From: Candidatus Micrarchaeota archaeon
Lineage (GTDB): Archaea; Micrarchaeota; Micrarchaeia; Anstonellales; Bilamarchaeaceae
Assembly: GCA_038046805.1 (NCBI GenBank)
Contig: JBBSVO010000002.1
Location: forward strand, 2,528 to 66,527
Length of the DNA stretch: 64,000 nt
Direction of reading: 5' to 3'
This document shows positions 1-64,000 of the stretch, piece after piece. The notes beneath the pieces were generated by a model. The model searched no databases. It was not told the origin of the DNA and saw only the letters and a list, made by a program, of their open reading frames with translations. The position numbers were made by a program, and so were the translations under genes. Position 1 is the first letter of the stretch, and the number at the start of each line of letters is the position of its first letter.

Positions 1-543
1 AGGATATGGCTTCCTTATGGGGAAAGCATGACGCTGGGTATCCTGCTGGCACTTGCGCTCGCAACGCTCAAATTTTTCGTTCAATCAATAAAAAATATTG
101 CAGCAATACTCGCTACCGCTGGTGCTGGAGCAATATTTGGTTCATCATTTAGTCTTCCAGTTGCTGTCCTTTTCCTCATTCTTCTTTCAGTGTATGACTA
201 CATCGCGGTTCTGAAAACAAAGCACATGGTTGAAATGGCCAAATTTATGATTCAGAAAGAGCTGGCGTTCACGGTTACTTCTAGGAAATATGTTCCAGAA
301 GTTAAAAAAGAGGCAAGGATTGATTTGGGTACGGGTGACCTCATTGCGCCAATAATCGTGGAAGTGGCGGCATTTTCCATAAATCCGTTAATTTCAGTTG
401 TTGTTGGGTTCGGAGCGCTCGTTTCGCTTGGTTTGTTTCTTTTCTTAGTCTGGAGAAAAGGCCTGGTTCTTCCTGCGCTTCCGCCAATCACCGCAGGGGT
501 TATAGTTTCACTTCTGGTTTCAATGTTGTTGGGGCTTTGGTAA
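1..543 (+). CDS. Presenilin/signal-peptide-peptidase-like intramembrane aspartyl protease (A22 family, archaeal PSH/DUF1119 type); 5' end cut by the window edge
   Basis: The frame is open from base 1, with no stop upstream of the ATG at 28. The protein is multi-TM. The three family hallmarks occur in order: 'VYDYIAV' (YD), 'LGTGDLIAP' (GxGD) and 'LPALPP' (PAL). Confidence 0.75.
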   Translation, partial: RIWLPYGESMTLGILLALALATLKFFVQSIKNIAAILATAGAGAIFGSSFSLPVAVLFLILLSVYDYIAVLKTKHMVEMAKFMIQKELAFTVTSRKYVPEVKKEARIDLGTGDLIAPIIVEVAAFSINPLISVVVGFGALVSLGLFLFLVWRKGLVLPALPPITAGVIVSLLVSMLLGLW

Positions 544-594
544 ATAATTGGCTACTGGCTCCTAGCTTCTGGCTGCTAGCGACGTAAAACATGA

Positions 595-1299
595 TTACTG
601 TAGCATGCTCTCAAGTTCTTTACCCATGCAAAATCTGATTGCATCTGTTGCTCCGTGTTGTGTTGCCGTTTTTGCTGTCTTAGCGGCTACGTTATCAAGT
701 TTCTCCGCGAATATTTGCGGGTTCACGCTCAACTGCGCAATCAATTGGAATGCCGTTCCAATTGCAACGAACGGGTCCATGGAATAGACTTCGGTTCCCC
801 CGCGTCTTTGTTTGGCTTCTTGCACCTCTCTTGCCGTTTTCCTTAACCTTATGCTGTCAACCAATGCGGCACCCATTTTGTTTATGAATTCTTCAACTTC
901 AGGAAACCCCCTATCAATCATCTGGATTTTATGTCCGCTCATATCTTTAAGGATGGAATCCACGATTCCGGATAATTCTCTTTCCACTTCCCGTATATAT
1001 GCGCCGTCTTCCCCAAGGTTGGCATCTTTCCGAATAATTTCCTCTGGGTCCGCGTACTGGCAATAAATTGATGCGAGCGCCCTTGCAATCTCCGTGGCAA
1101 CTTCTTCCTTTCTTTTTTCTATTGGAATTCCTTTTGGAGTTTTAGCTCTGCCCGCGGGCGGTTCTACAACAACAGCTGGAAGCGACATCGCGCATCTGGA
1201 TTGGTTTGGAGTGTTTGCGGTGTGGGCAGGTCCACCGGTATTTGGTCCGGTTCCGTCTCTTGGCGTTCTTGTTCCAACTTTTGTGTCATGTATTGGCAT
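595..1299 (-). CDS. Hypothetical protein
   Basis: Long ORF with coding-like composition, convergent with the protease gene. The first 37 codons are low-complexity (G/T/P/N-rich), so the true start may be Met38 (about 1188). I recognise no family. Confidence 0.45.
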   Translation of the reverse strand: MPIHDTKVGTRTPRDGTGPNTGGPAHTANTPNQSRCAMSLPAVVVEPPAGRAKTPKGIPIEKRKEEVATEIARALASIYCQYADPEEIIRKDANLGEDGAYIREVERELSGIVDSILKDMSGHKIQMIDRGFPEVEEFINKMGAALVDSIRLRKTAREVQEAKQRRGGTEVYSMDPFVAIGTAFQLIAQLSVNPQIFAEKLDNVAAKTAKTATQHGATDAIRFCMGKELESMLQ

Positions 1300-1320
1300 A
1301 GACTCATCCCCTCAGTTTTT

Positions 1321-2289
1321 TTATTTGCTCCCTGTTTTTTTCTTTTTATCTGTTTTGTTCGTGCCTTTGATTACCCTGAAATCCGTAACCGTTTGCACCA
1401 CGTGCGGGGCGTATGGTCTTACTATTTTCTGGTTCAGAATCTCAACCTTTGCTTTTGCCACCATGGTAGCTTGTTGCACTTTTTCCTGGGCATCCTCAAA
1501 TGCCTTTCCTTCCTCTGCAAAGCTGTAGAAATGGACAATCGCGCCGTTCTTTGCTCCTGCAAATGCCACGTCAAGGAAATCATGCGCGCTTTTCGGTAGA
1601 GGCATCAGTATGCGATCAGCCCAGTTGGGAAATCTTTCCATCACTACAGTCCGCGCGTCTCCTTCGATCGGCTCTATTATTTCATTCATTTTGTTGAGCC
1701 GCACGTTTTCCTTCATGTATTTTGCCGCGTCAGGATTCAGCTCAATTGCAGCAATCTTTAGTTTTTTGCCCTTGTTCTTTCGCGCAATTACGAGCGGGAA
1801 TGGTCCTACTCCGGCGAACAGTGCGAGGATATTTTCACCATCTTTCACTTGTGCGGCAATCCTTTCTCGCTCGTGGCTTAAGCGGACTGAAAAATATGTT
1901 TTTGCAACATCAAATCTCATTCTGCATCCGTTTTCATGGTATTCGGTTTCAGTGCGGTTCTCCCCTGCAATAATCTTAAGCGGGCGTACTCTGTATTCTC
2001 CGGTCATTCCTCCAAGTTTCTTTGCAACCACTTTTACATTGCGGTGCACCTGCATTATTGCTTCCGCGATTTCCTTTTCCCGTGACACGAGCTCGTCAGG
2101 AATTTCAATTATCGCAATATCACCGATTATATCAAATGCCTTGGTGAGGTGGCGCAGTTCCTCTTCCGAGAATTTGGAGGAAAGGGCTTCTTTCAGGGAA
2201 TGAGGCAAATGCCGTTCAATGGTTGTGTCGGGTTTGGCCTTGAATATTGTTGTGTGCAGAAATTTTGAGAGATGTTTTACTAATTCCAT
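1321..2289 (-). CDS. tRNA methyltransferase of the Trm5/Taw2 (Met-10+) family
   Basis: Typical family architecture and motifs: 'FDIIGDIAIIEIP', 'FDVAKTYFSVRLSHER', the SAM-binding 'ILALFAGVGPFPLVIA', and 'ADRILMPLPKSA'. A K-rich tail follows. Confidence 0.85.
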   Translation of the reverse strand: MELVKHLSKFLHTTIFKAKPDTTIERHLPHSLKEALSSKFSEEELRHLTKAFDIIGDIAIIEIPDELVSREKEIAEAIMQVHRNVKVVAKKLGGMTGEYRVRPLKIIAGENRTETEYHENGCRMRFDVAKTYFSVRLSHERERIAAQVKDGENILALFAGVGPFPLVIARKNKGKKLKIAAIELNPDAAKYMKENVRLNKMNEIIEPIEGDARTVVMERFPNWADRILMPLPKSAHDFLDVAFAGAKNGAIVHFYSFAEEGKAFEDAQEKVQQATMVAKAKVEILNQKIVRPYAPHVVQTVTDFRVIKGTNKTDKKKKTGSK

Positions 2290-2345
2290 ATGTTCTCTTA
2301 GACAGAAAGCATTTTTTAATTCAATACCTGAAACTCATGCCGTTG

Positions 2346-3119
2346 TCACTTATTTAAGAAAATAAAATATAGTAAAATCGCATATACCGCCGATAGCATA
2401 TAGGATATGGCTATTGCTGGGACAAAACCAACAATAGAAATAAGGTAGTAGAGTGCGATGACGAATACCACCGAGCCGATCGAACCCAATGGCATCGTTC
2501 TGGCGACCGAGGCAGTAAAACCAAATCCGTGCTTATTAGAAAGCAGATACAATGAAGATGTGAATCCCGCTGGAAAAACACCAAAAACGCCTCCCCAAAC
2601 CGGGCCAAGATATTTTCCGAGAAGGACTGCAGTAAAAATTACGCTTCCAGCGAAAATCGCCCGATAAAAGAATTCAGCATGCGAACTGGTTGTGTTGTCA
2701 ATTTTTTTATCTGGAAATCTGTTCAAAATCGGAATCGTAATTGCATATATGCCTATTGCAAATAGGATCGAGAAAAGTAAATCCAATTTTAATAAGACAA
2801 GAAGTACGCCTAGGCTCCCCCAGATTAAAAAAGCTATGGAAAATGCTATTTTGATTCCGTATCTATATGACAGTATAAATGCGGAAACAAAAAGTGCGCT
2901 TACAGACAATGCTGCCGTAGTGGTTGGAAGCGCAGTTAAAACAGCAGAAACATCCTGCGTCCATGCAATGAAAATCAGGCTGACTAGGGTTGTTGACGGA
3001 AGCCCGAGTATAATTCCGCCAATCTTTGAACCGAATTTCTCTGCTATCCAAATCGTAAACGCAATATACGTGCCACCTATGAAAAACGAAAGAATAAGCT
3101 TAATCCAGAACAAATCCAT
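2346..3119 (-). CDS. Polytopic membrane protein (DUF3147-like, function unknown)
   Basis: About 8 predicted hydrophobic helices. I place the start at MDLFWIK (3119). The 12 upstream codons of the track ORF (MRCRESLGLGEIM) are simply the reverse reading of a repeat derived from the leuS 3' end. Confidence 0.6.
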   Translation of the reverse strand: MDLFWIKLILSFFIGGTYIAFTIWIAEKFGSKIGGIILGLPSTTLVSLIFIAWTQDVSAVLTALPTTTAALSVSALFVSAFILSYRYGIKIAFSIAFLIWGSLGVLLVLLKLDLLFSILFAIGIYAITIPILNRFPDKKIDNTTSSHAEFFYRAIFAGSVIFTAVLLGKYLGPVWGGVFGVFPAGFTSSLYLLSNKHGFGFTASVARTMPLGSIGSVVFVIALYYLISIVGFVPAIAISYMLSAVYAILLYFIFLNK

Positions 3120-3122
3120 GAT

Positions 3123-3165
3123 TTCACCCAATCCCAGGCTTTCCCGGCATCGCATTCTTTGCCAT
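3123..3165 (-). repeat. Copy 1 of the leuS 3'-end repeat (pseudo-terminus reading MAKNAMPGKPGIG*)
   Basis: It aligns with 3331-3380 and with the real leuS terminus at 4823-4877. The core 'ggcatcgcattctt' is identical in all three copies. In the leuS frame this copy reads AKNAMPGKP, as the real C-terminus does. Confidence 0.8.
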
Positions 3166-3330
3166 TTTGTCCTCTTGAGCGAACATTACAAAGCCGTCTA
3201 ACCCAAACCCGGAAAGCCGTTATGCCGGCAGCCTTCTGGTTAAAGTTTATACACCTTATCTTTTTATTATCTTTTGTAAAAATAACATGGTTATTTTGTA
3301 ATTTATATGCGAAATAATCGCCATTAGTCG

Positions 3331-3380
3331 TTCACTCAATTCCAATCGCCGGCTTCCCAGGCATCGCATTCTTCGTCCAT
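3331..3380 (-). repeat. Copy 2 of the leuS 3'-end repeat
   Basis: 'ttcactcaattccaatcgccggcttcccaggcatcgcattcttcgtccat' compares with leuS 'ttcattcaaacactatcgccggctttcccggcatcgcattcttcgcgcgttccat'. A 1-nt and a 4-nt indel destroy the frame. Confidence 0.8.
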
Positions 3381-3382
3381 AG

Positions 3383-4663
3383 CTAAAACACCAATTCCTC
3401 GCTTGCTAGAAATGATGAAAGGGGAATCAGGTATATCTTCTTTCCACCTGCATTAAGATAATCAAATGCCCCCTGATATATCATATACCCCGTGTCCAAT
3501 TTTCTGCGTTGCATATACGACAATAAATTTCCAGCATCAGAAATCGAAACCCTGTCAGAAGATTTTACTTCTATCGGATAAATTTGCTTGGCCGTTCTAA
3601 TTACAAAATCCACCTCACGTTTTTGTTCATCCAGAAATGTCAGGGGTTCGTACTGCCTAAGTTTATCAAACACAGCAGTCTCAATAAGTTTCCCCTGTGA
3701 AAAATTTGAGGTTGTGTTCATATAGATGGAGGGCGAAGCCACATACCCCTTTTTCTTTTTTCTTATCATCTTTGCGTAGTTTGCCTCGGTGAAAATGCGC
3801 TTGACCAGATGGCTTTGCTCAAGATACGTTATATAATCTGCCACCGTTGGTTCGCTAAGGCCAATAAAGCCGGAAATATTACTTTCATGCACGAAATCTC
3901 CAGAGTAGTTCGCAAAATATTCGTAAATCTCGAGCAGTTTCGAGACGTGCGATATTTTGAATATGGACGGAATGTCCTCAAAAATCATTTTTTCCACAGT
4001 GGAGGTTTTGATGTAGTTTTTTATTATCGGTTTATCGTTCACATAATGCAATTCCGGGTAGGAGCCTTTCTCCAGAAAAGAGCCGAGATGCTCTTCAAAC
4101 AGAGTTCTGCATTCTGGTTCTGAAAAATTCAGAGAAGCAATCGGCTTTATCCCATCTTGTGCCAAGTATTCGTCAAAGCCAAGCGGGGGAAGGGTGTAAT
4201 TTATCATACGGCCTGCAAGGCTTTCCCGTCCCTTTCGTATGTGCAATGCCGCAGAACTGCTGATTAAAAAGGTGGCGTTGGAACGGTCGTAGTATTTTTT
4301 GATAATCCCTCCCCAGTCATCTATTTTACCGACCTCATCAAGGCAGATGACCGCAGAATTATCCTTGTTGATAAAAAATTTCAGAACCTCGTCAAGTACC
4401 TCTCCGTTTTGGTGGGCCTTCTTGTCAAAGGCGAAATAGAAGACTATTCTGCCGTCTTTTTGCAGTTTTTTCAGAATCTGTTTGAGCAGGGTTGTTTTGC
4501 CAATGCGTCTTAGCCCATCTATTGCAATTATGAACCGTTTTTTCTTTTCAACAAATGTGCCAATGGAATAAAATAGTTTTCGAGCATACACTGGAGTTGT
4601 TTCCGCTCCCCCAGTGTTCATTGCGCTATAATCCAGTATCTCCTCAATGGTTATTTTTGCCAT
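3383..4663 (-). CDS. AAA+ ATPase, AAA_14 + DUF4143 family
   Basis: Walker A 'GLRRIGKTTLL', Walker B-like 'VICLDEVGKI', and a C-terminal DUF4143-like region. It is a paralog of 11038..12294. Confidence 0.85.
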   Translation of the reverse strand: MAKITIEEILDYSAMNTGGAETTPVYARKLFYSIGTFVEKKKRFIIAIDGLRRIGKTTLLKQILKKLQKDGRIVFYFAFDKKAHQNGEVLDEVLKFFINKDNSAVICLDEVGKIDDWGGIIKKYYDRSNATFLISSSAALHIRKGRESLAGRMINYTLPPLGFDEYLAQDGIKPIASLNFSEPECRTLFEEHLGSFLEKGSYPELHYVNDKPIIKNYIKTSTVEKMIFEDIPSIFKISHVSKLLEIYEYFANYSGDFVHESNISGFIGLSEPTVADYITYLEQSHLVKRIFTEANYAKMIRKKKKGYVASPSIYMNTTSNFSQGKLIETAVFDKLRQYEPLTFLDEQKREVDFVIRTAKQIYPIEVKSSDRVSISDAGNLLSYMQRRKLDTGYMIYQGAFDYLNAGGKKIYLIPLSSFLASEELVF

Positions 4664-4823
4664 GGGTTATTGCTGGAATGAAAGTATTTATTAAACTATG
4701 TTTTATTTAATCAAGGATTAAGTAAAATGCATTTTATAAATTCTTTTGAAGAAGGTATAATCAGAATAGGTATAATTGCGGTTATACCTTAATTGTTTCT
4801 GGAGTTTTCTCCGTCCTCTTGCT

Positions 4824-7748
4824 TCATTCAAACACTATCGCCGGCTTTCCCGGCATCGCATTCTTCGCGCGTTCCATTCCCGGAGTTCCTGCCTTCGCGT
4901 CATCTTCGCCCATAACAGAAACGGGGCATCCGAACTCCTTTGCGAAAAACGATTCGGCTTCCTTCAGCGCGGACAGCTCGTCCTTTGCTGATAAGACTGG
5001 TGGGAGTGAATATGCACTCTTTACAAGCGATTTTGCCATCTTTTGGACTATGTCCATGCGAGTCTTGAGTTCCGCATCCTGGCTCGCGGCTCTCATTATC
5101 TTATCAAACACCTTCTCGCTCGCAATTATGTTGTAGATTTTCCGCTTTGCTTCATTCGCAATAAATATCTTCACTGCAACGGGTTTCTTGTTCAGGATCT
5201 TCTCAAGGTTTTCAACGTCATCCATGACTTTTCGCACAAGCTCCTCGCCCATTTCCGCCTCTTCACTGATTGCCTTTTCATCAGCTTTTGGAAATTCTGC
5301 ATTTGCCACGAACCCTTTCCCTTCAAGCGCATGCCAGAATTCCTCTGCATGGTGGGGCATGAACGGGGAGATTAGAACTGTCCACTTTGCGAAGAAATCG
5401 TGAAGCTGCGGTGAGTCCGTGCGCTTTGCATACCACTTCAGTTCATCATAAATCCCGTAGAATATCTCAAGCGCAAGCTCGCGTAGTGCAAGCTTTTCAT
5501 AGAGTTCGGAAGCGGATTTTATTTTTCGGTTTAAACGCGACATCAGCCATTTATCTATCGCATTCTTCTTCGCGCTTTTTTTATTTTTTTGTCCCGCAGT
5601 TTCGGCAATCAATCTTCCGATATAATCAAGTCTTGTTCTCGTCCCCTCAGCAACGGTCTTGTTGAAATCAGTATCCTGTGTTATGTCCGCACCGCTTACT
5701 ACTGAGAAGCGGATTATATCCGCCCCATACTCGCGAAGGGCTTTTCTGAGCGGTAAAATGTTTCCCATGCTCTTGCTCATCTTTGCCCCATTCATCATTA
5801 CGAAACCGTTTGTTACAATCTGTTTTGGCCAGTGTTCGCGCGGGAATATCGCCACATGATTAAAGATAAAGAATGGGAGATGGTTTCGTAATAAATCTGC
5901 GCCTGAGTGCCTCGAGTCTAATGGATACCAGTAAAGGAATGATTCGCGGCATTTCTTTGCTACAGCAGCACTTTTCCCGCTTACCTTTCCTTTCCCATAA
6001 AACACATAATCAAAAAATTCTTCAGTCAATTCGCCTATCCCTTCGGATTCAAGCAGGTGCACAATCGTGTAAAATGCCATATAGATTGTTGAATCTGACA
6101 ATGCCTCAATCATCTTGCTCTTGTCAAAAGGCAATCTAGTTCCAAGCCCTGCTGCACGTGCGCATGCCTTTTCCTTTAGCCATCCAGCAGTGTAAAGATA
6201 ATCCGCGCGGTTCTTCTCAGGGATTATGCTCATCGCGTTTATGCATTCGCGTGCTTTTTGTTTCCATTCCTCGTTGCCATAATCTATGAACCACTGGTCA
6301 TTGAGAAGCTTGATAACAATATGTGTTCCACATCTACAGTAAACAGGTTTATTATCAATTTCCCAGAACATAACTGCATCTTTGGAACTTAGTAGGTCTT
6401 TTTTGATTGCTTCCTGACAATTTGGCACGCTCATTCCTGAATATTTTCCACAGCTATTATTCATGATCCCCTTGCGGAATACGCGTCGGTTAAGCTCGCC
6501 TTTTGCTTCTTCTAATTTGTCTTTTTGATCTGCAGAAGTTATTCCAAACTCCTTTCCAATCGAATCCCCTAAGTCATTTCCCATGCCTTCTATGTTTATG
6601 ATATGAATTGGCTTAAGTTTTGCAACTGTGTTTTGGTCAAGGCCGTACTGTTTAACTGTGCTCGAGTCTGCCTGTATTTTACGTAATTCGTACAAATCAA
6701 CCGGATCTTCAAGCGCAGAGTAAACCAAGCCGGAACCAACACTGCTGTCGATGAATGCCGCAGGAAGGATATATAGCTCATAATTAACGATTGGGCCTTT
6801 AACCCATTTTCCTATTAGTTCCTTTGCGTTTATTTCACCAATTATTTTTGCATTTGGGTCGCATTGGTCACGTATCTTTTCTATTGTTGCTTCCCCAACT
6901 ACCCATTTTTCGTTTTTTACCTGAACTATACTATATTTCCCATGCGGATCAATCCAAAGATTCGATTGTCCTAAAAGCGCATCCGGACGGGTAGTTCCGG
7001 TCATTAAAATCAAATCGGATTCGTTTAAGCGGAACTTTATCCAAATAAAATCTTTGATTTCCGGATCAACATCCCCCTTCGTGTCATGCGCACCAACCGC
7101 GTTTCCATCCCTCGGGCACCAGGGAATCGCATGCTCGCCCTGAACAATTAACTTCTGCTCCTTTAGCTTTGCGAATTGCCATTCTATGAATCGGTTAAAT
7201 TTCCTGTCAAATGAGTAAAACTTGCGCCGCCAGTCTATCGAATAGCCAATTTCTCGCATCCCGGCTTCTATTTCCTTTGAGAAATGTATAACGAGCGCGT
7301 TCGGCTCTGTAAGCGTTGCGGCGGTTTCGCGGCTTATCCCGTAAATCCGTTCAAATACGCCCAATACTTCCTCGTCCTTTTCAGCAATCCTCTTTGCCAT
7401 TGCCAGAATGGGAGTACCGGTAACATGGAATGCCATCGGAAACAGGACATTGTAACCGCGTAGTCTCCAGTATCTTGCGTAAATATCCGTAGTAGTATAA
7501 GTGCGCGCATGGCCTATATGCTGGGGAGAATTCGGGTAAGGAAAGGCTGCGGTTATATATTTTTTCTTTTTCCCCGCACCCGTAGCTTCTTTTTCGAGAT
7601 TTCTTTTTTCGAGTTTTACTTTTTTTGTTCCGCCCGTCTCCTTTTTCCCGGTTTCCGGGTCTGCTTCGTAAACCTTTTCCTTTTCCCAGTTCTCCTGCCA
7701 TTTTTTGTCGAGGGAATTTGTATCTGTGAAGTTATCCATATAATCCAC
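4824..7748 (-). CDS. leuS: Leucyl-tRNA synthetase, archaeal type
   Basis: 974 aa with a HIGH-type motif 'PQHIGHARTY' and 'KMSKSMGN'. The CP1 editing region and C-terminal domain are typical of archaeal LeuRS. Confidence 0.95.
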   Translation of the reverse strand: MDYMDNFTDTNSLDKKWQENWEKEKVYEADPETGKKETGGTKKVKLEKRNLEKEATGAGKKKKYITAAFPYPNSPQHIGHARTYTTTDIYARYWRLRGYNVLFPMAFHVTGTPILAMAKRIAEKDEEVLGVFERIYGISRETAATLTEPNALVIHFSKEIEAGMREIGYSIDWRRKFYSFDRKFNRFIEWQFAKLKEQKLIVQGEHAIPWCPRDGNAVGAHDTKGDVDPEIKDFIWIKFRLNESDLILMTGTTRPDALLGQSNLWIDPHGKYSIVQVKNEKWVVGEATIEKIRDQCDPNAKIIGEINAKELIGKWVKGPIVNYELYILPAAFIDSSVGSGLVYSALEDPVDLYELRKIQADSSTVKQYGLDQNTVAKLKPIHIINIEGMGNDLGDSIGKEFGITSADQKDKLEEAKGELNRRVFRKGIMNNSCGKYSGMSVPNCQEAIKKDLLSSKDAVMFWEIDNKPVYCRCGTHIVIKLLNDQWFIDYGNEEWKQKARECINAMSIIPEKNRADYLYTAGWLKEKACARAAGLGTRLPFDKSKMIEALSDSTIYMAFYTIVHLLESEGIGELTEEFFDYVFYGKGKVSGKSAAVAKKCRESFLYWYPLDSRHSGADLLRNHLPFFIFNHVAIFPREHWPKQIVTNGFVMMNGAKMSKSMGNILPLRKALREYGADIIRFSVVSGADITQDTDFNKTVAEGTRTRLDYIGRLIAETAGQKNKKSAKKNAIDKWLMSRLNRKIKSASELYEKLALRELALEIFYGIYDELKWYAKRTDSPQLHDFFAKWTVLISPFMPHHAEEFWHALEGKGFVANAEFPKADEKAISEEAEMGEELVRKVMDDVENLEKILNKKPVAVKIFIANEAKRKIYNIIASEKVFDKIMRAASQDAELKTRMDIVQKMAKSLVKSAYSLPPVLSAKDELSALKEAESFFAKEFGCPVSVMGEDDAKAGTPGMERAKNAMPGKPAIVFE

Positions 7749-7772
7749 TAATCCTTCTTCTTCGGAAGTTCT

Positions 7773-8174
7773 TTATAATATTTGTCCCTCGCCTTCTTTA
7801 TCCTCAACGCATTCCCCATACCCTGTTCCGCATTCATTGCATACGCGCCTTCCTGTCGCGCATCCATGCTCATTACAACTTGAAATTGAACCAGGTTCGC
7901 AAATCTTCTTTAACTGGCATTGACGGTATATTCCGTTTTTACATTCCCGAACTCCTTCACATGGTCCAAGCTTGCAGGAATAAACTGCTTCATCACTGCA
8001 TTCGGGACCGGTTGTTGTCTTAAGTTCTGCGTCGGGGGTCTTGAAATGTTCTAGTTCAATCGGGCTTTTCCATTTAAATCCGAGCTGGGGAATTGAAATT
8101 AGCACAACTTCAATAAGCACTAACAAAATCAGAATCGCAATCGTACGCTGGTATTTTTTCAATAGGAAGAGCAT
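7773..8174 (-). CDS. Small membrane-anchored cysteine-rich protein (hypothetical)
   Basis: N-terminal TM anchor 'IAILILLVLIEVVLISI' followed by an ectodomain with about 11 Cys in the last roughly 80 residues. Confidence 0.55.
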   Translation of the reverse strand: MLFLLKKYQRTIAILILLVLIEVVLISIPQLGFKWKSPIELEHFKTPDAELKTTTGPECSDEAVYSCKLGPCEGVRECKNGIYRQCQLKKICEPGSISSCNEHGCATGRRVCNECGTGYGECVEDKEGEGQIL

Positions 8175-8189
8175 TTATTCCACCAGAGT

Positions 8190-9182
8190 TCATTGCATCT
8201 TTATCTTCCAGCCAGAGTTCCCGCTATCTACCTTGAATAGTTGCGCGAGCATGCTCTCCACCCCGAACAGGCTCTCGCTTTCGGTTGGAGACACCTTTAT
8301 CCTACATGTTGTTGGTTCTTTTCCTTTCTCGTATTTCAATCCAGCAAGGTCAGCTGCTTTTCTCAGTGCATCCTTTTTTGTTCCAACTGCATCCACTAAG
8401 CCAATTTCCTTTGCCTGCCTTCCGCTTAACATTCTTCCGTCAAGGACACTCTCAAATTTTTCCATGTTTAGTTTTCCTTTTCTCCCATCAATTACGGTTT
8501 GTTTGAACTCTCCAAAAACTTCATTGATCATATTCTTTATTATCTGTTCCTCATCCGAATCCATCGGACGCGTAGGAGAACCGATATCCTTGTGTTTTCC
8601 AGAAGTTATTGCAGTTGCATTAACCCCTAATTTCCCCAAAAGTCCGCTCATATCAGCAAATGTTGCTACTACTCCAATGCTTCCGGTTATAGCATCAGGA
8701 TCTGAAACAATGTAATCAGTTGCTGTTGCGATATAATACCCGCCAGAGGCCGCAACTTCCCTGAAATACGCAACCTTTGGTTTGCTTAGATTCTTAAGTG
8801 GAAGATATATCTCCCGTGTTGCAACAACCGACCCTCCAGGAGAGTTAACGACGAGTAAAAGTGCAGCTACATTCTCCTTTTCCTCTAATTTTTCAATTTC
8901 CTTTGCAAAATCTGCCGAGCCGGGGGTTCCTTTTACAAATATAGATTCAGAAACGCTTTCTGTCATGATCGGCTGGTTTATTTCAATAATTCCAATACAT
9001 TTGCCACCCGGGAGCTCAAAAACCGATGAAAATACGAATGCAAGTGCAACAAGAACGAAAAATCCGATCGCCAAAAGTGCTATTGTGCCGTAGAGCATTC
9101 TCCTATCTGGAGGTTTTTGCGTGTGCATTTGCTTCTGCGTGAGCGACTGTGCGATTTGTTTGATTTCTGGAGTTACTGCCAT
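8190..9182 (-). CDS. sppA: Signal peptide peptidase SppA (S49 family, 36K type)
   Basis: N-terminal TM, 'LLLVVNSPGGSVVATREIY', 'VAASGGYYIATATDYIV', and a 'GSIGV' serine region. Confidence 0.85.
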   Translation of the reverse strand: MAVTPEIKQIAQSLTQKQMHTQKPPDRRMLYGTIALLAIGFFVLVALAFVFSSVFELPGGKCIGIIEINQPIMTESVSESIFVKGTPGSADFAKEIEKLEEKENVAALLLVVNSPGGSVVATREIYLPLKNLSKPKVAYFREVAASGGYYIATATDYIVSDPDAITGSIGVVATFADMSGLLGKLGVNATAITSGKHKDIGSPTRPMDSDEEQIIKNMINEVFGEFKQTVIDGRKGKLNMEKFESVLDGRMLSGRQAKEIGLVDAVGTKKDALRKAADLAGLKYEKGKEPTTCRIKVSPTESESLFGVESMLAQLFKVDSGNSGWKIKMQ

Positions 9183-9260
9183 ACATTGGATAGCCGCGAC
9201 AAGTAATTTAAAGGTTACATAACAACTTTTCTACCAGTGCATGAGATTGCACAAGTGTAT

Positions 9261-9782
9261 ATGATGGCTTTTGATATTCTTCAGCTTATCCTGTTCATCT
9301 TGCCTGCATATATAGCGAATGCTGTGCCCGTGCTTCTTGGAGGCGGAACATATCTTGACCTGGGAAAGAACTGGAATGACGGTGGACGGATATTCGGGGA
9401 TGGAAAAACAATCCGCGGGTTCATTGCAGGTGTAGTTGCAGGGTTTCTTGCAGGAATAGTGCTGGCATTCTTTGCTCCATCAGTGTTTTTTGCCAGCATG
9501 AGAAACCAGATTCTCGGAGCATTCGCGCTTTCCTTTGGAACCATGTTTGGGGATGCTGCAGGAAGCTTTGTAAAGCGAAGGATGAAAATAGAACCAGGAA
9601 AGCCGTTTATATTAGACCAGCTTTCTTTCCTTGCGTTTGCGCTTGTTTTTGTAGCCCCGCTTTCCCTTCCATATCTATTTGAACCGGTTTCCATAGGATT
9701 TTTATTTGTGCTTACATATGTCCTTCATATCGGGACAAACACCCTTGCCAATAAGCTCGGGTTGAAAAAAGTCCCGTGGTGA
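9261..9782 (+). CDS. carS: CDP-archaeol synthase (CarS, DUF46 family)
   Basis: 'LPAYIANAVPVLLGGG...LDLG...DGGRIFGDGKTIRGFIAGVVAG' and 'GDAAGSFVKRR' match CarS. The start is placed at the first ATG (9261) rather than the GTG at 9237. Confidence 0.8.
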   Translation: MMAFDILQLILFILPAYIANAVPVLLGGGTYLDLGKNWNDGGRIFGDGKTIRGFIAGVVAGFLAGIVLAFFAPSVFFASMRNQILGAFALSFGTMFGDAAGSFVKRRMKIEPGKPFILDQLSFLAFALVFVAPLSLPYLFEPVSIGFLFVLTYVLHIGTNTLANKLGLKKVPW

Positions 9783-9791
9783 GCTTCAGAT

Positions 9792-10880
9792 ATGTTGGAC
9801 AAGAAATTCCTTGACGAGGCAAAGGCGCGCGGAAAACTTATTTTTCATTCGGAGGAAATAGACTACGCACGGTTCAGAGAAGACTTCAGAAGCATTGTTC
9901 GCGGAACAGTGGTTATACTTGACGGAAGCGATCGGACCGTGAACGGGTTTCCGCATATCGCCCGCGTGTTCACGCTCGAAAAGGGAATCGTGCGGAACAT
10001 CAAATCAGATTCGTTTTATGCAGAGGAGAAGATAGACGGCTTCAATCTTCGCGTTGCAAAAATCGGAAAAAAGAAATTCGCATTCTCGCGCGGGGGGTTT
10101 GTTGATCCGTTTTCAACCGAAAAAGTTCGTTCTGATAAAGTTGTGCCGGATTCATTCTTTCGGGATTATCCAGACCATGTCCTGTGCGGAGAAATGATCG
10201 GCAATACGCCTTACACCCCGCCAACAAGTGATTTTGACGTGAAGTTCCTAGTTTTTGATATCGCGGATGAAAACGGAAATTACCTGAATCCACAGGAAAA
10301 ATACGCGGTTCTGAAAAAATACGATATCGAAAGCGTTCCGCAGCTCGGAAAATTCACAAAAAGCATTGGAGATATGAAACGGCTTAAGGAGCTTGCTATT
10401 GCACTTAATAAATCCCATAAAGAAGGGATGGTTCTGAAGGCAGACGACCGGAAGTCTGTAGTCAAATTCGTTACTCCAAATGCTGACATTGATGACATTG
10501 CGCGCAATTCCCACCTTTTATTTGATATGCCTACCGGATTCTTCATCCAGCGCCTGCTCCGTTCCTCAATTTTTGTCAGGGAATTCGGTCTTGACCAGAA
10601 AAAGTATGCAGGAGAGCTTGGCAACGCGTTCTCGGAGCGGCTTATATCAACATTGAAAGACGCCGAAGCAGGCAGCGGAGTCTCGGAGGAATTTGAAGTC
10701 CTTCTCCCGGATTCAAAAATCTGGGATGGGATAATGAAGCACATGAGCAAAGAGGTGCGAGTGGAAATAATTTCGCGTTCAGAAACAAAATCAGGGATTC
10801 GCATACGATTCAAGAAAATCTATAAAAAGACTGGCAAAAAGCTGCATGAGGCATTAAGCGGAAAGGGACAGGAGGATTAA
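9792..10880 (+). CDS. ATP-dependent RNA ligase (Pab1020/Rnl3-like)
   Basis: Nucleotidyltransferase motif I 'EEKIDGFNLRV' (KxDG). Size and layout match archaeal homodimeric RNA ligases. Confidence 0.75.
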   Translation: MLDKKFLDEAKARGKLIFHSEEIDYARFREDFRSIVRGTVVILDGSDRTVNGFPHIARVFTLEKGIVRNIKSDSFYAEEKIDGFNLRVAKIGKKKFAFSRGGFVDPFSTEKVRSDKVVPDSFFRDYPDHVLCGEMIGNTPYTPPTSDFDVKFLVFDIADENGNYLNPQEKYAVLKKYDIESVPQLGKFTKSIGDMKRLKELAIALNKSHKEGMVLKADDRKSVVKFVTPNADIDDIARNSHLLFDMPTGFFIQRLLRSSIFVREFGLDQKKYAGELGNAFSERLISTLKDAEAGSGVSEEFEVLLPDSKIWDGIMKHMSKEVRVEIISRSETKSGIRIRFKKIYKKTGKKLHEALSGKGQED

Positions 10881-11037
10881 CTGTCTCCAGTTTCGGGTTC
10901 CGCGTTTTAGGTCTTGTTTCCTGTTTTCAGTTCTGGGTTTCCGGTTCTATCTAAATACAATTCCTGGCGTCCCCGACCAATAAGATTTTGTACTGCTAAC
11001 GATACATTTTTAAGCATTTTTGTATTATCAATAGTAC

Positions 11038-12294
11038 ATGAAAGACATAATAAAACGCCTCCTTATTGAGTTCTGGGAGTCCAAACCAGCATTTATACCT
11101 CGCCATAAGATACCAGCAGAACTGGTACGAGGAAAACATTCGCTGGTGCTTACGGGTCCACGCCGTGCTGGCAAAAGTTTTTCGGTTCACGAGATTCAAT
11201 CCCAAACCCCAAAAGACATTCCCAATAATATTATTTTCCTGAACTTTGAAGATGACAGGCTTGAAGGGTTTGGAAAGGGGCATTTTGACCTGATACTGGA
11301 AGGATATCATGAACTAAGGCATGAAAAAGCTTTACTGTTCCTTGATGAGGTTCACGTAGTTGATGGCTGGGATGGATTTGTGAGGCGTCTTGCTGATACG
11401 GGGTATAAGGTAGTTGTAACAGGCTCCAATTCAGAATTACTGAGTCGGGAGATTGCAGAAAAGCTTGGCGCACGGTTTACTGAAATAACAATCTTCCCGC
11501 TCGATTTCAAGGAATTCCTGCGGTTTAAAGGCTTTGTAATCAAGCCCGAAACCATATTCTCAAAAGATCGCTTTGCAATAAAGAAGCTCTCATGGGAATA
11601 TCTTTCTTTTGGCGGTTTTCCGGAAATTGCTCAGCTGAACGACGAAGTGGCAAAACGGAGGGTGCTTCAGACATATTTTGACCTTGTTTTCTTCAAGGAT
11701 TTAATCGGTAGAAAGAAGCTTGAGAATGAAGAAGCGCTCAGGTTTATAGTAAAGAAAATACGGGAAAACGTCGGGAATATAATCTCGCCAAGGGCAATAT
11801 ATGCCGCAGCAAAAAAGGCAGGGGTTGAAGTGGGCCCAAATACAGTTGAAAAATACCTGAGCTATCTTGAAGAAGCATTTCTGGTGGTTCCTTGCCTTCC
11901 ATTTGCAAAATCTGTATTGAAGCAGGAAAGGAAAAAAAGGTTTTTTGTAGACAATGGCTATCTGAAGCTTTTTGAGCTGAAAGAGGATATGGGTCTGATG
12001 CTTGAAAATCTGGTTTTCATGGAATTGATAAAAAACGGGAAAAGCGTTTGCTATCATCAGGGAAAGAAAGAGTGCGATTTCATTGTGGATGGGGCGCAGG
12101 CCATTCAGGTTGCTTATGAGCTATCTGAAAAAAACGAGGAACGAGAGCTAGAAGGTCTGCTTGAAGCCATGGAAGTGCATGGGCTGAAAGACGGGTTAGT
12201 AATAACATTTGACGAGGAAAAGCAGGTAAAAATAAATGGCATTACAGTAAAGGTTGTTCCGCTATGGAAATGGATATTACAAACTAAAATATAA
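11038..12294 (+). CDS. AAA+ ATPase, AAA_14 + DUF4143 family (second copy)
   Basis: Walker A 'LTGPRRAGKS', Walker B 'LLFLDEVHVV', and a DUF4143-like C-terminal half ending in a restriction-endonuclease-like 'ECDFIV' region. Confidence 0.85.
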   Translation: MKDIIKRLLIEFWESKPAFIPRHKIPAELVRGKHSLVLTGPRRAGKSFSVHEIQSQTPKDIPNNIIFLNFEDDRLEGFGKGHFDLILEGYHELRHEKALLFLDEVHVVDGWDGFVRRLADTGYKVVVTGSNSELLSREIAEKLGARFTEITIFPLDFKEFLRFKGFVIKPETIFSKDRFAIKKLSWEYLSFGGFPEIAQLNDEVAKRRVLQTYFDLVFFKDLIGRKKLENEEALRFIVKKIRENVGNIISPRAIYAAAKKAGVEVGPNTVEKYLSYLEEAFLVVPCLPFAKSVLKQERKKRFFVDNGYLKLFELKEDMGLMLENLVFMELIKNGKSVCYHQGKKECDFIVDGAQAIQVAYELSEKNEERELEGLLEAMEVHGLKDGLVITFDEEKQVKINGITVKVVPLWKWILQTKI

Positions 12295-12374
12295 AAATTT
12301 GTTGGGTCCATCCTAAATTCTGTTGAAACTCCGTTCGCCATGATTCGGATAACCAGCTCGCATACACTTGTTTA

Positions 12375-12776
12375 TTATGCAGGCAGCTTTCTTTCCATGC
12401 CACGTGATTGTGCTGGTTGTCCAGCCGGTCCTTTAAACCCTGGAGGCAGGGTTTCTCCACCCATATTCGCACCAGTCCTTTGAGTGATATACTTCGTTAC
12501 AATAACAAGAGGGCCTCCCTCTTTTTTCTGTTTGATTACTTTTTGTGCTGCTTCCTTCACCGCATCGCTCAAATCTGTTCTCTCAAGCAATTCTGCAATC
12601 TCATTAATCCTTCCAACTCCTTCACAAACTTCTATTCCTGTAAGCAACGCATTTTCCAGATGGGTTTTTGTTTCAGTATCAGTAGCGGTGCGTATAATTT
12701 GGTCAAATCTCTTACTTTTCCATTATTTCCCAGAGTTTTCAATGCACCTAAACATTCGTTCGTAGTAACGTCTTGC
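12375..12776 (-). pseudogene. Possible frameshifted small gene (hypothetical protein)
   Basis: An ATG at 12776 lies about 35 nt downstream of a 'ctttaaaag' TATA-like box. It opens a 48-codon frame (MQDVTTNECLGALKTLGNNGK...). A coding-like frame (..TDTETKTHLENALLTGIEVCEGVGRINEIAELLERTDLSDAVKEAAQKVIKQKKEGGPLVIV..) continues in a different frame down to 12375. The switch point is near the 'ggaaaag' run. Confidence 0.3.
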
Positions 12777-12889
12777 ATAATTATCCACCCATCCTATTTG
12801 TTCTGGGTATATCTTTTAAAGTTATGTTCTATAACAGGATATGGTTGTGATTAAGTAGAATAGCCCATACGAACCAAATCCCAAATTTT

Positions 12890-13462
12890 TTATCTTTTCT
12901 TCTTCAACAGCGCACCGAATTTCGAAGCATTTATCCATTCGCATCCCATATCATTTGCGAAATTAAGCACGCCTTCATCAGCAGAAACAAGCGTCGCATC
13001 CAGTTCCTTTGCAAGAAGCACAAGTTCAAAATCCTCCTTGCTGTCTAGTATCCCGGTGCGCATCGAATCGCGGTATTTGTCCCGCAATTTCGCAAGTTTC
13101 ATATCATTATCCGGACGATTATCCTTTGCGAATTCTTCCGCAAGTCTGAGTCCCTTATTTATGCGAATCCGCACGTCCTCAACGAAATTGTAAAACACAG
13201 CCGCTGGCAGGTACATTGCATGCATATTAGGGGACCTTTTGCGAACCACAAGCTCAAGCTCATCGCAAGCCGCTCCGCCTGCAAAATTCCTAAGCTCATG
13301 AATCACCGATGCGGGCATGAAAAATTCCACGTTCTTCATTCTTGAAACTTTTTTCAGGAATCCCATAACTGCAGAAGGTGTGTCGGTTCCAAAATCCCCG
13401 CGCACATTCGGATTAACGAACAAACTAGTGTCTATTACAAATTTTTTTGAGTTTTTTGCCAT
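12890..13462 (-). CDS. PIN-domain protein resembling RNA-free RNase P (HARP / former UPF0278 family)
   Basis: 190 aa with N-terminal 'KKFVIDTSLFVNPNVR...FFMPASVIHELRNF' and C-terminal 'LVSADEGVLNFA'. These fit my recollection of the HARP/UPF0278 pattern. The assignment is from memory, not from a search. Confidence 0.55.
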   Translation of the reverse strand: MAKNSKKFVIDTSLFVNPNVRGDFGTDTPSAVMGFLKKVSRMKNVEFFMPASVIHELRNFAGGAACDELELVVRKRSPNMHAMYLPAAVFYNFVEDVRIRINKGLRLAEEFAKDNRPDNDMKLAKLRDKYRDSMRTGILDSKEDFELVLLAKELDATLVSADEGVLNFANDMGCEWINASKFGALLKKKR

Positions 13463-13474
13463 ATTATCATCTTT

Positions 13475-14476
13475 TTATATAAGCTTTATTAATCCTCTTC
13501 CAACCTCTGGTATGTTCCCTCCGAACAGGCTTGTGCTGGATAACACAAATGTAAGAGTTATTGTAAGCGCCATAAGCGGGATAAGACATATGCTGAGTGT
13601 GAGCTGTTTCACTACTTTGCCGGATATGAATTCAGTTATCATAGAAGTTGACTGAATGTTTCTTTCTATCCAGGATTCCGCCTCTTTTATTTTTGTCTGG
13701 TCAAACATCCCGCTTGAGCTTAAAGGATTGTCTTTTAGCACTGGTATCGCGCACCAGTCTCCACTGTAATCCAGTACCATCAGATCAGTCACTATATACG
13801 AAAGCGGAAATATGAAATACATCCCTATTGCAAATGCCATAACATACGCTCCGGCACCGCGCGTTGGGGGAAATGAACGCATCAATATTCCTGCTGGAAG
13901 AAGAATCGTAAGCGCAGTATATTTTACAAAATTTAAAATATTCACAAAAAGGTAGTATATGAATGTGTAGAATGTTATTGCATTCGTAGTGTTTGATATT
14001 CTTTCGGTTACTGCCTTTACTGCAAATCCGGATGCGACTTCCGACATGAATATTTCGATATATGTACTTGCCGCCATTTCGTGCGGTATCGCTATGATAT
14101 AAAGTGTCGTCATAGCGTTTTTCATACAATCTACCTTTGGTTTCATAAGCGCCTTTGTAAGCTCTATCATGGAAGAATCCGTTGGAACATTGTTCGCACC
14201 AATAGCCTGTTGGGATATGTCATTCATCACGCCCTCCATGAGCGGCTCCATTTCATTCAGAAACAATACGAGGAACAAAACCAGTATCACTGTTGATGCG
14301 GCGAAAACCATCTCGGCTTTTGCATTCTGCTCAAGGTTTTTCAGATCGAAATATTTTGAAACCATCCACAGGATAGTCGCAGCAAACACTGATGCAATCG
14401 TTGCAAGGGCAACGGCGCCCATCCATTGCGGATCCGGAAGCGGTGCAATATTTCCTGCCAGAACACTCATAATCAT
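13475..14476 (-). CDS. Polytopic membrane protein, tandem-array paralog 6 (uncharacterised family)
   Basis: Shares with the five upstream ORFs a TM-'AKAE'-TM hairpin, the loop motif 'LLPAGILMRSFPPTRGAG', and the C-terminal tail 'GGNIPEVGRGLIKLI'. Confidence 0.8.
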   Translation of the reverse strand: MIMSVLAGNIAPLPDPQWMGAVALATIASVFAATILWMVSKYFDLKNLEQNAKAEMVFAASTVILVLFLVLFLNEMEPLMEGVMNDISQQAIGANNVPTDSSMIELTKALMKPKVDCMKNAMTTLYIIAIPHEMAASTYIEIFMSEVASGFAVKAVTERISNTTNAITFYTFIYYLFVNILNFVKYTALTILLPAGILMRSFPPTRGAGAYVMAFAIGMYFIFPLSYIVTDLMVLDYSGDWCAIPVLKDNPLSSSGMFDQTKIKEAESWIERNIQSTSMITEFISGKVVKQLTLSICLIPLMALTITLTFVLSSTSLFGGNIPEVGRGLIKLI

Positions 14477-14489
14477 TACCTGACCTTTC

Positions 14490-15650
14490 TCATATCAGCC
14501 TCGTCAGGCTGCTTATGTCTATTTCTTCACCCATTGTCTTGCTTATGCCTTTTATTGCATGTATTATCAAAAGAATGTTAAATGCTGATGCGAGTCCGAG
14601 TATTATCACAATTCCTATCATCATCATTGGGAGTATGAGGGCCATGTACATCGCGCCTCCGGTTCCGCTTTTGATCAGATTAACAATGAGATTTCCGGTA
14701 GAATATTCCTGAACAGGGCTTGGAGCAGAGCCTGGCGGTCCATTGTTAAGGTTTGGCGTAATCTTCGGGCCTACCCCTACCCAGTTCTCCGCGAATTTAT
14801 CTGCATTGAGCTTTGCCTTATCTGAAGTTATACTAAACACCGGTTTGGCATAAGCCTCCATATTTCCGATCGTTTCTTTTGCGAAATTATCTGTGGTTTC
14901 TCTTAATATCTCTCCGGTTATCACAGTCAAGGCAGGATATATGAACAAAAATCCTATTCCAATTGCAATCAATGTTCCTCCAATCCGCCTTGTTGGCGTG
15001 AAGCACCTCATCATTATCCCGATTGGCAGATAATATTTCAAAAATCCAACTAGCGCGAATTCAAACACTACTTTCTGCGCGTAGTTTGTTATGAATACGA
15101 TTGCAAGGAAATTTGTTGCCTGGTATAAGACATTTTTTATCGGGGCTCCAAGCCCTGCGCCTGGAGAGCTGACCAGTCCAAGACCCAGAGGCTTTGAAAA
15201 TATAGTTGTACTTGCAAGCATGTCAGCCTGCATTGCAAAGAAGTGGTTTGTGATCATTACTCCTATAATCGCTTCTCCATTGTAATTGAAAAAATCCATT
15301 GCCGAGCTGTACATGTTCCAATCCTTATGCGCCGATTCCGGGAATATCCACCCTACTTTTATTTCGCAGAATCTTCCGACCATGAATGCTATCGCAATTA
15401 TTATGATTGCCGTGACAAAAAGTTCATTTACCTCGAATTTCGCATATGCGCTGAGCTCCTGGTTTCTGAACATGACTCCAAAAAGATATATGATTGCAAG
15501 TATCGCTGCTGATGCCGCAAGCGCAATGCCTGCGATTCCCATCCAGTCTGGAAGTCCAAGTGCTGCCATTCCCGAACCGAAGCTTAGTTTCGCCGCAAGT
15601 TCGGTCGTCTTTCCAGCTTCGCACATGACACTTGTTATCTCAACTACCAT
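14490..15650 (-). CDS. Polytopic membrane protein, tandem-array paralog 5
   Basis: 'LPDWMGIAGIALAAS', 'YAKFEV', 'YLPIGIMMRCFTPTRRIG', and the tail 'MGEEIDISSLTRLI'. Confidence 0.8.
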   Translation of the reverse strand: MVVEITSVMCEAGKTTELAAKLSFGSGMAALGLPDWMGIAGIALAASAAILAIIYLFGVMFRNQELSAYAKFEVNELFVTAIIIIAIAFMVGRFCEIKVGWIFPESAHKDWNMYSSAMDFFNYNGEAIIGVMITNHFFAMQADMLASTTIFSKPLGLGLVSSPGAGLGAPIKNVLYQATNFLAIVFITNYAQKVVFEFALVGFLKYYLPIGIMMRCFTPTRRIGGTLIAIGIGFLFIYPALTVITGEILRETTDNFAKETIGNMEAYAKPVFSITSDKAKLNADKFAENWVGVGPKITPNLNNGPPGSAPSPVQEYSTGNLIVNLIKSGTGGAMYMALILPMMMIGIVIILGLASAFNILLIIHAIKGISKTMGEEIDISSLTRLI

Positions 15651-15685
15651 GTTTTACCCTCTCGCAAATATTCATTATGCAATTC

Positions 15686-16990
15686 CTATATCAATTTCAC
15701 AAACGAAGTAAAACTCACTTCTGAGCCGAAAAACCTTGCGATTTCCTTTGCCGCAGTCAGTGTAACAAATATGTTTATGAACGGAAGGATAATGCTCACA
15801 ATTACGATGTAATATACCGCGCTTTTCACTATGTCAAATACAAGGCTGATTACCCCTCCTATGAGTATCGGAACAAGTATTGATCCAACGAGCATTGCGA
15901 GGATTATCGCGGTTATTCCAGCCCCAAAAAGTCCTGTTGAGGTAAAGAAATTTTCCAGGAGTGTGTCGCTTGGGAGTACTACCGGGGAAGTTAGTTTGTA
16001 TGCCTCCCAGTTCATTATCATCATTACTGGATAAACGATTACGAATGAGAACACCAGCGCAAAGAGCGCGGTTCCTGCACTGCGGGTTTGAGGGAATGCC
16101 CGAAGCAGCATTGCCGCGGGAATAAATATTGCGAAAACCCATTTCTTTGTAAAGCACAATATATAGAAGTGGGCAACCCATTCAACAAGGGTTGCTGATA
16201 AAAATTGTATCACGATGCCAACGATATCTACAATCGGCTTTAACACCGGACCAACGTTGAATGAGAACATTGCCTTGAACGTTATTCCTACGTATATTGT
16301 TGCACTGTAAAGTGTATGCAGCCACATATTAAACAGCAAAAGAGAGGAAAGATTGCTTGCTATCTGGTAAGTCATATATTGCGAGTATATCATCGCAGCG
16401 TCTATTATCGAAGTAGTCTGTTTGTATATGGCGTCTTCTGCAAGTTCCGAGCCGGGAGCTATTTTGACATTGAACCATATATTCATCGTGACCATTATTC
16501 CTATGATAAAAACTGCCAGAAATATTGTCATTAGTGTCTGCCACCATTCCTCTCTGGCTATTGAAAGAAGTTGAGGTGATTGCAGTGCCTGACCCACAAG
16601 GTATAATACAGCGATTGCCAGAAAGATTATTCCTGCTGCATATATAGAATATGAAAGCATGTTGGCGTATTTTCCAGCGTCAAATTCTCCCTTTGCCTTT
16701 GCAGCCTTTGGGGCGGCGTCCTCTGCCCATGCATCCTCGCATGTTATCCTGTCAAGCGGTCCGGAAATGGTCTTGAATGCCCAACTGCCTATATTCTTGA
16801 GCCCGTCTATAGAGTAAGATTGGATAACATTGCTTGAATCCGTATATGATTTCCAGCTGTTTGGATCGTTTGGTTCTGTGGGTTGCGCAAATGTAACACT
16901 ACCTAAAATAAAAATGAGCAAAATCACTGCAAGTGCAGGTACCCCTGACCTGGGCTTCCATACTTGTGCAGTTTCCTTTGTTTCGTTCAT
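15686..16990 (-). CDS. Polytopic membrane protein, tandem-array paralog 4 (with N-terminal signal/anchor)
   Basis: 'FIPAAMLLRAFPQTRSAG' and the tail 'FGSEVSFTSFVKLI'. The N-terminus 'VPALAVILLIFILGSVTFAQP' looks like a signal peptide. Confidence 0.8.
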   Translation of the reverse strand: MNETKETAQVWKPRSGVPALAVILLIFILGSVTFAQPTEPNDPNSWKSYTDSSNVIQSYSIDGLKNIGSWAFKTISGPLDRITCEDAWAEDAAPKAAKAKGEFDAGKYANMLSYSIYAAGIIFLAIAVLYLVGQALQSPQLLSIAREEWWQTLMTIFLAVFIIGIMVTMNIWFNVKIAPGSELAEDAIYKQTTSIIDAAMIYSQYMTYQIASNLSSLLLFNMWLHTLYSATIYVGITFKAMFSFNVGPVLKPIVDIVGIVIQFLSATLVEWVAHFYILCFTKKWVFAIFIPAAMLLRAFPQTRSAGTALFALVFSFVIVYPVMMIMNWEAYKLTSPVVLPSDTLLENFFTSTGLFGAGITAIILAMLVGSILVPILIGGVISLVFDIVKSAVYYIVIVSIILPFINIFVTLTAAKEIARFFGSEVSFTSFVKLI

Positions 16991-17061
16991 TTTATCATCC
17001 GTATTTTTTACTCTTTTATAATCTCTTATGATCTAATTGCGTGGTTATCAATCTCCATTTA

Positions 17062-18384
17062 TCATATCAGGTGTGTTAGTCCTGCAATTTCCAGATCTCC
17101 GCCAAATATTGCAGACATGCTTTTTATCGCAGCAATAGTTGCCATGACCCCGAGAAATGAAAAGAACAGGGAAAAAAATGTAAGCCTGCTTGCCGCGTCT
17201 ATGTATCCTCCGCGTGCAAGGGTTTCAGTGATGACTTTCCCAGGATTATACCAGTTTTGCTGGTCCAGTTCTTTGCCCCAGATATTAACTTCGTCTTCCA
17301 TACTCTTTGTTTTCTTTCCTTCTTCCACAGCATTATCTATTACCCCGCAAAAATCCAAACCCAAATCCGTCCCGCCTAATTTGTTCATCGGACTTCCGGT
17401 TCCTGTTCCGCCAAATGCATCTGTTCCATAATTGCTTTTTCCAGCCGCCTCTATCTCGTTATACCCTAACACTCCGCCACTCATGATCTTTCCGAATATC
17501 GGAAGGTCATCTTTTTCAACATATATAGAACTTATCGCGAGCGCATTCGGATCCCCTCCGGATGCAGTTATCGCCTTTAGTTTCATCTGCCCGTAGAATA
17601 CTCCTCCGAGCGCATAAAACATTGGGAATATAAAAAACATCGAAAGAGCCATTGCCATTAGTAATCCTCCAAGTTTTCTGGTGAAGAAAAATGTTCTAAG
17701 TACGATTCCAATGGTAAACATTACTGGGAAGATACCCATTGCTATAAACCTGAGAAGAACTTCCTGGAATTTCGTTATCGTCATCAATTTAACTGTATAA
17801 TCAAACATATTTGATTTTACTATATTTCCCTGCACGAAAAATCCTTTTATTGGAGTATATGCAAATACCCCTGTTTTTTCTCCTGTTATTTCTATGTTCA
17901 GGTTTACTTCTGCAAGCATGGACGTGACGATATATTCCCGATACATCTGCGAAGCAAGTTCATTGCCTTCGTTGAATATGGAATTCAGGAAATGCATCCC
18001 AACCTTTATGTGGCAGGGAAGTCCGTCGTAGTAATCTGCCTTTGCAAACGCATCGCTACAGACTGCCTGCCCCAGAACGTCTTTTCCAATTGGTTCGTTC
18101 GGGTTTGTAACAAGCGATTCCGCGACCTGGTTTGCACCTCCCAAAAACGAAATAGTAAGTACAATGAGGACTGCAGAGTAAATTACTTCCACAACTTCTA
18201 TTCTTGCCCAGGTCTTTATCTTGTCATTGGAAAGAAAGGCCCCAAGAATATATACCAAACTAAGAATTCCAGCAGATATTACAAGCAATACTGCTGCAAT
18301 TTGTAACCAGTCAGTGTATACGCTAGTGAGAAATCCAAGCGCATTGCCGTTTTTCAATAATTCAATGTCAATCATTTTTATCAT
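17062..18384 (-). CDS. Polytopic membrane protein, tandem-array paralog 3
   Basis: 'DWLQIAAVLLV', 'WARIEV', 'TIGIVLRTFFFTRKLG', and the tail 'FGGDLEIAGLTHLI'. Confidence 0.8.
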   Translation of the reverse strand: MIKMIDIELLKNGNALGFLTSVYTDWLQIAAVLLVISAGILSLVYILGAFLSNDKIKTWARIEVVEVIYSAVLIVLTISFLGGANQVAESLVTNPNEPIGKDVLGQAVCSDAFAKADYYDGLPCHIKVGMHFLNSIFNEGNELASQMYREYIVTSMLAEVNLNIEITGEKTGVFAYTPIKGFFVQGNIVKSNMFDYTVKLMTITKFQEVLLRFIAMGIFPVMFTIGIVLRTFFFTRKLGGLLMAMALSMFFIFPMFYALGGVFYGQMKLKAITASGGDPNALAISSIYVEKDDLPIFGKIMSGGVLGYNEIEAAGKSNYGTDAFGGTGTGSPMNKLGGTDLGLDFCGVIDNAVEEGKKTKSMEDEVNIWGKELDQQNWYNPGKVITETLARGGYIDAASRLTFFSLFFSFLGVMATIAAIKSMSAIFGGDLEIAGLTHLI

Positions 18385-19430
18385 GCCTTTGAGATTATAA
18401 ATTTCGTAACTGCATTTATAAACGAAAACGTAATTACTGTTGAGAATGCGGGCAGGAATAATGAGACCAGCGAAAGCTCCCCGAGTGCCTCAAGTAAGGG
18501 CTTCATTAGTAAAAATGTGACGCTGTATGCCATGCTTTCCATTGTGAGGGTACTTATCGCGGTTCCGGCAAATGCTCCAAGTGCTGGTACTCCCATTGCT
18601 CCGAATAGAAACTTATTTACATCAGCCAGTATTGTGCCGCCAGCTCCGATTATTGCAGCACTTCCTACAAATCCCCATTTCCAGTAGCCTATTTCCCCAG
18701 AACCGATATATGGGATATATTCAGTGCCCCGTTCGGTAATCTGCCATAAGTCATTAAGTGCCATTTCATTTAGCACATACGTCATAGGGAGCACTGTCTG
18801 GAAGGCTATAGATGCAACTATCAAAAATGTCCCGGCATCTTTTGTTGGCGGAAGAAATCTGAGAAGAATTCCGGCGGGCAGTAAGAATTTATATGCTATG
18901 GCGTCTACGATTGAGAGTATAAAAACCTGTGCAGAAAGGCTGCTATATACCATTGCCAGTGCATATCCAAGAACATTTGTTATTCCAACAACACCATCAG
19001 AACCCGGGGCTACCTTGTATATCCATGTCCATACAGCTTCGTGCGGCCTGAAATACAATGTGTTATATGTTGAGAATGCAACCTGAATTGTGTACACGTC
19101 ATTTATTGCCTCAAGAACGCCCTGAGACTTTATCTTTTGCAGAAATTTCATCGCTGAATTTATTGGGTCGTTTCCTATCATTGTGCATGAAGCGGATTTC
19201 ATTCCCTCAAAAAATGCCACTGCAAGTATAAGCGTAAGAAGTGCGAGCCAGATATCTCCCAGTCCAACTTTCGCGCCTGCCTCCCATTCCGGTCTTTTGA
19301 ACATTATCCCGGCGGCGTATTTTATCAGGGTAAAAAGCGCCAGGAATATGACTACTACTGCAGTTAGCTGATAATATTCAATGGATGGATTTGCTACGGC
19401 AAACGGGAATCCACTTACAACACACGCCAT
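18381..19430 (-). CDS. Polytopic membrane protein, tandem-array paralog 2 (lacks the conserved tail)
   Basis: 'LLPAGILLRFLPPTKDAG'. It ends '..NAVTKFIISKA' without the GxExEI..LI tail, and its stop overlaps the paralog-3 start by 4 nt. Confidence 0.75.
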   Translation of the reverse strand: MACVVSGFPFAVANPSIEYYQLTAVVVIFLALFTLIKYAAGIMFKRPEWEAGAKVGLGDIWLALLTLILAVAFFEGMKSASCTMIGNDPINSAMKFLQKIKSQGVLEAINDVYTIQVAFSTYNTLYFRPHEAVWTWIYKVAPGSDGVVGITNVLGYALAMVYSSLSAQVFILSIVDAIAYKFLLPAGILLRFLPPTKDAGTFLIVASIAFQTVLPMTYVLNEMALNDLWQITERGTEYIPYIGSGEIGYWKWGFVGSAAIIGAGGTILADVNKFLFGAMGVPALGAFAGTAISTLTMESMAYSVTFLLMKPLLEALGELSLVSLFLPAFSTVITFSFINAVTKFIISKA

Positions 19431-19489
19431 ATGTCTGTCCTCCAGTTACTCTAGTCTGTTTACACTGTTTACTCTAATCTGCTTACTGT

Positions 19490-20767
19490 TTACACCAGTT
19501 TTGTTATACCTATTATTTCCTGTTCTCCGCCAATGATCGCGCTTATGTTTCGGTACATTGTTATTGTTATTATTATTTCGAATACTGATGTTACGATTAC
19601 AAGAATGACAAATTGCGATACGATTACTACTTCTTCAACTATGAAGTAATAAAGACCCTGGACTACTCCCACGGCAGGACCGACACCCCAAAGAAGGGAT
19701 GTAATTGAAATCCCAAAGTCTCCAAAAAGTTTTACCATAAATTTGAATACATCTTTTGCGGTTTTCAGTACGCCCGTAATATTGTCCCACATGTCTCCAA
19801 AAAAGCCAGTTATTTTTGTTGAGGTTGATTCATCGGGCTTTGTCCCATAATTTGCCATGACACCGCTTGCGCTTTCGCCAGAAATTTTTTCCCACGTCTC
19901 TCTCATTTCCACCAGTTTGTCTGTTTTTGTCTTCAATGCATTTTCCTCTGCTGTGGGGTCTCCGTTTGCAGCGCAAAACCCTATCGCAGTGGGAACATAT
20001 ACCATATCTATGGGCTTATACACATCGAATATGAGGTAATTAGAAAGAATTATGCTAAGCGGATAAACAAAATATGCGACAATACATATCGCAATTATGC
20101 TCGAACCTGTTGAGCGGAGCATAGGAAATGCGCGCATAACCAATCCAAGCGGAAGGAGTATTGTTGGGATAACGTACGTTGCAAACTGGATGAGGTGTTG
20201 TTTTGATACTATCGCTACCATCACCATTCCTATTGCCTCAACCAATACTGTGTGTGCATTACTCAGAAGTGACAAGCCCACTAGTGGAGGAACAGAAATT
20301 GGCAACACTGCCAGTAATGGATTAAACGTTCCAGCTGAAATATAAATCGTTGAAAGGAATCCAATGAGCATTTCAAAGAGATATAAGCTTACGTAAATTG
20401 ATTTTAGTTCCTGAAATAATAATTCAAGAGATGCATACGCGATACCAAGATGCGATGGACTTAGGGATTTTGCCAAGGTGGTTGTGTCGCAACTATTAGC
20501 TGTTCCGGTTATCACAAGTCTACAGGCGCCCTCCCACATTATTCCCTGAAAAAAGAACCATCCACCTACAATTATAATGCTCATTATAAGTGCTGCTAGT
20601 TCTTCTTTTGCAGCTGCGTTGAGAGGTGGGTGCTGCAGAAAATATGAAGCAAGATACATTCCTCCGGTTACAGCTATTCCGATCAGGATAGCAATTCCGA
20701 TATACTGGATGGGGAACGTGGCAGAAGTTAAAGTAAAAAGTAGCGGAAGCAACGCAGTTATTCCCAT
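19490..20767 (-). CDS. Polytopic membrane protein, tandem-array paralog 1
   Basis: 'AAKEEL', 'LLPLGLVMRAFPMLRSTG', and the tail 'IGGEQEIIGITKLV'. I prefer the start at Met22 (20767). The track start at 20830 would overlap the divergent pilin-like gene. Confidence 0.75.
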   Translation of the reverse strand: MGITALLPLLFTLTSATFPIQYIGIAILIGIAVTGGMYLASYFLQHPPLNAAAKEELAALIMSIIIVGGWFFFQGIMWEGACRLVITGTANSCDTTTLAKSLSPSHLGIAYASLELLFQELKSIYVSLYLFEMLIGFLSTIYISAGTFNPLLAVLPISVPPLVGLSLLSNAHTVLVEAIGMVMVAIVSKQHLIQFATYVIPTILLPLGLVMRAFPMLRSTGSSIIAICIVAYFVYPLSIILSNYLIFDVYKPIDMVYVPTAIGFCAANGDPTAEENALKTKTDKLVEMRETWEKISGESASGVMANYGTKPDESTSTKITGFFGDMWDNITGVLKTAKDVFKFMVKLFGDFGISITSLLWGVGPAVGVVQGLYYFIVEEVVIVSQFVILVIVTSVFEIIITITMYRNISAIIGGEQEIIGITKLV

Positions 20768-20790
20768 GTATAAATCTGCGGACCCAGTTC

Positions 20791-20799
20791 TTTTAAATG
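20791..20799. promoter_or_regulatory. Candidate shared bidirectional TATA box ('ttttaaatg')
   Basis: This is the only A/T box placed about 26-28 nt from both start codons in the 53-bp gap. It lies about 26 nt from the + strand start (20821) and about 28 nt from the - strand start (20767). That spacing fits leaderless archaeal transcripts. Confidence 0.4.
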
Positions 20800-20820
20800 T
20801 ATCCTCTGTAATTATTTGTG

Positions 20821-21405
20821 ATGAATCCAATAACCTGTCCGGGAGCTTTCAGAACCGGTTTTATCTTTTCCATAGATTCGTTCGTTGCATTTTCTCTTTC
20901 ACTAGTGGCAATTTATTCAATGCTCTTCTTTTCCAGCATCCCCTCAGCGTATTATTCCTCTCTTATGCAGGCACATTATCTTGCAAAGGACACGCTCACT
21001 GCCCTCTCACTTTCAAATTCTTCTGAAGATGGGGTAAGTGAATTGGGCTATCTTTTATTTGTGGTTTCAAAACCAGCACAATCTGCCGTCATAGAAGAAA
21101 GGATTGGTCCGCTTATTCCAAATCAATTCGGTTATCTGGTTGAAACAAGTGAAGATGGCGAAGAATGGGACGTAGTATACGACACAAAAGATAATCCATC
21201 TGATTCACATAACAAGGCATATAACAAACTAAGAGCATCTGCAGGAACGCTTATTTTCGGTTATGCATCCTCTCCAAAGACCCCGCAAAGCCCATATCGC
21301 TATATTACCTGCAATGGCCCCTACACACAATGCGGTCCGGCATCAAGTCCATATCCCCGTGCAACTGGAAGCATGAAACTCGTGCGGTTGGTGGTGTACG
21401 TATGA
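20821..21405 (+). CDS. Class III signal peptide (type IV pilin-like) protein 1
   Basis: N-terminus 'MNPITCPGAFRTG|FIFSIDSFVAFSLSLVAIYSMLFF': a short polar leader, Gly, then a hydrophobic helix with an acidic residue at +6. Confidence 0.65.
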   Translation: MNPITCPGAFRTGFIFSIDSFVAFSLSLVAIYSMLFFSSIPSAYYSSLMQAHYLAKDTLTALSLSNSSEDGVSELGYLLFVVSKPAQSAVIEERIGPLIPNQFGYLVETSEDGEEWDVVYDTKDNPSDSHNKAYNKLRASAGTLIFGYASSPKTPQSPYRYITCNGPYTQCGPASSPYPRATGSMKLVRLVVYV

Positions 21406-22973
21406 CGAATTATAAGGGATTCTTTTTCGTGCTCGTCTCGTTTTTCATACTGGGGTATATTCTTACATCGTTGACTCTTTGGACAAAATCCATAGATGTT
21501 GCAGAGAAGAAATTCGCTGAAAAATTCAAATTTTCCAATATCGAGCTTGCTGTTTCGCAACTTACAGAAGAAAAAGTTTCTGATTTCGCAGAGATGAGTG
21601 CATATTACGCACTTTACAAATTAAATGAGCACAGCATAAATTATCCGGTTGTTCCAGTCGAGGGTAGTTCAGGGAGCGAAGCTGATTTTAAGAATGCGAA
21701 AGACGCTGTCTGGTCTATGATACAAAACGGAAGTGCATCTGGAAATTATTTTGAAGAAAACGTGCCTCTTATTTATGATACCTCCGAACAGTCCGATCTT
21801 ACGTTTGCAGGGTGGTTCGGTTCAATCAACAAAAGCCTTTCATATATAGGCGCGCAGGTGGATTCATTCGGGGTTTCCGGATTCACAATGAATCAGACGG
21901 ACTTTTCCCATCTTAACTATTCGTTCAAGGTTGATTTTTCCGCATCTGACAAAAGCGGTATCATGTTTATCACACGTTCGTTCGTTGTCAATGGAACTCT
22001 TGAATTGCAGGGACTTGACGACCCGGCAGTTGCAAGAGAAACAAAAAAAATATTAAATGGGAGCGAAGTGCGAAAGCAATTCTTTTTCCATGATGATTAC
22101 CCTTCACCAGCTTCAACCAATCCTGCGCAAATCGCTGCAGGTTCTGCAGGCCAGGGGTGGTTTTACGGTGCAGTTGTTCAGGCAATCGATGCTCCTGCTA
22201 TAAAACCGTTCCAGCGAAATACCACGATTTTGGTTGGCACATACGAAGAAATAACCTCCCTGGTTGGTATTAACTATAATTTCCAGGATTTCGGTGCGTT
22301 CATCCTCACGAGCGAGCCATCAACTGTGGATTCTGGTTGTGGTGGTTCAAAGAAAAACGAGCTTAACACATTCAATGCAATTAATTATGATTCAACTTCC
22401 TGTTCTGCAAAGATAAACGGAGGGTCAAAAACAGAGAAGCCGTTTATTGTGGCAAAGGATTTCCAGATTGCCGTTCCATACCCCGGGTTTGATTCAACGT
22501 TCGTCCTGTTTGTGAATTCCGCGGACCAGTCCGAGGTGTCATCGAACCCGGAAAAGAAATCCGGCTCTCCGAAAATTTACAATATAGAATTACTTCGGGA
22601 TTATGCAATCTGCAGTTATTACACTGCGAATCCAAAGGCTCCGTCCTATTTCCAGCGCCTGTTTAAGAATTCTTATGAACTGGAAGGCGGAAAGCTTGGA
22701 ATAGAATCATTTGTCTTCGGAAAATGGCTTGGCGGAAGTGATTATCCTGCTGCCGACATTTATAGTAGATTAGATCGGGAAATGTTCAAGGAAATAACCG
22801 GAACAAACATACGTGGAATGCCCGGATGTAAAAACAAGGAGATGTGCGGAAGCGATTCTCAGGTTGGACATTTCAAACTAACAGACCCAAGCGCTAAAAA
22901 TTATATAGGGCCCGATGCAACTGATTCAACAAACGGTTTGTTTTGTAGTAAAGGTGCATCGTGCGGAAACTGA
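21402..22973 (+). CDS. Large class III signal peptide (pilin-like) surface protein 2
   Basis: The start ATG (21402) overlaps the upstream stop (ATGA). N-terminus 'MTNYKG|FFFVLVSFFILGYILTSL' precedes a roughly 500-aa ectodomain containing scattered Cys. Confidence 0.7.
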   Translation: MTNYKGFFFVLVSFFILGYILTSLTLWTKSIDVAEKKFAEKFKFSNIELAVSQLTEEKVSDFAEMSAYYALYKLNEHSINYPVVPVEGSSGSEADFKNAKDAVWSMIQNGSASGNYFEENVPLIYDTSEQSDLTFAGWFGSINKSLSYIGAQVDSFGVSGFTMNQTDFSHLNYSFKVDFSASDKSGIMFITRSFVVNGTLELQGLDDPAVARETKKILNGSEVRKQFFFHDDYPSPASTNPAQIAAGSAGQGWFYGAVVQAIDAPAIKPFQRNTTILVGTYEEITSLVGINYNFQDFGAFILTSEPSTVDSGCGGSKKNELNTFNAINYDSTSCSAKINGGSKTEKPFIVAKDFQIAVPYPGFDSTFVLFVNSADQSEVSSNPEKKSGSPKIYNIELLRDYAICSYYTANPKAPSYFQRLFKNSYELEGGKLGIESFVFGKWLGGSDYPAADIYSRLDREMFKEITGTNIRGMPGCKNKEMCGSDSQVGHFKLTDPSAKNYIGPDATDSTNGLFCSKGASCGN

Positions 22974-22978
22974 TATTT

Positions 22979-23431
22979 ATGATAAACACAGGATTTAAGA
23001 CCCCTGATTTACTGTTCGGAACCCGTCGTGGTCAGGCTTCTACCGAGATGCTTGTTACAGTGGCAACAATCCTGGTATTTACAATTCCGATAATTCTTCT
23101 ACTTTTTGCGCTTTCTCAATATGGTCAGGAATCCACTTCAATCGCACAGGCACATGCAACTGTTCGCATAATTTCGGATTCAATCAACACAGTTTATATC
23201 CAGGGTCCTGGCGCTGAGAAAAGCCTTTTGGTTGGCATACCTGGAAACGCGGATCTTCTCAAAGTAGAGAATGGCGAAGTTTCATTGATACTTAGGACTT
23301 CTGGTGGAATGTATGAGGCAAGCAATCCTTTGCTTACAAATGCATCTGCTGGTTCAGATTTTTCCAATAAATCCGGGTTATTACCAGTGAAAATAAAGAA
23401 TGAAAACGGAGTGGTAGTTGTATATGGATAA
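22979..23431 (+). CDS. Class III signal peptide (archaeal pilin-like) protein 3
   Basis: '...FGTRRG|QASTEMLVTVATILVFTIPIILL' is the classic [KR]G/Q.S.E pattern, with Glu at +5. Confidence 0.75.
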   Translation: MINTGFKTPDLLFGTRRGQASTEMLVTVATILVFTIPIILLLFALSQYGQESTSIAQAHATVRIISDSINTVYIQGPGAEKSLLVGIPGNADLLKVENGEVSLILRTSGGMYEASNPLLTNASAGSDFSNKSGLLPVKIKNENGVVVVYG

Positions 23432-23927
23432 CTGCAACGTTTCGCGTTCCGAGTCCCGCGTTTCGCGTTCCGGTCAGGTTGCAACCGAGCTTATGCTTTA
23501 CTCCGGCGTATTCCTGATAATAGTTATATCCGTTGCATCTGTCCTTTATCTTTTACAGGGCAGCGACATAAATTCTCTTGAATATTCCATTGTCAAAGAA
23601 ACCGCAGAATCGTTCTCAGATTCAATCAATCTGGCAGTGCGGGGGGGACAGACGTTTTCGTATTACTATAATTTCCCGCGTACTGTGCTCGGAGGAGGTT
23701 ATTCCATAATATTTACAAAATCCTCTGCAATCGTGCACTGGCAAGGTTCTAGAGGAAATATGAGTTATTCCTATTCTATTGCTCCGGCTAACTTTACATT
23801 CAATGGTTGTGTTGTTTCGTTGCAGGGTGGTTCTGCCGGGCAGCTCGATAGCCAAAAAGGGCAGAATCTACTCATAGTCACAAATAACGGAAATGGAATA
23901 GAACTCATGCAACCCGGGTGCAGTTGA
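23424..23927 (+). CDS. Class III signal peptide (archaeal pilin-like) protein 4
   Basis: 'MDNCNVSRSESRVSRSG|QVATELMLYSGVFLIIVISV'. It overlaps the upstream gene by 8 nt. The leader is encoded by a short tandem DNA repeat (gtttcgcgttccg x2). Confidence 0.75.
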   Translation: MDNCNVSRSESRVSRSGQVATELMLYSGVFLIIVISVASVLYLLQGSDINSLEYSIVKETAESFSDSINLAVRGGQTFSYYYNFPRTVLGGGYSIIFTKSSAIVHWQGSRGNMSYSYSIAPANFTFNGCVVSLQGGSAGQLDSQKGQNLLIVTNNGNGIELMQPGCS

Positions 23928-23936
23928 GGTGTATTG

Positions 23937-24461
23937 ATGAAAAGACAATTGATGAAAGGACAATATTTCAGCTTTGATGCGATTATTGCTTCGGTCGTTT
24001 TCGTACTCACAGTACTTGCGCTAATGTCTTACTGGAACAGTGTTAAAGCAGGGATGGAAACCTACTCGGATGAAACAACAAAAGAAGCAATTCGCATTTC
24101 AGATCTTTTACTTTCCCCCCCGGAGCCACTTGAAATTACAGATTGCAGCGGAACTGCTGATAAAGAAGTCAAGAGACTTGGTTTTGCGGTTTCCTGGGAA
24201 AATCGTCAATTATCCAAACAACTTCTTACGAATTGCCAATCTATAACTCAGGAGAATCTGCGTTCTTTGCTTGGAACTCCTTACAATGTTTCAATATTTG
24301 TAAATTCCTCAAGCGGATCGTTTGACTCACTTCAGATAGGAAAATCATTTGAGGACACTCCACAGTCAAAAAATGCTGCAAAAGTAAGACGGCTCGTTGC
24401 CCTTCGCGATGATACGGGAGAGGCAACTCTTGCAACAATGGATATTCTCGTGTATCAATAA
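23937..24461 (+). CDS. Class III signal peptide (archaeal pilin-like) protein 5
   Basis: 'MKRQLMKG|QYFSFDAIIASVVFVLTVLALM'. Confidence 0.7.
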   Translation: MKRQLMKGQYFSFDAIIASVVFVLTVLALMSYWNSVKAGMETYSDETTKEAIRISDLLLSPPEPLEITDCSGTADKEVKRLGFAVSWENRQLSKQLLTNCQSITQENLRSLLGTPYNVSIFVNSSSGSFDSLQIGKSFEDTPQSKNAAKVRRLVALRDDTGEATLATMDILVYQ

Positions 24462-24493
24462 TCTCCAATAATGAAATTAATCGAGGTGCTGTC

Positions 24494-25813
24494 ATGTATT
24501 CCGAAAAACTATCCAAAATCCTGAAATCCAAAAAAATTGAAATTGGAGACAGCGTTCTTGTAAACAAAAATGGCAGTGAATATGCCGGCATTCTCATGCC
24601 GCGGGCAACAGAAAGCAATGTTCTTGTCATTAAACTTGAAAACGGATACAATGTTGGTATTGATTCGTCCGGTGCGGAAATCGCTCTGGTTCAAAGAGGA
24701 GAAAATCTTTTTGCAAAGGATGCTGGACCGAAGACCCAACAACATCATCGCGGTGAGGTTGCTATCCTTGGCTGTGGCGGAACAATTTCTTCAAAAGTCG
24801 AGTACAAAACCGGCGCGGTTTATCCGGTAACCACTCCGGAAGAGCTCGTCGCGATGTTTCCGCAGCTTTCTGATATTTCTTCGTTCCATGTAAGAAAACT
24901 ATTCTCCATCTTTTCAGAGGATATGTCTCACGAGCATTGGAAAATGATTGCAAAAGAGGTTGCAAGCGAAGTAAATGCAGGTGCAAAGGGCGTAGTTCTC
25001 ATGCATGGGACTGACACATTGCACTATACCTCCGCCGCGCTTTCATTTATGCTTCAGAATCTTTCTGTTCCGGTCATTTTAGTCGGTGCGCAAAGAAGCA
25101 GTGACCGGCCGAGCAGCGACAATGAGTTTAATCTTCTAAATTCTATTTATGTAGCAAGGCACAGTGATATTTCCGAGGTTGCAGTCTGCATGCATTCAAG
25201 CACGGATGATAATGTTTGTCATGTTCATCGCGGCACGCGCGTGCGGAAAATGCACACATCCAGGCGCGACGCGTTCAAGTCCATAAATTCCGTTCCGCTT
25301 GCCGCAGTTGATTATCGCAAGAAGCTGTTTGAAAAGTTTTCAGAATACAAAAAACGCGGACATGGTGCCAAACTAATACCAGATACGAAAATCAATGATA
25401 ATGTTGCAATGGTTTATGTCCACCCGGGAATAAAGCCTAAACACATAGACTCCTTTTCATCCTACGATGGCATAGTTCTGCTTGCAACTGGTCTTGGCCA
25501 TGTTCCTACAAATCCATTCAATGACAAACATGCGCATTCTATATTCAAAAATTTGCAGGAACTTATAGAATCCGGAGTATCAGTGGTCGTTGCGCCCGAG
25601 ACGATTTACGGGAGGCTTGATTTGAACGTTTATTCCTCTGGAAGAATGCTTGATGAGATTGGTGTAATCGGAAACGGAGCTGACTGGACTCCAGAATGCG
25701 CGTATGTCAAGCTTTGCTGGGTGCTTGGGCATGAAAAAAAGCCGGAAAAAGTCAAGGAATTAATGTTGAAAAACATCTGTGGGGAAATTTCTTCGCGTTC
25801 TCCGCTAATGTAA
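24494..25813 (+). CDS. gatD: Glutamyl-tRNA(Gln) amidotransferase subunit D
   Basis: An N-terminal GatD-specific domain plus an asparaginase fold: 'ILGCGGTISSKVEYKTGAV', 'HGTDTLHYTSAALSF'. Confidence 0.9.
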   Translation: MYSEKLSKILKSKKIEIGDSVLVNKNGSEYAGILMPRATESNVLVIKLENGYNVGIDSSGAEIALVQRGENLFAKDAGPKTQQHHRGEVAILGCGGTISSKVEYKTGAVYPVTTPEELVAMFPQLSDISSFHVRKLFSIFSEDMSHEHWKMIAKEVASEVNAGAKGVVLMHGTDTLHYTSAALSFMLQNLSVPVILVGAQRSSDRPSSDNEFNLLNSIYVARHSDISEVAVCMHSSTDDNVCHVHRGTRVRKMHTSRRDAFKSINSVPLAAVDYRKKLFEKFSEYKKRGHGAKLIPDTKINDNVAMVYVHPGIKPKHIDSFSSYDGIVLLATGLGHVPTNPFNDKHAHSIFKNLQELIESGVSVVVAPETIYGRLDLNVYSSGRMLDEIGVIGNGADWTPECAYVKLCWVLGHEKKPEKVKELMLKNICGEISSRSPLM

Positions 25814-25831
25814 TTTGCTGAGGTGTTCTGA

Positions 25832-26077
25832 ATGCAATGTGAAAGTTGTGGAATGCCAATGGGCAATCCTGAGGATTTTGGAGGAAGAAATATCGCAAAT
25901 AAATATTGCCTTCACTGCACAGACCGTGACGGCAATCTCAAATCCTATACTGAAGTTGTGGAAAGCATGGCGGCATTTTTTTCAAAGATAAACCGCGCTT
26001 CGATAGATATTGCAAAGAAAAGGGCAATGGGGCACATGTCTGGATTTCCGGCATGGAGGGATAAATTAAAGCCTTGA
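25832..26077 (+). CDS. Small zinc-ribbon domain protein
   Basis: 'CESCGMPM...YCLHCTD' is a CxxC...CxxC ribbon in an 81-aa protein sitting between gatD and gatE. Confidence 0.6.
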   Translation: MQCESCGMPMGNPEDFGGRNIANKYCLHCTDRDGNLKSYTEVVESMAAFFSKINRASIDIAKKRAMGHMSGFPAWRDKLKP

Positions 26078-26158
26078 GCAATGGGCTCGGAGCCTTGAGC
26101 TTGTTTATACTATTACCCAGTGTCAAATACTCAGAGCTCAAAGCAATTGGTGAAACAA

Positions 26159-27988
26159 ATGAAAATCGGAATCGAGATCCACCAACGTCTTGCATCACAC
26201 AAGCTTTTCTGCGAATGCACTAGTGAAATCTCTGACAGCGAACAGCCTTCGCTTATCGTAATCCGCCAGCTTAGACCTGTTATGAGCGAGCTCAAGGAGA
26301 TTGATGCCGCATCACGTGCTGAATTCGCAAAAAGAAAAATTCATGAGTATCAGGTTTTTGACAGGAACAATTGCCTTGTTGAGATTGATGAAGAGCCGCC
26401 TCATCCTCTTAACCAGGATGCACTTGAAATCGCACTTAAAATTGCAATGCACCTGCATGCAAAGCCTGTTGATGAAGTTCATTTCATGCGCAAAATAATA
26501 ATAGACGGAAGCGCGGTTTCAGGTTTCCAAAGAACAGCAGTAATTGCAATGGACGGATGGCTGGAAACCTCTCGTGGGAAAATACAAATTCAGCAACTTT
26601 CCCTGGAAGAGGAAAGCTCTGGTATTGTTGCGGATGCTACTGGGAGCGGGAAATCAATTTTTAGGCTCGACAGGCTCGGAATCCCACTTGTAGAAATTAC
26701 TACCTCTGCTGATATAGTAGATGGACAGCATTTGCTGGAAGTTGCTGAAAAGCTTGGAACAATAATGCGAGCAACAGGTAACGTTGCCAGAGGGCTTGGA
26801 ACAATACGTCAGGATGTTAATGTTTCCACCGAAGGTGGCGCACGTGTGGAGATAAAAGGAGCTCAGGACCTAAAAATGCTTTCCGTTCTTGTTGAGCAGG
26901 AGGTTTTAAGGCAGAAAAATCTTCTCGCGATTTTAGACACTCTTAACAAGAGCCATAGTTCCGCAAACTTTAAGCCGTCTTCAATGCGCATTTTTGTAAC
27001 TTTGACCGGAATCTTCAACAAAACTGCTTCAAAGCTGATAAAATCTGGTATTTCTGCTGGCCAGCAGGTAGTTGCAATAAAGCTTCCTCATTACGCGGGT
27101 CTGTTAGGGACGGAAATCCAGACTGGGCGGCGCTACGGAACTGAATTAAGCGATTATGCGAAAACTGCCGGAGTCAAAGGAATAATTCACAGCGATGAGG
27201 ATATGAACAAATACAATATTTCCGAGTCCGAAGTAGCGGAAATAAAAAACGCTCTCGGAATAAAGGAATATTCCGGACGCGACGCGGGCGATGCGTTCGT
27301 CCTCGTAGTTGCAGAGCACAAAACCGCAGAAAAAGCACTTGAAAAAGTCTGTGAGCGGGCAGAAATGTTTTTTATTCCAAAGGAAACCCGCAGGGCAAAT
27401 CCGGATGGTTCAACATCTTATATGCGTCCTCTGCCCGGAAGGGCAAGAATGTATCCTGAAACAGATATTCCGACTGTGCGGATTACAAAAGATATAATCG
27501 CGGAACTCCAAAAAACAAAAGGAGAATCGCTTGAGGAAAAGAAGGCGAGGCTTCTGAAAATGCTTAATCCTGAATTTGCGGAAAAAATGATTAAATCAAA
27601 GCATCTTGGGCTGTTTGAGAAGCTTGTCGGCGAGTCGGGCGTGGAGCCAATGCTTGTTGCGAACACTCTGGAGAACACGCTCGTTTCATTGAGAAGAGAA
27701 GGTGTGGAGATGAAGGACGTGGAAGGAACGCTTTCAGAGCTATTCGCACTTTACGCCAGGGATAAATTCGTCAAAGCCGCGATTCCTGAAATTCTCAAAC
27801 TTGTTACAGGGAAAGGCGGGCGCGGAACGAGTATTGAGTTCGCAATCAAGAGCGGAAAGCTTGAAAAAATATCCGGAAAAGAGCTTGAGAAAATTGCAAA
27901 AGAGAACGAATATGACATTCAAAAAATAATGCAGAAATACAGACTGAATATTGAAGCAGCGGAATTGGGGAGGTTGAGGAAGAAGTAA
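26159..27988 (+). CDS. gatE: Glutamyl-tRNA(Gln) amidotransferase subunit E
   Basis: 'MKIGIEIHQRL', 'LVEIDEEPPH', 'PLVEITT'; GatB/E fold with the archaeal insertion domain. The start is taken at the ATG (26159), not the upstream GTG. Confidence 0.9.
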   Translation: MKIGIEIHQRLASHKLFCECTSEISDSEQPSLIVIRQLRPVMSELKEIDAASRAEFAKRKIHEYQVFDRNNCLVEIDEEPPHPLNQDALEIALKIAMHLHAKPVDEVHFMRKIIIDGSAVSGFQRTAVIAMDGWLETSRGKIQIQQLSLEEESSGIVADATGSGKSIFRLDRLGIPLVEITTSADIVDGQHLLEVAEKLGTIMRATGNVARGLGTIRQDVNVSTEGGARVEIKGAQDLKMLSVLVEQEVLRQKNLLAILDTLNKSHSSANFKPSSMRIFVTLTGIFNKTASKLIKSGISAGQQVVAIKLPHYAGLLGTEIQTGRRYGTELSDYAKTAGVKGIIHSDEDMNKYNISESEVAEIKNALGIKEYSGRDAGDAFVLVVAEHKTAEKALEKVCERAEMFFIPKETRRANPDGSTSYMRPLPGRARMYPETDIPTVRITKDIIAELQKTKGESLEEKKARLLKMLNPEFAEKMIKSKHLGLFEKLVGESGVEPMLVANTLENTLVSLRREGVEMKDVEGTLSELFALYARDKFVKAAIPEILKLVTGKGGRGTSIEFAIKSGKLEKISGKELEKIAKENEYDIQKIMQKYRLNIEAAELGRLRKK

Positions 27989-27991
27989 ATC

Positions 27992-29365
27992 TCAGAAAAA
28001 CTCGTTCAGCTTCGTATCTCCAACTGGTTTTTTGCTTTCTGCCTTTCGAATGGTTTGTTTCTTTTCTTTTTCAGGACCAACTTCCTCGTTGTCTTCTTTC
28101 TTTTCAATTTCCTTTTTTTCAGATTCCTTTTCCTTCTTTACAGCTACCGTTTCGTCTTCTTTTCCAGTTTTTTTCTTTTTTATTTTTTCAGCTTCAACAC
28201 CGTTTATGAAAGCAATCTCTTCCTCACCTAGCTTGTAGTGCAACATCACTTTCTCAATTCCATCTTCCATACTGCAAAATCCCCGTATTAACGGAAGATA
28301 TGCAAGTGCATCCTTGCGGTTTGAATGCACAATCGAGCCTATCTTCTTTCCAATTTCCTTTCTCATAGCTCTTCGTGCAACGGTTGCTCCCATTTCGCGA
28401 AGATATGCCGGGAACTGGTATCTGGTGAATTTACGGTAAACTTCTTTTTTTGCAAGAGAAACACCTGCAGTTACGAAATCTATTGAATATTTGAAATATC
28501 CCCAATGGCTTCTTTTTATTCTTCCGTCAAAGATATCCGCACGCGAAAGTGCAAGATACGCATTTGCCATATCAACAGTATCCTCATATTCCAGTGGAAT
28601 GTTTTCGTCTATCCACAATTTTACAATGTCATAATCAAAATTTCCGTATGAAACCTTTTTCGCCTCTGCGTATGTCATTGCCTTGAATATATTACGGACT
28701 TTGTTGAATATATCCTCTTCTCTGTCCCGTGTTCCCATTGAACGTGCCTGAAGGTCGTTTATCGCCGCGCGTACGTCACCGCTTGAATTTTCGGCTATTC
28801 TCGAGAATTCGTTTTCATCAAGTTTTATTTTTTCCGCTTCCGCGATTCTTTTCAATATTTTGGAGATTGATGGTTTGCTTACTCGTCTTAGTTGCACAAG
28901 CTCGCATTCTGCCCGTACTCCAGAAAGTTTTTTATCCCACGGATTTGTGGCAGTAAGAATAACCGGGCAATTTCCTTCTTTCAATATCTTTACTATGGCG
29001 CTTCCTCCTCCAGTATCAGCAGTTTGAAGTGCATCCACATCATCAATAAGCACTATCCGCTTTTTGCCAGACAGAGTTCCAAACAATCCTGATTGCGCGG
29101 CTCCGCCAAGCACGCGTTCCACATGGTCCCTGTTTCTCAAGTCGCTTGCACCCATTTCTATAAGTTCAAGTTCATATTCCCTTTTCAGGGCATATGCAAA
29201 TGACGTCTTGCCGGTTCCTGTTGGTCCGTGTACGAGAATTGGTTTTGGTATTTTTCCTTTGCTCGCGTTCCATCTAAGCAGCCACTGCCTTATGCGTGTT
29301 CTTGCCTCCTCATTCCCGAGAATTTCATCAATCCGTTGAGGAGAATATTTTATGAAAAAGAGCAT
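27992..29365 (-). CDS. rfcL: Replication factor C large subunit
   Basis: 'YSPQRIDEILGNEE', Walker A 'LVHGPTGTGKTS', 'VLIDDVD', and a K/E-rich C-terminal tail ending in a PIP-like '..KLNEFF'. Confidence 0.9.
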   Translation of the reverse strand: MLFFIKYSPQRIDEILGNEEARTRIRQWLLRWNASKGKIPKPILVHGPTGTGKTSFAYALKREYELELIEMGASDLRNRDHVERVLGGAAQSGLFGTLSGKKRIVLIDDVDALQTADTGGGSAIVKILKEGNCPVILTATNPWDKKLSGVRAECELVQLRRVSKPSISKILKRIAEAEKIKLDENEFSRIAENSSGDVRAAINDLQARSMGTRDREEDIFNKVRNIFKAMTYAEAKKVSYGNFDYDIVKLWIDENIPLEYEDTVDMANAYLALSRADIFDGRIKRSHWGYFKYSIDFVTAGVSLAKKEVYRKFTRYQFPAYLREMGATVARRAMRKEIGKKIGSIVHSNRKDALAYLPLIRGFCSMEDGIEKVMLHYKLGEEEIAFINGVEAEKIKKKKTGKEDETVAVKKEKESEKKEIEKKEDNEEVGPEKEKKQTIRKAESKKPVGDTKLNEFF

Positions 29366-29477
29366 AGAATCGTATTAACACGTGAGGATTATAACTCTTG
29401 TTTCTTTTGGCGGTTAGCAGTTAGTCGTTAGCGGTTGACAATTAGTAACTAACGGCTACGGGCTACTTGCTAATCGT

Positions 29478-31436
29478 TCACTGAGTGCCACTCCAAAAAA
29501 ACTTCACATGCCTTTCCGGCTCGTCTGTCACCACAAACCTGTCTCCGCTATCAAATGCACCTGCATACTTCTTCCATCCAAATCTTTCATCCATGAATAC
29601 AACTGCGGCCCTGTCTGTTTCCTTTCGTATTGCCCTTCCACCTGCCTGCATTGCCTTTATCACTGCCGGATAAATATATCCGTATTCCCATCCCTTTGCA
29701 AATTTCTGCTGATAATAATCTATAAGCGAGCGGGTTTCTATACTCGGTTCTTCAAGCGCAATTCCGATTATAACTGCTGTTTTTATTTCCTCATTGCAGT
29801 AATCCACCCCCTCAGAAAGAGAGCCTCCCTGAACTGCACACAACACCCCTTCTTTTTTGAATCTTGCAAGCAATTCCGAAACGTCTTGCGGACCCATTTT
29901 TTCCTCTTGAACGATCAGCGGCCCATTTTCTTTGTCAATGAGCGGAACAACAGAATTCATTACGGCGTAAGAAGGAAAGAACAAAGCAACCCCGCGCGGC
30001 GATGAACAGATTATCCTGTCAATTTTTCCCGCAATTTTCGCATAATTTTCCGGATTTCTTTCGGTATAGCGTGTCGTTACCCCATTCACAATAACCTGCA
30101 TTTTGTTATTCTGGTCAAATGGGGATTTATATTTCTTCATCAGAGTCCTATTTGCATCCAGTCCAAGAACATCTCGGTGCATCTCCATTGGAAGCATAGT
30201 TCCGCTCATCAGGACAGAAGCGTAAGAATTGTTCAATGCCGAAGTAACTATAGACGGGTCCATGAATTTTTTCGTAAGAGAAAAATACGCTCCGCTTTTT
30301 GTTCCAATATATCCCTCTTTTTTTCTGAGAATCCTTACAGTTCCTTTTTCTTCGACAAACCAGCTGCGGAGAAATGCTGCGAATCTCAGGCATGCGCTTT
30401 TCCTTCCCGTGCGATCTACTATCTCAGCACCGATTATTTCAAGATTCTCTGTCAAAGCGCCAGCATCGTATTTTTTGTCTGCCAAAAATCTGTCAAAATC
30501 TGCCTTTCCTATTGCAAATTCGGTAGTTCTCCTACCGGGATTTTCGTTGTTTCTTCCCAGTTCACCGAGTGTTTTTTCAGCCCATTCTCCAAACTGTTCA
30601 GCAAGTCCTAGATGTTCTATTCCCATAGCCGCCATTTCCTGTTCTGCCTTTCCTAAAACAAATGAGTTTAATGTGCTTGAAAGGTGGTCCCGGACCCGCG
30701 CGGAAAGATTATGCGCTTCGTCCACTATTATTATGCTGTTCTCCATTTTTTTCTTTATCTTTGCCAAAAAAGCATCCCGGATTTTTGGAATTAAGAGATG
30801 ATAATAATCGGCAACAACCAATGAGGATTCTGACGCAATTTTCATCATCCATTCATACGGGCATGCCTGGTGGGTTTCACCAAGTTCAACAACCTCTGAA
30901 TGGAATCTTGCGAAGTTTTCAGTACCCGCGTGTCCATCCTCTTCTCTGCCTCCATGAAAAACCTTTTTGAATAGTATATTCGCCCGGGCTTCATCTATTT
31001 TGGAATATCCAATTGCCTTTCCATAAAATTCACAAGTTTTTTTCCCGCGCTTTTTTTCACATGTCTGGTAAAATCCTTCATGATCAAGATCTGAAAGTGT
31101 TTCATCAATGCATGCATATCTTCTTCCAATAATATCTATTGCCCGGAATCCAAGTTTGTATTTTTCAGAAATCCCGCGGGCAACCTCTATTGCTATCCTG
31201 TGCTGGGAAATCTTCGGGGTAAGAAAAAAAACAGAAAGATTGTTCGCCAATGCGTAAGTGAGCGCAGCAGAAATAGCAGAATCTGTCTTGCCGGTTCCTG
31301 TTGGTGCGTGCACTATTATATTTTGTCTTTTACCCATCGCGTCGTAAATGTCGTGGGTAAGCTCGCGCTGATAATTTCGCATATGCAAATGGCGAAAATA
31401 AATCCCATCTGTTGTTCCTGCTGCAGTTTTATCCAC
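29478..31436 (-). CDS. xpd: XPD/Rad3-family 5'-3' DNA helicase with an Fe-S domain
   Basis: 'VHAPTGTGKTDS', 'DEAHNL', four Cys between motifs I and II (C..C..C...C), and C-terminal 'GGSLSEGVDY' and 'QAGGRAIR'. Confidence 0.9.
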   Translation of the reverse strand: MDKTAAGTTDGIYFRHLHMRNYQRELTHDIYDAMGKRQNIIVHAPTGTGKTDSAISAALTYALANNLSVFFLTPKISQHRIAIEVARGISEKYKLGFRAIDIIGRRYACIDETLSDLDHEGFYQTCEKKRGKKTCEFYGKAIGYSKIDEARANILFKKVFHGGREEDGHAGTENFARFHSEVVELGETHQACPYEWMMKIASESSLVVADYYHLLIPKIRDAFLAKIKKKMENSIIIVDEAHNLSARVRDHLSSTLNSFVLGKAEQEMAAMGIEHLGLAEQFGEWAEKTLGELGRNNENPGRRTTEFAIGKADFDRFLADKKYDAGALTENLEIIGAEIVDRTGRKSACLRFAAFLRSWFVEEKGTVRILRKKEGYIGTKSGAYFSLTKKFMDPSIVTSALNNSYASVLMSGTMLPMEMHRDVLGLDANRTLMKKYKSPFDQNNKMQVIVNGVTTRYTERNPENYAKIAGKIDRIICSSPRGVALFFPSYAVMNSVVPLIDKENGPLIVQEEKMGPQDVSELLARFKKEGVLCAVQGGSLSEGVDYCNEEIKTAVIIGIALEEPSIETRSLIDYYQQKFAKGWEYGYIYPAVIKAMQAGGRAIRKETDRAAVVFMDERFGWKKYAGAFDSGDRFVVTDEPERHVKFFWSGTQ

Positions 31437-31504
31437 AACCGGTTTTGTATGACAAAAATTATTAATTGAGACGCAGTAACTATTTTATGCGGTTGGCAAA
31501 TTTT

Positions 31505-32065
31505 TTACGGATTTGTGTATGCGTATATTCCCTGCCCAATAATGGCAAGTCCAAGAAGTACTAAAACAACGTCCCATAAATTAAACATTTCTATAGATTC
31601 AACCGCTCTTGATTCGTTTGGGTTATTTGGATTAACTACTATACTTATCTCGGAACCTTCTTTCAAATTTATTATTGCTTTTTGATGTTTATACATTTCA
31701 AAATTCGGCTCTTCTAGAAAAGGAGCTTCCTTGTCATTGGAATATTCGTGGAAAAAAGCTTTTGCCTCTTCTACCCCATCGTCCGAAGCATAAGAAAATG
31801 AAGTTTCACTTTTACCAGTATATTTCTTTTTTAAAATATATTCATATTCCCTAGTAAATTCGTTAGTCCAGTCATATGCAGGATCTCCCCAAATCATCTT
31901 ACTTTGAAAATAACTATCCACATTCATTTTTGTTATGGTCGCATCAATTTGCTTCCAATTCGTAAGCATGTCATATTTTTGGTAAATTCGGGATGCTCCA
32001 ACAGTCAGGATAGTCAAACCTATTACCATGCCTAAAATAAATCCAGCCGTTTCTATTTTTATCAT
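31505..32065 (-). CDS. Membrane protein (DUF3592-like)
   Basis: N- and C-terminal TM helices flank a beta-rich middle. The layout 'W..IDATITKMNV' resembles DUF3592. Confidence 0.5.
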   Translation of the reverse strand: MIKIETAGFILGMVIGLTILTVGASRIYQKYDMLTNWKQIDATITKMNVDSYFQSKMIWGDPAYDWTNEFTREYEYILKKKYTGKSETSFSYASDDGVEEAKAFFHEYSNDKEAPFLEEPNFEMYKHQKAIINLKEGSEISIVVNPNNPNESRAVESIEMFNLWDVVLVLLGLAIIGQGIYAYTNP

Positions 32066-32096
32066 AATTTTTATAATTAGTTTGCATTTTTAAATC

Positions 32097-32213
32097 CAGA
32101 GATTCCACTGGTCTTGTGACCAGTGGCACACAGGTAACACATGGCCTGACGGTGGAATCTCTGCCTGTCAAAAACAAGCACAAGCAACCGGTCTCTGACC
32201 GGTGGTTTTTGAC
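32097..32213. ncRNA. Candidate structured RNA: two adjacent nested hairpins in a divergent intergenic gap (strand unknown)
   Basis: Hairpin A has a 12-bp perfect outer stem (32097-32108 with 32152-32163) enclosing an inner 'tggtc-ttgt-gacca' stem-loop. Hairpin B has a 9-bp outer stem (32167-32175 with 32205-32213) enclosing 'ccggtc-tct-gaccgg' (32188-32202). Confidence 0.35.
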
Positions 32214-32302
32214 ATACGTTATCTGGAAAATTTTCTGCATATGCGCAGTTTGTTTGTACCGTTATTCGCGCTGTTTTTATTTTTAATCACCGTAACCATT
32301 TT

Positions 32303-33028
32303 ATGCGTTTTCTCTATAATGTTCCTGCTCTCCTTCACAAGGGAGCGCTTATAGTCGGAGATCTGCATTTTGGTATCGAAGAGCGCATGCATGCTAAAGG
32401 AATCTTTGCCTCAGACATATCTAACTCTCTCGCAAACAAACTTCTCTTAATTATAAAAAAGACAAGGGCAAAAAGACTATTTATCCTCGGGGACGTAAAG
32501 GATAACATAACCTGTGTTGACGATTACACATTGCGTGCTTTCGAAATTCTTGCATCATCCGGAATTCAAATTACCATAGTGCGCGGAAACCATGATGGGG
32601 GGATCGAGCGGCTGGAATTTCTCGGAATTAGTGCTCTTCCAAGCGAGGGAATCGTTTACGAGGGTCTTGCTCTTGTTCATGGTCATTCATGGCCAAGTGA
32701 AGAATGTATGCAGGCAGATTATCTTATCTCAGCACATCAGCATCCGCAGATTGAATTTGTTGATAAATCCAAAAAGCGTCATACAGAATCTGCCTGGTTC
32801 GTTGCACCATCAAATTTTCGCGAAATGAAAAAACATTACAAAACTCCAAACAAGAATTTGAAAATTATTTTGATGCCGGCATTCAATCCTTTGGTCGGAA
32901 GTCCGCTAAACCACGGTAAATCGCGCGCGGTTATTCACCTCGGACCACTTTTAAGGAATAAGATATTTAAATGGGAAGATGCAATATTATATCGCTTGAC
33001 CGGAGAGGCGACCGGAAAGATAAAATGA
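32303..33028 (+). CDS. Metallophosphoesterase (archaeal SbcD-related putative phosphoesterase family)
   Basis: Calcineurin-fold motifs in order: 'GDLHFG', 'GDVKDN', 'GNHD', 'HGH', 'SAHQH'. Confidence 0.8.
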   Translation: MRFLYNVPALLHKGALIVGDLHFGIEERMHAKGIFASDISNSLANKLLLIIKKTRAKRLFILGDVKDNITCVDDYTLRAFEILASSGIQITIVRGNHDGGIERLEFLGISALPSEGIVYEGLALVHGHSWPSEECMQADYLISAHQHPQIEFVDKSKKRHTESAWFVAPSNFREMKKHYKTPNKNLKIILMPAFNPLVGSPLNHGKSRAVIHLGPLLRNKIFKWEDAILYRLTGEATGKIK

Positions 33029-33101
33029 AATAATTAGAATAAACAGGAAACAAATCCTGAAAACGTTTTTGATAAACGTTTGTAGTCTATATGGGGTGTA
33101 C

Positions 33102-33359
33102 ATGATGGGAAGTCAAAGAAGAGGCCGGGACAAACTTGTGAACTGTGAATCATGTGGAAGATCTGTGCCGCGAAACAAAGCAGTTGATTTTGAAAAAAGA
33201 AATTTTTTCAGTACTGATTTGCGCGGACAGGAGAATGTATCAACAATGTCATCAAGGCTTACCTACTATTGTATAAGCTGCGGAAAGCACAGGAAGATTT
33301 TTGAAAAGAAGAAGAAACTTGCTCAAAGACAATCTGGAAGAAATTCTGGGGTGTTCTAA
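33102..33359 (+). CDS. rps26e: Ribosomal protein eS26
   Basis: 'RRGRDKLVNCESCGRSVPRNKAV' and 'YYCISCGKHRKI' match the eS26 zinc-ribbon pattern (C..C...C..C). The start is placed at the ATG (33102). Confidence 0.7.
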   Translation: MMGSQRRGRDKLVNCESCGRSVPRNKAVDFEKRNFFSTDLRGQENVSTMSSRLTYYCISCGKHRKIFEKKKKLAQRQSGRNSGVF

Positions 33360-33667
33360 TGGCTGAGAACGCAGGAGATACGTTCGAATGCGAAGGGCGT
33401 AAGTATATTGCACTGAAACAGGAAATCGGTAACCTCCCATTGATAGTTGTACGGGCAAAAAATGGTTATGTGGCATGCAGTTATATAGACAAGGAAACTG
33501 CAGAGAAAGTGGGTGACATAGCCGCATTCGTGTCCGGAGTAAAAACTATTGATGATTTTATGAGAGCTAAAATCCGTCATACAACTTCCTGGGCAGAGGA
33601 TTTAGGTATCCGCGAGGGTATGAGCGTTAAAAAAGCACTTGAGCTTATGGATGGTACCGAAAGCTAA
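33359..33667 (+). CDS. DUF1805 (YunC-like) protein
   Basis: 'GYVACSYID...AAFVSGVKTIDDFM...AEDLGIREGMSVKKALELM' parallels B. subtilis YunC. The start overlaps the eS26 stop (TAATG). Confidence 0.65.
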   Translation: MAENAGDTFECEGRKYIALKQEIGNLPLIVVRAKNGYVACSYIDKETAEKVGDIAAFVSGVKTIDDFMRAKIRHTTSWAEDLGIREGMSVKKALELMDGTES

Positions 33668-33678
33668 ATCCCCAATTC

Positions 33679-34206
33679 TCAATTTTTCTTTTTTCTTCTT
33701 TCAGTCAGAAGTACTGTTGCAACAAAAAGAATCGGGATTACAAAAACAACTGTACATATCTTCTGTTGGTTGTTTAACGCATTATAAATATGACCTACCT
33801 GTGTCTTGCATGCCTCGCGCGTAGCCTTATTACCTGAGAAAATTATTCCAGTATCTTCTATTTTATCGCAAATTGTATCATCTACAAGTATTTTTGCGAT
33901 TTCCGTGTAACACATATTTGCCTTTAGTTTGTAGTCCTTGTTGCTCACTGCGTTATTGTATATCTCATCGCAGAGCTCATTGGCCTTAACCTCGTGGTTT
34001 TTCATTGCTTCTGAAATTGCTGCGATTCTCAGGCATTCCATCTGTTCGTCTGCGGTTCTCAATCTATTCTCTCCGTCCAAATCCTTGATTGGTTCATTGC
34101 ATAAACTTTTTGTCATAAAGCCAAGGCTGCCATTTAGTAAAAACGAGCTTACCGATACTATCATCACGATTGCGATAAGAAAAAGAATACGCGTGGAAGA
34201 GTCCAT
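33679..34206 (-). CDS. Hypothetical surface protein with N- and C-terminal anchors
   Basis: N-terminal TM 'ILFLIAIVMIVSVSSFLL', a Cys-containing helical middle, and a C-terminal TM plus basic tail 'VVFVIPILFVATVLLTERRKKKN'. Confidence 0.5.
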   Translation of the reverse strand: MDSSTRILFLIAIVMIVSVSSFLLNGSLGFMTKSLCNEPIKDLDGENRLRTADEQMECLRIAAISEAMKNHEVKANELCDEIYNNAVSNKDYKLKANMCYTEIAKILVDDTICDKIEDTGIIFSGNKATREACKTQVGHIYNALNNQQKICTVVFVIPILFVATVLLTERRKKKN

Positions 34207-34218
34207 CGTTCCACCATT

Positions 34219-34785
34219 TTATTTGCTTTGAGTTTTATCCGCGTATTTTCTGAGCATATTTTGCGCTTTTTGAAGGACGATCTTAATCTCTTTTTCTTTT
34301 TTTGCTCCTGCACAGATAACCTTTCCATTTTTGAACAGAAGCAAGGATGCCTTTGGCTCTTTGAATTTTAGTATTGCTCCAGGAAACTGCTCCGGCTCAT
34401 ATTCAACGTCTCTTACTTTGTATGCAATCTTGTAAAGATCAAGACCCATATTAAGATTTGCTGATGCAACTATATTTGTAATATCAATCTCAGGCTTCTT
34501 TTTCGTGATTATTTTGGTTGCGTATGGTGTAAGCATTTTTATGGTTTTTTCCACTGTCTTTTCTATTATATCTCGTCTTTTGCATCCCACGCATACGATC
34601 TTTCCGTTTTTGAACAAAAGAAGTGTTGCCTTTGGCTCTTTGAATTTTAGTATTGCTCCAGGAAACTGCTCCGGCTCATACTCGACTTCTTTCATTTTCT
34701 GTGCAAGAGAAAATAAGTCAAGTTCTAGTCCAAGGTTAGCAGAGGCTACCATATTTGTAATTACGAATTCGGGTTTTTTACCCAA
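34219..34785 (-). CDS. tbp: TATA-box binding protein
   Basis: Two TBP repeats, each with 'NIVASANL..LDL..IA....VEYEPEQFPGAILKFKEPKA.LLLFKNGK'. Confidence 0.95.
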   Translation of the reverse strand: MGKKPEFVITNMVASANLGLELDLFSLAQKMKEVEYEPEQFPGAILKFKEPKATLLLFKNGKIVCVGCKRRDIIEKTVEKTIKMLTPYATKIITKKKPEIDITNIVASANLNMGLDLYKIAYKVRDVEYEPEQFPGAILKFKEPKASLLLFKNGKVICAGAKKEKEIKIVLQKAQNMLRKYADKTQSK

Positions 34786-34852
34786 TATATCACCGTTTTT
34801 ATATGAAATGTAATCATTTAAAAAGCCTAGGGTTCAAAAATACCCTACTGGC

Positions 34853-34989
34853 ATTCCGACTTCTACAGTGATCCACGGAAGTTTTGCGAAACTTCCGCGT
34901 CTCACAGTATAGCAAACCATGAAGTTATTATACGCTATAATCTACGCGGCAGGGGGTGCATACTTTCATGGTTTGATATAGTCGTAAAT
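34853..34989. ncRNA. Candidate structured RNA, copy 1 of a two-copy element (strand unknown)
   Basis: Homologous to 57014-57145. Hairpin H1 is 34876-34897; the long stem H2 pairs 34908-34923 with 34965-34980. Both stems carry compensatory changes between the copies. No conserved ORF is present. Confidence 0.5.
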
Positions 34990-35050
34990 ATGCTATTCTA
35001 TATATAATAAAAACTATAATAACTAATAAATAACTAAAGAAGGTGAAATT

Positions 35051-35326
35051 ATGGTACGTCGCTCAAAAGGTTTAATGTCAAAAAAGACCAAAAAGATAAA
35101 ATCTTGTGGAAGATTCACGGTTTCACGCCTGACAAAATCATTTTCCATAGGAGACAAGGTTGGACTTGATACCCAGCCATACTTTTCAGGCATGTCAAGC
35201 CTGAGGTATAAAGGTGCAATTGGAAAAATTGTCTCTAAGAGAGGATCGTCTTATGTGGTTGAGATAAAAGATGGGAACATGAAGAAGAATCTCGTGCTCC
35301 ATCCAATACATTTAAAACAATTATAG
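35051..35326 (+). CDS. rpl21e: Ribosomal protein eL21
   Basis: 'MVRRSKGLMSKKTKK' N-terminus and an SH3-like body. It sits in the conserved archaeal order L21e-Rpo4-DUF655. Confidence 0.85.
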   Translation: MVRRSKGLMSKKTKKIKSCGRFTVSRLTKSFSIGDKVGLDTQPYFSGMSSLRYKGAIGKIVSKRGSSYVVEIKDGNMKKNLVLHPIHLKQL

Positions 35327-35343
35327 TATCTAGGTGAGGATAT

Positions 35344-35661
35344 ATGACTGTGATTTCTTCAAAACCGGTTAGCATGGCTGAGGCAGCGGAACTTCTCACG
35401 GCGAGAGGTAAAGAAAGTGAGCTTGGTTACGAGCAAAAGGAAGCGCTTGCTCACGTAGAGCGGTTCTCAAAATCAAGCGCAAAGGAAGCTGCAACATTAA
35501 TCAAGGATCTTATGAAAAATAAGAAATTGACACTTGAAGCTGCAATAAAACTTGTAGACATTCATCCAAAGAAACCCGATACGGTCAGGGCAATCATCTT
35601 GCGCGAAAAAATCGATCTTAGCGACGATGAAGTCGCCGAAGTTCTTAAATTACTGGATTAA
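35344..35661 (+). CDS. rpoF: RNA polymerase subunit Rpo4 (RpoF)
   Basis: About 105 aa and helical: 'MAEAAELL...', 'EQKEALAHVERFSK', 'KLVDIHPKKPDTVRAI'. Supported by conserved gene context. Confidence 0.8.
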   Translation: MTVISSKPVSMAEAAELLTARGKESELGYEQKEALAHVERFSKSSAKEAATLIKDLMKNKKLTLEAAIKLVDIHPKKPDTVRAIILREKIDLSDDEVAEVLKLLD

Positions 35662-35691
35662 TAAAATCGTAAGATATCCGAGGTAAACAAA

Positions 35692-36255
35692 ATGGAAGAT
35701 TATGCGTACGTTATTGAATATATGCCGTCCGGACGTTCAGCGGACATGCGAAAGGAGCCAATAGTCCAGTTGCTGGGTGCTCAGGGTTTTACTCTTCTTG
35801 AAGCCAGTGTTAGATCCGATGCGAATATCGTGATTGGCCAGAAGATATTTGTTGGAAAAGGCGAGCGTTCCGAAATAGAGCGTATCCGCAAGCGGATAAA
35901 TTATGAGGAGCTTTCCACCAGTGCAAAGGATGTTCTACCGGTTATACTGAAAAAGATGATCGAGGAACGCTCCGTGGATTTTATCTCTTTCATAAATCGC
36001 GCAAGACCTATTTCAATGCGTGTTCATACTCTAGATCTTCTCCCAGGTCTTGGGAAAAAGAGCATGGAAACCCTGCTTGCAGAAAGAGAAAAGAAGCCGT
36101 TCGAGAATTTTGACGATGTCAAGGCTCGCGTTCCAACTATCGTAGATCCTGTAGGTATTTTCGCACATAGAATACTAAGTGAGATTGAAGGTCTGGAGAA
36201 ACACTACTTATTCGTAAGGCCGCCTGCTGGATTGCAGGACGTTGGGAGACGCTAG
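35692..36255 (+). CDS. DUF655 protein (OB/HhH putative nucleic-acid-binding)
   Basis: 'EDYAYVIEYMPSGR', 'RINYEELS', 'HTLDLLPGLGKKSMETLL'. Supported by conserved context after rpoF. Confidence 0.75.
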   Translation: MEDYAYVIEYMPSGRSADMRKEPIVQLLGAQGFTLLEASVRSDANIVIGQKIFVGKGERSEIERIRKRINYEELSTSAKDVLPVILKKMIEERSVDFISFINRARPISMRVHTLDLLPGLGKKSMETLLAEREKKPFENFDDVKARVPTIVDPVGIFAHRILSEIEGLEKHYLFVRPPAGLQDVGRR

Positions 36256-36276
36256 ACGGCTAAAACTCGGAACCAG

Positions 36277-36362
36277 AAACCAACCTTTTTATTTCCTTCC
36301 CATATCCCTTTTCTTTTGTGAAAAGAAAAGGGCTGAGGGTTTCACCCCAAAAGAAAACTCAG
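36277..36362 (+). repeat. A1+B1 module: promoter-like box 'aaaccaacctttttatttcctt' followed by a compact hairpin element
   Basis: The 22-nt A box is repeated perfectly at 36385-36406. B1 (36297-36362) contains 'cccttttctttt-gtg-aaaagaaaaggg' plus 'ctgagggtttcacccc'. It is a short version of B2 (36538-36700). Confidence 0.7.
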
Positions 36363-36384
36363 TATTAACAAAACTCAGAATGTA

Positions 36385-36406
36385 AAACCAACCTTTTTAT
36401 TTCCTT
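36385..36406 (+). promoter_or_regulatory. A2 box: likely tRNA-Val promoter (TATA-like 'ctttttattt')
   Basis: Perfect 22-nt copy of 36277-36298, ending 24 nt upstream of the tRNA 5' end. Confidence 0.45.
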
Positions 36407-36430
36407 GGTGACTTTGAATTATCTACCTTT

Positions 36431-36537
36431 GGGCCCGTAGTCGATTCCATTGCATGGTTTTCTGTGCTGTTGGCGGCAGCGGTTAAGACGTCGCTCTTAC
36501 ACAGCGAAGACGCGCGGTTCGATTCCGCGCGGGCCCA
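36431..36537 (+). tRNA. tRNA-Val (anticodon UAC) with a roughly 34-nt intron in the D-loop; no encoded CCA
   Basis: Acceptor GGGCCCG/CGGGCCC plus discriminator A. Anticodon arm UCGCU-CUUACAC-AGCGA. T arm CGCGG-UUCGAUU-CCGCG. The D stem GUCG/AGAC is interrupted after about position 14 by 36445-36478; removing it gives a 73-nt cloverleaf. Confidence 0.85.
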
Positions 36538-36700
36538 TTCCCATATCCCCTTTCTTTTAGAATCCAGGGAACAAAGTTCCCTGCCCCTCCAAAAGCTTTT
36601 CGCTTTTGAAGGAGAAAGGGGCTGAGGGGTTTACAATTCGCAAGAATTGTAAAGCTGGGAAAATCCTTTCGGATTTTCACGGATTCACCCCCAAAGAAAA
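36538..36700 (+). repeat. B2: expanded copy of the B element starting immediately at the tRNA-Val 3' end (possible co-transcribed structured RNA)
   Basis: It has the same ends as B1 ('ttcccatatccc..', '..tcaccccc-aaagaaaa'). Two insertions are each made of perfect hairpins: 'cagggaac-aaa-gttccctg', 'acaattc-gcaa-gaattgt' and 'gaaaatcc-tttc-ggattttc'. Confidence 0.6.
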
Positions 36701-36856
36701 TACGTTGGACATTCAACAAGTCCATTATCCAAATCTATTCTTCAACTTTTCTTCAATATCTATCTTGCCAGGTGTTTTGCGTTTCGAGTTCGGGATTTTC
36801 AGCTCTAGGTTCCGTGCCATAGTTTTAAAAAACCTTAAAATCAACAATATTATCAT

Positions 36857-38959
36857 ATGTCCAAGTCTAAAAACGAATACTCCGAGCTTGCCATGTACTC
36901 AGAGAAGATTACGAAAGAGGACTACAAACGCTTATTTGACACAATCATAAAGAAAAATATCCCGATCTTCGAATTCATTGATTTATCAAAAATCTTCTCT
37001 TTCAGTGGGTTCCAGATCGTGGTAAAGCGCTTCAACAACACTATAAAGATGTATTTTGGCGGCAGGTCCATAGAAGCGCACCAGCAGGCTGCCCTGTTCT
37101 TTCCGTTTAAAATCGATGCGCCAAAGGAATTGGAATTAACCAAGAGCCACTTTTCACTTAAAACCAAGTTCGTGAGCCACATCAATATGTTCGACTTTTT
37201 GATAAAAGAGGATGTGGCCGAAATACGCGTAAAAATAATGAAACTGTTCGGAAGATACTATGGATTCGGGAACTTCATATCCCAGGAAGGGGAGCGCGGC
37301 ATCCTTTATCTCTCAAATCCAACAACGTTCTTTGAAATTGATCTTGAGAAAAATCCGCAATTTTATATAGAGCTTCTTGATCCGATACCAAAGGCAGTTT
37401 ACCTTAAATCTGACGATCCAATTTTTGAGCAGGATGGAATAACGATAGGCACGGACAACTTCAGTGCAATGCAGCACAGCCTTATTGTTGGTTCTTCGGG
37501 AACTGGAAAGAGCAAATTCATAGAAATATTAATTCGCGCGATGAAAAAGCGCCACGGCCACAATTTGCGCGTTCTTGTGATAGATCCGCATGGTGAATTC
37601 TCCAAAACATTCGAAGGCGAAAAAGTAGTGGACTTCGTAGAAAACTACATCGAGCCGTTTGATATCGGAAAGGAAAAGAGCCCGCTTATTACCCAGCTTG
37701 TCGCCCAGTTAATAACCTCTACAATCAGCCAGGAGAACAAGTATGCAGAGCGCGTTGTTTTCTATGCCGTGCACATGCTTGCGGAAACAGACCAGCTTAC
37801 ACTTCAGAATATCAACCTGTTGCTCACAGACTCGGCAAAAAGAATGGAATTCAGTTCATTGTGCCACAATGACGAGGTGCGCAGGTTCTTTGATGAGGAG
37901 TTCCAAAATATTTATCTTCATCACTTTAATGATGCAATACTGCCAGTCATTAATTTCATAGGAGAATACCAGCTTTATCTCGGAAAGGCAAAAAAGCTCG
38001 AAACGCTTGAAGAACTGCTGAAAAACAACGTGGTCACGGTCGTTTCATTCAACCCGCACTATTTTGGAAGAAAAATAATCCGATTCTTTGCCGGCGCGAT
38101 CATAAACCAGATTTATATGATGGCCATAAGCGAGAAACTCACAATGCCAACAGTGCTTGTAGTGGATGAATTCCCAACTGTGGAAAGCAGGGTTACAAAG
38201 GATATTCTTGCCGAAACAAGAAAGTTCCAGCTTTACATGCATGTTTCTGCGCAGTATCTAGGCCAGCTCTCAAAGCCTGTTCTGGATGCAATAGTCAGCA
38301 ACGTACGAAACATAATTTCGTTCAAATGCACCCGTGATGATGCGCATTTCCTCGTATCTATGATGGAAATCAAGGTAGAAGAGTTCTTCAAGAAAAAAAC
38401 CAGCCCAAGCGAGCTCGAGGAATCCAAGAAGGAAATGTTTCTTAAACTCCATCCAAGGGAATGCATTGTCCGTCTTTTTGACGGTGCAAAATACATTCTT
38501 CCAATGAAGGTAAAAACTGTCAATATGGAAACCTGGAGGAATATGCCGTCGACTGGTTCGCGTCCATTCCAACCTGTTCCCCCATCATCTTCTTCCCCTA
38601 CACCTCCACCTTCATCTTCTCCATTTTCTCCACCTTCTTCTGGCGGCTTAGCTCAGCCAGCTGAGAAAACGCAGGAACCATTACAGGAAAAAGATGAACC
38701 CGGCGAGCGAGAATATAAAAAATATCTTGAAGATCAAGAGCTTGAAAAAGAATCTGGCGCTCCATCCTCCGAAGAGAAAAAACTTGAAAAATTTGAAAAA
38801 GTTGAAAACCCCCCAGAGAAATCAACAGAAAAAACCAAGCAGTCTGGAAAACCAACGGGCAAATCTAAGGAAAAAGAGAAGGAAAAAGGAAAGCGGGGCG
38901 TAAAGGTTACTTACGAAGACGAAGAGGACGAGAATCCATTCAGGAATAGGGAGATATAG
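36857..38959 (+). CDS. HerA/FtsK-superfamily ATPase (DUF87-like) with a disordered P/S- then K/E-rich C-terminal tail
   Basis: 'HSLIVGSSGTGKSKF' (Walker A), 'RVLVIDPHGEF' (HerA hallmark), 'TVLVVDEFPT' (Walker B), and 'ETRKFQLYMHVSAQYLGQL'. The last roughly 150 aa are low-complexity (PPSSSSPTPPPSSSPFSPP..., EKEKEKGKR). Confidence 0.8.
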   Translation: MSKSKNEYSELAMYSEKITKEDYKRLFDTIIKKNIPIFEFIDLSKIFSFSGFQIVVKRFNNTIKMYFGGRSIEAHQQAALFFPFKIDAPKELELTKSHFSLKTKFVSHINMFDFLIKEDVAEIRVKIMKLFGRYYGFGNFISQEGERGILYLSNPTTFFEIDLEKNPQFYIELLDPIPKAVYLKSDDPIFEQDGITIGTDNFSAMQHSLIVGSSGTGKSKFIEILIRAMKKRHGHNLRVLVIDPHGEFSKTFEGEKVVDFVENYIEPFDIGKEKSPLITQLVAQLITSTISQENKYAERVVFYAVHMLAETDQLTLQNINLLLTDSAKRMEFSSLCHNDEVRRFFDEEFQNIYLHHFNDAILPVINFIGEYQLYLGKAKKLETLEELLKNNVVTVVSFNPHYFGRKIIRFFAGAIINQIYMMAISEKLTMPTVLVVDEFPTVESRVTKDILAETRKFQLYMHVSAQYLGQLSKPVLDAIVSNVRNIISFKCTRDDAHFLVSMMEIKVEEFFKKKTSPSELEESKKEMFLKLHPRECIVRLFDGAKYILPMKVKTVNMETWRNMPSTGSRPFQPVPPSSSSPTPPPSSSPFSPPSSGGLAQPAEKTQEPLQEKDEPGEREYKKYLEDQELEKESGAPSSEEKKLEKFEKVENPPEKSTEKTKQSGKPTGKSKEKEKEKGKRGVKVTYEDEEDENPFRNREI

Positions 38960-40543
38960 ATGTTTATCCCGCCAGAACTGGAACAGGCATGGAAAAGCGC
39001 CTGCAAGATTCTTTTCAAGGAAGAAATCGGAGGTCTGGAAGAATTCGATGGCTGGTTGTCAGCCTATGCACAGACCCCTCGTTTTGAAAAATCGTCTATT
39101 TCCGGCAAAACCGTTGCTTTGGGAGTGGATTGCTTTGCGGAAAATGCCAGATTTATCAGCCATGATGAAGTGGACTTTGCAAAGAATTTCAAGCCACTTA
39201 ACATTAACGAGATAAAAGATATTGATGGTATAATTACCGCCCTTCATGAACGCTTTTATTACACTGGAAACGTGATTCTCGGGAATTCAAGCAACGTGCA
39301 GGATAGCACCGATCTGGTAAATTGCAATTACATCCACAAATCCAGCGCATCAGCAGATTCCAGATACCTCTCCAACTGTCGCTACCTTGAGGGGTGCGAA
39401 TACTGCTTTGGCGTTCTTGGCGCAATGGAAAGCAAATATGCAATCATGTGCACTGGAAGCGGGTTCACGCGCTGTTTTGAATGCCACTCCGCCCAGATAG
39501 CATCGGATTGCTATTTCTGCGGCAGCATAAAGAATTGCTCAAATTGTATGTTCTGCTTTGGAACCCAGCAACGTTCCCATATGATCGGAAATCTTCAGCT
39601 TTCAAGGGAAAAATATGAAAAACTAAAGGATAAGCTCGTGGGGGAGATCGCGCAGGAGTTAAAAGATAAAAAGAAAATTTATTCGTTCTTTGACATACTG
39701 AGGGAATGTAAGAAATACCCGCACAGAGAACTGGGTATAAAAGATACTTCTCCGGAGGAGAGGTTTGACTATGGCCCCATAGAAAAGGCATTCTCGGAAA
39801 CATCCTCGCTGCTGCTTGGAAAGCCTCTATCAAGCATAGAGGAATATTCGGCATTTCTGCAGCGGAACATCCCGGAAAACGGGAGATTGCTGTCCCCATT
39901 CAGCGGAAAATCAGTGCTTGTTGCTTCATATCGTACGCATATCTCAGACCGGTTCGAACTTGGAGGCAGGCTTCTTACGGATTTGGAAGTACGGGAGCTT
40001 GGCAATGTATGCACCGACAAAGACATAGAGAAAATGGACGCCAGCAGCCTGGCTTCGGTGTGCGAAACCATTAATTCCATTGCTTATGGCGACCTTGACA
40101 AGCAAGTGGGTAACAACAGCAACATGCTGGACGCCACTGTGGTCATCAATGCGCATGATTGCTGCCATGGTGCGGCATTCGTGTTGTGCAGGAAATGCGC
40201 GTATTGTTTTTGGCCAGCCCACTGTGAAAACGTATTCGGTTCATTCACGACGTGGCACTCCAGATTCTGCATGAAATGCTTCAACTCCAAAAACCTTACC
40301 CGCTGCTTTGAAGTGGAAAGCTCAAACAACTGCTCGGATTTATATTACTCTCATAACTGCGAAAACGTCCATAATTCCATGTTCTGCTTCAATGTAAAAA
40401 ACATGCGCAATGCCATTGGCAATGTGCAACTCGAGCCGTCGGATTATCCATCAGTTAAATCTTCGCTTATTTCACAAGTCTTTGAAGAACTGGAACGCAA
40501 AAAGAATCTCAAATGGAGTGTTTACAACCTTGGGTGCGATTAA
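38960..40543 (+). CDS. Two-module cysteine-rich repeat protein (uncharacterised family), copy 1
   Basis: The ATG directly abuts the ATPase stop (TAGATG). There is no signal peptide or TM. Each half starts 'P.E.E.A(W/F)....K(I/L)(L/I)F....G.L(E/D)E(F/Y)..(W/F)L' and ends in a Cys ladder '..NLTRCFEVESSNNCSDLYYSHNCENVHNSMFCFNVKNMRNAIGNVQL'. Confidence 0.8.
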   Translation: MFIPPELEQAWKSACKILFKEEIGGLEEFDGWLSAYAQTPRFEKSSISGKTVALGVDCFAENARFISHDEVDFAKNFKPLNINEIKDIDGIITALHERFYYTGNVILGNSSNVQDSTDLVNCNYIHKSSASADSRYLSNCRYLEGCEYCFGVLGAMESKYAIMCTGSGFTRCFECHSAQIASDCYFCGSIKNCSNCMFCFGTQQRSHMIGNLQLSREKYEKLKDKLVGEIAQELKDKKKIYSFFDILRECKKYPHRELGIKDTSPEERFDYGPIEKAFSETSSLLLGKPLSSIEEYSAFLQRNIPENGRLLSPFSGKSVLVASYRTHISDRFELGGRLLTDLEVRELGNVCTDKDIEKMDASSLASVCETINSIAYGDLDKQVGNNSNMLDATVVINAHDCCHGAAFVLCRKCAYCFWPAHCENVFGSFTTWHSRFCMKCFNSKNLTRCFEVESSNNCSDLYYSHNCENVHNSMFCFNVKNMRNAIGNVQLEPSDYPSVKSSLISQVFEELERKKNLKWSVYNLGCD

Positions 40544-42121
40544 ATGTCAGCCCCGCCAGAAATCGAAAAAGCGTTCCAGACTACTTTTAAACTTATTTTC
40601 GGGGAATGCAACGTAAAGCTGGACGAGCTTGCGGACTATCTATATCGCTGGCATTATCCGGTAATCAGGAAAAAGTCCGCGGTATCCGGAAAAGAAACCA
40701 TTATTTCATCAACTTTTTACCAGGATGGCGCCAAATTCATTTCAAACGACGAAATAGATTTCGTAAAGAAGTATGAGCCTTTCGGAATAAACGATATCAA
40801 GGATTTGGATTCCATAGTTGAAGCAATCCGGGAGCGCGACCTGGTTTATTATTCCGGAAACAAGGTTTTCGGGAATTCCAGCAATCTTCATGGAGTTGAT
40901 AATTGCACGGATGTTCATTACGGGTATCAATCGCATAATGTCGCCTCTTCAAAATTTGTCGCGTATTCCTCTTATGTCCGGTACGGAAGCGAGTATATCT
41001 TCGGCTCTGGCTGGTTCCTGAGAAGCAAGTATCTCATACGCGTTATCGGGGCAGATAATCTCACGCGTGCGTTTGAATCCTATGTGTGCGGCACCAGTTC
41101 CGATACGTTCTTTTGCTATAACTGCTTTGGCTCAAGCCATTTGATGTTTTCATTCAACCAGCGGTCAAAAAGATACTGCATAGGGAACATGGAGCTTCCG
41201 AAAGACAAGTACTTCGCTCTCCGCGAAAAGCTCATTACCGAGAGCCGCGAATACATAGAGCGGAACAAATCCTTTTATTCTATTTTTGATGTTCCGCCCG
41301 TTTCCAAGGAGCGCAAAAAGGAGATGGAATTAAACGCGCCAAAGCCAGTGCAAAGAGAGGAAAACTTAAAGCCGATTGATGACGCGTTTAGGGCAACCTC
41401 AAAAGTGATATTCGGGCAGGATATCGGCTCGCTTCAGGAAAACCGCGAGTTTCTCGTTGAGCGGGTGGTTCTCGTAGAGGACATAAAGACTGTTTTTGGC
41501 AATGACGCGTGTTATAGTCCGGTTTTCCTTTTCAGGGATATTCCAAAGCAAAGGATGATTATGCGGGATGAGGAGCAGGAAGCTTCTAAAATGCAGTTTG
41601 AAGTTGGCGAACAGGACGATCTGAAATCACTAATTCAAAAAATCCGGGATATTGCGTTTTACCGGATAGACATGTCCGAGGGCAACATCACGAACGTAAT
41701 CAAAAGCCCGCTGATTTATCATGGAATAAATGCGTATTATGTCGGAGATCTTACATTTGGAAAGAATTGTGCATATTGCACGTATGCCCTGAATGACGAG
41801 TATGTTTTCGGTTGCCACAGGTGCATCCATTCAAAATTCTGTATTCGTTGCGAGGATTCGGTCAATCTTACTGCGTGCTTTGAGATGGACAGTTGCACTA
41901 ATTGCGCTAATTCGATGTTCTGCCATAACTGCGAGAATCTGGACAATTGCATGTTCTGCTTTAATACGAAAAGTAAAAGATATGCGATTGGGAATGTTGA
42001 GGTCGGGCGCGAGGAATACATGAAAATAAAAGAACGGGTTCTTGCAGAAATCCTCATGCAGATAAAAAGCGGGCAAAGGCTGAAATGGGATATCTATAAT
42101 GTGTGGCGTAAGGAAAAATAA
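40544..42121 (+). CDS. Two-module cysteine-rich repeat protein, copy 2
   Basis: The ATG abuts the upstream stop (TAAATG). It is a paralog of copy 1: 'PPEIEKAFQTTFKLIF', 'NLTACFEMDSCTNCANSMFCHNCENLDNCMFCFNTKSKRYAIGNVEV', and the C-terminal 'LKWDIYN'. Confidence 0.8.
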   Translation: MSAPPEIEKAFQTTFKLIFGECNVKLDELADYLYRWHYPVIRKKSAVSGKETIISSTFYQDGAKFISNDEIDFVKKYEPFGINDIKDLDSIVEAIRERDLVYYSGNKVFGNSSNLHGVDNCTDVHYGYQSHNVASSKFVAYSSYVRYGSEYIFGSGWFLRSKYLIRVIGADNLTRAFESYVCGTSSDTFFCYNCFGSSHLMFSFNQRSKRYCIGNMELPKDKYFALREKLITESREYIERNKSFYSIFDVPPVSKERKKEMELNAPKPVQREENLKPIDDAFRATSKVIFGQDIGSLQENREFLVERVVLVEDIKTVFGNDACYSPVFLFRDIPKQRMIMRDEEQEASKMQFEVGEQDDLKSLIQKIRDIAFYRIDMSEGNITNVIKSPLIYHGINAYYVGDLTFGKNCAYCTYALNDEYVFGCHRCIHSKFCIRCEDSVNLTACFEMDSCTNCANSMFCHNCENLDNCMFCFNTKSKRYAIGNVEVGREEYMKIKERVLAEILMQIKSGQRLKWDIYNVWRKEK

Positions 42122-42155
42122 AACCCTATAAACCCTTTCCCTCTAATTCCAAGTC

Positions 42156-43352
42156 ATGCTCATCGGATTAGTTGGAAAGCCTTCATCAGGCAAATCCACA
42201 TTTTTCCAGGCGATTACTTCGATACCCGTAGCGCGTGCGGATTACCCGTTCACTACGATTGAGCCGAACCGCGGTGTCGCATACGTGGAAATTGAATGTG
42301 TGGACAAGGATTTCGGGGTAAAATGCAACCCGCGCACTGGATTCTGCGTGAATTCCCGCAGGTTTGCACCCGTCGAGGTTCTCGATGTTGCCGGATTGGT
42401 TCCTGGGGCACACGAGGGAAAGGGACTCGGAAATAAGTTCCTTGATGATTTGAGGCAGGCAGATTTGCTTATACATATAGTTGATGCATCTGGTTCTACA
42501 AACGAAAACGGAGAGGGCGTTACACCCGGCTCGCATGATCCGTGCAAGGATGTCCTGTTTCTTGAGGAAGAACTCACTCATTGGTTGAAGGGAATTTTGG
42601 ACAACAACTGGAATAAACTTGCGCGTGAGAGTGCATTGAACAAGAAAAACGAGGACATATTACATAATCAGTTTACCGGGCTTGGAATAAAGATCGATGC
42701 GATTCGCAGGACGCTGAACGGGCTCAATCTGATGGACAAGAAGCTTTCAGAATGGAGTGACGGGGATAAGTTTGCATTTTCAAAAAGGATGCGGGAAATC
42801 GGAAAGCCAATAATAATCGCTGCTAACAAATGCGACAAGGCAACCGCAGCTGAGAACGTTATACGGCTCAAGGAAAAATTCCCGCAATATCTCATTGTGC
42901 CTTGCTCGGCAGAGGCGGAAATCGCGCTCAAGGAAGCCGCTAAAAAAGAATTCATAGAATATGTTCCGGGGGATGACAGGTTTACAGTAAAAAAAGAACT
43001 GAATGACCAACAGAAAAAGGCAATGGACGTTCTTGCCGGAGTGTTGAGGGCATATCATAGCACAGGGGTCCAGAAAACCCTGAACGCTGCCGTGTTTGAT
43101 TTCCTCAAATACATTGCAATATTTCCAGGTGGTGTGAACAAACTGAGCGATTCCAAAGGCAATATATTGCCAGATGTATTCCTTTTACCTCCTGGTTCGA
43201 CTGCTCTGGATTTTGCGTTTACGCTACATACGGATATGGGCAGGGGATTCATAAAAGCTGTGAATGTAAAGACAAAACAACCTGTGGGAAAAGAACACCC
43301 ATTGCAGCACAGGGACGTGATTGAATTATATTTCAAGAAACCCCAGGAGTAG
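42156..43352 (+). CDS. ychF: OLA1/YchF-family GTPase/ATPase with a TGS domain
   Basis: P-loop 'GLVGKPSSGKSTFF', 'YPFTTIEPN', 'DVAGLVPGAHEG', 'AANKCD', and a C-terminal TGS-like region. Confidence 0.85.
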   Translation: MLIGLVGKPSSGKSTFFQAITSIPVARADYPFTTIEPNRGVAYVEIECVDKDFGVKCNPRTGFCVNSRRFAPVEVLDVAGLVPGAHEGKGLGNKFLDDLRQADLLIHIVDASGSTNENGEGVTPGSHDPCKDVLFLEEELTHWLKGILDNNWNKLARESALNKKNEDILHNQFTGLGIKIDAIRRTLNGLNLMDKKLSEWSDGDKFAFSKRMREIGKPIIIAANKCDKATAAENVIRLKEKFPQYLIVPCSAEAEIALKEAAKKEFIEYVPGDDRFTVKKELNDQQKKAMDVLAGVLRAYHSTGVQKTLNAAVFDFLKYIAIFPGGVNKLSDSKGNILPDVFLLPPGSTALDFAFTLHTDMGRGFIKAVNVKTKQPVGKEHPLQHRDVIELYFKKPQE

Positions 43353-43379
43353 CGTAGAACAGAGTAAGTAGGTTATGTT

Positions 43380-43691
43380 ATGCTGGTAGTTTTGAGTACT
43401 TGCTCGGATAAGAAAATCGCGAACGCTATAGCCACACAGCTTGTTGAAAAACATCTTGCTGCATGCGTAAACCTTATTGCGCTTGAAGATTCGGTTTATC
43501 GCTGGAAAGGAAAGATCGAGCATACAAAGGGATTTTTACTGATCATCAAATCAAGAAGGGAAAAATATCCACTCCTGGAAATGGAAATAAAGCGCATGCA
43601 TCCCGACGAAGTTCCAGAAATAGTTGCAATGAAGTCAGAGAAAGTAAGCAGGGAATATTTGGAATGGGTCAGACGATGCTGCCTGGTTTAG
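43380..43691 (+). CDS. cutA: CutA divalent-cation tolerance protein
   Basis: 'LAACVN...S.YRWKGKIE', about 100 aa; matches CutA1. Confidence 0.8.
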   Translation: MLVVLSTCSDKKIANAIATQLVEKHLAACVNLIALEDSVYRWKGKIEHTKGFLLIIKSRREKYPLLEMEIKRMHPDEVPEIVAMKSEKVSREYLEWVRRCCLV

Positions 43692-43727
43692 CCGTTGTTT
43701 TAAATTCTTTCATTTTTAATTATACTT

Positions 43728-44165
43728 ATGGAACGCGTACTGATTATATCCGGAAGCGAAAGCGACAAGGCGATTGTGGACAAGGTTGCTGATGCACTAA
43801 AGGAGTTTGGCGTAGAATGCCGAGCCGAAGTGGCATCTGCGCACAGAATGCCGGAGAAGCTTGAGAAGCTGATTTCCGCGAGCGGTGCATCCGTATTTAT
43901 TGCGGTTGCGGGATTGAGTGCCGCTCTTCCGGGCGTAATTGCAAGCAAAACCACGAAGCCGGTTATTGGAGTTCCTGTGAACATTAAACTTGATGGGCTT
44001 GATGCGCTTCTTTCAATGATGCAAATGCCACCTGGAGTTCCTGTTGCGACGGTTGGCGTAGATAATGCAAAGAATGCGGCGATTCTTGCTGTTCAGATTC
44101 TCGCCCTGAACGACAAGACGCTGGACTCGAAACTCAAAGAAATAAGGGCGAAGTGGAAGAAATAA
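43728..44165 (+). CDS. purE: PurE-family (N5-)carboxyaminoimidazole ribonucleotide mutase/carboxylase
   Basis: 'ISGSESD', '[11 protein letters not shown]', '[24 protein letters not shown]', '[15 protein letters not shown]'. Confidence 0.85.
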
Positions 44166-44194
44166 GAAAAGAGAAAAAACAGAGTAAGAAAAAA

Positions 44195-44800
44195 ATGAGT
44201 GAAAACATGGCAAAACCAACACCTATAGTCCCATATCTTTCCCCGCTTCTTAGAAAACTTAAACGCGGTCCTGCGGTAACGCTTCCAAAAGACGCGGGAA
44301 TGTTCATCGCGTACACAGGAATAGGAAAGGAATCTCGCGTGATTGAATTAGGGAGCGGTTCCGGGTTTTTTACATCCCAACTCGCAAATATAGTCAAAGA
44401 AGTCATATCCTATGAAAAGCGGGACGAATTCCTGAAAATTGCCGAAGGGAATGTAAAACGATGCGGATTTACGAACGTAATTTTTAAGCACCGCGACGTT
44501 CTCGGAACGGAAGGCATCGATGAAAAGGACGGAACGTTCGACCTTGTTTTCTGCGATATTGCCGAAGCTGAAAAAATTGTTCCGCACGCGCACGTTGCGC
44601 TTAAACCTGGCGGATTCCTTGCAGCGCATTGCCTTCACATAGAGCAGGCAAAGGCACTTGTTCTTGAGGCGCAGAAAACCTTTAGCGAGGTAAGTCTGGT
44701 CGAAAACCTTGTCCGTGATTATGAAGTGCGGGATTTCGGAACACGACCAAGGCATATGGGAATAATGCATACTGCGTATCTTGTTTTTGCGAGGAAATAA
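44195..44800 (+). CDS. SAM-dependent methyltransferase, tRNA (adenine-N1)-methyltransferase (TrmI/Gcd14)-like
   Basis: 'RGPAVTLPKDAGMFIAYTGI', the SAM motif 'VIELGSGSGFFTSQLA', and 'DLVFCDI'. The start is set at the ATG after the purE stop. Confidence 0.6.
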   Translation: MSENMAKPTPIVPYLSPLLRKLKRGPAVTLPKDAGMFIAYTGIGKESRVIELGSGSGFFTSQLANIVKEVISYEKRDEFLKIAEGNVKRCGFTNVIFKHRDVLGTEGIDEKDGTFDLVFCDIAEAEKIVPHAHVALKPGGFLAAHCLHIEQAKALVLEAQKTFSEVSLVENLVRDYEVRDFGTRPRHMGIMHTAYLVFARK

Positions 44801-44809
44801 GGCGATCCC

Positions 44810-45202
44810 ATGGCAGTGCAGATTTTTTCTAACAGAGGTAGAGCCGGAAGGTCAGAACAACAAAAGCTAGTCGAAGCTGCTCAAACATTTGTTGATCTCA
44901 ACAACATCCCTTCAGAAGCTCAGTTCGGACATTTGAAACCCAGATTATATGGAAGGCTAAAAGATAAGGGATTAGTTGAAAGGATAACCTTCGCGCGGAA
45001 AGAAGGAGGGCGAAAACCTGTAGGGATGGGTAAAAGAGACTTAATCGAAACCGCATTACATAGAATAGATAACTTAGACCCTGGACCAAGAACTCTCGAA
45101 GCATTCCGAATTGAAGATCCGCATCTTGTCAGGGTTCTTGAACAACGCGAATTGCTTGAAACTGTAATCCGAATTGCAAAAAGAAAAAGGTTGATGGATT
45201 GA
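44810..45202 (+). CDS. Hypothetical protein
   Basis: A 130-aa ORF with coding-like composition and tight spacing to neighbours. No family recognised. Confidence 0.45.
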   Translation: MAVQIFSNRGRAGRSEQQKLVEAAQTFVDLNNIPSEAQFGHLKPRLYGRLKDKGLVERITFARKEGGRKPVGMGKRDLIETALHRIDNLDPGPRTLEAFRIEDPHLVRVLEQRELLETVIRIAKRKRLMD

Positions 45203-45304
45203 AACTCCTGTCAAATTGCAGAATGCGCTCCACGCTTCATCAATCTACAATTTTTTGAGAGATGTTTTAAACAGTTCCATATATTCTCTCTTTGGGTGTT
45301 TTTC

Positions 45305-46177
45305 ATGGCCTTTTCAGACTTAAATTTTTTTACGTGTTTACCGGTACTGGTTTTTGGGATTATTGTTTATGCAGTTCTTGCAATAAAAGTAATACGGCCT
45401 GTAGAAAAAGGGCTTGTCGAGCGATTCGGAAAGTTTAGCCGCATCGCAGAACCTGGTTTATTGATCATAATCCCATTTGTTGAAAACGTCATAAACGTTC
45501 CAACAACGGAAATACGTGTTGACGTTGACGAACAGACTGTTATCACAAAGGATAATCTCAATACTGATGTAGATGCGATAGTCTATTACAAAATACAGGA
45601 TGTCATGAAGGCGATTTATAATATACAGGATTACAAGACAGCTATTCCTTCATTGGCTCAAACTACGCTTAGGGCGATAATGGGGCAGATGACTCTGACA
45701 GAGGCGAATGAAAATCGTCAGCGGATAAACCAGTCTGTTGAGCAAGAACTGGATAAGGAAACGAACAACTGGGGTATAGATATCATCCGCGTTGAGCTGC
45801 AAAAGATAGATCCGCCAGAAGACGTGCAGGGGGCAATGAATAACGTGGTCAAAGCAGAGAACGAGAAAATCGCGGCCATAAATCTTGCAACTGCTGCCGA
45901 AACGCGTGCGGATGGCGAAAAAAGGGCGAAAATAAAGGTTGCTGAAGGTGAGGCGCAAGCGGTGGAATTGAGAGCAGAAGCAGAGGCACGCGCAATCCAG
46001 CTTGTGCACGAAGCAGCCCAAAAATATTTCAAAGGAGATGCACAGACGCTTAAAAAGCTGCAGGTAACCGAAAAATCTCTTTCTGAAAACACAAAATATG
46101 TCATACCCAAGGGAACTGATATAACTGCCATCATTTCAGATACTGCGGGCGTTCTTCCGATTGAGAAAAAGAAATAG
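45305..46177 (+). CDS. SPFH/band-7 (stomatin/prohibitin-like) protein
   Basis: An N-terminal TM, then 'VERFGKFSRIAEPGL..IIPF', 'TKDNL...DAIVYYKI', 'LRAIMGQMTL.E', and an A/E-rich coiled coil. Confidence 0.85.
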   Translation: MAFSDLNFFTCLPVLVFGIIVYAVLAIKVIRPVEKGLVERFGKFSRIAEPGLLIIIPFVENVINVPTTEIRVDVDEQTVITKDNLNTDVDAIVYYKIQDVMKAIYNIQDYKTAIPSLAQTTLRAIMGQMTLTEANENRQRINQSVEQELDKETNNWGIDIIRVELQKIDPPEDVQGAMNNVVKAENEKIAAINLATAAETRADGEKRAKIKVAEGEAQAVELRAEAEARAIQLVHEAAQKYFKGDAQTLKKLQVTEKSLSENTKYVIPKGTDITAIISDTAGVLPIEKKK

Positions 46178-46406
46178 AGAAAAATTTGCAGGGGGCAGGA
46201 AATTCCGTCTTCCGTTCCGCGTTTTCAGTTTTGTTTGCGGAATGGAAAACTTTTGAACCTACGAAGGTACTAAACCACGGCGTTTCATAGGGCTAAAATA
46301 AAAAAGCCCACCTAAGCGCCGCGCGTTTGGCCGCTCCGCCACCCCTGCGAGTTGAGATACTTAATCTTCAAACAATATTTTAAATCCCCGCTTCGTTACT
46401 ATTTTT

Positions 46407-46703
46407 ATGTATCTAAAAATTCACAACGTGCGCGGAAAGAAGATTGTTGCGGCATGCGACAAGGATCTAATCGGAAAAATCATTTCTGATGGAAATGTTA
46501 CGCTGGATTTGAACAGCTACGCCTCGTTCTATAAGGGCGATATTGCTTCAGATTCTGCCCTGGCAAAAGAGTTAAAATCCTTTGATTCCGCGAATTTAGT
46601 TGGGAAAAAGGTAGTTTCTGTGGTCGTATCTGTTGGCTTGGTAAAACAATCAAACGTTACTTATATAAACGACATACCTCATATCCAGCTATATAAATTA
46701 TAG
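46407..46703 (+). CDS. DUF424 protein
   Basis: 'KIVAACDKDLIGK......L....FYKG' in about 98 aa, typical of the archaeal DUF424 family. Confidence 0.6.
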   Translation: MYLKIHNVRGKKIVAACDKDLIGKIISDGNVTLDLNSYASFYKGDIASDSALAKELKSFDSANLVGKKVVSVVVSVGLVKQSNVTYINDIPHIQLYKL

Positions 46704-46716
46704 GGGGGTGGAATGT

Positions 46717-47118
46717 ATGAAGTCAATAACTGTCGTAGCTGATGATAGAGTTGGATTGCTAGCGGATATATCATACATTCTAGGAAAAGCCCGCATTAAC
46801 ATCGAATCTGTAAGTGTTGATTCAATAGGTGGAAAGGCAATCATTGTCCTTACCGTACGAGATACGCAAAAGACGGCAGATGTCCTGCAAAAAAGCGGAT
46901 ACTCCATAAGCGAGGCCAATGTTCTTGTTGTAAAGCTTTCCGACCAGCCAGGAGAACTTAGCAAGATAACTGCAATGCTTGTCGATGAAAAAGTCAATAT
47001 CCAGAACGTACACATGCTTTCAAGAGATGGAAAACAAACTGTTCTTGCCCTGATGCTGGATAAACCAAAAAAGGCTGAAAAATTACTTGCGCCCTATCTT
47101 ATCACAAGCGAGGAGTAA
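46717..47118 (+). CDS. ACT-domain protein
   Basis: Two beta-alpha-beta-beta-alpha-beta units: 'ITVVADDRVGLLADISYILGKARINIES' and 'VLVVKLSDQPGELSKITAMLVDEKVNIQ'. Confidence 0.6.
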   Translation: MKSITVVADDRVGLLADISYILGKARINIESVSVDSIGGKAIIVLTVRDTQKTADVLQKSGYSISEANVLVVKLSDQPGELSKITAMLVDEKVNIQNVHMLSRDGKQTVLALMLDKPKKAEKLLAPYLITSEE

Positions 47119-47128
47119 TATCGGGCAT

Positions 47129-48220
47129 CTAAACCTCTATTTCGATTTCTTTTTTCTTTTTATCAGTTATTTTTGTTTCATATCTTCTTAGTTCTTTATT
47201 ATTTTCTGGATTTTCGAGATTTTGAATTCCAACATATTTTGCCTTTGAAAGAACGTGTTCTATTATCTCGTAATTCCCATAAATAAAATCACCGGTTTCT
47301 TTCAACTCTTTTTCCTGTGCAAGCGTTTCTGTGAGCGTTTTTTCCTGTTCAGCAAGACGCCTTTCAAGTTTCACGAGCTTTTCGCTTTTTTTCAATTCAA
47401 TGTCTGGTTCCTTCCCCTTGAAATAATAATCGTCCGCTGATTCTGAAATGGTTTTTCGTTTCTCGGCGGTTGTTTTAGCATAAATTATGAGTGGGCATAC
47501 CCCATAATCACTAATCTCATCGTCTTTCACAAAAACAAACGCATCATGTGTGCCAGCAATATTTTTTAATTCGCGTTCAAGTTTACATGCCTCTTTTTCT
47601 GTTAGTTCACTCTCCGGCTTTTTTTCATCAATTCCGCATCTTGCGAGTAGTTCCTTTACGTATATTTTTCCCAGAGGGAGTTTCATAAGGCAGACGACTA
47701 TATATTTTCCAGGAGAAGCTTTTCGTGCATCCTTGATATTACCCGCAATATTGGATTTCGGGAACGAATATTTGACATTGCGTTTTATCTCGCGGTCTGC
47801 CCATCGTTCTTCCCTATAAGCGACTATCGTTGTTTTATCCTCTCCAGAGACCAAAATCACGTTTCCCTTTGCGAACATTTCGAAAATAAGAAAGAGCATT
47901 TGTTTTTTCCCGCTTTCGTTCTTTCCTGCATCAAACTCAAACACGATTATCCTATCATTGTTTTTCTGTTCAATCTTCATCAGTCGTGCGTTGTCAAGCT
48001 CTTTTTTCACTTTTTTTGCGAAGTTGTCCGCTTCGAGCGGTTCATCAATATATTTAGTGATATAAAGCCGCTTGCCGAGCTCGGCCGTTATATCCGAATT
48101 TCCAATCCTCAGCCTGTATCTTCCTTCTCCAAGCAGCTGAATGTTTGAAAAATGCTTTCCAATAAGGGATTGCAGCTCTGCAACTATAACGGAATATTCC
48201 AGATTCTCCATTGAACGCAT
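47129..48220 (-). CDS. NFACT-N (FbpA/Rqc2 N-terminal-like) protein, short form
   Basis: 'YSVIVAELQSLIGKHFSNI', 'RIIVFEF', and a coiled-coil C-terminus. At only 363 aa it lacks an obvious NFACT-R/DUF814 part. Confidence 0.55.
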   Translation of the reverse strand: MRSMENLEYSVIVAELQSLIGKHFSNIQLLGEGRYRLRIGNSDITAELGKRLYITKYIDEPLEADNFAKKVKKELDNARLMKIEQKNNDRIIVFEFDAGKNESGKKQMLFLIFEMFAKGNVILVSGEDKTTIVAYREERWADREIKRNVKYSFPKSNIAGNIKDARKASPGKYIVVCLMKLPLGKIYVKELLARCGIDEKKPESELTEKEACKLERELKNIAGTHDAFVFVKDDEISDYGVCPLIIYAKTTAEKRKTISESADDYYFKGKEPDIELKKSEKLVKLERRLAEQEKTLTETLAQEKELKETGDFIYGNYEIIEHVLSKAKYVGIQNLENPENNKELRRYETKITDKKKKEIEIEV

Positions 48221-48271
48221 GAGGTTATTGACGCATCTTTGTTTTTAATTGTATTCCGATAATTTATCTAC

Positions 48272-49138
48272 ATGGTTCCGAGCAGTGCTTCTGATGTTTC
48301 TCCCCTGTACCCAGAGCTTCTAAAGACTATGGACAAGGTTGAACTCGAAGAAGAAATTAACAAAAAGATTTCCTCTTTCAATGGTCTTCTTACCCGGGAT
48401 ATTGCCCTAAAGATGATTGCCCGTGAGAAGGGAATTTATAAATCCGATCTGACTGGTTCAGGTTCTCGCGATTCTGTAATTAATGCCGCACTTTGTCGCA
48501 TCTTGCCAGAAGAGAATTATAGAACTGGCAAGAGATCTCGAGCAATGGAAATAAAGGATTCTGATGGAAAAATTCGTACTCTCAGGCTTTGGAATGATGA
48601 CGTCATTTTATTCGCAAAACTGCGCGTTGGAGATGAAATAACCATAAGCGGTGCATATGAAAAAAATGGGATTCTCAATCTTGGTTATTCTGGAAAGGTT
48701 TCAATTTCAAAGAGTGCATCATTTGCAAATATTGCGGACCTAAAACCCCTTCCAGAGAATTCGTCCGTAAGTATCAGTGGAGAGGTTATTTCACTAAATC
48801 CGGGCGTGTTTGAAGTCTCGGATGGTGTGTCCTCAGTCTCTGTTTTTGGGAATACTCAAACTACTCAAATTATCGCAGTAGGGGATAAAGTGATACTGGA
48901 GAATGCATTAACCGAGTCTGGAAATCTATGTTTTTCAGACAATTCGCGGCTTCTTGTCAAAAAGCCGAAGGCAACCGGTGCCGGTATGTCCGCAATGGGT
49001 AGAAAAGAGATTCTTGAATCAATGGGGCTAAAAGTGGCCGATGACATAACCCTGGAGACAATTGTCAATCTTAAAAAATCTTCCCTGTCCAATGCGAATC
49101 AGGGTAATCCCGTTTTGTGTGGTGCGTCTCATGTCTAA
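48272..49138 (+). CDS. Putative OB-fold ssDNA-binding (RPA-like) protein
   Basis: The N-terminal 'ELEEEINKKISSFNGLLTRDIALKMIAREKGI' resembles archaeal RPA leaders. 'LRLWNDDVILFAKLRVGDEITISGAY' is OB-like. The last codons (SHV*) are read from a duplicated cdc48 start. Confidence 0.4.
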   Translation: MVPSSASDVSPLYPELLKTMDKVELEEEINKKISSFNGLLTRDIALKMIAREKGIYKSDLTGSGSRDSVINAALCRILPEENYRTGKRSRAMEIKDSDGKIRTLRLWNDDVILFAKLRVGDEITISGAYEKNGILNLGYSGKVSISKSASFANIADLKPLPENSSVSISGEVISLNPGVFEVSDGVSSVSVFGNTQTTQIIAVGDKVILENALTESGNLCFSDNSRLLVKKPKATGAGMSAMGRKEILESMGLKVADDITLETIVNLKKSSLSNANQGNPVLCGASHV

Positions 49139-49157
49139 TGCCAGTCTAAAAGTTGCC
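49131..49157 (+). repeat. 27-bp perfect upstream copy of the cdc48 start region
   Basis: 'atgtctaatgccagtctaaaagttgcc' is identical at 49131-49157 and 49279-49305. Confidence 0.9.
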
Positions 49158-49278
49158 ATCCGCTTGAACTGCGGTTCAAATCTCTCGAAAACGGCTGTTT
49201 TCTCGATCCGCTTGAAATTCGCTGCTGCTCATTTCAAATCCGGCAACTTTTTTAATATAATTTACCTTGGTGATGTCT

Positions 49279-51432
49279 ATGTCTAATGCCAGTCTAAAAG
49301 TTGCCGAAGCCTTCCAGAACGATATCGGTAGAAATATTATTCGCATAGATTCAAAGGCAAAGAGCGAGCTTGGCATCTCTACAGGAGATATAGTTAAAAT
49401 CACCGGAAAGAAATCTGCACTTGCAATAGTTTGGCAGGCACATCCGGATGATGAAGGCCTTGACATGATTCGCATGGATGGTATTCTCAGGCAGAATGCA
49501 AGCGTAGGGCTTGGAGATAAGGTAAAAATCGAGCCTGTAGAAACAAAAGAGGCAAAGAAAATTCTTCTTACACCCCGAGAACCAATGAGATACTCTCCTG
49601 GTTTTGATCAATATGTGAAAAAGCGTCTTGTCGGAAAGCCAATATTAAAGGGAAATCTTCTTCCGGTAGGTATTTTTGGAACTTCGATTCCGCTTGTTGT
49701 TGCGCAAACATTTCCTCAGGGACCCGTTATAGTGGGGGAGACCACAGACTTAGTCATAAAGAATGATCCAGTAAAAGATATCGGAAATGTTCCGAATGTT
49801 ACTTATGACGATGTAGGCGGTCTGAAGGAAGCAATCAAAAAAGTTCGCGAAATGGTTGAGCTTCCGCTAAGACATCCTGAAATTTTTGAAAAACTCGGAA
49901 TTGAACCTCCAAAAGGAGTTCTTTTGTATGGTCCGCCCGGCACAGGAAAAACCCTGCTGGTAAAGGCAGTTGCAAATGAGTCAGACGCAAATTTTATTTA
50001 CATCGGAGGTCCGGAAATCGTAAGTAAATATGTTGGTGAGAGTGAAGAGCGCCTCAGGAAACAATTCAAGGAAGCAGAGGAAAACGCCCCTTCAATTATT
50101 TTCATTGATGAAATAGATGCAATCGCTCCAAAACGCGAAGAAGTTGTAGGCGAGGTTGAACGCAGGATGGTTTCCCAGATGCTTACACTAATGGATGGGC
50201 TAAAAGCAAGAGGCGAGGTAATTGTTATCGGCGCAACAAACAGACCCGATGCAATCGATTCCGCACTGCGCAGACCCGGAAGGTTTGACCGTGAAATAGA
50301 GCTCAACGTTCCTGACCGCGATGGCAGACTTGAGATTCTGAAAATTCATGTGCGAAACATGCCTCTTGATAAAGATGTCAAGGTAGAGGAATTGGCGTCT
50401 ATAACTCATGGATACACTGGCGCAGATATCTCTCTTCTTACAAAAGAAGCCGCGATTAAGGCATTAAGGCGAATTCTTCCGGATATAAATCTTGAAGAAG
50501 AATTCATCCCGCAGGAAATCCTGGAAAAGCTTGTGGTAAACCGCACCGACTTTTTTGATGCACTGCGCGAAATACAGCCAAGCGCGCTACGAGAAGTTTT
50601 TGTAGAGCGGCCAAATATCAAATGGAGCGATATCGGCGGAATGGAGCTTATTAAACGGGAGATCGACGAAGCAGTTACTCTTCCTCTCAAAGAGCCAGAG
50701 CTGTTTGAAAGATATGGGATCCGGCCTGTTAAGGGAATACTGTTATATGGCCCTCCGGGAACCGGAAAAACTCTTCTTGCAAAAGCAGTTGCACACGAAT
50801 CAGAGGCAAATTTCATTTCAATAAGCGGTGCACAAGTATTGAGTAAATGGGTCGGAGAATCGGAAAAAACCGTTCGCGAGCTTTTCAGAAGGGCGAGAAT
50901 GGCCGCGCCATGTATTATTTTTGTAGATGAAATCGATGCCATAGCTCCGATAAGAGGTGGCACAGATAGTCATCATGTCACCGAGCGTGTTGTTGACACA
51001 CTTTTAACTGAAATGGATGGTCTCAAAAATCTTAAAGGAGTTATCGTGATTGCGGCTACAAACCGTCCGGATATGCTTGATCAGGCACTTTTGCGTGCTG
51101 GGCGATTTGACCGTGCGATTGAAATAGGACTGCCTGATGAGAAAGCCAGACTTCAGATATTCCAGATTCATACCAAAAAAATGCCTCTTGACAGCGGAGT
51201 TGATTTAAAAGAACTTACAAAAGCCCTGCATGGATTTACAGGTGCTGATATCGAGAATTTGTGTCGCGAGGCCGGAATGAATGCAATCCGGGAAGGCAAA
51301 GAAAAGAAGGATGCAAAGGTTCTTTCGCGTCATTTTGCTTCGGCAATGAAAACCATTACGCCGACACTTAGAAAAGATGATATGGACAGTCTTTCCAAAT
51401 TCAAGGAACTGACCAATGCGATGTATGGATAA
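49279..51432 (+). CDS. cdc48: Cdc48/VCP-type AAA+ ATPase
   Basis: N-domain '[19 protein letters not shown]', plus two AAA modules each with '[10 protein letters not shown]' and 'IIF(I/V)DEIDAIAP'. The start MSNASLK (49279) lies about 25 nt after a 'ttttttaatataat' box. Confidence 0.95.
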
Positions 51433-51457
51433 AGGATAAACCAAATTACTTTAAAGG

Positions 51458-51850
51458 GTGGAATATTCTATGCAACTTTCATTATTTCTAAAACTAGCTG
51501 TTGTTGCTATTGCAATCTCGCTTTTAGTTTTTGCGTTTAGTCCATCAGCCGGACTCCTTTCGCTTGCAAAATACATTGCTCTGGGAATCGGCATCTCAAT
51601 CATAATAACTCTGATTTATCCATCATTTCGCGGTGTTCAAAAAGGAGACAAAGTCATTGTTGTTTCAAATTCCGCGATTCCATCATTATTCGGACGCGTT
51701 GGAATGGCTATGAACGGCGGGAAACTACAGGGTGAAATTAGGATAAAGCTTGATGACGGCAGGGAAATTGCAGGGGTGATTGACAGCTACTCTGGTCTGT
51801 TGTCTCTTCCAAAGGTTCGCGTTGTTTACGAAGAGAGAATAATTGAATGA
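51458..51850 (+). CDS. Small membrane protein (hypothetical; possibly an NfeD-like C-terminal beta domain)
   Basis: Two N-terminal TM helices followed by a soluble roughly 60-aa beta-rich domain, 'GDKVIVV...GEIRIKLDDGREIAGVI'. Confidence 0.45.
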   Translation: MEYSMQLSLFLKLAVVAIAISLLVFAFSPSAGLLSLAKYIALGIGISIIITLIYPSFRGVQKGDKVIVVSNSAIPSLFGRVGMAMNGGKLQGEIRIKLDDGREIAGVIDSYSGLLSLPKVRVVYEERIIE

Positions 51851-51929
51851 TTGGCTGCTGGCTTCTAGCTCCTAGCCACTACCCAGAACCCAGGAGCCAG
51901 AAGCAGTAGGATGATGAAGCAGTGATCTT

Positions 51930-52544
51930 ATGTTTAGCACGAACACCTTTTACATAGAAAAAGACGAAGCGATCCAGATTCTGATATCTGTTCTTGCGAT
52001 TTCCCTTGCGTTAGCTATCTCTCAGGGAGGGTTTGGGCTTTTCACTAGTGCTCAGGGATTGAAGGCATTGATCCTTCTCCTTGCTTTGTTCACTCTTACT
52101 GTTGGCACAGGTTTTATTCTTCATGAAATGGCTCACAAATTGGTTGCCATACAATATGGGGCATATGCGAGATTTCAGATGTGGACTCAGGGATTGCTTT
52201 TGATGTTAGGGCTTTCATTTTTAGGATTTGTTTTTGCAGCTCCTGGTGCAGTGTATATCTATTCGCACAATATTTCCAGAAAGGAAAATGGGATTATTTC
52301 GGTTGCCGGACCGGTTACCAACATTGCGCTTGCAATCGTGTTTATGGCACTTGCAATTTTTGCCCCGGTTTATACGTCCAACACAAATATTTGGTTCATA
52401 GGATTTTACGTTAATTCCTTCCTTGCATTTTTCAACATGCTGCCAATATTCCCATTAGATGGGAGCAAGGTTCTTGCATGGAATGCTGTTGTGTGGGTGG
52501 CAGTTACGGCTGTTGCAGGTTATATGACATTCTTTTTGAGGTAA
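51930..52544 (+). CDS. Site-2 protease family (M50) zinc metalloprotease
   Basis: 'HEMAHKL' (HExxH) and 'FFNMLPIFPLDGSKV' (NxxPxxxLDG); polytopic. Confidence 0.8.
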   Translation: MFSTNTFYIEKDEAIQILISVLAISLALAISQGGFGLFTSAQGLKALILLLALFTLTVGTGFILHEMAHKLVAIQYGAYARFQMWTQGLLLMLGLSFLGFVFAAPGAVYIYSHNISRKENGIISVAGPVTNIALAIVFMALAIFAPVYTSNTNIWFIGFYVNSFLAFFNMLPIFPLDGSKVLAWNAVVWVAVTAVAGYMTFFLR

Positions 52545-52562
52545 TTGAAGGTGAACAAAACA

Positions 52563-53132
52563 ATGCGAGGAGCAGAAGCGATTGTTTCGAATTCACGTTT
52601 GCTTGGTCTTCCAGTCGTAATCAAGGATCGGATTCCAAAAACCTATCGCAACAAGACGCTGGACGCTAAACTCAGGACCGAAAGGACAAAACGCGAAGCT
52701 CGTCTTCTCAATAAGGCAAAGATTGCCGGAGTTCCCTGTCCTATAGTTCTGGAAGTTTCTGAATTCGGAATAACAATGACAAAAATTCGCGGAAAACGTG
52801 CGGATTTAATAAAAAATAAAAATTCCGCCAAAACTGCTGGAAAGTATCTTGCACAGCTTCATGCATCCAATCTTATTCATGGGGATTATACTCCGGCAAA
52901 TCTAATCGTCTCGTCTGGTGCATCCCAGAACCTGTTCGTTATTGATTTTGGCCTGGGATTTTTCTCCGAGGATGTGGAAGACAAGGCAATTGATGTGCTG
53001 ACAATGCTTAAGGCAATACCAGAATCCGCACAGGCGCAAAAAGCGTTTCTGAAAGGATATTCGAAATACAAAAAATATTCCGCTGTCCTGAAGAGAGTTG
53101 AGGAAGTGAAGAAAAGGGCGAGGTATGCATAG
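52563..53132 (+). CDS. bud32: KEOPS kinase Bud32 (Kae1-associated kinase)
   Basis: 'RGAEA', 'KDRIPKTYRNKTLDAKLRTERTKREARLL', 'LIHGDYTPANLIV', and 'VIDFGL'. Confidence 0.8.
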   Translation: MRGAEAIVSNSRLLGLPVVIKDRIPKTYRNKTLDAKLRTERTKREARLLNKAKIAGVPCPIVLEVSEFGITMTKIRGKRADLIKNKNSAKTAGKYLAQLHASNLIHGDYTPANLIVSSGASQNLFVIDFGLGFFSEDVEDKAIDVLTMLKAIPESAQAQKAFLKGYSKYKKYSAVLKRVEEVKKRARYA

Positions 53133-53145
53133 TTTGGGTGCGTTC

Positions 53146-53943
53146 ATGGCTATCGATCCGCAAATTCAAAAATCCTGGAAGAGCACATGCAAAATCCTGC
53201 TAAAGGAAGAGATTGGAAACCTTGAGGATTACGAGGAATGGCTGCTTAATTATGTTAATCCGGTGAGTTTCAAGAAATCCGCATTATCTGGAAAGGATGT
53301 AATCGTTTCATCGGAAAAAGCGTGCAGGGGTGCAAAATATCTCGGGCATGCAGAAGTTGAGCAGTACCTGAAGGGCATTGGCACTGCAAAGTTTAACATA
53401 AACGATCTGAAGGATATCGATTCAGCGGTCGGGGCGCTTCAGGAAAGAGCATATTATATCGGAAACGTTGTTCTCGGCAACTCACAAAATGTTGAGATCG
53501 CTAACCGTTGCATCAATTCCTCATTCATTTACAAGACGCAGGACGTTTACGACTGTAAGTTTGTTGCATGCTCTTCTGTCCTCCGGTTTGCGGAATATAT
53601 TTTTGGTGGCAATGCGATTGGTGAAGCGAGCCGGTACAATATAAAAACGTTTGAAACCTACAAGAACGTCCGTTGCATGGAGACAATCCGCAATTATGTT
53701 GCGTCTGACTGCTATTTCACCGGAAGTTTGGAAAGCTGCGGCAACTGCATGTTTTCTTTCAACCAGCGGAACAAGAATTACATGATTGGGAACCACCAAT
53801 TCTCGCAGGAGGAATACCTGAAGCTGAAGGATAAGCTGATTGAGGATATCAGGGAAACGCTCAAGGCAAAGAAAAATCTGCCGTCACTGATAGATATAAT
53901 AAATGGCAGTAACACCGATTCGGGAGGTATCGTCAATGGATGA
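53146..53943 (+). CDS. Cysteine-rich repeat protein, single N-type module (copy 3a)
   Basis: 'MAIDPQIQKSWKSTCKILLKEEIGNLEDYEEWL' parallels the N-termini of 38960 and 40544. It ends in a degenerate ladder, 'CYFTGSLESCGNCMFSFNQRNKNYMIGNHQF'. Confidence 0.75.
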   Translation: MAIDPQIQKSWKSTCKILLKEEIGNLEDYEEWLLNYVNPVSFKKSALSGKDVIVSSEKACRGAKYLGHAEVEQYLKGIGTAKFNINDLKDIDSAVGALQERAYYIGNVVLGNSQNVEIANRCINSSFIYKTQDVYDCKFVACSSVLRFAEYIFGGNAIGEASRYNIKTFETYKNVRCMETIRNYVASDCYFTGSLESCGNCMFSFNQRNKNYMIGNHQFSQEEYLKLKDKLIEDIRETLKAKKNLPSLIDIINGSNTDSGGIVNG

Positions 53944-54799
53944 AATCAGATTCATCGAAGAGCAAGCTCATTCGAAAAATACTCGCGAAGTCGCCACAAA
54001 ATTTCCAAATGTACAAACCGAATCCGAATCCAGCGACTTCACGATCGAATCTGCATTCCAGAGTACTAGTGAAATTCTGCTTGGGAAGCGGCTCACAAAT
54101 CTACAATCATATCGTGAATGGCTGCTCGAGTATGTAGGAGAATCTGTCCGCACGAAGTCCGAAATAAGCGGAAAAACAATTTATGTTCCGGATATCATGT
54201 TCTTCAGTGCGATAAAAAGGAACATGGTTACGCTTGAAGAGTCGCTTGAGCTTGCAAAAAAACAGATTTCCGAGTCAGATGCCAGAAGCCTTACTCTTTC
54301 AAACGCATCCAAAAAACTGGAGAACGTGAAATTCATAACCTCGGATGTTATGCTTGGCCAAAATCTCGACCTGCGGGAAACTTCCACGTGCATGAATGCC
54401 CAGCACTGCCTTGACGGGTATTGGTACATTTATTCAAAGTGCGATGCCTATTGCGCATGGCCAAGGGAAACAGAATATTCATTCGGCAGCTATTTTCTGT
54501 TTGCATCCAAGTTCTGCATAAAGTGCCATAATTCCGTTGCCCTTACAAGATGCTTTGAAGTTAGCGATTCGGCAAATTGCACTGACTGCTATTTCTGCCA
54601 CAATTGCGAGGCATTAAGCAATTGCATGTTCTGTTTTAATGTGAAAAGCATGCGATACGCGATTGGAAATATTGAAATCGGGCGGGAAAAATTCATGGAA
54701 ATAAAAACACGTTTACTCGGGCAGGTTGCAGACGAACTGAAAAAAAATAAGCGGTTGGATTTGAGTATATATAATTTTGGATGTTGGAAAATAAAGTAA
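53936..54799 (+). CDS. Cysteine-rich repeat protein, single C-type module (copy 3b)
   Basis: The ATG overlaps the 3a stop (ATGGATGA). 'IESAFQSTSEILLGKRLTNLQSYREWL' and 'ALTRCFEVSDSANCTDCYFCHNCEALSNCMFCFNVKSMRYAIGNIEI' match the second halves of the fused copies. Confidence 0.75.
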   Translation: MDEIRFIEEQAHSKNTREVATKFPNVQTESESSDFTIESAFQSTSEILLGKRLTNLQSYREWLLEYVGESVRTKSEISGKTIYVPDIMFFSAIKRNMVTLEESLELAKKQISESDARSLTLSNASKKLENVKFITSDVMLGQNLDLRETSTCMNAQHCLDGYWYIYSKCDAYCAWPRETEYSFGSYFLFASKFCIKCHNSVALTRCFEVSDSANCTDCYFCHNCEALSNCMFCFNVKSMRYAIGNIEIGREKFMEIKTRLLGQVADELKKNKRLDLSIYNFGCWKIK

Positions 54800-55214
54800 G
54801 CGTGCGGTCTGAGTAGTTTTGCTTTACCTGAGCGACAGGAAAATTCAGGTGGATGACGAAGTTTTGCCTAAAATCTTAGACAAATGCCTGAGGTATTTTC
54901 TTAGCTCGATTTCCAGGGCTTCAAACCTTCAATTCGCTCGGGAAACCTTGGGAAATAATTTTGTCAGACGTTAATGATGACTGACCAACATTTACGAGTA
55001 AATTTAAGAAAAAATCTGCTAGTCCGGCTAAGCAAACTTTAGCTAATCGTTAGATAGACGAGAACTGCTTAGCCTGAACCATAGAAAAATTGAATTGCTA
55101 CAGAAATGATACATGTGCCTTGAGCAGATAATGGCAATCGTAGGTTGTGAGTGAAGTTCGTTAGAGTTCAAATCAAGCGTATGATCTTTTATATTTATTT
55201 AGGAAAAAAGAATT

Positions 55215-56219
55215 ATGGAGATTTCAAAATTTATTAAAAAACTCCCAAAGGCAGAGTTACATATTCACATAGAAGGGACACTTGAACCGGAGCTTCTATT
55301 TTCTATCGCAAAGAGAAATGGGATACATCCTAAGTATTCAAATGTCCGGGCTCTGAAGAGGGCATACAACTTTAGAAATTTACAGGATTTCCTTGATATT
55401 TACTATGAAGGATGTAGGGTCTTGCGTACAAGTAGGGATTTCTATGAATTGACATTGGCTTATTTTTCGAAAGCACACACACAAGGACTACGGCATGCAG
55501 AGCTTTTTTTTGACCCGCAGACTCACACGTCAAGAGGAATACCATTTCGTGTAGCTATTGAAGGAATTCATATGGGTTGCGTAGAAGCACGCAAACGGTT
55601 TTCCATATCTTCAAAAATCATCATGTGCTTCTTAAGACATCTATCCGAAAGAGAAGCGATTGAAACACTAGAAGAATCTTTGCCTTATCGAAAATGGATT
55701 GATGCGATTGGACTTGATTCCTCAGAACAAGGAAACCCTCCTTCAAAATTTAGACACGTATTTTCTCAAGCACGAAAAGCCGGCTTTCTAACAGTTGCTC
55801 ATGCTGGGGAAGAGGGACCTGCATCATATGTTAGTGAAGCAATCTCTCTATTGAAAGTATCAAGAATTGACCATGGGAATCATGCACTTGATAATAAAAA
55901 ACTTGTTAAGTATTTGGCAAAAAAAAGAATACCTTTAACAGTCTGCCCGCTTTCAAACCTCAAATTGTGCGTAGTTAAAGATCTTCGAAAACATCCCCTA
56001 AAAACGATGCTACTGGCAAAACTTTTAGTTACCATTAATTCAGATGATCCAGCTTATTTTGGGGGATATATTGGAGATAACTATCAGGCCATACAAAAAG
56101 CCATTAAACTTACAAATAAAGAATTAGTACAATTGGCAAAAAATTCTATCGAAGCGTCATTTCTAACACATACAAGGAAAAAATATTTGATGCGGCTTAT
56201 TGATCAATATGCAGAATAA
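55215..56219 (+). CDS. Adenine deaminase of the adenosine-deaminase superfamily (bacterial/eukaryotic ADE type)
   Basis: 'LPKAELHIHIEGTLEPELLF', 'FFDPQTHTSRGIPF', 'GLDSSE.GNPPSKF', 'TVAHAGEEGP', 'SRIDHG', 'PLTVCPLSN', 'INSDDPAYFGGY'. It is collinear with bacterial adenine deaminases as I remember them. Confidence 0.85.
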   Translation: MEISKFIKKLPKAELHIHIEGTLEPELLFSIAKRNGIHPKYSNVRALKRAYNFRNLQDFLDIYYEGCRVLRTSRDFYELTLAYFSKAHTQGLRHAELFFDPQTHTSRGIPFRVAIEGIHMGCVEARKRFSISSKIIMCFLRHLSEREAIETLEESLPYRKWIDAIGLDSSEQGNPPSKFRHVFSQARKAGFLTVAHAGEEGPASYVSEAISLLKVSRIDHGNHALDNKKLVKYLAKKRIPLTVCPLSNLKLCVVKDLRKHPLKTMLLAKLLVTINSDDPAYFGGYIGDNYQAIQKAIKLTNKELVQLAKNSIEASFLTHTRKKYLMRLIDQYAE

Positions 56220-56626
56220 AAAATATGACATCGGCACACCATTTCCTAAGGATTGAGAATTTCGAAGAAATTCGAGAGAATTGAAATCAGCAGATTTCAA
56301 TCAGAAACGCATTGTGTGTCCTGAAACCTCGTAGCTCAGGCAAACGATTCTGAAGAGCGAAGCATTGAAACTTGGCAAAGCAAGTTTCAAAATTTGAAAA
56401 AATTACATTTTTCAAAGCTCTTTGGAAGCTTTTGGCATCAGCCAAATGAGTTCACACCAAGCATGCGGTCTGAGTCGGAAGCTTTTGGTAACAGCCAAAT
56501 AGGACTTCTCCTAGCATGTTTTGTAGTGGGGAACTAAAATGTGGATATCCACATAAAGGTAGGCACTACAAAAGGCACTTGATTTGTATCTGGAAGCTGT
56601 CGAGTAGCACCCAATTTCGCGTACTT

Positions 56627-57074
56627 TCATTTGTCCGCCCATTCATCCCATACTCTTTTCGTTTCCGGCTCTCGCTTTCCGCAAGGCGGCTCTACTTTAA
56701 TTTTTCCGTTGTCGTCAAAGAGTCTTGCATAAACCTGTCCAAGCGTTCGCTCTCCATCCCTTTGGCGCGAGGTTGTTTCATTTATTCCGCCTCGCACGCG
56801 CGTAGCCTGTAATGCCATTATTCTTCTGCGTGTTTTTTTGTTCATAAAAATTTGTTGTCCGTAGTTTTGTGTAAACATCTATGATTTTGGGTAAACACCT
56901 TACGTAGTGATCTGCGCGAACGAAGTGAAGCGCTTTGTTACCGTGATCAACGATAGCGAAGCGCAGAAAGGGAGTAATTTCATGCTTCTCAAGACAGCCC
57001 GGCAGCGCCCCTGATTCTGACTTATAGTGATCCAAGAAAGTCTTGCGAAACTTTCTTGTCTCACTACATAGCAA
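56627..57074 (-). pseudogene. Possible decayed gene (two overlapping frames, no recognisable family)
   Basis: ORFs 56778..57074 and 56627..56878 overlap in different frames on the same strand. Both look protein-like ('FAIVDHGNKALHFVRADHY', 'RTLGQVYARLFDDNGKIKVEPPCGKRE'), but neither is complete. Confidence 0.25.
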
Positions 57075-57145
57075 ACCACGCCGTCATGGCAAAGCAGCAA
57101 TAGTATAGAGTCTTGCATTACTTTCGTGGTTTGCTATAAGTAAAG
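57014..57145. ncRNA. Candidate structured RNA, copy 2 of the two-copy element
   Basis: Aligns with 34853-34989. Hairpin H1 is 57033-57056. Stem H2 pairs 57068-57080 with 57125-57137 (13 bp, perfect). Confidence 0.45.
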
Positions 57146-57194
57146 CGGGCTTCCCCGTTTGCCGTGAAAACCAGCTGTGTTGCCTTTTCCTTTT

Positions 57195-57498
57195 GAGCCA
57201 AAACGCAACATGTCCGAGACGCGAAACTCGGAACCGGAAACGCTTTTGTCTAAGCCACGCTCCGTCGCCATACATCGGCGCTGTAGCGTGTCTGCTCCAC
57301 CCTGTGAACTTACAAGCACAGAGAAATAAACTTATGGCTGCTCCTTTCGGTCTGACCAGATTCGCGTATTCCTCTGCCATATAAGGCAGGGTTTCGACGC
57401 TTACGGAAAAGGGCGCAACAGATTCTCGCAACGCCCGGGGCATTCGGTCCGTCTAAAGGGGATTTACGGTGCCGGGACCCCTAGCCCCGACCTAGCCC
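57195..57498 (-). ncRNA. SRP RNA (7S RNA); ends approximate (+/- 15 nt)
   Basis: The minus strand at 57360-57331 reads 'CUGGUCAGACC-GAAA-GGAGCAGCCAUAAG'. This is the universally conserved helix-8 motif (compare E. coli 4.5S 'GGUCAGGUCCGGAAGGAAGCAGCCAAGG') with a GNRA loop. The 5' end 'GGGCUAGGUCGGGGCUAGGGGUCCC' is G-rich, and 'UUUGGCUC' near 57195 can pair with it. The length of about 304 nt is typical of archaea. A/T-rich promoter boxes lie at 57505-57540. Only short overlapping ORFs occur here. Confidence 0.8.
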
Positions 57499-57759
57499 AG
57501 TAAGTATATGTTATAATAAGGTAATTAAGGTTTATGTAATGGGTTTCGGGTCTTCAGTTCCGCGTTTTGGAAGATAATTATTTATGGTCTCGCATTATGT
57601 GTTCCGAGCGCAAGAGTGTTTGCTAGTAAACCTCTATGGTTTTTGGCAAGTGCCCGTCCTTGTCCTAATATATTTGAAATCCAAAAGGCTTGTGGCACGC
57701 AGATTTAAAAAGAAATTGCTCTATATTCCATCATTCGACCAGATATTTCGGGTGAAACA

Positions 57760-58137
57760 ATGGGACTTTTTGATAAAATTATGGGAAAAGGGGAAACAAG
57801 TTCAGACGTACCTGACCTTGAGGACATGATTGGCTCTGAAGGAGACTTAATAAGTCCGCCAGCAGACTTTTACGTGAAGAGGGTTGACCTCAGAAACGAA
57901 GGAGATGCAGACCTTGTTTTGAAAGAGCTTGGGCAGAAAAATGTTATTATTTTGAATGTTCTTCCGCTTTCAAAGCAACCAAACAGGTTGAAATCAATTA
58001 TCGCAAAGCTGAAGTCACACACTGGAAAGATTGACGGGGATATCGCATTGCTCTCATCAGACTCAATTCTTTTGACTCCGAGCCATGTTAAAATTGTCAA
58101 ATCAAAACCAAAACCCTCTGGAACAAAAATAGAGTAA
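57760..58137 (+). CDS. sepF: Cell division protein SepF (DUF552)
   Basis: N-terminal amphipathic 'MGLFDKIMGK', then 'YVKRVDLRNEGDADLVLKELGQKNVIILNV' and 'IDGDIALLSSDSILLTPSHVKI'. Confidence 0.65.
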   Translation: MGLFDKIMGKGETSSDVPDLEDMIGSEGDLISPPADFYVKRVDLRNEGDADLVLKELGQKNVIILNVLPLSKQPNRLKSIIAKLKSHTGKIDGDIALLSSDSILLTPSHVKIVKSKPKPSGTKIE

Positions 58138-58299
58138 CCAACCAGATCGTTTCTTTCTTTTTATATTTTATTATTTTTCTTTATTTTCATTTGTTGAGCC
58201 GCGCGCAGAAGTAAGCGGGGAAAATTTCAGTTCTTTTTTAGGTAGTCCATTTCTAAAAATGTATTGTGTGGCACAAGGCCAATTACCCATAACTACCGG

Positions 58300-59121
58300 T
58301 TAATTATTCTTCCCATTTTCTATTTTCTCCGTCTTTGTCCCTTTTTCCTCTTTCCCGTTTCCATTGCTCTTCCCATTTTTCTCGTTCTTTCCGTTTATCA
58401 CTCTTATAAAAATCTCCCCGAAAAGAACGTCCTGTTTTATATCAACTTCTTCTTTTTGCGTGAGATGAAGCACAGATAAAAGAGAATAAAGAATGTCCTT
58501 TGGTGAGCTACTTTCTACTACTCTGGAAAATATTGTCCATCCTTCCGAATCAGTTGTTGATTTTATTTTGTCAAGCGTTGTTTTCATTGTTTCTTCCAAA
58601 TCATAACTGTTAAGCTTGAGATCAACGAAATCCTCGATTCCACCACGTTTTTTAACAACGCGGTCAGTTTCATCGTATTTTATTATCCGCTCCATTTCGG
58701 AAACCAATTCCTCGAGCGTTATCTGCCTTTTTGGAGGGACGCGCGAAGGAAACATCAGTTGTGGAAGCGGTTCAATTATTCCATCCTCCTCTCCTTCCAG
58801 AGGTACAAGCACCTCCTGTTGTGGCAAGTCATACAATTTCACCACGCTACTTTTGTATCTCAGAAGAATTGCAGATGCAAGAATTATATTTGCCGGAACG
58901 GAAAATTCCATTTTTTCCATTTCTCTTACGCGTTTTACAAAGGCGTCTGCCACGCTTTTTATATCAACATCCCAGGGGTCAACCCTTTCGGTGGAAATCA
59001 ACTCAAGAAGAAGCATCTTCCAGGTTGGTTTAGATACCATTGCCTCTAGGTTAACTGCTGACATGCTCATTGTTTTCTGGTCCATTCTGATCGCCGTTGA
59101 ACTGTTTATCAACTTACTCAT
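58300..59121 (-). CDS. scpA: Segregation and condensation protein A (ScpA kleisin)
   Basis: 'LLELISTERVDPWDVDIKSVADAF', 'ASAILLRYKS', and a C-terminal winged-helix region 'ILYSLLSVLHLTQKEEVDIKQD'. Confidence 0.75.
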   Translation of the reverse strand: MSKLINSSTAIRMDQKTMSMSAVNLEAMVSKPTWKMLLLELISTERVDPWDVDIKSVADAFVKRVREMEKMEFSVPANIILASAILLRYKSSVVKLYDLPQQEVLVPLEGEEDGIIEPLPQLMFPSRVPPKRQITLEELVSEMERIIKYDETDRVVKKRGGIEDFVDLKLNSYDLEETMKTTLDKIKSTTDSEGWTIFSRVVESSSPKDILYSLLSVLHLTQKEEVDIKQDVLFGEIFIRVINGKNEKNGKSNGNGKEEKGTKTEKIENGKNN

Positions 59122-59161
59122 TTAAATAACTTTTCTACGCCTTTTTACCCAAGGCGATATC

Positions 59162-60259
59162 ATGGATCTATGTAAAGCATCTGTTTTGAATTCTTCGGAT
59201 ACTCTCTCAAAGGCAACTGAGGAGTTAGTGCGAAATGGTACGGCTGTAATTATTATGAATGAAGGGGTCTACAAGGGCATTGTTGACGACCGCCACCTGA
59301 GTTTTGGCACAAATGATGCAGCAAAGGAAAAATGCGGTTCGGTGTGTGTTAAGGCACCTTCTCTTAGACAAGCTTCTTCGCTGAATGATAAACTAAATGC
59401 CTTTTTGGCAGGTCATTTCAAGGCATTGCCAGTCTTTGATGACTCTGGCAAACTTGAAGGTCTTTATTCCCGCTCGGATTTTCTAAGAGACCTGTTATCC
59501 CAGAGACTCATTCCGGATGCGACTGTTGATTCGATAATGAATTCCCCTGTTTTTACTGTGGATTATGAAGATAAAGTTGGTGCTGTCAGAAGACTTATGA
59601 AACAACACGATGCAAACAAGCTTTTAGTTCTCAAAAACGGAAAGCCATTTGGCATAACTTCTACGTATGATCTTGCCCCCGTTTCCATGAATCCAAAAAA
59701 GAGACGTGGTGCATCCACTATTTCAGAAGTAACCAGTGTGGATGACTTGTCAATCTCTTCGTTTGTACGGGAAGGGGTTCATAGTATCGAACCCGGAAAA
59801 ACAATTGCCGATGCCATGAAAAAAATGGCCGATGCAAAAATCTCCTCGCTTACAGTTATGTCTAGTGGAAAAGCCAGCGGTGTTGTTGCTGCAACGGATA
59901 TATTCAAAATTGTCCAATCCCTGTTGTCTGACAAACAGAATATTCTCATAAGCGGATTGGGCGAAGATGATAAATCTGCGTACAGCTACATCTCCGACAG
60001 AATCTCAAATATCTTAGGTAAGTTCGCATCTATTCCACAGAGATCTGCAAGTGTTCATGTGAAAAAGGGCAAATCTGTTTATTCAGTAAAAGTTCTGCTG
60101 AGTGTTGATGGATTGCCAATTTCCGTTTCTATTGAGGGACACGATCTAAGAAGTGCGGTGGATGCTCTTTCAGATGAGCTTCATGTCGTCCTTCAAAAGA
60201 AAAAGGAAAAACATTTGGAAGATCGCTACAAAAAGTATGTAAAGGGTGACATCTATTAG
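59162..60259 (+). CDS. CBS-domain protein with a C-terminal HPF/RaiA-like (ribosome-associated inhibitor fold) domain
   Basis: Four CBS-like units ('LPVFDDSGKLEGLYSRSDFL', 'KLLVLKNGKPFGITSTYDL', 'SLTVMSSGKASGVVAATDIF'). A roughly 100-aa tail with a beta-alpha-beta-beta-beta-alpha pattern follows, ending 'HDLRSAVDALSDELHVVLQKKKEK'. That ending resembles the '..dmY.AID...dkLerQL.K.K.K' pattern of HPF/YfiA. Confidence 0.65.
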   Translation: MDLCKASVLNSSDTLSKATEELVRNGTAVIIMNEGVYKGIVDDRHLSFGTNDAAKEKCGSVCVKAPSLRQASSLNDKLNAFLAGHFKALPVFDDSGKLEGLYSRSDFLRDLLSQRLIPDATVDSIMNSPVFTVDYEDKVGAVRRLMKQHDANKLLVLKNGKPFGITSTYDLAPVSMNPKKRRGASTISEVTSVDDLSISSFVREGVHSIEPGKTIADAMKKMADAKISSLTVMSSGKASGVVAATDIFKIVQSLLSDKQNILISGLGEDDKSAYSYISDRISNILGKFASIPQRSASVHVKKGKSVYSVKVLLSVDGLPISVSIEGHDLRSAVDALSDELHVVLQKKKEKHLEDRYKKYVKGDIY

Positions 60260-60728
60260 AACGGTCGCGGACATATCTCTCAACGGCCCAGCCAAAGGCC
60301 AAACCAAAGGTCAGGTAAGTTCCGAACTCCTTATTGTAGTTTCTATAATTCTTGTTCTTTTTATTCCGCTAATCGTTGGTTTTTATCTGAAAATATCCGA
60401 AGTTAACGAGTCTATATCCGAAGTTCAGGCCCAATTGGTTGCATCCCGTATTGCAAGCCTGGCGAATTCCATTGGAAATCTCGGTTCTTCATCTGGTGTA
60501 ATCACTGATATATATCTTCCTTCATCTATCGAAGAATTAAACGTGGCTTCTCTTGGAAGTGGTAGCGAAGTCGTTATCCATGCAAGAGTTCGTGGTGGTG
60601 TAAGCGAGCTTGTCGAAATAATAAAATTTCCTGTCGAAAAGACGCTTACGATTGAAAATCCAAGAGAGGGTATGGTAAGGCTTGAAATATCTTCGGAAAA
60701 AGGAATAATAAAAATAAATAAGGTGTGA
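60246..60728 (+). CDS. Class III signal peptide (archaeal pilin-like) protein, stand-alone
   Basis: GTG start overlapping the CBS gene end. 'NGPAKGQTKG|QVSSELLIVVSIILVLFIPLIV', with Glu at +5. Confidence 0.65.
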   Translation: MTSIRTVADISLNGPAKGQTKGQVSSELLIVVSIILVLFIPLIVGFYLKISEVNESISEVQAQLVASRIASLANSIGNLGSSSGVITDIYLPSSIEELNVASLGSGSEVVIHARVRGGVSELVEIIKFPVEKTLTIENPREGMVRLEISSEKGIIKINKV

Positions 60729-61011
60729 CGCTCCAAGGGCTAAATCTGCTTGAACTACGTTCAAGTCTCTCGGGCAAAGCCCTCGATCCCTTGGCTTCCA
60801 ATATTTGCTTTAGGCGGAAGCCGGAGGAATACTCTTGTCGCCTGCGGGTTCGCTCCTCCAATTGAACGCCGATGCGTTCAATGGACCACAAAACGAGTTC
60901 GTTTTGTCGGTCCTCGGTTTGAAAACCAAGGCTTCCTAACACGGTCTGAGCAGGGTAATAAAAATTTTATATTGCTGCTCAAACCGTGTTACCGCGAACC
61001 CTTGGAGCGTC
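60727..61011. ncRNA. Candidate large structured RNA (about 285 nt, multi-helix, strand unknown)
   Basis: A 13-bp perfect closing helix pairs 60727-60739 with 60999-61011. It encloses at least six local helices: 60749-60765 (7 bp), 60793-60799/60816-60822 (7 bp), 60823-60828/60854-60859 (6 bp), 60862-60881 (8 bp), 60883-60913 (13 bp with 1 bulge) and 60940-60953/60975-60988 (13 of 14). No plausible ORF is present. Confidence 0.5.
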
Positions 61012-61025
61012 AGTGAGACGTCTAT

Positions 61026-62258
61026 TCAGCAAATCTCATTGTCCTCGTAAACCGTTCTTCCCCCGAATACAGTTTTCACTGCTTTTCCGCGAAGTTTTTT
61101 CCCTTCGAATGGGCTCCATTTGCATTTTGTTTCTAATTCTTCTCCATTTACTGTCCATTCTTTTTTCAAATCAACAAATGTCAGGTTGGCGCTGAAACCA
61201 ACTGCGATTCTCCCCAGGTTCGTTAATCCGAATATTTCCGCTGGATTTTCAGTCATTCTGCTTATTATCCAGTCTAATTCCAGCATCCGTTTGTTATAAG
61301 CATCGAGCATGAGTGCAAGGCTTGTTTCCAAACCCGGAAATCCCCGTGCTCCATCTCCTTTGTCTTCCAACGTATGTGGCGCATGGTCTGTTGCAATACA
61401 ATCTATATTATTTAATTTTTTCCAAAGCGCTTTTCGGGTTTCCTCCGAACGTAGTGGTGGATTTACAGTTCCAAGTTGTTTTAGTTTATCTGCGTCTTTT
61501 TGCGAAAGAAACAAATAATGCGGTGCAGTTTCAACAGACACATCTGCGCGGAGTTTCTGCCCGCCTGCCTTTTCTTTTGCAATTTCTATTTCCTGTGAGG
61601 TGCTCGCATGCGCTATGTGCAGCTTTCGTTTTGTTTTTTCCGCAAGTGTGACCGCTCGTTTGACTGCAATCTCAGCGGCTTCCTCAGTTCTCTTTCCGCT
61701 ATGTGCTTCCATGTATTTTTGGTCTTCAGCATGGACAGTAATAGGTTTCTTCCTGTCAAAATTTGAAAAATGGCGTTCCATTATTTCATCTTCGGTGACC
61801 AAAAGGTCGCCGGTTGTTTTTCCCATGTAAACCTTTACCGCGATCGGATTTGCTTTTTTTATTTCAGCAAAATTGTCATTCGTTGCACCCATATAAAATC
61901 GCACGTCACACAGCGCTTTCTTTTGTGCGAGTTCTTCCTTTTCCCTGAGCCTGCGTAAGGTGGTGGTCGGCACTTTGTTGTTAGGCATATCAATTACGGT
62001 CGTTATTCCGCCCGCGAGCGCGGCCTTTGTTCCGGTTACAAAATCCTCTTTGTATTCCGATCCCGGTTCTCGTAGGTGAACATGAACATCTATTAATCCA
62101 GGAATCACCATAAGTCCGCCTGCATTAATTTTTTCTTCCCCACCCGCCTCGTTTTCAGGTATTCTGCCAGCTATGCGTGCAATCTTTCCATCTAAAATAA
62201 GAATCTCCTTTTCCGAAATCTTTCCATCTATATATGTGCGGCAATTTGTAATAAGCAT
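61026..62258 (-). CDS. pyrC: Dihydroorotase (cyclic amidohydrolase family)
   Basis: 'GLIDVHVHLREPG', 'GGITTV', 'LHIAHAST', 'ATDHAPH'. Confidence 0.85.
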   Translation of the reverse strand: MLITNCRTYIDGKISEKEILILDGKIARIAGRIPENEAGGEEKINAGGLMVIPGLIDVHVHLREPGSEYKEDFVTGTKAALAGGITTVIDMPNNKVPTTTLRRLREKEELAQKKALCDVRFYMGATNDNFAEIKKANPIAVKVYMGKTTGDLLVTEDEIMERHFSNFDRKKPITVHAEDQKYMEAHSGKRTEEAAEIAVKRAVTLAEKTKRKLHIAHASTSQEIEIAKEKAGGQKLRADVSVETAPHYLFLSQKDADKLKQLGTVNPPLRSEETRKALWKKLNNIDCIATDHAPHTLEDKGDGARGFPGLETSLALMLDAYNKRMLELDWIISRMTENPAEIFGLTNLGRIAVGFSANLTFVDLKKEWTVNGEELETKCKWSPFEGKKLRGKAVKTVFGGRTVYEDNEIC

Positions 62259-62304
62259 GAAAATAGAACGAAGGCTTGTTTTATAAGAATTGCGAAATTG
62301 CGAA

Positions 62305-64000
62305 CTAGAATGGTATTGGTATAATCAACGCCACTTCCCGCACTCCCTTTACCATTGCCTTATTCCACCATTGGATTCTCTTTTCTATTTGCTTTAACAA
62401 GTCTCTGAATGCTTCTTTTTCTCCAGGGCCCATCTTACTGTCAGTTATTTTCTTGTGTTCTTTTCCATCAATGACAGTTAATTCCTCTTGTTTTCCTATC
62501 TGCTTTTTCGCCTGTTCATACCATGGCGGAAGTGATGATCTTCGTTTTTTTATTGCGTTGATGAAATCTGTAGTGGTTATATCTCTTTGATGGACCTGCT
62601 TTTTCGCAGTTTCTTCTGCTTCTTCCTTGCTCATCCCTTGTTTCATGAGTTCCTCAGTTCTTTTCTGTATTCCAAAAAATGCCTCTTTCCACGGGAAAGC
62701 TGATGCTTCTTCCACGATTGTTTTAAGGTCTGACGAGGAATATCCAAATGTTGCCAGTGCAAGCCGGGTATACGGAATTCCCTTGGCAACAGGTCTTTTC
62801 TTTGCATGGAGCTTCAATATCGCGATTCTGGAGTTGAAATCCGGTTCAGGGATATAAATTGTCCTTCCGAAACGTCCGCTTCTTCTCAATGCCGGGTCAA
62901 CATCCCATGGCGCATTTGTTGCTGCAATAACCAACACGTTTTCGTTGTTTGCTTCAACACCATCTATTTCATACAGCATCTGGTTTACAGCCATTTTCAT
63001 GTATTGTGCCCCTTCCTGCTGGTCTCTTCTGCCACCAATCGCATCTACTTCATCAAAAAACAATATACATGGGGGATTCTTTCTTGCAAGTTCAAAAACC
63101 TTGTGAATATTCTTTTCTGTGTTACCTACGTACATGTCAAGCAAATCAGACAATTTTGCGTTTATGAAGCCTGCTTTGCATTCTCCTGCCGCTGCCTTGA
63201 GAATGTATGTTTTACCGCATCCCGGAGGTCCATACATCAGTACTCCGCCACCGCCAAGTTTTCCATACTTTCTGGCTAGTTCAGGATTTATCATTGGATA
63301 AACAATCGCCTCGCGGATTTCCTCCTTCATTTTATCCATTCCCGCGACTTCTAAGAACGTCATATTTGGTTTCTGGAGCATTTTTATGTCCCCAGTTCCT
63401 CCAGCTTTTCCATCTCCTCCAGTTCCCTGGTCTTTCTTTGTTTTTGCACTATCAAGATGTGTTTTAGCTTCTGTCAATTCTGGATTCAATTGTAATGCTT
63501 TTTCATAGTCTGTTATAGCTGTTTCAACTTGTCCAGCGTATTCATATGCAAGGCCGCGCAAATGATATGCCTCTGCAAATTCTGGATTAAGGGTGACAAC
63601 CTTTGTGAAATCCTCAATCGCTTTTTCATAATCCTCAATAGAAGCATAAGAAAGTCCGCGATTGTAAAATGCCTTTAAATAATCTGGATTGAGCTGGATT
63701 GCCTTATCATAATCTTTTACTGCATTTTGGAAGTCTTGCTTTCTGTAATATGCATCTCCACGGTTATTGTAAATAATAGGATTGTTTGGGTCAAGCTCTG
63801 CTGATTTGGTATAATCTGCTGTCGCCTTCTCAAAATTCTTAAGTTGGTAATATGAAAGCGCTCTGTTGAAGTATGCTTCTGAGAATATGGGCGTTAATAA
63901 TATTGCCATGTTATAGTTTTCAATTGCCTTTTCGTAGTCTCCTTTCTCGTAATAATCGTTTCCGAGCTGGTAGTATGTCTTTGCGTCTACTGGGTTTGGT
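62305..64000 (-). CDS. TPR-repeat AAA+ ATPase; N-terminus runs off the window
   Basis: The frame stays open upstream of the track ATG (63909) to base 64000, reading ..YYQLGNDYYEKGDYEKAIENYN, which is another TPR. Several TPRs are followed by 'LMYGPPGCGKTY', 'ILFFDEVDAIGG' and 'ATNAPWDVDPALRRSGRF'. Confidence 0.85.
   Translation of the reverse strand, partial: PNPVDAKTYYQLGNDYYEKGDYEKAIENYNMAILLTPIFSEAYFNRALSYYQLKNFEKATADYTKSAELDPNNPIIYNNRGDAYYRKQDFQNAVKDYDKAIQLNPDYLKAFYNRGLSYASIEDYEKAIEDFTKVVTLNPEFAEAYHLRGLAYEYAGQVETAITDYEKALQLNPELTEAKTHLDSAKTKKDQGTGGDGKAGGTGDIKMLQKPNMTFLEVAGMDKMKEEIREAIVYPMINPELARKYGKLGGGGVLMYGPPGCGKTYILKAAAGECKAGFINAKLSDLLDMYVGNTEKNIHKVFELARKNPPCILFFDEVDAIGGRRDQQEGAQYMKMAVNQMLYEIDGVEANNENVLVIAATNAPWDVDPALRRSGRFGRTIYIPEPDFNSRIAILKLHAKKRPVAKGIPYTRLALATFGYSSSDLKTIVEEASAFPWKEAFFGIQKRTEELMKQGMSKEEAEETAKKQVHQRDITTTDFINAIKKRRSSLPPWYEQAKKQIGKQEELTVIDGKEHKKITDSKMGPGEKEAFRDLLKQIEKRIQWWNKAMVKGVREVALIIPIPF

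Follow-up and report, generated by a model that had tools for sequence, protein, structure and literature searches.

The analysed window, a stretch of 64,000 nucleotides from a Candidatus Micrarchaeota archaeon, carries six consecutive ORFs on the minus strand at 13475-20767 (by ORF calls in the window), and the six membrane proteins they encode very probably assemble into one heteromeric complex. Since the six sister genes occur together and in the same order in every sampled Micrarchaeota genome, they most likely specify one envelope complex. Taken as a whole, the array is tentatively best explained as an envelope complex for which all six subunits would be obligate and which may act as a platform or conduit. 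The coordinates (Table 1) uphold the sequence-only reading, which had described polytopic membrane proteins of 333-446 aa that are related to one another and encoded in a single operon with spacers of -4 to 71 nt. Counted from paralog 1 to paralog 6, the spacers are 13, 35, 71, -4, and 59 nt, the negative value being a 4-nt overlap between the start of paralog 4 and the end of paralog 5. The longest ORF of paralog 6 (i.e., 446 aa from a TTG at 20830) begins further upstream and would run into the divergent gene, and the ATG at 20767 was picked as its start via comparison with orthologs. The array is set among housekeeping neighbours and has a GC content similar to that of its flanks.

Table 1. 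Features of the six-gene array and of the adjoining divergent operon (positions refer to the window).
Feature	Position	Strand	Description
Paralog 1	13475..14476	-	333 aa; last gene of the operon; five predicted TM helices; ORF call
Paralog 1 tail	13478-13528	-	LFGGNIPEVGRGLIKLI
Paralog 1 loop	13850-13903	-	LLPAGILMRSFPPTRGAG
Paralog 2	14490..15650	-	386 aa; ORF call; orthologs in 59 loci
Paralog 2 tail	14493-14543	-	...MGEEIDISSLTRLI; conserved 59/59
Paralog 2 loop	14979-15032	-	YLPIGIMMRCFTPTRRIG
Paralog 3	15686..16990	-	434 aa; ORF call
Paralog 3 tail	15689-15739	-	...FGSEVSFTSFVKLI; conserved 58/59
Paralog 3 loop	16073-16126	-	
Paralog 4	17062..18384	-	440 aa; ORF call
Paralog 4 tail	17065-17115	-	...FGGDLEIAGLTHLI
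Paralog 4 loop	17668-17715	-	TIGIVLRTFFFTRKLG
Paralog 5	18381..19430	-	349 aa; ends ...TKFIISKA; sole tail-less subunit
Paralog 5 loop	18831-18884	-	LLPAGILLRFLPPTKDAG
Paralog 6	19490..20767	-	425 aa from ATG at 20767; first gene of the operon
Paralog 6 tail	19493-19543	-	...IGGEQEIIGITKLV
Paralog 6 loop	20105-20158	-	LLPLGLVMRAFPMLRSTG
Intergenic region	20768..20820	.	Divergent; 53 nt
Pilin-like operon	20821..24461	+	Five genes: 20821-21405, 21402-22973, 22961-23431, 23418-23927, 23934-24461

Pairwise identity between the six proteins is only ~20%. Nevertheless, hhalign comparisons among all paralog pairs (using profiles of 59 orthologs per paralog) returned probabilities of 98.2-99.7% with E-values of 1e-14 to 1e-26, and since these profile-profile matches lie far beyond chance, the six array proteins are true paralogs. 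All of them have an AKxE loop and an R-x-F-P-x-T-R loop in common, while five of the six carry the C-terminal tail ...GL(T)(K/R/H)LI. The four shared elements recognised in the sequence-only reading are thus all present, with each motif string it quoted found at the place it gave. Its conserved free C-terminal peptide also extends to the orthologs: an end of the form hydrophobic-x-[KRHQ]-hydrophobic-hydrophobic was found in 59/59 orthologs for paralogs 1, 2, 4, and 6 and in 58/59 for paralog 3, as opposed to 0/59 for paralog 5. These tails are paralog-specific, each paralog keeping its own conserved version across orthologs. The tail (mean top-residue frequency 0.82-0.93) and the TM3-TM4 loop (0.84-0.94) are the best conserved segments, and conservation is lowest in the second ectodomain (0.33-0.41). 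An internal duplication (TM2-loop-TM3 versus TM4-loop-TM5) was not detected.

One-to-one orthologs of all six proteins were recovered from ~65 loci, down to 24-28% identity, and array copy number was constant throughout. The order par6>5>4>3>2>1 proved invariant in 59/59 related loci with enough DNA (where the gaps between array genes had medians of 0-9 nt), and the identical six-gene order was present in the divergent loci L071, L076, L077, L079, L080, L087, and L088. Among the 73 genome loci, every named source was a member of the Micrarchaeota, the remainder being archaeal MAGs. Moreover, a protein search retrieved 2967 representative proteins at E<=1e-3, the best 150 of which all fell within the six paralog classes. 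No hit named as one of the cultured Micrarchaeota (ARM-1, M. harzensis, Mancarchaeum) came up in a further protein search. Judged from these sequence comparisons, the six paralogs are of ancient origin and have become fixed, and no recent expansion produced the array. Because ancient one-to-one orthologs in a fixed order point to one complex with six distinct subunits rather than to a diversified repertoire, they contradict the earlier proposal of a lineage-specific, six-fold tandem expansion for surface diversification or host contact. The variable ectodomain loops speak for that proposal, but the age of the copies, the order kept in the 59 related loci and a further six divergent ones, and the unchanging copy number leave it a negligible probability.

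No family match was obtained for the six proteins in Pfam, NCBIfam, PHROGs, or PADLOC, and a Pfam scan of 110 family members at E<=10 gave nothing of note among the matches listed (i.e., the 25 most frequent of 44 families). Likewise, no match emerged from a PDB sequence search with two profiles or from a metagenome scan with P0027, and Foldseek searches with AF2 models (paralog 1 and paralog 4 against PDB, paralog 1 against BFVD) yielded none at E<=0.001. The array proteins are therefore a family without detectable relative in the databases searched, as had been suspected from their sequence, and the profile and structure searches gave no significant match to a known transporter, polymerase, or flippase. 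Targeted literature searches on the six-paralog family found no description. Searches of viral contigs and for defence systems gave no match to the array either, and a mobile, viral, or defence origin was rejected because of this lack of viral-contig matches together with the housekeeping flanks.

Each subunit likely spans the membrane with five TM helices, its N-terminus outside and its C-terminus inside, a predicted layout on which hydropathy, charge bias, Cys distribution, and AF2 secondary structure agree. The short loops have a positive net charge (+0.7 to +3) and the large loops a negative one (-2.5 to -10), while conserved Cys residues are confined to the large loops (e.g., Cys117/242/255/297 in paralog 1 and Cys109/Cys124 in paralog 4), in line with the extracytoplasmic position that had been assigned to these loops. 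The predicted cytoplasmic parts are limited to the AKxE loop, the R-x-F-P-x-T-R-x-x-G loop, and the ~17-residue tail, i.e., near-invariant segments of 8-17 residues. The two large outside loops extend as long helices, variable in sequence as well as length, with ectodomain insertions of several hundred residues in one lineage (L076). In paralog 3, the core is preceded by an extracellular extension and, in agreement with the predicted topology, by an additional N-terminal segment resembling a Sec-type signal. Paralog 5 orthologs in other genomes are longer (median 515 aa versus 349 aa in the window). The AF2 models of paralog 1 (pLDDT 88, pTM 0.81) and paralog 4 (pLDDT 82, pTM 0.76) are both all-helical, with helices of 35-52 residues.

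In the proposed complex, the six different subunits would join into one obligate hetero-oligomeric membrane assembly, most simply with a single copy of each in a pseudo-sixfold ring or open lock-washer. The assembly would be a chromosomal, housekeeping-type part specific to the Micrarchaeota cell envelope. Its working or docking surface would be the small invariant cytoplasmic face, composed of five tails and one constitutively tail-less subunit, which may make contacts between neighbouring subunits or with a cytoplasmic ring partner, while the ectodomains might build a stalk or tube reaching into the space beneath the S-layer. A conceptual parallel is offered by the FliP/FliQ/FliR export gate of type III secretion, where a single operon of conserved order encodes related helical membrane proteins that form an asymmetric hetero-oligomer; a sequence or fold relation of these proteins to the array was not found.

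A role as envelope platform or conduit is possible, yet on balance doubtful. In that role, the complex might serve the five nearby pilin-like proteins and an orphan T2SSE-type ATPase in surface-filament assembly or host exchange. The divergent pilin-like operon described earlier is indeed present in the window, and 5/5 of its products have class III (prepilin-type) signal peptides, as defined by a short basic leader, [KR]-[GA], and Q/F plus a hydrophobic stretch, as a rule together with an acidic residue near +5. Signal peptides of this type are also found in the orthologs of these products (18-23 for each). The acidic residue is absent from the signal peptide of the largest pilin-like protein, and the last gene of the operon has a weak DUF7287/DUF7288 match. 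Central in the intergenic region, the A/T box TTTTAAAT (at about 20791-20798, ~24-31 nt from both start codons) may, as a candidate read from the sequence, be a shared bidirectional archaeal promoter. The adjacent and divergent arrangement occurs in only two loci, i.e., this window and its near-identical relative L003. The suspected array-pilin linkage found weak support: 19/38 loci have the pilin operon within 10 kb of the array, on the same strand and 3.6-9 kb downstream, with four housekeeping genes in between. It always belongs to a block of conserved synteny (PIN_5, RNA ligase, CarS, S49), however, and in all divergent lineages the operon is absent from the neighbourhood, so that the linkage is inseparable from general synteny. 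The pilin-like operon is possibly associated with the six-subunit system.

The ATPase side of the platform proposal comes from L080 and L087, where a T2SSE ATPase gene follows paralog 1 after 17-20 nt with no T2SSF alongside; L063, with T2SSE 8 kb from the array, is a loose case. When the L080 ATPase was searched by tblastn in the window and in 80 loci, and metagenomes were scanned as well, array adjacency proved confined to a single narrow lineage; homologs of this ATPase elsewhere lie between FtsY and TopoVI-A, without the array. The array family shares with T2SSF platform proteins (PilC/GspF/FlaJ/TadC) a polytopic nature, in part of the loci a position near genes for class III signal-peptide pilins, and, in that one lineage, T2SSE adjacency. 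However, canonical platform proteins are one or two proteins that engage the ATPase via large, helical-bundle cytoplasmic domains, whereas the array has six paralogs with cytoplasmic loops of only 8-17 residues, which counts against a platform role. A T2SSF (PF00482) domain was found neither in the six proteins nor in the listed Pfam matches of the 110-member set, in keeping with the initial impression that PilC/FlaJ/TadC are not resembled. A more elaborate version, to which we give a rather low probability, would be a Micrarchaeota-specific machine in which a heterohexameric ring replaces the canonical platform protein, docks a hexameric T2SSE-type ATPase via its five tails and its invariant loops, and with the five pilin-like proteins builds a host attachment or exchange structure, the barrel observed by cryo-ET in the micrarchaeon ARM-1 being one candidate.

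Other conduits and membrane proteins were weighed against these proposals. VirB6 is a polytopic protein, N-out/C-in, whose helices extend into the periplasm, and its helical fold, long outward-projecting helices, and ring oligomer beneath a pilus recall the array proteins. The VirB6/TrwI chains 7o3v_F and 8rtd_L were among the top Foldseek PDB matches of paralog 1, at noise level (E 0.2, TM 0.21-0.25), and the best BFVD TM-score was that of a TrbL-annotated phage protein (TM 0.31, E 0.39). A VirB6/TrbL-like base of type IV secretion, or a Ced/Ted-like DNA or protein conduit, is nevertheless highly improbable. Homology to VirB6 was rejected because hhalign of the array profiles A4 and A2 (the latter being the paralog 1 alignment of 48 orthologs) against the TrwI alignment A5 (TrwI of R388 and homologs, 36 sequences) gave probabilities of 0.2% and 0.3%, versus >98% in the paralog-paralog control. 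TrbL (PF04610) matched none of the six proteins at E<=1 and did not appear in the listed Pfam matches of the 110 members at E<=10, and VirB6 was not among the Foldseek matches of the paralog 4 model. Moreover, VirB6 is a homo-pentamer, whereas the array has six paralogs and no other T4SS genes nearby. A HerA/TrwB-like ATPase gene does lie in the window (36857-38959, 16 kb from the array), but it has no homologs in loci L001-L075, and none of the loci with gene calls has an annotated VirB4-type ATPase. A hetero-oligomeric channel or transporter for solutes or ions, with no tie to filaments or host contact, could draw on ~30 TM helices summed over the six subunits, on the invariant Pro and Gly in TM3/TM4, and on a Glu and two Arg that are conserved at the cytoplasmic edge of the membrane. 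It is very unlikely given that Pfam, NCBIfam, and PDB revealed no transporter-family similarity and that large variable ectodomains with insertions such as those of L076 are atypical for transporters.

A Prominin/TTYH-like pentaspan function in membrane shaping or lipid hand-over, by which a lipid-dependent symbiont would form protrusions or acquire host lipids, appears equally improbable. The architecture is shared (five TM, N-out/C-in, two large helical extracellular loops at TM2-3 and TM4-5), and TTYH2 took ranks 1-5 in the Foldseek search with paralog 4 (E 0.05-0.36, TM 0.16-0.20) and recurred several times for paralog 1 (E 0.5-1, TM 0.15-0.22), but all of these matches are below significance. 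Of the 44 Pfam families matched by the 110 members at E<=10, the 25 most frequent were listed, and neither Tweety nor Prominin was one of them. TTYH and prominin are eukaryotic homo-oligomers with long cytoplasmic C-terminal tails and no six-paralog operons, whereas the array is archaeal, with six obligate paralogs and a conserved 17-residue tail. In favour of the proposal, TTYH and prominin have been tied to lipid interaction and membrane bending (PMC8361169, PMC11405016, and PMC12328215). Somewhat less remote, though still unlikely, is an envelope scaffold without transport that anchors or organises the S-layer or docks host-derived connections, its ectodomain stalks holding the S-layer or receiving a host nanotube. 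The large, Cys-bearing, variable ectodomains on an invariant membrane core are consistent with such a scaffold, as are its phylum-wide presence and housekeeping context. PMC8975820 marks the S-layer anchor as unknown in Ca. Micrarchaeum harzensis, and PMC11329633 describes an unidentified 21-nm barrel in the ARM-1 envelope that receives host nanotubes. However, a passive anchor would have no obvious need for six distinct subunits or near-invariant cytoplasmic loops and tails, and six 5-TM subunits arranged in a single ring would fall far short of 21 nm in width.

Micrarchaeota live in obligate or near-obligate symbiosis, and a phylum-wide operon of six distinct yet related membrane subunits is a concrete candidate for an S-layer anchor or for a nanotube-receiving barrel type of structure, and the array would be a rare prokaryotic example of a (predicted) obligate six-paralog membrane assembly. 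If the link to the orphan T2SSE ATPase and the five pilins were true, it would represent a new architecture among type IV filament-like machines.

The six minus-strand ORFs (see the table) that a sequence-only reading had described as a tandem array of related membrane proteins were found to be real and located as it had reported, and every motif string it quoted was recovered in the six proteins. The genes are closely spaced in one operon, with spacers of 13, 35, 71, –4, and 59 nt from the paralog 1 side to the paralog 6 side (the length of paralog 6 being counted from the ATG at 20767; its longest ORF starts at a TTG at 20830 and would overlap the divergent gene). The proteins share about 20% identity between pairs and are true paralogs, since hhalign comparison of each paralog profile (59 orthologs per paralog) with every other yielded probabilities of 98.2–99.7% and E-values of 1e-14 to 1e-26. 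The core observation of the sequence-only reading was thereby borne out and strengthened. Paralog 5 appears in a short form in this genome (ortholog median of 515 aa); the one ortholog inspected (556 aa, in the related locus L001) carries an N-terminal extension with additional hydrophobic segments.

Array genes and other features of the window
Feature	Position	Strand	Length	C-terminal tail consensus
AAA_14/DUF4143 ATPase gene	3383-4663	-		
AAA_14/DUF4143 ATPase gene	11038-12294	+		
PIN_5 (PF08745) ribonuclease gene	12890-13462	-		
Paralog 1	13475-14476	-	333 aa	FGGNIPE(V/I)GRGL(V/I)KLI
Paralog 2	14490-15650	-	386 aa	GEE(I/V)D(I/V)xxLTR(L/M)I
Paralog 3	15686-16990	-	434 aa	xx(V/I)NFxSFxK(L/I)I
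Paralog 4	17062-18384	-	440 aa	GGD(I/L/V)EIAGLT(H/R)LI
Paralog 5	18381-19430	-	349 aa	none
Paralog 6	19490-20767	-	425 aa	GGExE(I/L)xG(L/I)(T/S)K(L/I/V)V
Spacer with TTTTAAAT box	20768-20820		53 nt	
Pilin-like operon	20821-24461	+	five genes	
Largest pilin-like protein	21402-22973	+	about 520 aa	
HerA/DUF87/TrwB-like ATPase and two following genes	36857-42121	+	700, 527, and 525 aa	
SRP RNA gene	57250-57500	-		

The array lies on an archaeal chromosome whose housekeeping genes include GatD/GatE, CDP-archaeol synthase, RFC, XPD, LeuRS, Cdc48, and TBP, and which is 93% identical at the protein level to the Candidatus Micrarchaeota MAG UBA10214. Its GC content (0.41–0.43) equals that of the flanks, no tRNA, defence-system, or phage-family signals touch it, and a scan of viral contigs yielded no relative of its proteins.

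Scanning one genome per species for the family pattern uncovered 73 related loci, mostly in named Micrarchaeota (including Bilamarchaeaceae and Anstonellales), with a few labelled just "archaeon" or "ainarchaeum sp." Local BLAST and HMM searches identified one ortholog per paralog in all 59 loci with enough upstream DNA, and these were always colinear in the order 6>5>4>3>2>1, the median gap between neighbouring genes being 0–9 nt. The same order was found in divergent lineages of 24–36% identity (L071, L077, L079 of Gugararchaeum, L080, L087, and L088), and an uncultured archaeon (L076; CABMIT010000044.1, 3871-20056) also carries six colinear genes, but with the first and last scoring best against other paralog models. 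When 1.84 billion representative proteins were searched exhaustively with an HMM, 2967 matched at E≤1e-3, the best 150 of which could all be assigned to the six paralog classes. Judged by the named sources, the family appears confined to Micrarchaeota.

Because orthologs and order are kept across lineages, the duplications are older than the radiation of the Micrarchaeota sampled, and the array's copy number and order have been frozen ever since. This in turn points to distinct subunits of one assembly rather than to a diversified repertoire. The sequence-only reading, which took the array as a six-fold expansion for a diversified surface or host-contact function, was therefore right in part, its diversification component being contradicted by the one-to-one orthology and fixed order. 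In operons that encode complex subunits, conserved gene order tracks assembly order. Separately, one MAG (JBDRIM01, MEGAHIT-group-1.587) bears the array on two contigs, one with all six genes and the other with five, ending inside paralog 5; their paralog 1 proteins are 37% and 43% identical, respectively, to that of the window. Either the bin is mixed or the genome has two such operons.

Hydropathy revealed five core TM segments per subunit, with extra hydrophobic helices in paralogs 3, 5, and 6, and no internal repeat was detected within a subunit. The N-terminus and two large loops are predicted to lie outside, and the short loops and C-terminal tail inside, because of loop charge, cysteine location, the N-terminus of paralog 3, and the position of length changes. 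Specifically, the short loops carry a net positive charge across the 59 orthologs (+0.7 to +0.9 for the first, +2 to +3 for the second) and the large loops a net negative one (–2.5 to –10). Cysteines kept in at least 70% of orthologs, searched for in paralogs 1, 2, and 4, are located solely in the large loops or at their edge (C117, C242, C255, and C297 in paralog 1; C109 and C124 in paralog 4; none in paralog 2). Moreover, a Sec-type signal-like N-terminus precedes an additional N-terminal domain in paralog 3, and big length changes fall mostly within the large loops. The giant paralogs 4, 3, and 2 of L076 measure 1313, 754, and 709 aa; the 1313-aa protein matches the family through its N-terminal core and C-terminal tail alone, with the extra length between them. 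In the same locus, the gene after paralog 1 encodes a 1497-aa protein that matches no Pfam family.

Confident AF2 models of paralog 1 (pLDDT 88, pTM 0.81) and paralog 4 (pLDDT 82, pTM 0.76) are nearly all helix, and their helices of 35–52 residues must project well past the membrane. Conservation runs inverse to segment size: mean top-residue frequency is 0.84–0.94 for the 11-residue cytoplasmic TM3–TM4 loop and 0.82–0.93 for the 17-residue tail, vs. 0.33–0.41 for the second ectodomain. Near-invariant across the family are the Glu of the AKxE loop, two Arg and the Gly of the TM3–TM4 loop, and a TM4 Pro. Each subunit is thus a pentaspan protein that, in the predicted topology, combines a minute invariant cytoplasmic face with a large, variable, cysteine-bearing ectodomain.

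Each tail version is specific to its paralog and kept across the phylum. A hydrophobic-x-[KRHQ]-hydrophobic-hydrophobic-COOH end, the conserved C-terminus already highlighted from the sequence, is present in 59/59 orthologs each of paralogs 1, 2, 4, and 6 and in 58/59 of paralog 3, and in 0/59 of paralog 5. That five subunits carry a tail and one constitutively lacks it argues for asymmetry of the assembly, in which each subunit would occupy a set position; a tail may engage either the adjoining subunit or a partner in the cytoplasm.

The adjacent pilin-like operon encodes five proteins, each bearing a class III signal peptide (e.g., RA/G-FIFS(L/I)D, KG-F(L/F)F, (K/R)GQ-xS(L/T)E, (K/R)GQ-VATE, and KGQ-YFSFD) that is kept in 18–23 orthologs of that protein. 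The largest lacks an acidic residue near +5, recalling GspK, the large Glu5-less capping minor pseudopilin of type II secretion. Array and pilin-like operon diverge from a spacer with one central TTTTAAAT box, about 24–31 nt from either start codon, which may be a bidirectional promoter for two leaderless transcripts. Elsewhere, the pilin-like operon lies 3.6–9 kb downstream of the array on the same strand in 19 of the 38 loci with sufficient DNA, separated from it by PIN_5, RNA ligase, CarS, and S49 peptidase genes; no divergent lineage had it in the vicinity of the array, and it directly follows the S49 (SppA-like) peptidase gene in 21/23 loci, a tighter tie than that to the array. The linkage is thus real, yet inseparable from general synteny, and the adjacency in the window results from a single rearrangement.

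The commonest immediate neighbour is PIN_5 (within 300 nt in 28 and within 3 kb in 46 of 63 loci), which in the window starts 12 nt beyond the paralog 1 stop on the same strand and may be co-transcribed. In L080 (11046-12359) and L087 (14731-16047), 76% identical relatives from one hot-spring lineage, a T2SSE-family ATPase gene lies 17–20 nt past paralog 1 in the same orientation and has no T2SSF gene next to it. The 36%-identical relative L088 has no such ATPase after its array, and metagenome homologs of the ATPase occur in an eIF6-FtsY-T2SSE-TopoVI-A context without an array (L082, L084, and L085), making this tie a lead rather than a conserved association.

Further afield in the window, one of two paralogous AAA_14/DUF4143 genes breaks a PIN_5-RNA ligase neighbourhood that is conserved elsewhere. 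The HerA/DUF87/TrwB-like ATPase gene is followed without gaps by two genes whose products have no Pfam match, and may belong to a further uncharacterised membrane or secretion module. The best match of the SRP RNA is to RF01854, the model for large bacterial SRP RNA (66 bits against a gathering score of 60), rather than to an archaeal model, despite the archaeal genome.

The six proteins very probably form one heteromeric complex. With one copy of each, it would be one asymmetric ring or lock-washer with ~30 TM helices, its ectodomains building a helical stalk or tube under the S-layer and its functional surface being the cytoplasmic face, i.e., the AKxE Glu, the two loop Arg, and the five acidic-plus-basic tails. 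As to function, the favoured but tentative reading is a platform or conduit in the envelope on which a cytoplasmic partner, perhaps a hexameric T2SSE ATPase, would act, and which could serve pilin-like filament assembly or host exchange. A PilC/FlaJ-type platform differs, as the array proteins lack a T2SSF domain and their cytoplasmic parts are far too small, in line with the first impression that they do not resemble PilC/FlaJ/TadC.

Among other readings, most weight goes to a structural role, as an S-layer anchor or a scaffold for docking. Next comes a membrane-shaping or lipid-handling complex like prominin or TTYH, which are likewise pentaspan proteins of N-out/C-in topology with a pair of helical ectodomain loops (PMC8361169, PMC11405016). 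TTYH2 provided the five best Foldseek matches for paralog 4 and also several of those for paralog 1, but at noise level (E 0.05–1, TM 0.14–0.22), and no Tweety or Prominin Pfam was among the matches listed for 110 family members; the likeness is one of architecture alone. A channel or transporter is third in weight. In line with the sequence-only reading, which could place the proteins in no familiar family, no confident transporter, polymerase, or flippase match emerged, the six proteins and 110 members having no recurrent Pfam match even at E≤10, NCBIfam, PHROGs, PADLOC, and profile searches of all PDB sequences no match, and Foldseek none at E≤0.001 against PDB (paralog 1 and 4 models) or BFVD (paralog 1 model). 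Last of these in weight is a VirB6-like conduit, to which the paralog 1 model pointed through TrwI (VirB6) chains (E 0.2, TM 0.21–0.25) and a TrbL-annotated phage protein (TM 0.31). VirB6/TrbL membership is not supported, since hhalign of the array-family profiles against TrwI from plasmid R388 and its collected family gave probabilities of 0.2–0.3%, the paralog 4 model had no VirB6 match in Foldseek, and no T4SS genes lie beside the arrays.

By these sequence, profile, and structure comparisons, the family is without a detectable relative and its fixed six-paralog organisation is unusual; full-text literature searches and targeted reading of papers on archaeal dark matter, type IV filament machines of archaea, and the cultured micrarchaea ARM-1 and M. 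harzensis turned up no account of either family or operon. Two open questions would make the array a useful finding if these cultured species carry it: the ARM-1 envelope contains an unidentified 21-nm barrel that receives host nanotubes (PMC11329633), and the S-layer anchor of M. harzensis is given as unknown (PMC8975820).

Follow-up and report, generated by a model that had tools for sequence, protein, structure and literature searches.

A conserved operon of Micrarchaeota encodes five prepilin-like proteins, putative minor subunits of a pilus-like filament with machinery encoded elsewhere

Archaeal ATPase/TadC modules are known to work with pilins encoded in trans, and loci encoding at least five minor pilins, one of them large, have been described in archaea (PMC4858521). 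For Micrarchaeota genomes, a type IV pilus ATPase, TadC, and one FlaK-like peptidase have been reported (PMC5498576, PMC8561730), the FlaK-like gene in Mia14, which was also reported to have a Clade 1 system (PMC5498576); the second study covers the MAG that holds one of the loci compared here (L022). In this study, we examined a 64-kb stretch (here called the window) of a contig from a groundwater member of the Micrarchaeota (DPANN), which together with 10 kb on each side amounts to ~84 kb of this genome. Micrarchaeota are tiny, host-dependent archaea, and the phylum is characterized by reduced genomes. Five codirectional plus-strand genes, here named G1 to G5, span positions 20821 to 24461 of the window and are unannotated, and the source contig's public gene calls agree on all five products. 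They are listed below together with a candidate promoter element and a stand-alone gene, here named g6; in all motifs, a slash marks the junction between leader and mature part.

20791..20798, no strand assigned: TATA-like element TTTTAAAT, read from the sequence, candidate shared promoter element
20821..21405, plus strand: G1, 194 aa; ..FRTG, then FIFSID
21402..22973, plus strand: G2, the "giant," 523 aa; MTNYKG, then FFFVLV
22979..23431, plus strand: G3, 150 aa (156 aa if GTG at 22961 is the start); RRG, then QASTEML
23424..23927, plus strand: G4, 167 aa; RSG, then QVATELM
23937..24461, plus strand: G5, 174 aa; MKG, then QYFSFDAII
60246..60728, plus strand: g6, 160 aa; ..TKG, then QVSSELL; stand-alone G3 paralog

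From G1 to G5, the genes are joined in order by a 4-nt ATGA overlap (G1/G2), a 5-nt spacer, an 8-nt overlap (G3/G4), and a 9-nt spacer, and they form one translationally coupled operon. Coordinates, N termini, overlaps, and spacers were all confirmed as given in the original prediction, and its claims of a single operon and of type IV pilin-like N termini in all five proteins are supported as well. The TATA-like element lies midway between two divergent starts, that of G1 (20821, plus strand) and that of the first gene of a membrane protein array (ATG at 20767, minus strand), at a distance of 23 to 30 nt from the G1 ATG and 24 to 31 nt from the minus-strand ATG of the public gene call. From this position, we infer that TTTTAAAT is a candidate promoter element for leaderless transcripts in both directions.

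Each of the five proteins harbors exactly one hydrophobic segment, located at the N terminus. A class III-like leader, i.e., a short, charged stretch ending in [KR]-[GA] and followed by a hydrophobic helix of ~20 residues, is kept in all five families. When 659 stop-to-stop frames were scanned for [KR][GA] plus a hydrophobic stretch near the start, the only N-terminal matches were G2, G3, G5, and g6, and the occurrence of this feature is therefore more than chance; the other matches were mostly internal helices of membrane proteins or shadow frames. G1 (R-T-G) and G4 (R-S-G) have R-x-G in the source genome and so fall outside the scanned motif. The junction motifs given below are conserved across 33 to 41 divergent relatives per family (30 to 46% identity). 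In every family, conservation is higher among the first 25 mature residues (0.63 to 0.86) than in the remainder (0.45 to 0.51), a pattern shared with type IV pilins. In the relatives, a median of 5 to 19 nt separates the stop codon of one gene from the cleavage motif of the next, so that leaders often comprise only 2 to 6 residues, in many cases Met plus two residues, and the coupling is conserved. An acidic residue near mature position +5 is present as E+5 in G3 and G4 and as D+6 in G1 and G5, while G2 has none.

G3 and G4 are paralogs (hhalign probability of 91% over 104 columns), and the canonical class III form originally proposed for both was borne out among their relatives ([KR]G/Q..xE, with E+5 in 40/40 and 38/38 sequences). 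The G3 site, RRG/QASTEML, is canonical; the junction reads [KR][GA]/Q..xE in its relatives, with Q+1 and E+5 invariant. For G4, the junction is [KR]G/QVAxEF, with Q+1 and E+5 in all 38 relatives and [KR] at −2 in 33 of them (S in the source genome). The Pfam family Class_IIIsignal (PF04021) was matched by 2 of 56 G3/G4 relatives with E values of ~0.005, and DUF7266 by one. The gene g6, predicted to sit alone at 60246 to 60728, indeed encodes a pilin-like protein, which clusters with G3 and has a canonical site, but it overlaps an upstream CBS-domain gene by 14 nt, and this SepF/ScpA/CBS/g6 context recurs in other Micrarchaeota. One g6 homolog bears the IMG label "pseudopilin PulG," and g6 is a candidate additional or major subunit.

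A strict FlaFind-type pattern, implemented here as [KRDE][GA][ALIFQMVED][ILMVTAS]x3 plus a hydrophobic stretch, was passed by most G3 (37/40) and G4 (33/38) sequences and by g6. In contrast, G1 (3/41), G2 (0/33), and G5 (passing only via a shifted DA/II site) failed at their conserved junctions because of aromatic residues at +2/+3, so that cleavage of these three is putative and their class III assignment weaker than originally proposed. The N terminus of G1, with the leader MNPITCPGAFRTG followed by FIFSIDSFVAF... and T instead of K/R at −2 in the source genome, is noncanonical class III-like. Its junction, [RK][AG]/F[IV]FS[LI]D, is kept in 40 of 41 relatives, D+6 is invariant (40/40), and conservation reaches 86% in the first 25 residues of the mature part, compared with 49% for the rest. 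G1 itself had no Pfam match, while one relative showed a weak match to DUF7262. In G5, the junction KG/QYFSFDA is nearly invariant in 38 relatives, and D+6 is found in all of them. G5 aligned to positions 8 to 148 of the 157 positions of Pfam DUF7287 (PF23958) with 22.3 bits and an E value of 2.2e-4, against a gathering threshold of 27 bits, and 15 of the 38 relatives matched this profile at E < 0.01 (best, 3.8e-6). Judged by these matches, G5 appears to be a distant relative of this uncharacterized family, not a member by the curated cutoff.

G2 shows a [KR]G/F[FL]F junction across its relatives and no acidic residue between mature positions +1 and +14 (33/33 sequences). Of its 587 representative homologs, all that carry an organism name are labeled Micrarchaeota, except for one contig that is probably misbinned, and strongly diverged homologs are located in the same operon. 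Neither Pfam and NCBIfam nor a profile search of PDB sequences returned a match for G2. Six Cys are conserved in G2 and two are invariant in G1, which together with N-X-S/T sequons fits extracellular domains.

The AlphaFold2 models of G2 (pLDDT, 89.8; pTM, 0.81; helix at residues 4 to 52, then alpha/beta domains) and G5 (pLDDT, 90.3; helix at 11 to 58, a loop with two short helices, and a four-stranded sheet) share a long N-terminal helix of ~50 residues joined to a globular domain with a beta-sheet. Against the PDB, Foldseek gave no fold match for G2 (TM of ≤0.14) and no pilin among the matches for G5; these and the PDB profile searches matched no solved pilin, pseudopilin, archaellin, or other structure, and the agreement of both models with pilins is therefore one of architecture only. 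No structural similarity was seen between G2 and GspK, or between G5, among the small subunits, and GspH/I/J, with a best PDB TM of 0.14 for G2 and no pilin for G5. None of the five proteins of the window scored above the cutoff in Pfam or NCBIfam, and none matched PF04021 or a related Pfam pilin family.

Furthermore, we compared the operon with 132 related loci and, for some features, with 45 genome loci. The order G1 to G5 is kept in 64 of the 132; the remainder are mostly cut by contig ends, and a few seemingly lack one gene in our ORF calls. The G1 family was found at 44 of the 45 genome loci. A divergently transcribed array of six paralogous membrane proteins (13475 to 20830) adjoins the operon in the window, as the original prediction had noted. 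This adjacency is a lineage-specific rearrangement, however: in most relatives, genes for an S49 peptidase and a small Cys-rich protein precede the operon, and at least five genes separate it from the array. Arrays of the same family occur within 10 kb at 15 of the 45 genome loci, with PIN-domain, RNA ligase, CarS, S49, and other genes in between, whereas an array is absent from many loci for which 10 kb of upstream sequence is available. As candidates for a T2SSF/TadC/FlaJ platform, the six paralogs and the 40 family members matched no Pfam profile, including PF00482 (T2SSF), and the six had no PDB sequence match.

No T2SSE ATPase, T2SSF platform, or Peptidase_A24 was detected by Pfam in the window, where nearly all nonshadow ORFs of at least 110 aa were scanned, or within 10 kb on either side, for which precomputed Pfam calls were used. 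A PilB/FlaI-like ATPase was found within 10 kb at none of the 64 loci with the full operon, and in ~130 related loci the operon never lies next to an assembly ATPase, so the link to a pilus machinery rests on the N-terminal motif and analogy. The predicted absence of ATPase, platform, and A24 peptidase nearby hence holds beyond the window. It does not make the operon an anomaly, since archaeal ATPase/TadC modules are documented with pilins in trans (PMC4858521). A presenilin/SPP-type GxGD aspartyl protease gene (PF06550, not A24) was found at positions 28 to 543, cut by the start of the window. Proteases of this type and S49 peptidases recur in the conserved neighborhood of the operon.

We consider G1 to G5 to be, with moderate confidence, prepilin-like class III proteins that serve as minor or tip subunits of a type IV pilus-like filament, with the machinery encoded elsewhere. 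Each protein would be inserted into the membrane by its N-terminal helix, and a GxGD prepilin peptidase encoded elsewhere would cleave behind the conserved [KR]-[GA] and so remove the short leader. A PilB/FlaI-type ATPase and a TadC/FlaJ platform, likewise encoded elsewhere, would then lift the mature proteins, building a short helical assembly of presumed stoichiometry that is held together by the N-terminal helices. By analogy, the four small proteins (G3 and G4 with Glu+5, G1 and G5 with Asp+6) might form the initiating or tip complex, with the 523-aa G2 without an acidic residue at its distal end as cap and probable contact module. The shaft would be built from g6, which is separately encoded and G3-like, or from other pilins, and the assembly may play a role in attachment to a host cell.

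Alternatively, the five proteins or some of them, above all G1, G2, and G5, might be uncleaved bitopic anchors of a membrane-bound surface complex, e.g., an S-layer anchor, a patch for host contact, or a scaffold resembling FlaF/FlaG or PilN/PilO. This would agree with the failure of these three at the strict pattern, with leaders of just Met plus two residues in many relatives, with the lack of machinery near any locus, and with the missing structural match to solved pilins; the G5 model, with its long helix, helical loop, and small sheet, could also fit a scaffold protein made up of transmembrane, coiled-coil, and alpha/beta domain parts. However, such anchors leave the invariant [KR]-[GA] at the helix start of five families, Q or F at +1, and E+5 or D+6 unexplained, G3 and G4 of the same operon are canonical, and PibD-type peptidases reportedly accept leaders down to about three residues. 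We therefore regard uncleaved anchors as rather unlikely. A self-contained pseudopilus of one major and four minor subunits, comparable to GspG-K or ComGC-GG, would not be an adhesive pilus but would cross the S-layer as a short piston or conduit, serving either export or the uptake of host material such as DNA. The Gsp and ComG sets of bacteria comprise five pseudopilins each, the same number as G1 to G5, which speaks for this proposal, as do the GspK-like lack of an acidic residue in the largest member, the PulG annotation assigned automatically to a g6 relative, and an operon that is near-universal and fixed in order in a host-dependent phylum with reduced genomes. It is very unlikely nonetheless: the case is purely analogical, G2 is structurally unlike GspK and G5 unlike any pseudopilin, genes for a secretin-like protein, a ComEC-like protein, or an ATPase are not linked, and the separate g6 could be the shaft subunit.

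That the operon and the membrane array constitute one system, with the array replacing the canonical platform, is highly improbable. Their direct adjacency in the window with a possibly shared promoter element and the arrays at 15 of 45 genome loci favor such a system, but the adjacency stems from rearrangement, other genes intervene elsewhere, many upstream flanks are free of arrays, the family resembles neither T2SSF nor any Pfam or PDB entry, and no ATPase accompanies the array. A further proposal, which we deem distinctly unlikely, is that the operon encodes not accessory subunits of an ordinary adhesive pilus but a Micrarchaeota-specific surface organelle, i.e., a self-contained five-protein pseudopilus or contact device whose distal G2, with a new fold of ~520 aa, contacts the host cell, and in which G1, G2, and G5 might be processed by a non-A24 protease, such as a presenilin/SPP-type GxGD or S49 enzyme.

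For the favored minor or tip subunits with machinery in trans, several known systems offer parallels. In bacteria, GspH-I-J-K plus GspG, FimU-PilVWX(E), and ComGC-GG are likewise sets of four to five small prepilins encoded together, and GspK, the largest member without Glu+5, caps the tip, just as G2 is the largest and has no acidic residue from +1 to +14 (33/33). There is no similarity to these sets in sequence or fold, however; the archaeal leaders and D+6 variants differ, and G1 to G5 lie outside a machinery operon. The euryarchaeal Clade 2 pili (H. volcanii PilB4-type locus with minor pilin arCOG02911; Makarova, Koonin & Albers 2016, PMC4858521) also include about five class III proteins, one of them large (250 to 550 aa), which are predicted minor pilins. 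Weak matches of G5 and single relatives to DUF7287, DUF7288, DUF7266, and DUF7262 hint at a distant relationship, but none of G1 to G5 is a member at family cutoff, arCOG02911 is, by description, all-beta and Ig-like, in contrast to the mixed alpha/beta model of G2, which has no PDB match, and the Micrarchaeota set never lies beside an ATPase (~130 loci).

The Clade 1 (Epd) pili of Methanococcus, Methanothermobacter, and Thermococcus (PMC4858521) combine five or more minor pilins with small stand-alone major pilins. The layout here, with several minor pilins in one operon and a stand-alone major pilin, would be alike, and the [KR]G/Q.(S/A).E site of G3, G4, and g6 is similar to QxSxE, the class III motif of PF04021; in contrast, Epd loci hold an ATPase, two TadC, EppA, and DUF2341 adhesins, none of which is linked to G1 to G5. 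Within the same phylum, "Ca. Mancarchaeum acidiphilum" Mia14 has a locus (MIA14_0252-0260; PMC5498576, Supplementary Table 2) with a similar number of class III genes (seven), which by description adjoin an ATPase and TadC, unlike those at G1-G5 loci. If orthologous to G1 to G5, these pilin genes would tie the operon directly to a motor; otherwise, Mia14 shows that a pilus locus in Micrarchaeota can have a set of pilins of its own. Finally, in Haloferax volcanii, the scattered PilA1-6 are assembled by the pilin-less ATPase/platform locus PilB3/PilC3, which sets a precedent (PMC4858521), although the PilA genes encode paralogous major pilins with a shared H-domain, whereas each of G1 to G5 represents a family of its own within a fixed operon. 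A layout with trans-encoded machinery is thus already documented in archaea, and G1 to G5 represent new families within a known kind.

Five co-directional genes (here named G1 to G5) lie on the plus strand at 20821-24461, and their products are most economically read as prepilin-like subunits that rely for assembly on machinery from another part of the genome. The original prediction had described five plus-strand ORFs with pilin-like N termini, and both coordinates and N termini were exactly reproduced. They are listed below with the junctions of each family in relatives; the slash marks the predicted leader cleavage point, and +1 is the first mature residue.

Genes of the operon and their N-terminal junctions
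20821-21405, plus strand: G1, 194 aa; junction ..FRTG/FIFSID; in relatives [RK][AG]/F[IV]FS[LI]D, with D at +6 in 40/40
21402-22973, plus strand: G2, 523 aa; junction MTNYKG/FFFVLV; in relatives [KR]G/F[FL]F, with no acidic residue at +1 to +14 in 33/33
22979-23431, plus strand: G3, 150 aa; junction ..RRG/QASTEML; in relatives [KR][GA]/Q..xE, with E at +5 in 40/40
23424-23927, plus strand: G4, 167 aa; junction ..RSG/QVATELM; in relatives [KR]G/QVAxEF, with E at +5 in 38/38
23937-24461, plus strand: G5, 174 aa; junction ..MKG/QYFSFDA; in relatives KG/QYFSFDA, with D at +6 in 38/38

The genes are closely packed (ATGA overlap of G1/G2, 5-nt spacer between G2 and G3, 8-nt overlap of G3/G4, and 9-nt spacer between G4 and G5), and each product has one hydrophobic segment, located at its N terminus. 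Identical products are found in the public-assembly gene calls for the source contig, which is 99.5 kb long, comes from the 0.2 um fraction of Hainich groundwater (well H52), and carries the archaeal marker genes GatD/GatE, TBP, MCM, Cdc48, SepF, and ScpA. Across the window, a crude search for [KR][GA] followed by hydrophobic residues close to a start codon gave N-terminal matches only in G2, G3, G5, and a further pilin-like gene, g6 (60246-60728, plus strand, 160 aa); the remaining matches were mostly shadow frames or internal helices of membrane proteins. Among relatives, a median of 5 to 19 nt separates the stop codon of one gene from the cleavage motif of the gene after it, so that leaders often comprise just Met and two to five further residues, and tight coupling is usual.

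In all five families, mature residues 1 to 25 are better conserved than the remainder, as in type IV pilins. G3 is a paralog of G4 (hhalign 91%, 104 columns), g6 groups with G3 in ORF clustering, and the similarity between G1 and G5 is confined to the N-terminal segment. The claim that all five carry class III signal peptides stood only in part. A re-implemented FlaFind-type pattern accepted the conserved site of G3, G4, and g6 but rejected G1 and G2 and accepted G5 at a shifted site only, because of aromatic residues at +2/+3. On this outcome, the sequence-based class III assignment is solid for G3, G4, and g6, whereas for G1, G2, and G5 we infer it. Class III-like junctions with aromatic residues at +2/+3 are likely missed by pattern-based predictors.

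None of the six pilin-like proteins in the window reached Pfam or NCBIfam thresholds. The sole consistent weak match of these proteins and their family alignments was that of G5 to DUF7287 (22.3 bits for the window protein; 15/38 relatives at E<0.01, best 3.8e-6), which by sequence makes G5 a distant relative of this uncharacterised family. Isolated relatives touch DUF7262, DUF7266, and PF04021, and one g6 homolog bears the IMG label 'pseudopilin PulG'. The AlphaFold2 model of G5 (pLDDT 90.3) comprises a helix at residues 11 to 58, then a loop that includes two short helices, and then a sheet of four strands, a predicted layout that is the classical one of pilins. For G2, the model (pLDDT 89.8, pTM 0.81) shows a helix at residues 4 to 52 followed by more helices and beta-rich domains. 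In Foldseek searches of the PDB, neither the G2 nor the G5 model gave a meaningful match, and profile searches of PDB sequences with G1-G5 and with the family of the neighboring membrane-protein array found nothing. The predicted fold of G2 is apparently new.

G2 has full-length homologs at 33 to 46% identity. A G2 profile search of 1.84 billion representative proteins returned 587 matches at E<0.001, of which 180 were at E<1e-30. All organism-named G2 and G5 matches are labelled Micrarchaeota, Micrarchaeia, Bilamarchaeaceae, or Anstonellales (a few are named 'Ca. ainarchaeum sp.'), bar one probably mis-binned short contig, which was also the only G2 occurrence outside Micrarchaeota in this exhaustive search. 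The best 120 matches listed for the G5 profile were all from Micrarchaeota. We compared 45 genome loci, 80 metagenome loci, and the surroundings of four highly divergent homologs of G2. By ORF clustering and family HMMs, the genes stand in the order G1-G2-G3-G4-G5 in 64/132 loci. Loci without the full set are mostly cut by a contig end, and a few seem, from ORF calls, to miss one gene.

Upstream of the operon, the usual order is membrane-paralog array, PIN-domain gene, RNA ligase, CarS, S49 peptidase, small Cys-rich membrane protein, and G1. An inversion of this block in the window has placed the six-paralog array directly next to G1; the adjacency is therefore lineage-specific. In most relatives (e.g., the related loci L007, L022, and L059), very divergent genomes included, G1 is directly preceded on its own strand by a gene for an S49/NfeD1b-type peptidase together with a small gene; the S49 gene is present in 30/45 genome loci. 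The small gene encodes an N-terminal transmembrane helix and a Cys-rich domain; at roughly half of the genome loci it falls into one ORF cluster, c9, and elsewhere another small gene takes its place. The pair lies at 7773-9182 (minus strand; S49 peptidase at 8190-9182) in the window, displaced 12 kb by the rearrangement. Two AAA_14/DUF4143 ATPase paralogs (3383-4663, minus strand; 11038-12294, plus strand) stand in inverted orientation inside the rearranged region, and nearly all related loci lack this family at that position; the pair may have had a part in the rearrangement.

The array itself (13475-20830, minus strand) consists of six tandem, very divergent polytopic paralogs (17 to 22% identity, 5 to 9 hydrophobic segments each) with a core, LLPAGILxRxFPPTRxAG, and a C-terminal tail, FGGExxIxGLTKLI, both conserved. 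Tandem arrays of 2 to 6 copies, usually with a PIN_5 ribonuclease gene after them, occur in at least 15 Micrarchaeota loci, and the family had no match in Pfam, NCBIfam, or PDB. We rejected the array as a hidden platform protein (no T2SSF similarity, no PDB sequence match) and, on synteny, as an invariable partner of G1-G5. Its first paralog, whose ATG is at 20767 on the minus strand, and G1, whose ATG is at 20821, are divergently oriented with 53 nt separating their start codons and the following element between them:

20791-20798: TATA-like element TTTTAAAT, near-palindromic, almost exactly midway between the divergent starts

Its sequence and position suggest that TTTTAAAT is one shared element driving two leaderless transcripts.

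That no assembly ATPase, platform protein, or prepilin peptidase lies in the window was borne out by Pfam searches of its long ORFs (nearly all non-shadow ORFs of at least 110 aa), which yielded no T2SSE, T2SSF/TadC/FlaJ, or A24 peptidase. Precomputed Pfam calls also contained no T2SSE, T2SSF, or A24 within 10 kb past either window end, and no T2SSE-like Walker A motif was present among ~1,700 ORFs of all loci (~140 loci scanned). In the search for an operon-adjacent ATPase in relatives, the recurrent neighbors proved to be ABC transporter, SerRS, TFIIB, CorA, primase-like, and radical-SAM genes, of which the first four had looked like candidates. Presenilin/SPP-type GxGD proteases are of the mechanistic class of A24 prepilin peptidases and form a separate family. 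One such intramembrane aspartyl protease (PF06550) is encoded at 28-543 (plus strand), truncated by the window start; it is complete, with 278 aa, in the related locus L143 (9393-10229). In other Micrarchaeota, the LeuRS/Trm5/SPP/MCM block to which it belongs is located a few kb downstream of the operon.

Of the other window features, g6 shares 14 nt with the end of the preceding CBS-domain/S30AE-like gene (59162-60728), within a SepF/ScpA/CBS/g6 block kept in several Micrarchaeota (L016, L017, L033, L041, and L145). At 36857-42121, a gene for a HerA/FtsK/TrwB-like P-loop ATPase (700 aa) precedes two abutting genes whose 525-aa products have no family match; these two products cluster with two more unannotated genes, at 53125-53943 and 53903-54799. 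The sole Rfam match in the window is an SRP RNA (57250-57500, minus strand), for which the bacterial large-SRP model scored best (66 bits) despite the archaeal organism. No tRNA genes were found in the 64 kb.

In the proposed mechanism, the four small proteins (G1, G3, G4, and G5) would form an initiation or tip complex by analogy to bacterial GspH-K and FimU-PilVWX, while G2, large, Cys-rich, and without the acidic residue, could serve as distal cap and contact module on a shaft built by g6 or other pilins. Cleavage, assembly, filament position, and a host-attachment role are what we infer for G1-G5. G1, G2, and G5, the proteins not accepted at their conserved site, might instead be uncleaved bitopic proteins of a membrane-bound scaffold or contact complex; given junctions conserved in all three families, we consider this rather unlikely. 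It is doubtful that the five form a Micrarchaeota-specific host-contact organelle with unusual processing, which is the more novel reading. A self-contained pseudopilus serving transport, not adhesion, appears improbable. That the operon functions together with the membrane array, its immediate neighbor in the window, is very unlikely, with synteny against it and T2SSF similarity absent.

Micrarchaeota, which are ultra-small and have reduced genomes, live attached to archaeal hosts. The G1-G5 operon, among the most rigidly conserved surface-protein operons of sampled Micrarchaeota, thus supplies concrete candidates for the attachment apparatus, and two co-cultures exist (Mia14 and Ca. Micrarchaeum harzensis A_DKE). 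Electron microscopy in the first ARMAN studies showed pili-like connections, as cited in PMC5498576. For the micrarchaeon Mia14, two ATPase/TadC loci for pili and a single FlaK-like peptidase are listed, with seven class III genes, MIA14_0254-0260, in a run beside one pilus ATPase (PMC5498576, Golyshina et al.), and type IV pilus genes were reported in the MAG set containing that of locus L022 (PMC8561730). In archaea, ATPase/TadC modules are documented to work with pilin sets encoded in trans, and systems with five or more minor pilins, one of them large, are described (PMC4858521, Makarova et al.).

Class III pilin-like sets encoded apart from their motor are thus already known in archaea. 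No description of the G1-G5 operon was found in the literature, and the archaeal pilin census is now extended to DPANN. What is new are five unannotated families ('hypothetical' in public records), one apparently with a new fold, and a rigidly ordered operon that recurs across sampled Micrarchaeota, without ATPase linkage in any locus, and that was found in no other lineage bar the one probably mis-binned contig.

Follow-up and report, generated by a model that had tools for sequence, protein, structure and literature searches.

Two stretches of an archaeal genome that keep their base pairing through changes in sequence raise the question of whether they encode a structured RNA or have preserved a fold for some other reason. 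They lie at 34853–34989 and 57014–57145 of a 64,000-nt stretch of a Candidatus Micrarchaeota contig, hereafter the window, and are homologous, aligning over their entire length. Their conserved blocks occur at only these two places in the window: the composite patterns AGTGATCCANNNAAGTNTTGCGAAACTT and GTCTCACNNNATAGCAAACCA have two matches each in the 64 kb, with about zero expected by chance, and a covariance model run with filters off finds no copies there beyond the two. An earlier note on this DNA had already recognized the alignment and had read the conservation of pairing as the mark of a functional RNA. We find that the pairing is indeed kept, but that the inference to an RNA gene fails in the face of empty sites, a TA duplication and inverted repeats; the copies are very probably a small, non-autonomous mobile DNA element (MITE) that inserts at TA and whose hairpin fold has been kept.

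The empty sites are found in close relatives. In locus L150, which encodes a SepF 97% identical to that of the window, the sequence matching window positions 56626–57024 (L150 1846–2224) runs directly into that matching window positions 57137–57165 (L150 2223–2251, 100% identical), and the two contiguous matches overlap by 2 nt, TA. Where L150 has GACT-TA-AGTAAAG, the window has GACT-TA-[112 nt]-TA-AGTAAAG; written out further, TTTCTGACT-TA-AGTAAAGCGGG corresponds to ATTCTGACT-TA-(TAGTGATCC...GGTTTGCTA)-TA-AGTAAAGCGGG. The same holds for copy 1 in L155, whose TBP is 98% identical: its empty site reads atatttacgac-TA-gaagtcggaatgcc, and the window reads atatttacgac-TA-[113 nt]-TA-gaagtcggaatgcc, which on the minus strand is atatttacgac-TA-(TATCAAACC...GGATCACTG)-TA-gaagtcggaatgcc. 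As the same flanks enclose a single TA in both L150 and L155, the window copies are insertions of 112–113 nt accompanied by a TA duplication.

These comparisons fix the boundaries of the element. The body of copy 1 occupies 34866–34978 on the minus strand (113 nt; covariance-model match of 115.5 bits), between tbp (34219–34785, minus strand) and rpl21e (35051–35326, plus strand), and that of copy 2 occupies 57025–57136, also on the minus strand (112 nt; 119.2 bits), 109 nt downstream of the SRP RNA gene and on the same strand as it. The duplicated TA of copy 1 lies at 34864–34865 on the tbp side (...GGATCACTG-TA-gaagtcgg in the window, acgac-TA-gaagtcgg in L155) and at 34979–34980 on the rpl21e side (atatttacgac-TA-TATCAAACC in the window, a single TA in L155); that of copy 2, delimited by the L150 alignment, lies at 57023–57024 on the left and 57137–57138 on the right. 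The length of roughly 135 nt first given for the element thus has to be reduced to 113 and 112 nt with TA flanks, although the homology itself stands, and the shared block 'att.c.gactt' and part of the block 'tata.gt..aaa', which had been counted as element, are flanking target sites in L155 and L150. The flank of copy 1 at 34853–34863 (ATTCCGACTTC) is found unchanged beside the empty site in L155, and that of copy 2 at 57014–57022 (ATTCTGACT) appears in the L150 empty site as TTTCTGACT. The two flanks resemble each other because both insertions struck similar short palindromes centred on TA, namely CGAC-TA-GAAGTCG at copy 1 and GACT-TA-AGT at copy 2, where the target in L150 is the palindrome ACTTAAGT. 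More generally, the target is TA, often within a short AT-rich palindrome such as ACT-TA-AGT, and TA is present at 17 of the 18 ends of the nine copies described below. An apparent closing stem (P1) between the flanks of copies 1 and 2 reflects these palindromic target sites; across copies, its pairing is no better than in shuffled controls.

The element is absent from the SRP–SepF region of ten loci (L145–L154, SepF 97% identical) that keep the gene order around SRP RNA, SepF and ScpA, and from the rpl21e–tbp spacer of L128, L129 and L130, relatives with TBPs of 83–87% identity, as well as of L155. Formally, the two empty sites could also stem from precise excision in L150 and L155 instead of insertion on the side of the window. 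Copy 1 is missing from a lineage with a 98% identical TBP, which shows that transposition has been active recently. About 10 nt from the empty site of copy 1, L155 has a different insert, about 165 nt long and rich in hairpins (300–495), which includes a TA-flanked mini-element with 11-nt inverted ends (TA-TTCAGAATCAACGGG...TTGATTCTGAA-TA); the rpl21e–tbp spacer seems to be an insertion hotspot, and several families of TA-flanked mini-elements seem to exist.

Beyond the window we located seven more copies, giving nine in all. A covariance model built from seven copies detected w3, the third copy of the same genome, at 14431–14606 of L131, about 4.6 kb past the start of the window. The other six come from groundwater metagenome and read-archive assemblies: L122–L126 were retrieved from JGI metagenome contigs with a specific short-hairpin pattern, and L143 through a protein-database search with the spurious translation of the element. 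The genome of the window itself also turns up in GCA_964366365.1 and in several assemblies from Hainich groundwater, and the homologues of its TBP and SepF carry the label Candidatus Micrarchaeota. Most copies have a body of 112–113 nt (range 90–171 nt) and their neighbours are unrelated, including tbp, the SRP RNA gene, pth2, Fic, a 2-hydroxyacid dehydrogenase gene and unknown ORFs. L122 and L123 hold copies that are 96.7% identical within different flanks, whereas the three copies of the same genome (w1, w2 and w3) are rather diverged from one another, so the source copies of the recent insertions are unsampled. Three short contigs, from other assemblies of the same population, terminate within a copy of the element (L121 1–27, L137 5809–5858 and L139 4412–4461), which fits an assembly break at a repeat or at an insertion-polymorphic site.

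The ends of the element form imperfect terminal inverted repeats. In the consensus, TAGCAAACCACGAAAA and CAGTGATCCACGAAAG are identical at 11 of 16 positions (about 70% alike); four of seven copies share one alignment register for them, and in five of seven their score exceeds that of about 97% of shuffles. The element is small and non-coding, it ends in inverted repeats and duplicates its target site, and its dispersed copies are matched by empty sites in relatives, a presence/absence polymorphism. Together these features identify it as a MITE, and it constitutes a new MITE family in a Micrarchaeota (DPANN) genome, one whose double-hairpin fold is preserved unusually well. Its interior varies in the manner typical of MITEs: the loop diverges, L125 has suffered an internal deletion that leaves 90 nt almost without the variable loop, and w3 contains a nested insertion of 57 nt, comprising two small hairpins, in the loop of its 3′ hairpin. 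We rejected a reading of copies 1 and 2 as att sites of an integrated element, since the 22 kb that separate them consist mostly of housekeeping genes.

Each terminal repeat pairs with a complementary segment inside the element, so one strand, the minus strand of the window, folds into two adjacent hairpins, an arrangement present in all nine copies. The 5′ hairpin (34908–34980 in copy 1 and 57067–57138 in copy 2, both minus strand; H2 of the earlier note) has a nearly invariant 14-bp stem, UAUAGCAAACCACG/CGUGGUUUGCUAUA over the nine copies and UAUAUCAAACCAUG/CAUGGUUUGCUAUA, also 14 bp, in copy 1. Its loop of about 44 nt opens with a conserved AAARUAAUGC and is variable elsewhere; this motif, GCATTAYTTT on the other strand, is found in eight of the nine copies and takes the form AAAGUAUGC, with one A missing, in copy 1. 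A linker of 2–3 nt leads to the 3′ hairpin (34864–34909 and 57023–57068, both minus strand; formerly H1), in which a lower stem GUGA/UCAC is followed by a 2×2 GA/GA internal loop and four covarying pairs; the GA/GA loop and the top of the hairpin, AAGUUU-CGCA-AAACUU, are invariant in nine of nine copies. The GA/GA mismatches have never been 'repaired' in any of the nine, despite the arms staying complementary. The two hairpins are related in sequence (UAUAGCAAACCACGAAAGU versus UACUGUGAGACGCGAAAGU in sense orientation) and their ends are paired internally, and on these grounds the element seems to be composed of two foldback units in tandem, moving as one.

The compensatory changes first noticed between copies 1 and 2 are as they had been described, both in the 3′ hairpin (acGGaagt/acttCCg versus aaGAaagt/acttTCt) and in the 5′ hairpin (ccaTg/cAtgg versus ccaCg/cGtgg), and the loops of about 40 nt are, as claimed, otherwise unrelated save for the shared GCATTAYTTT at their 3′ end; mean identity drops from 0.87 in the core to 0.38 in the loop. 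Over nine copies, standard pairs occupy 97.5% of cells and 7 of 31 pairs have changed on both sides, a combination of pairing and double changes matched by none of 500 shuffles; sliding the partners by 1–3 columns lowers pairing to about 40%. On the sense (window minus) strand there are 13 G–U cells and 7 mismatches, and reading the same columns on the opposite strand gives 1 G–U cell and 19 mismatches. The wobble pairs thus favour the minus strand on a strand choice that had been left unresolved, but as independent events the asymmetry amounts to about five versus one (p roughly 0.1), so that it is suggestive. Folding energies of the two stretches are −50.1 and −56.3 kcal/mol on the minus strand (z of −5.2 and −6.7 against shuffled sequences) and −44.3 and −46.7 kcal/mol on the plus strand (z of −3.2 and −4.4). 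The earlier note had opposed to its RNA reading a MITE with inverted repeats, target-site duplications and no covariation; the inverted repeats and the TA duplication are there, and with seven double-changed pairs so is the covariation.

Comparison with known RNA classes gave no candidate. Rfam yields nothing at gathering thresholds and, at E ≤ 10, only chance-level matches on both strands, in line with the initial failure to place the element in a known class. On reading the sequence, the boxes or bulges that define C/D and H/ACA RNAs, K-turns, hammerhead ribozymes, 5S RNA and group II domain V are absent, as are the defining features or partner genes of CRESS/rolling-circle origins, ORB, attC, bridge RNA or omega RNA, and DGR. 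There is likewise no conserved reading frame, as had been noted from two copies: loop lengths shift the frame, several copies hold stop codons, and the conserved AUG of the loop opens ORFs of 71–72 aa in two copies only. A literature search with the motif sequences returned nothing relevant.

The kept fold is what the alternatives have to account for, and recognition of double-stranded inverted repeats by an ordinary transposase leaves the compensatory changes and the G–U asymmetry unexplained. It is possible, if on balance doubtful, that the MITE also works at the RNA level, being co-transcribed in 5′ or 3′ UTRs, with hairpins that would serve as a stabiliser, a processing site, a terminator aid or a protein-binding module. 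Such a role is compatible with the MITE explanation and adds a function to it, and selection on the RNA fold would explain both the compensatory changes and the strand bias. It is favoured by the paired state of 97.5% of cells and the seven double-changed pairs that 0 of 500 shuffles equal, by the 13 versus 1 G–U cells and the better folding of the minus strand (z of −5.2 and −6.7 against −3.2 and −4.4), by the invariance of the GA/GA loop and the 3′ hairpin top in all nine copies, and by the position of L124, L126 and L143, which begin 7–40 nt beyond the stop codon of an ORF running in the same direction; bcr1 offers a precedent (PMC3184786). No TATA-like box is visible upstream of these three copies, so if they are transcribed, it would be by read-through. 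TATA-like boxes precede only some of the copies and downstream T-runs are inconsistent, which speaks against a role in RNA, as do the small number of independent wobble events (about five versus one) and the lack, beyond shuffled controls, of complementarity between the loops and the flanking 300 nt, which also argues against a guide-like role. The contexts that can be scored are all convergent or divergent spacers, and the orientation of the copies relative to transcription is therefore uninformative.

A stronger claim, which we consider unlikely though conceivable, is that selection acts on the folded single strand as such, either as an RNA module spread by transposition or as a transposon with a single-stranded intermediate. 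As a module, the double hairpin, with its invariant GA/GA loop and UCGCAA top, may provide host transcripts with a protein-binding or stabilising structure; as a transposon, the element may pass through a folded single-stranded intermediate and yet make a TA duplication, a combination that to our knowledge has not been described so far.

Other readings fit the same observations less well. Arm-to-arm correction during replication or repair, through template switching or the repair of mismatches while a hairpin forms transiently, is an established mechanism in quasi-palindromes and would produce compensatory changes without selection; each of the stems is a short inverted repeat carried by mobile DNA, and other perfect hairpins abound in these genomes. 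We nevertheless judge it improbable, as it explains neither the GA/GA mismatch loop left uncorrected in nine of nine copies nor the tolerance of G–U but not of A–C. Movement by a tyrosine (HUH) transposase of the IS200/IS605 or RAYT type, as for a single-strand hairpin or a PATE/REP-like element, is very unlikely. A transposase recognizing folded single-stranded DNA would explain strand-specific hairpins, the strand-asymmetric wobble pairing and hairpins kept in structure rather than in sequence agree with it, and TTAC or TNAC lies directly upstream of several copies; IS200/IS605 elements and REPs, however, insert 3′ of a fixed tetra- or pentanucleotide and make no target-site duplication, and one is documented here, while the hairpins extend to the very ends of the element, leaving no subterminal guide segments, and no Y1 transposase is encoded among the window ORFs scanned. 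To the idea that the copies are stand-alone genes for small non-coding RNAs, paralogues with a guide-like variable loop rather than mobile DNA, we give scarcely any credence. Covariation, variable loops within a conserved scaffold and the adjacency of one copy to the SRP RNA gene and of another to a second conserved structured region are what it has in its favour. It is contradicted by the two empty sites with TA duplication, and the absence of the element from the orthologous sites of relatives means that synteny is not kept; promoters and terminators are not conserved, L125 is almost without the variable loop, the loops are not complementary to nearby sequence, and neither C/D or H/ACA boxes nor an Rfam match could be found.

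For the MITE reading that we prefer, the TA signature suggests how the element might be moved. TA duplication is a mark of the IS630/Tc1-mariner superfamily, and the insertion of our element at TA with duplication of TA resembles that of its members; the end of the element, TA-CAGTG, is one that we take to resemble Tc1-type ends. A DDE transposase of the IS630/Tc1-mariner kind, supplied in trans, would move the element. The hairpins stay complementary through compensatory changes, most probably because only lineages that retain the fold are able to spread; the fold could serve transposition itself, or could make the element tolerable or useful within the transcripts of neighbouring genes. The window ORFs scanned with Pfam include no transposase or autonomous element whose ends match, nor did patterns built from the end motifs match viral contigs, and BLAST against plasmids and phages returned no matches to the element.

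Small mobile elements with hairpins are known from other organisms, and each of them shares some properties with the element described here. Correia/NEMIS of Neisseria and RUP of pneumococcus are intergenic elements of about 100–150 nt of the IS630/Tc1-mariner type, with ends TATAG or CAGT, which insert at TA with a duplication and whose transcripts form hairpins; they are alike in size and in TA insertion with TA duplication, but are bacterial and unrelated in sequence. REP/BIME sequences and the IS200/IS605-derived PATEs are likewise short intergenic palindromes with conserved structure and strand-specific folding, but depend on Y1/HUH enzymes and make no target-site duplication, whereas our element has a TA duplication. 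The closest archaeal parallel we considered is the SM1–SM4 series of Sulfolobus solfataricus (listed in PMC10969869): short, non-coding and present in multiple copies, these bear terminal inverted repeats and are mobilised in trans. They belong to a different host phylum and have no sequence similarity, and each end of our element folds on an internal segment to give two hairpins instead of one long end-to-end hairpin. In the Bacillus cereus group, the MITE-like repeat bcr1, dispersed, about 155 bp long, transcribed and provided with 5-bp direct repeats, has an RNA fold kept by compensatory base-pair changes, as here (PMC3184786); it differs in those 5-bp repeats, where our element makes a TA duplication.

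The surroundings of the copies hold further structured and variable regions. Beside copy 1 stand the genes for TBP, ribosomal protein L21e, RpoF and DUF655, and between DUF655 and an ATPase gene lies a repeated hairpin family (CCCATATCCCTTTTCT.../...AGAAAAGGGCTGAGGG, 36262–36688); the ATPase gene itself (HerA/TrwB-like, 700 aa, 36857–38959) is fragmented in L127, another assembly of the same genome, and absent from this position in L128. A second structured non-coding region at 32093–32265 (plus strand) is 81% identical to L124 1390–1565, with long-range pairing CAGAGATTCCAC/GTGGAATCTCTG and TGTCAAAAAC/GTTTTTGACA and a related pair of hairpins, CCACYGGTC-TNT-GACCRGTGG, of which the second precedes TTTTT; it has no Rfam match, and its version in L124 carries a 49-nt nested hairpin insertion and is situated about 30 nt from a MITE copy. 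Upstream of w3, just outside the start of the window, a TATA-like box is followed by the 225-nt spacer at L131 14607–14835 (minus strand), which consists of four GC-rich hairpins, all near-perfect; the whole region of 376 nt has a folding z of −10.7 and no Rfam match.

Near copy 2, the SRP RNA at 57248–57502 (minus strand, about 255 nt) is the sole curated RNA close to the element, and it is atypical, divergent and reduced: it scores 54 bits against the archaeal model, for which the gathering threshold is 96.5, and 66 bits against the bacterial large-SRP model, which it passes. An adenosine deaminase gene at 55215–56219 takes the place that Fic/DOC occupies in L145 (3207–4139) within the same conserved gene order, a gene replacement beside the MITE insertion site among relatives with 97% identical SepF. 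Elsewhere in the window, a hairpin at 60937–60991 with 27-nt arms that are 81% complementary and a 1-nt loop adjoins a short block, window 60857–60912, that is conserved in L124, and seven large ORFs of 333–547 aa at 13475–22973, six on the minus and one on the plus strand, have no Pfam match. A weak model match of 20 bits in L129 (4451–4510) and L130 (4510–4569) consists of two adjacent small hairpins, the second with the UCGCAA loop that the element also has; the match may reflect distant kinship or mere chance.

What we describe has implications both for the search for structured RNAs and for our picture of these genomes. Compensatory changes occur here in a demonstrably mobile element, so on their own they do not identify an RNA gene. 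Recent transposition is now documented in a small, reduced Micrarchaeota (DPANN) genome, and the absence of copy 1 from a relative with a 98% identical TBP implies a working transposase somewhere in these populations; repeats of this kind may also break assemblies of these genomes. Since other TA-flanked hairpin mini-elements occur in the same genomes, the family is perhaps one among numerous such families. The archaeal MITEs compiled in a recent review come only from Sulfolobus, Halobacterium, Haloquadratum, Desulfurococcus and a handful of others, and none from DPANN or Micrarchaeota (PMC10969869). If the folded strand is the unit under selection, in either of the variants considered above, this would be the first MITE family to be characterised in a DPANN archaeon, and, should the fold work at the RNA level, transposition would have spread a ready-made structural module among the transcripts of its host.
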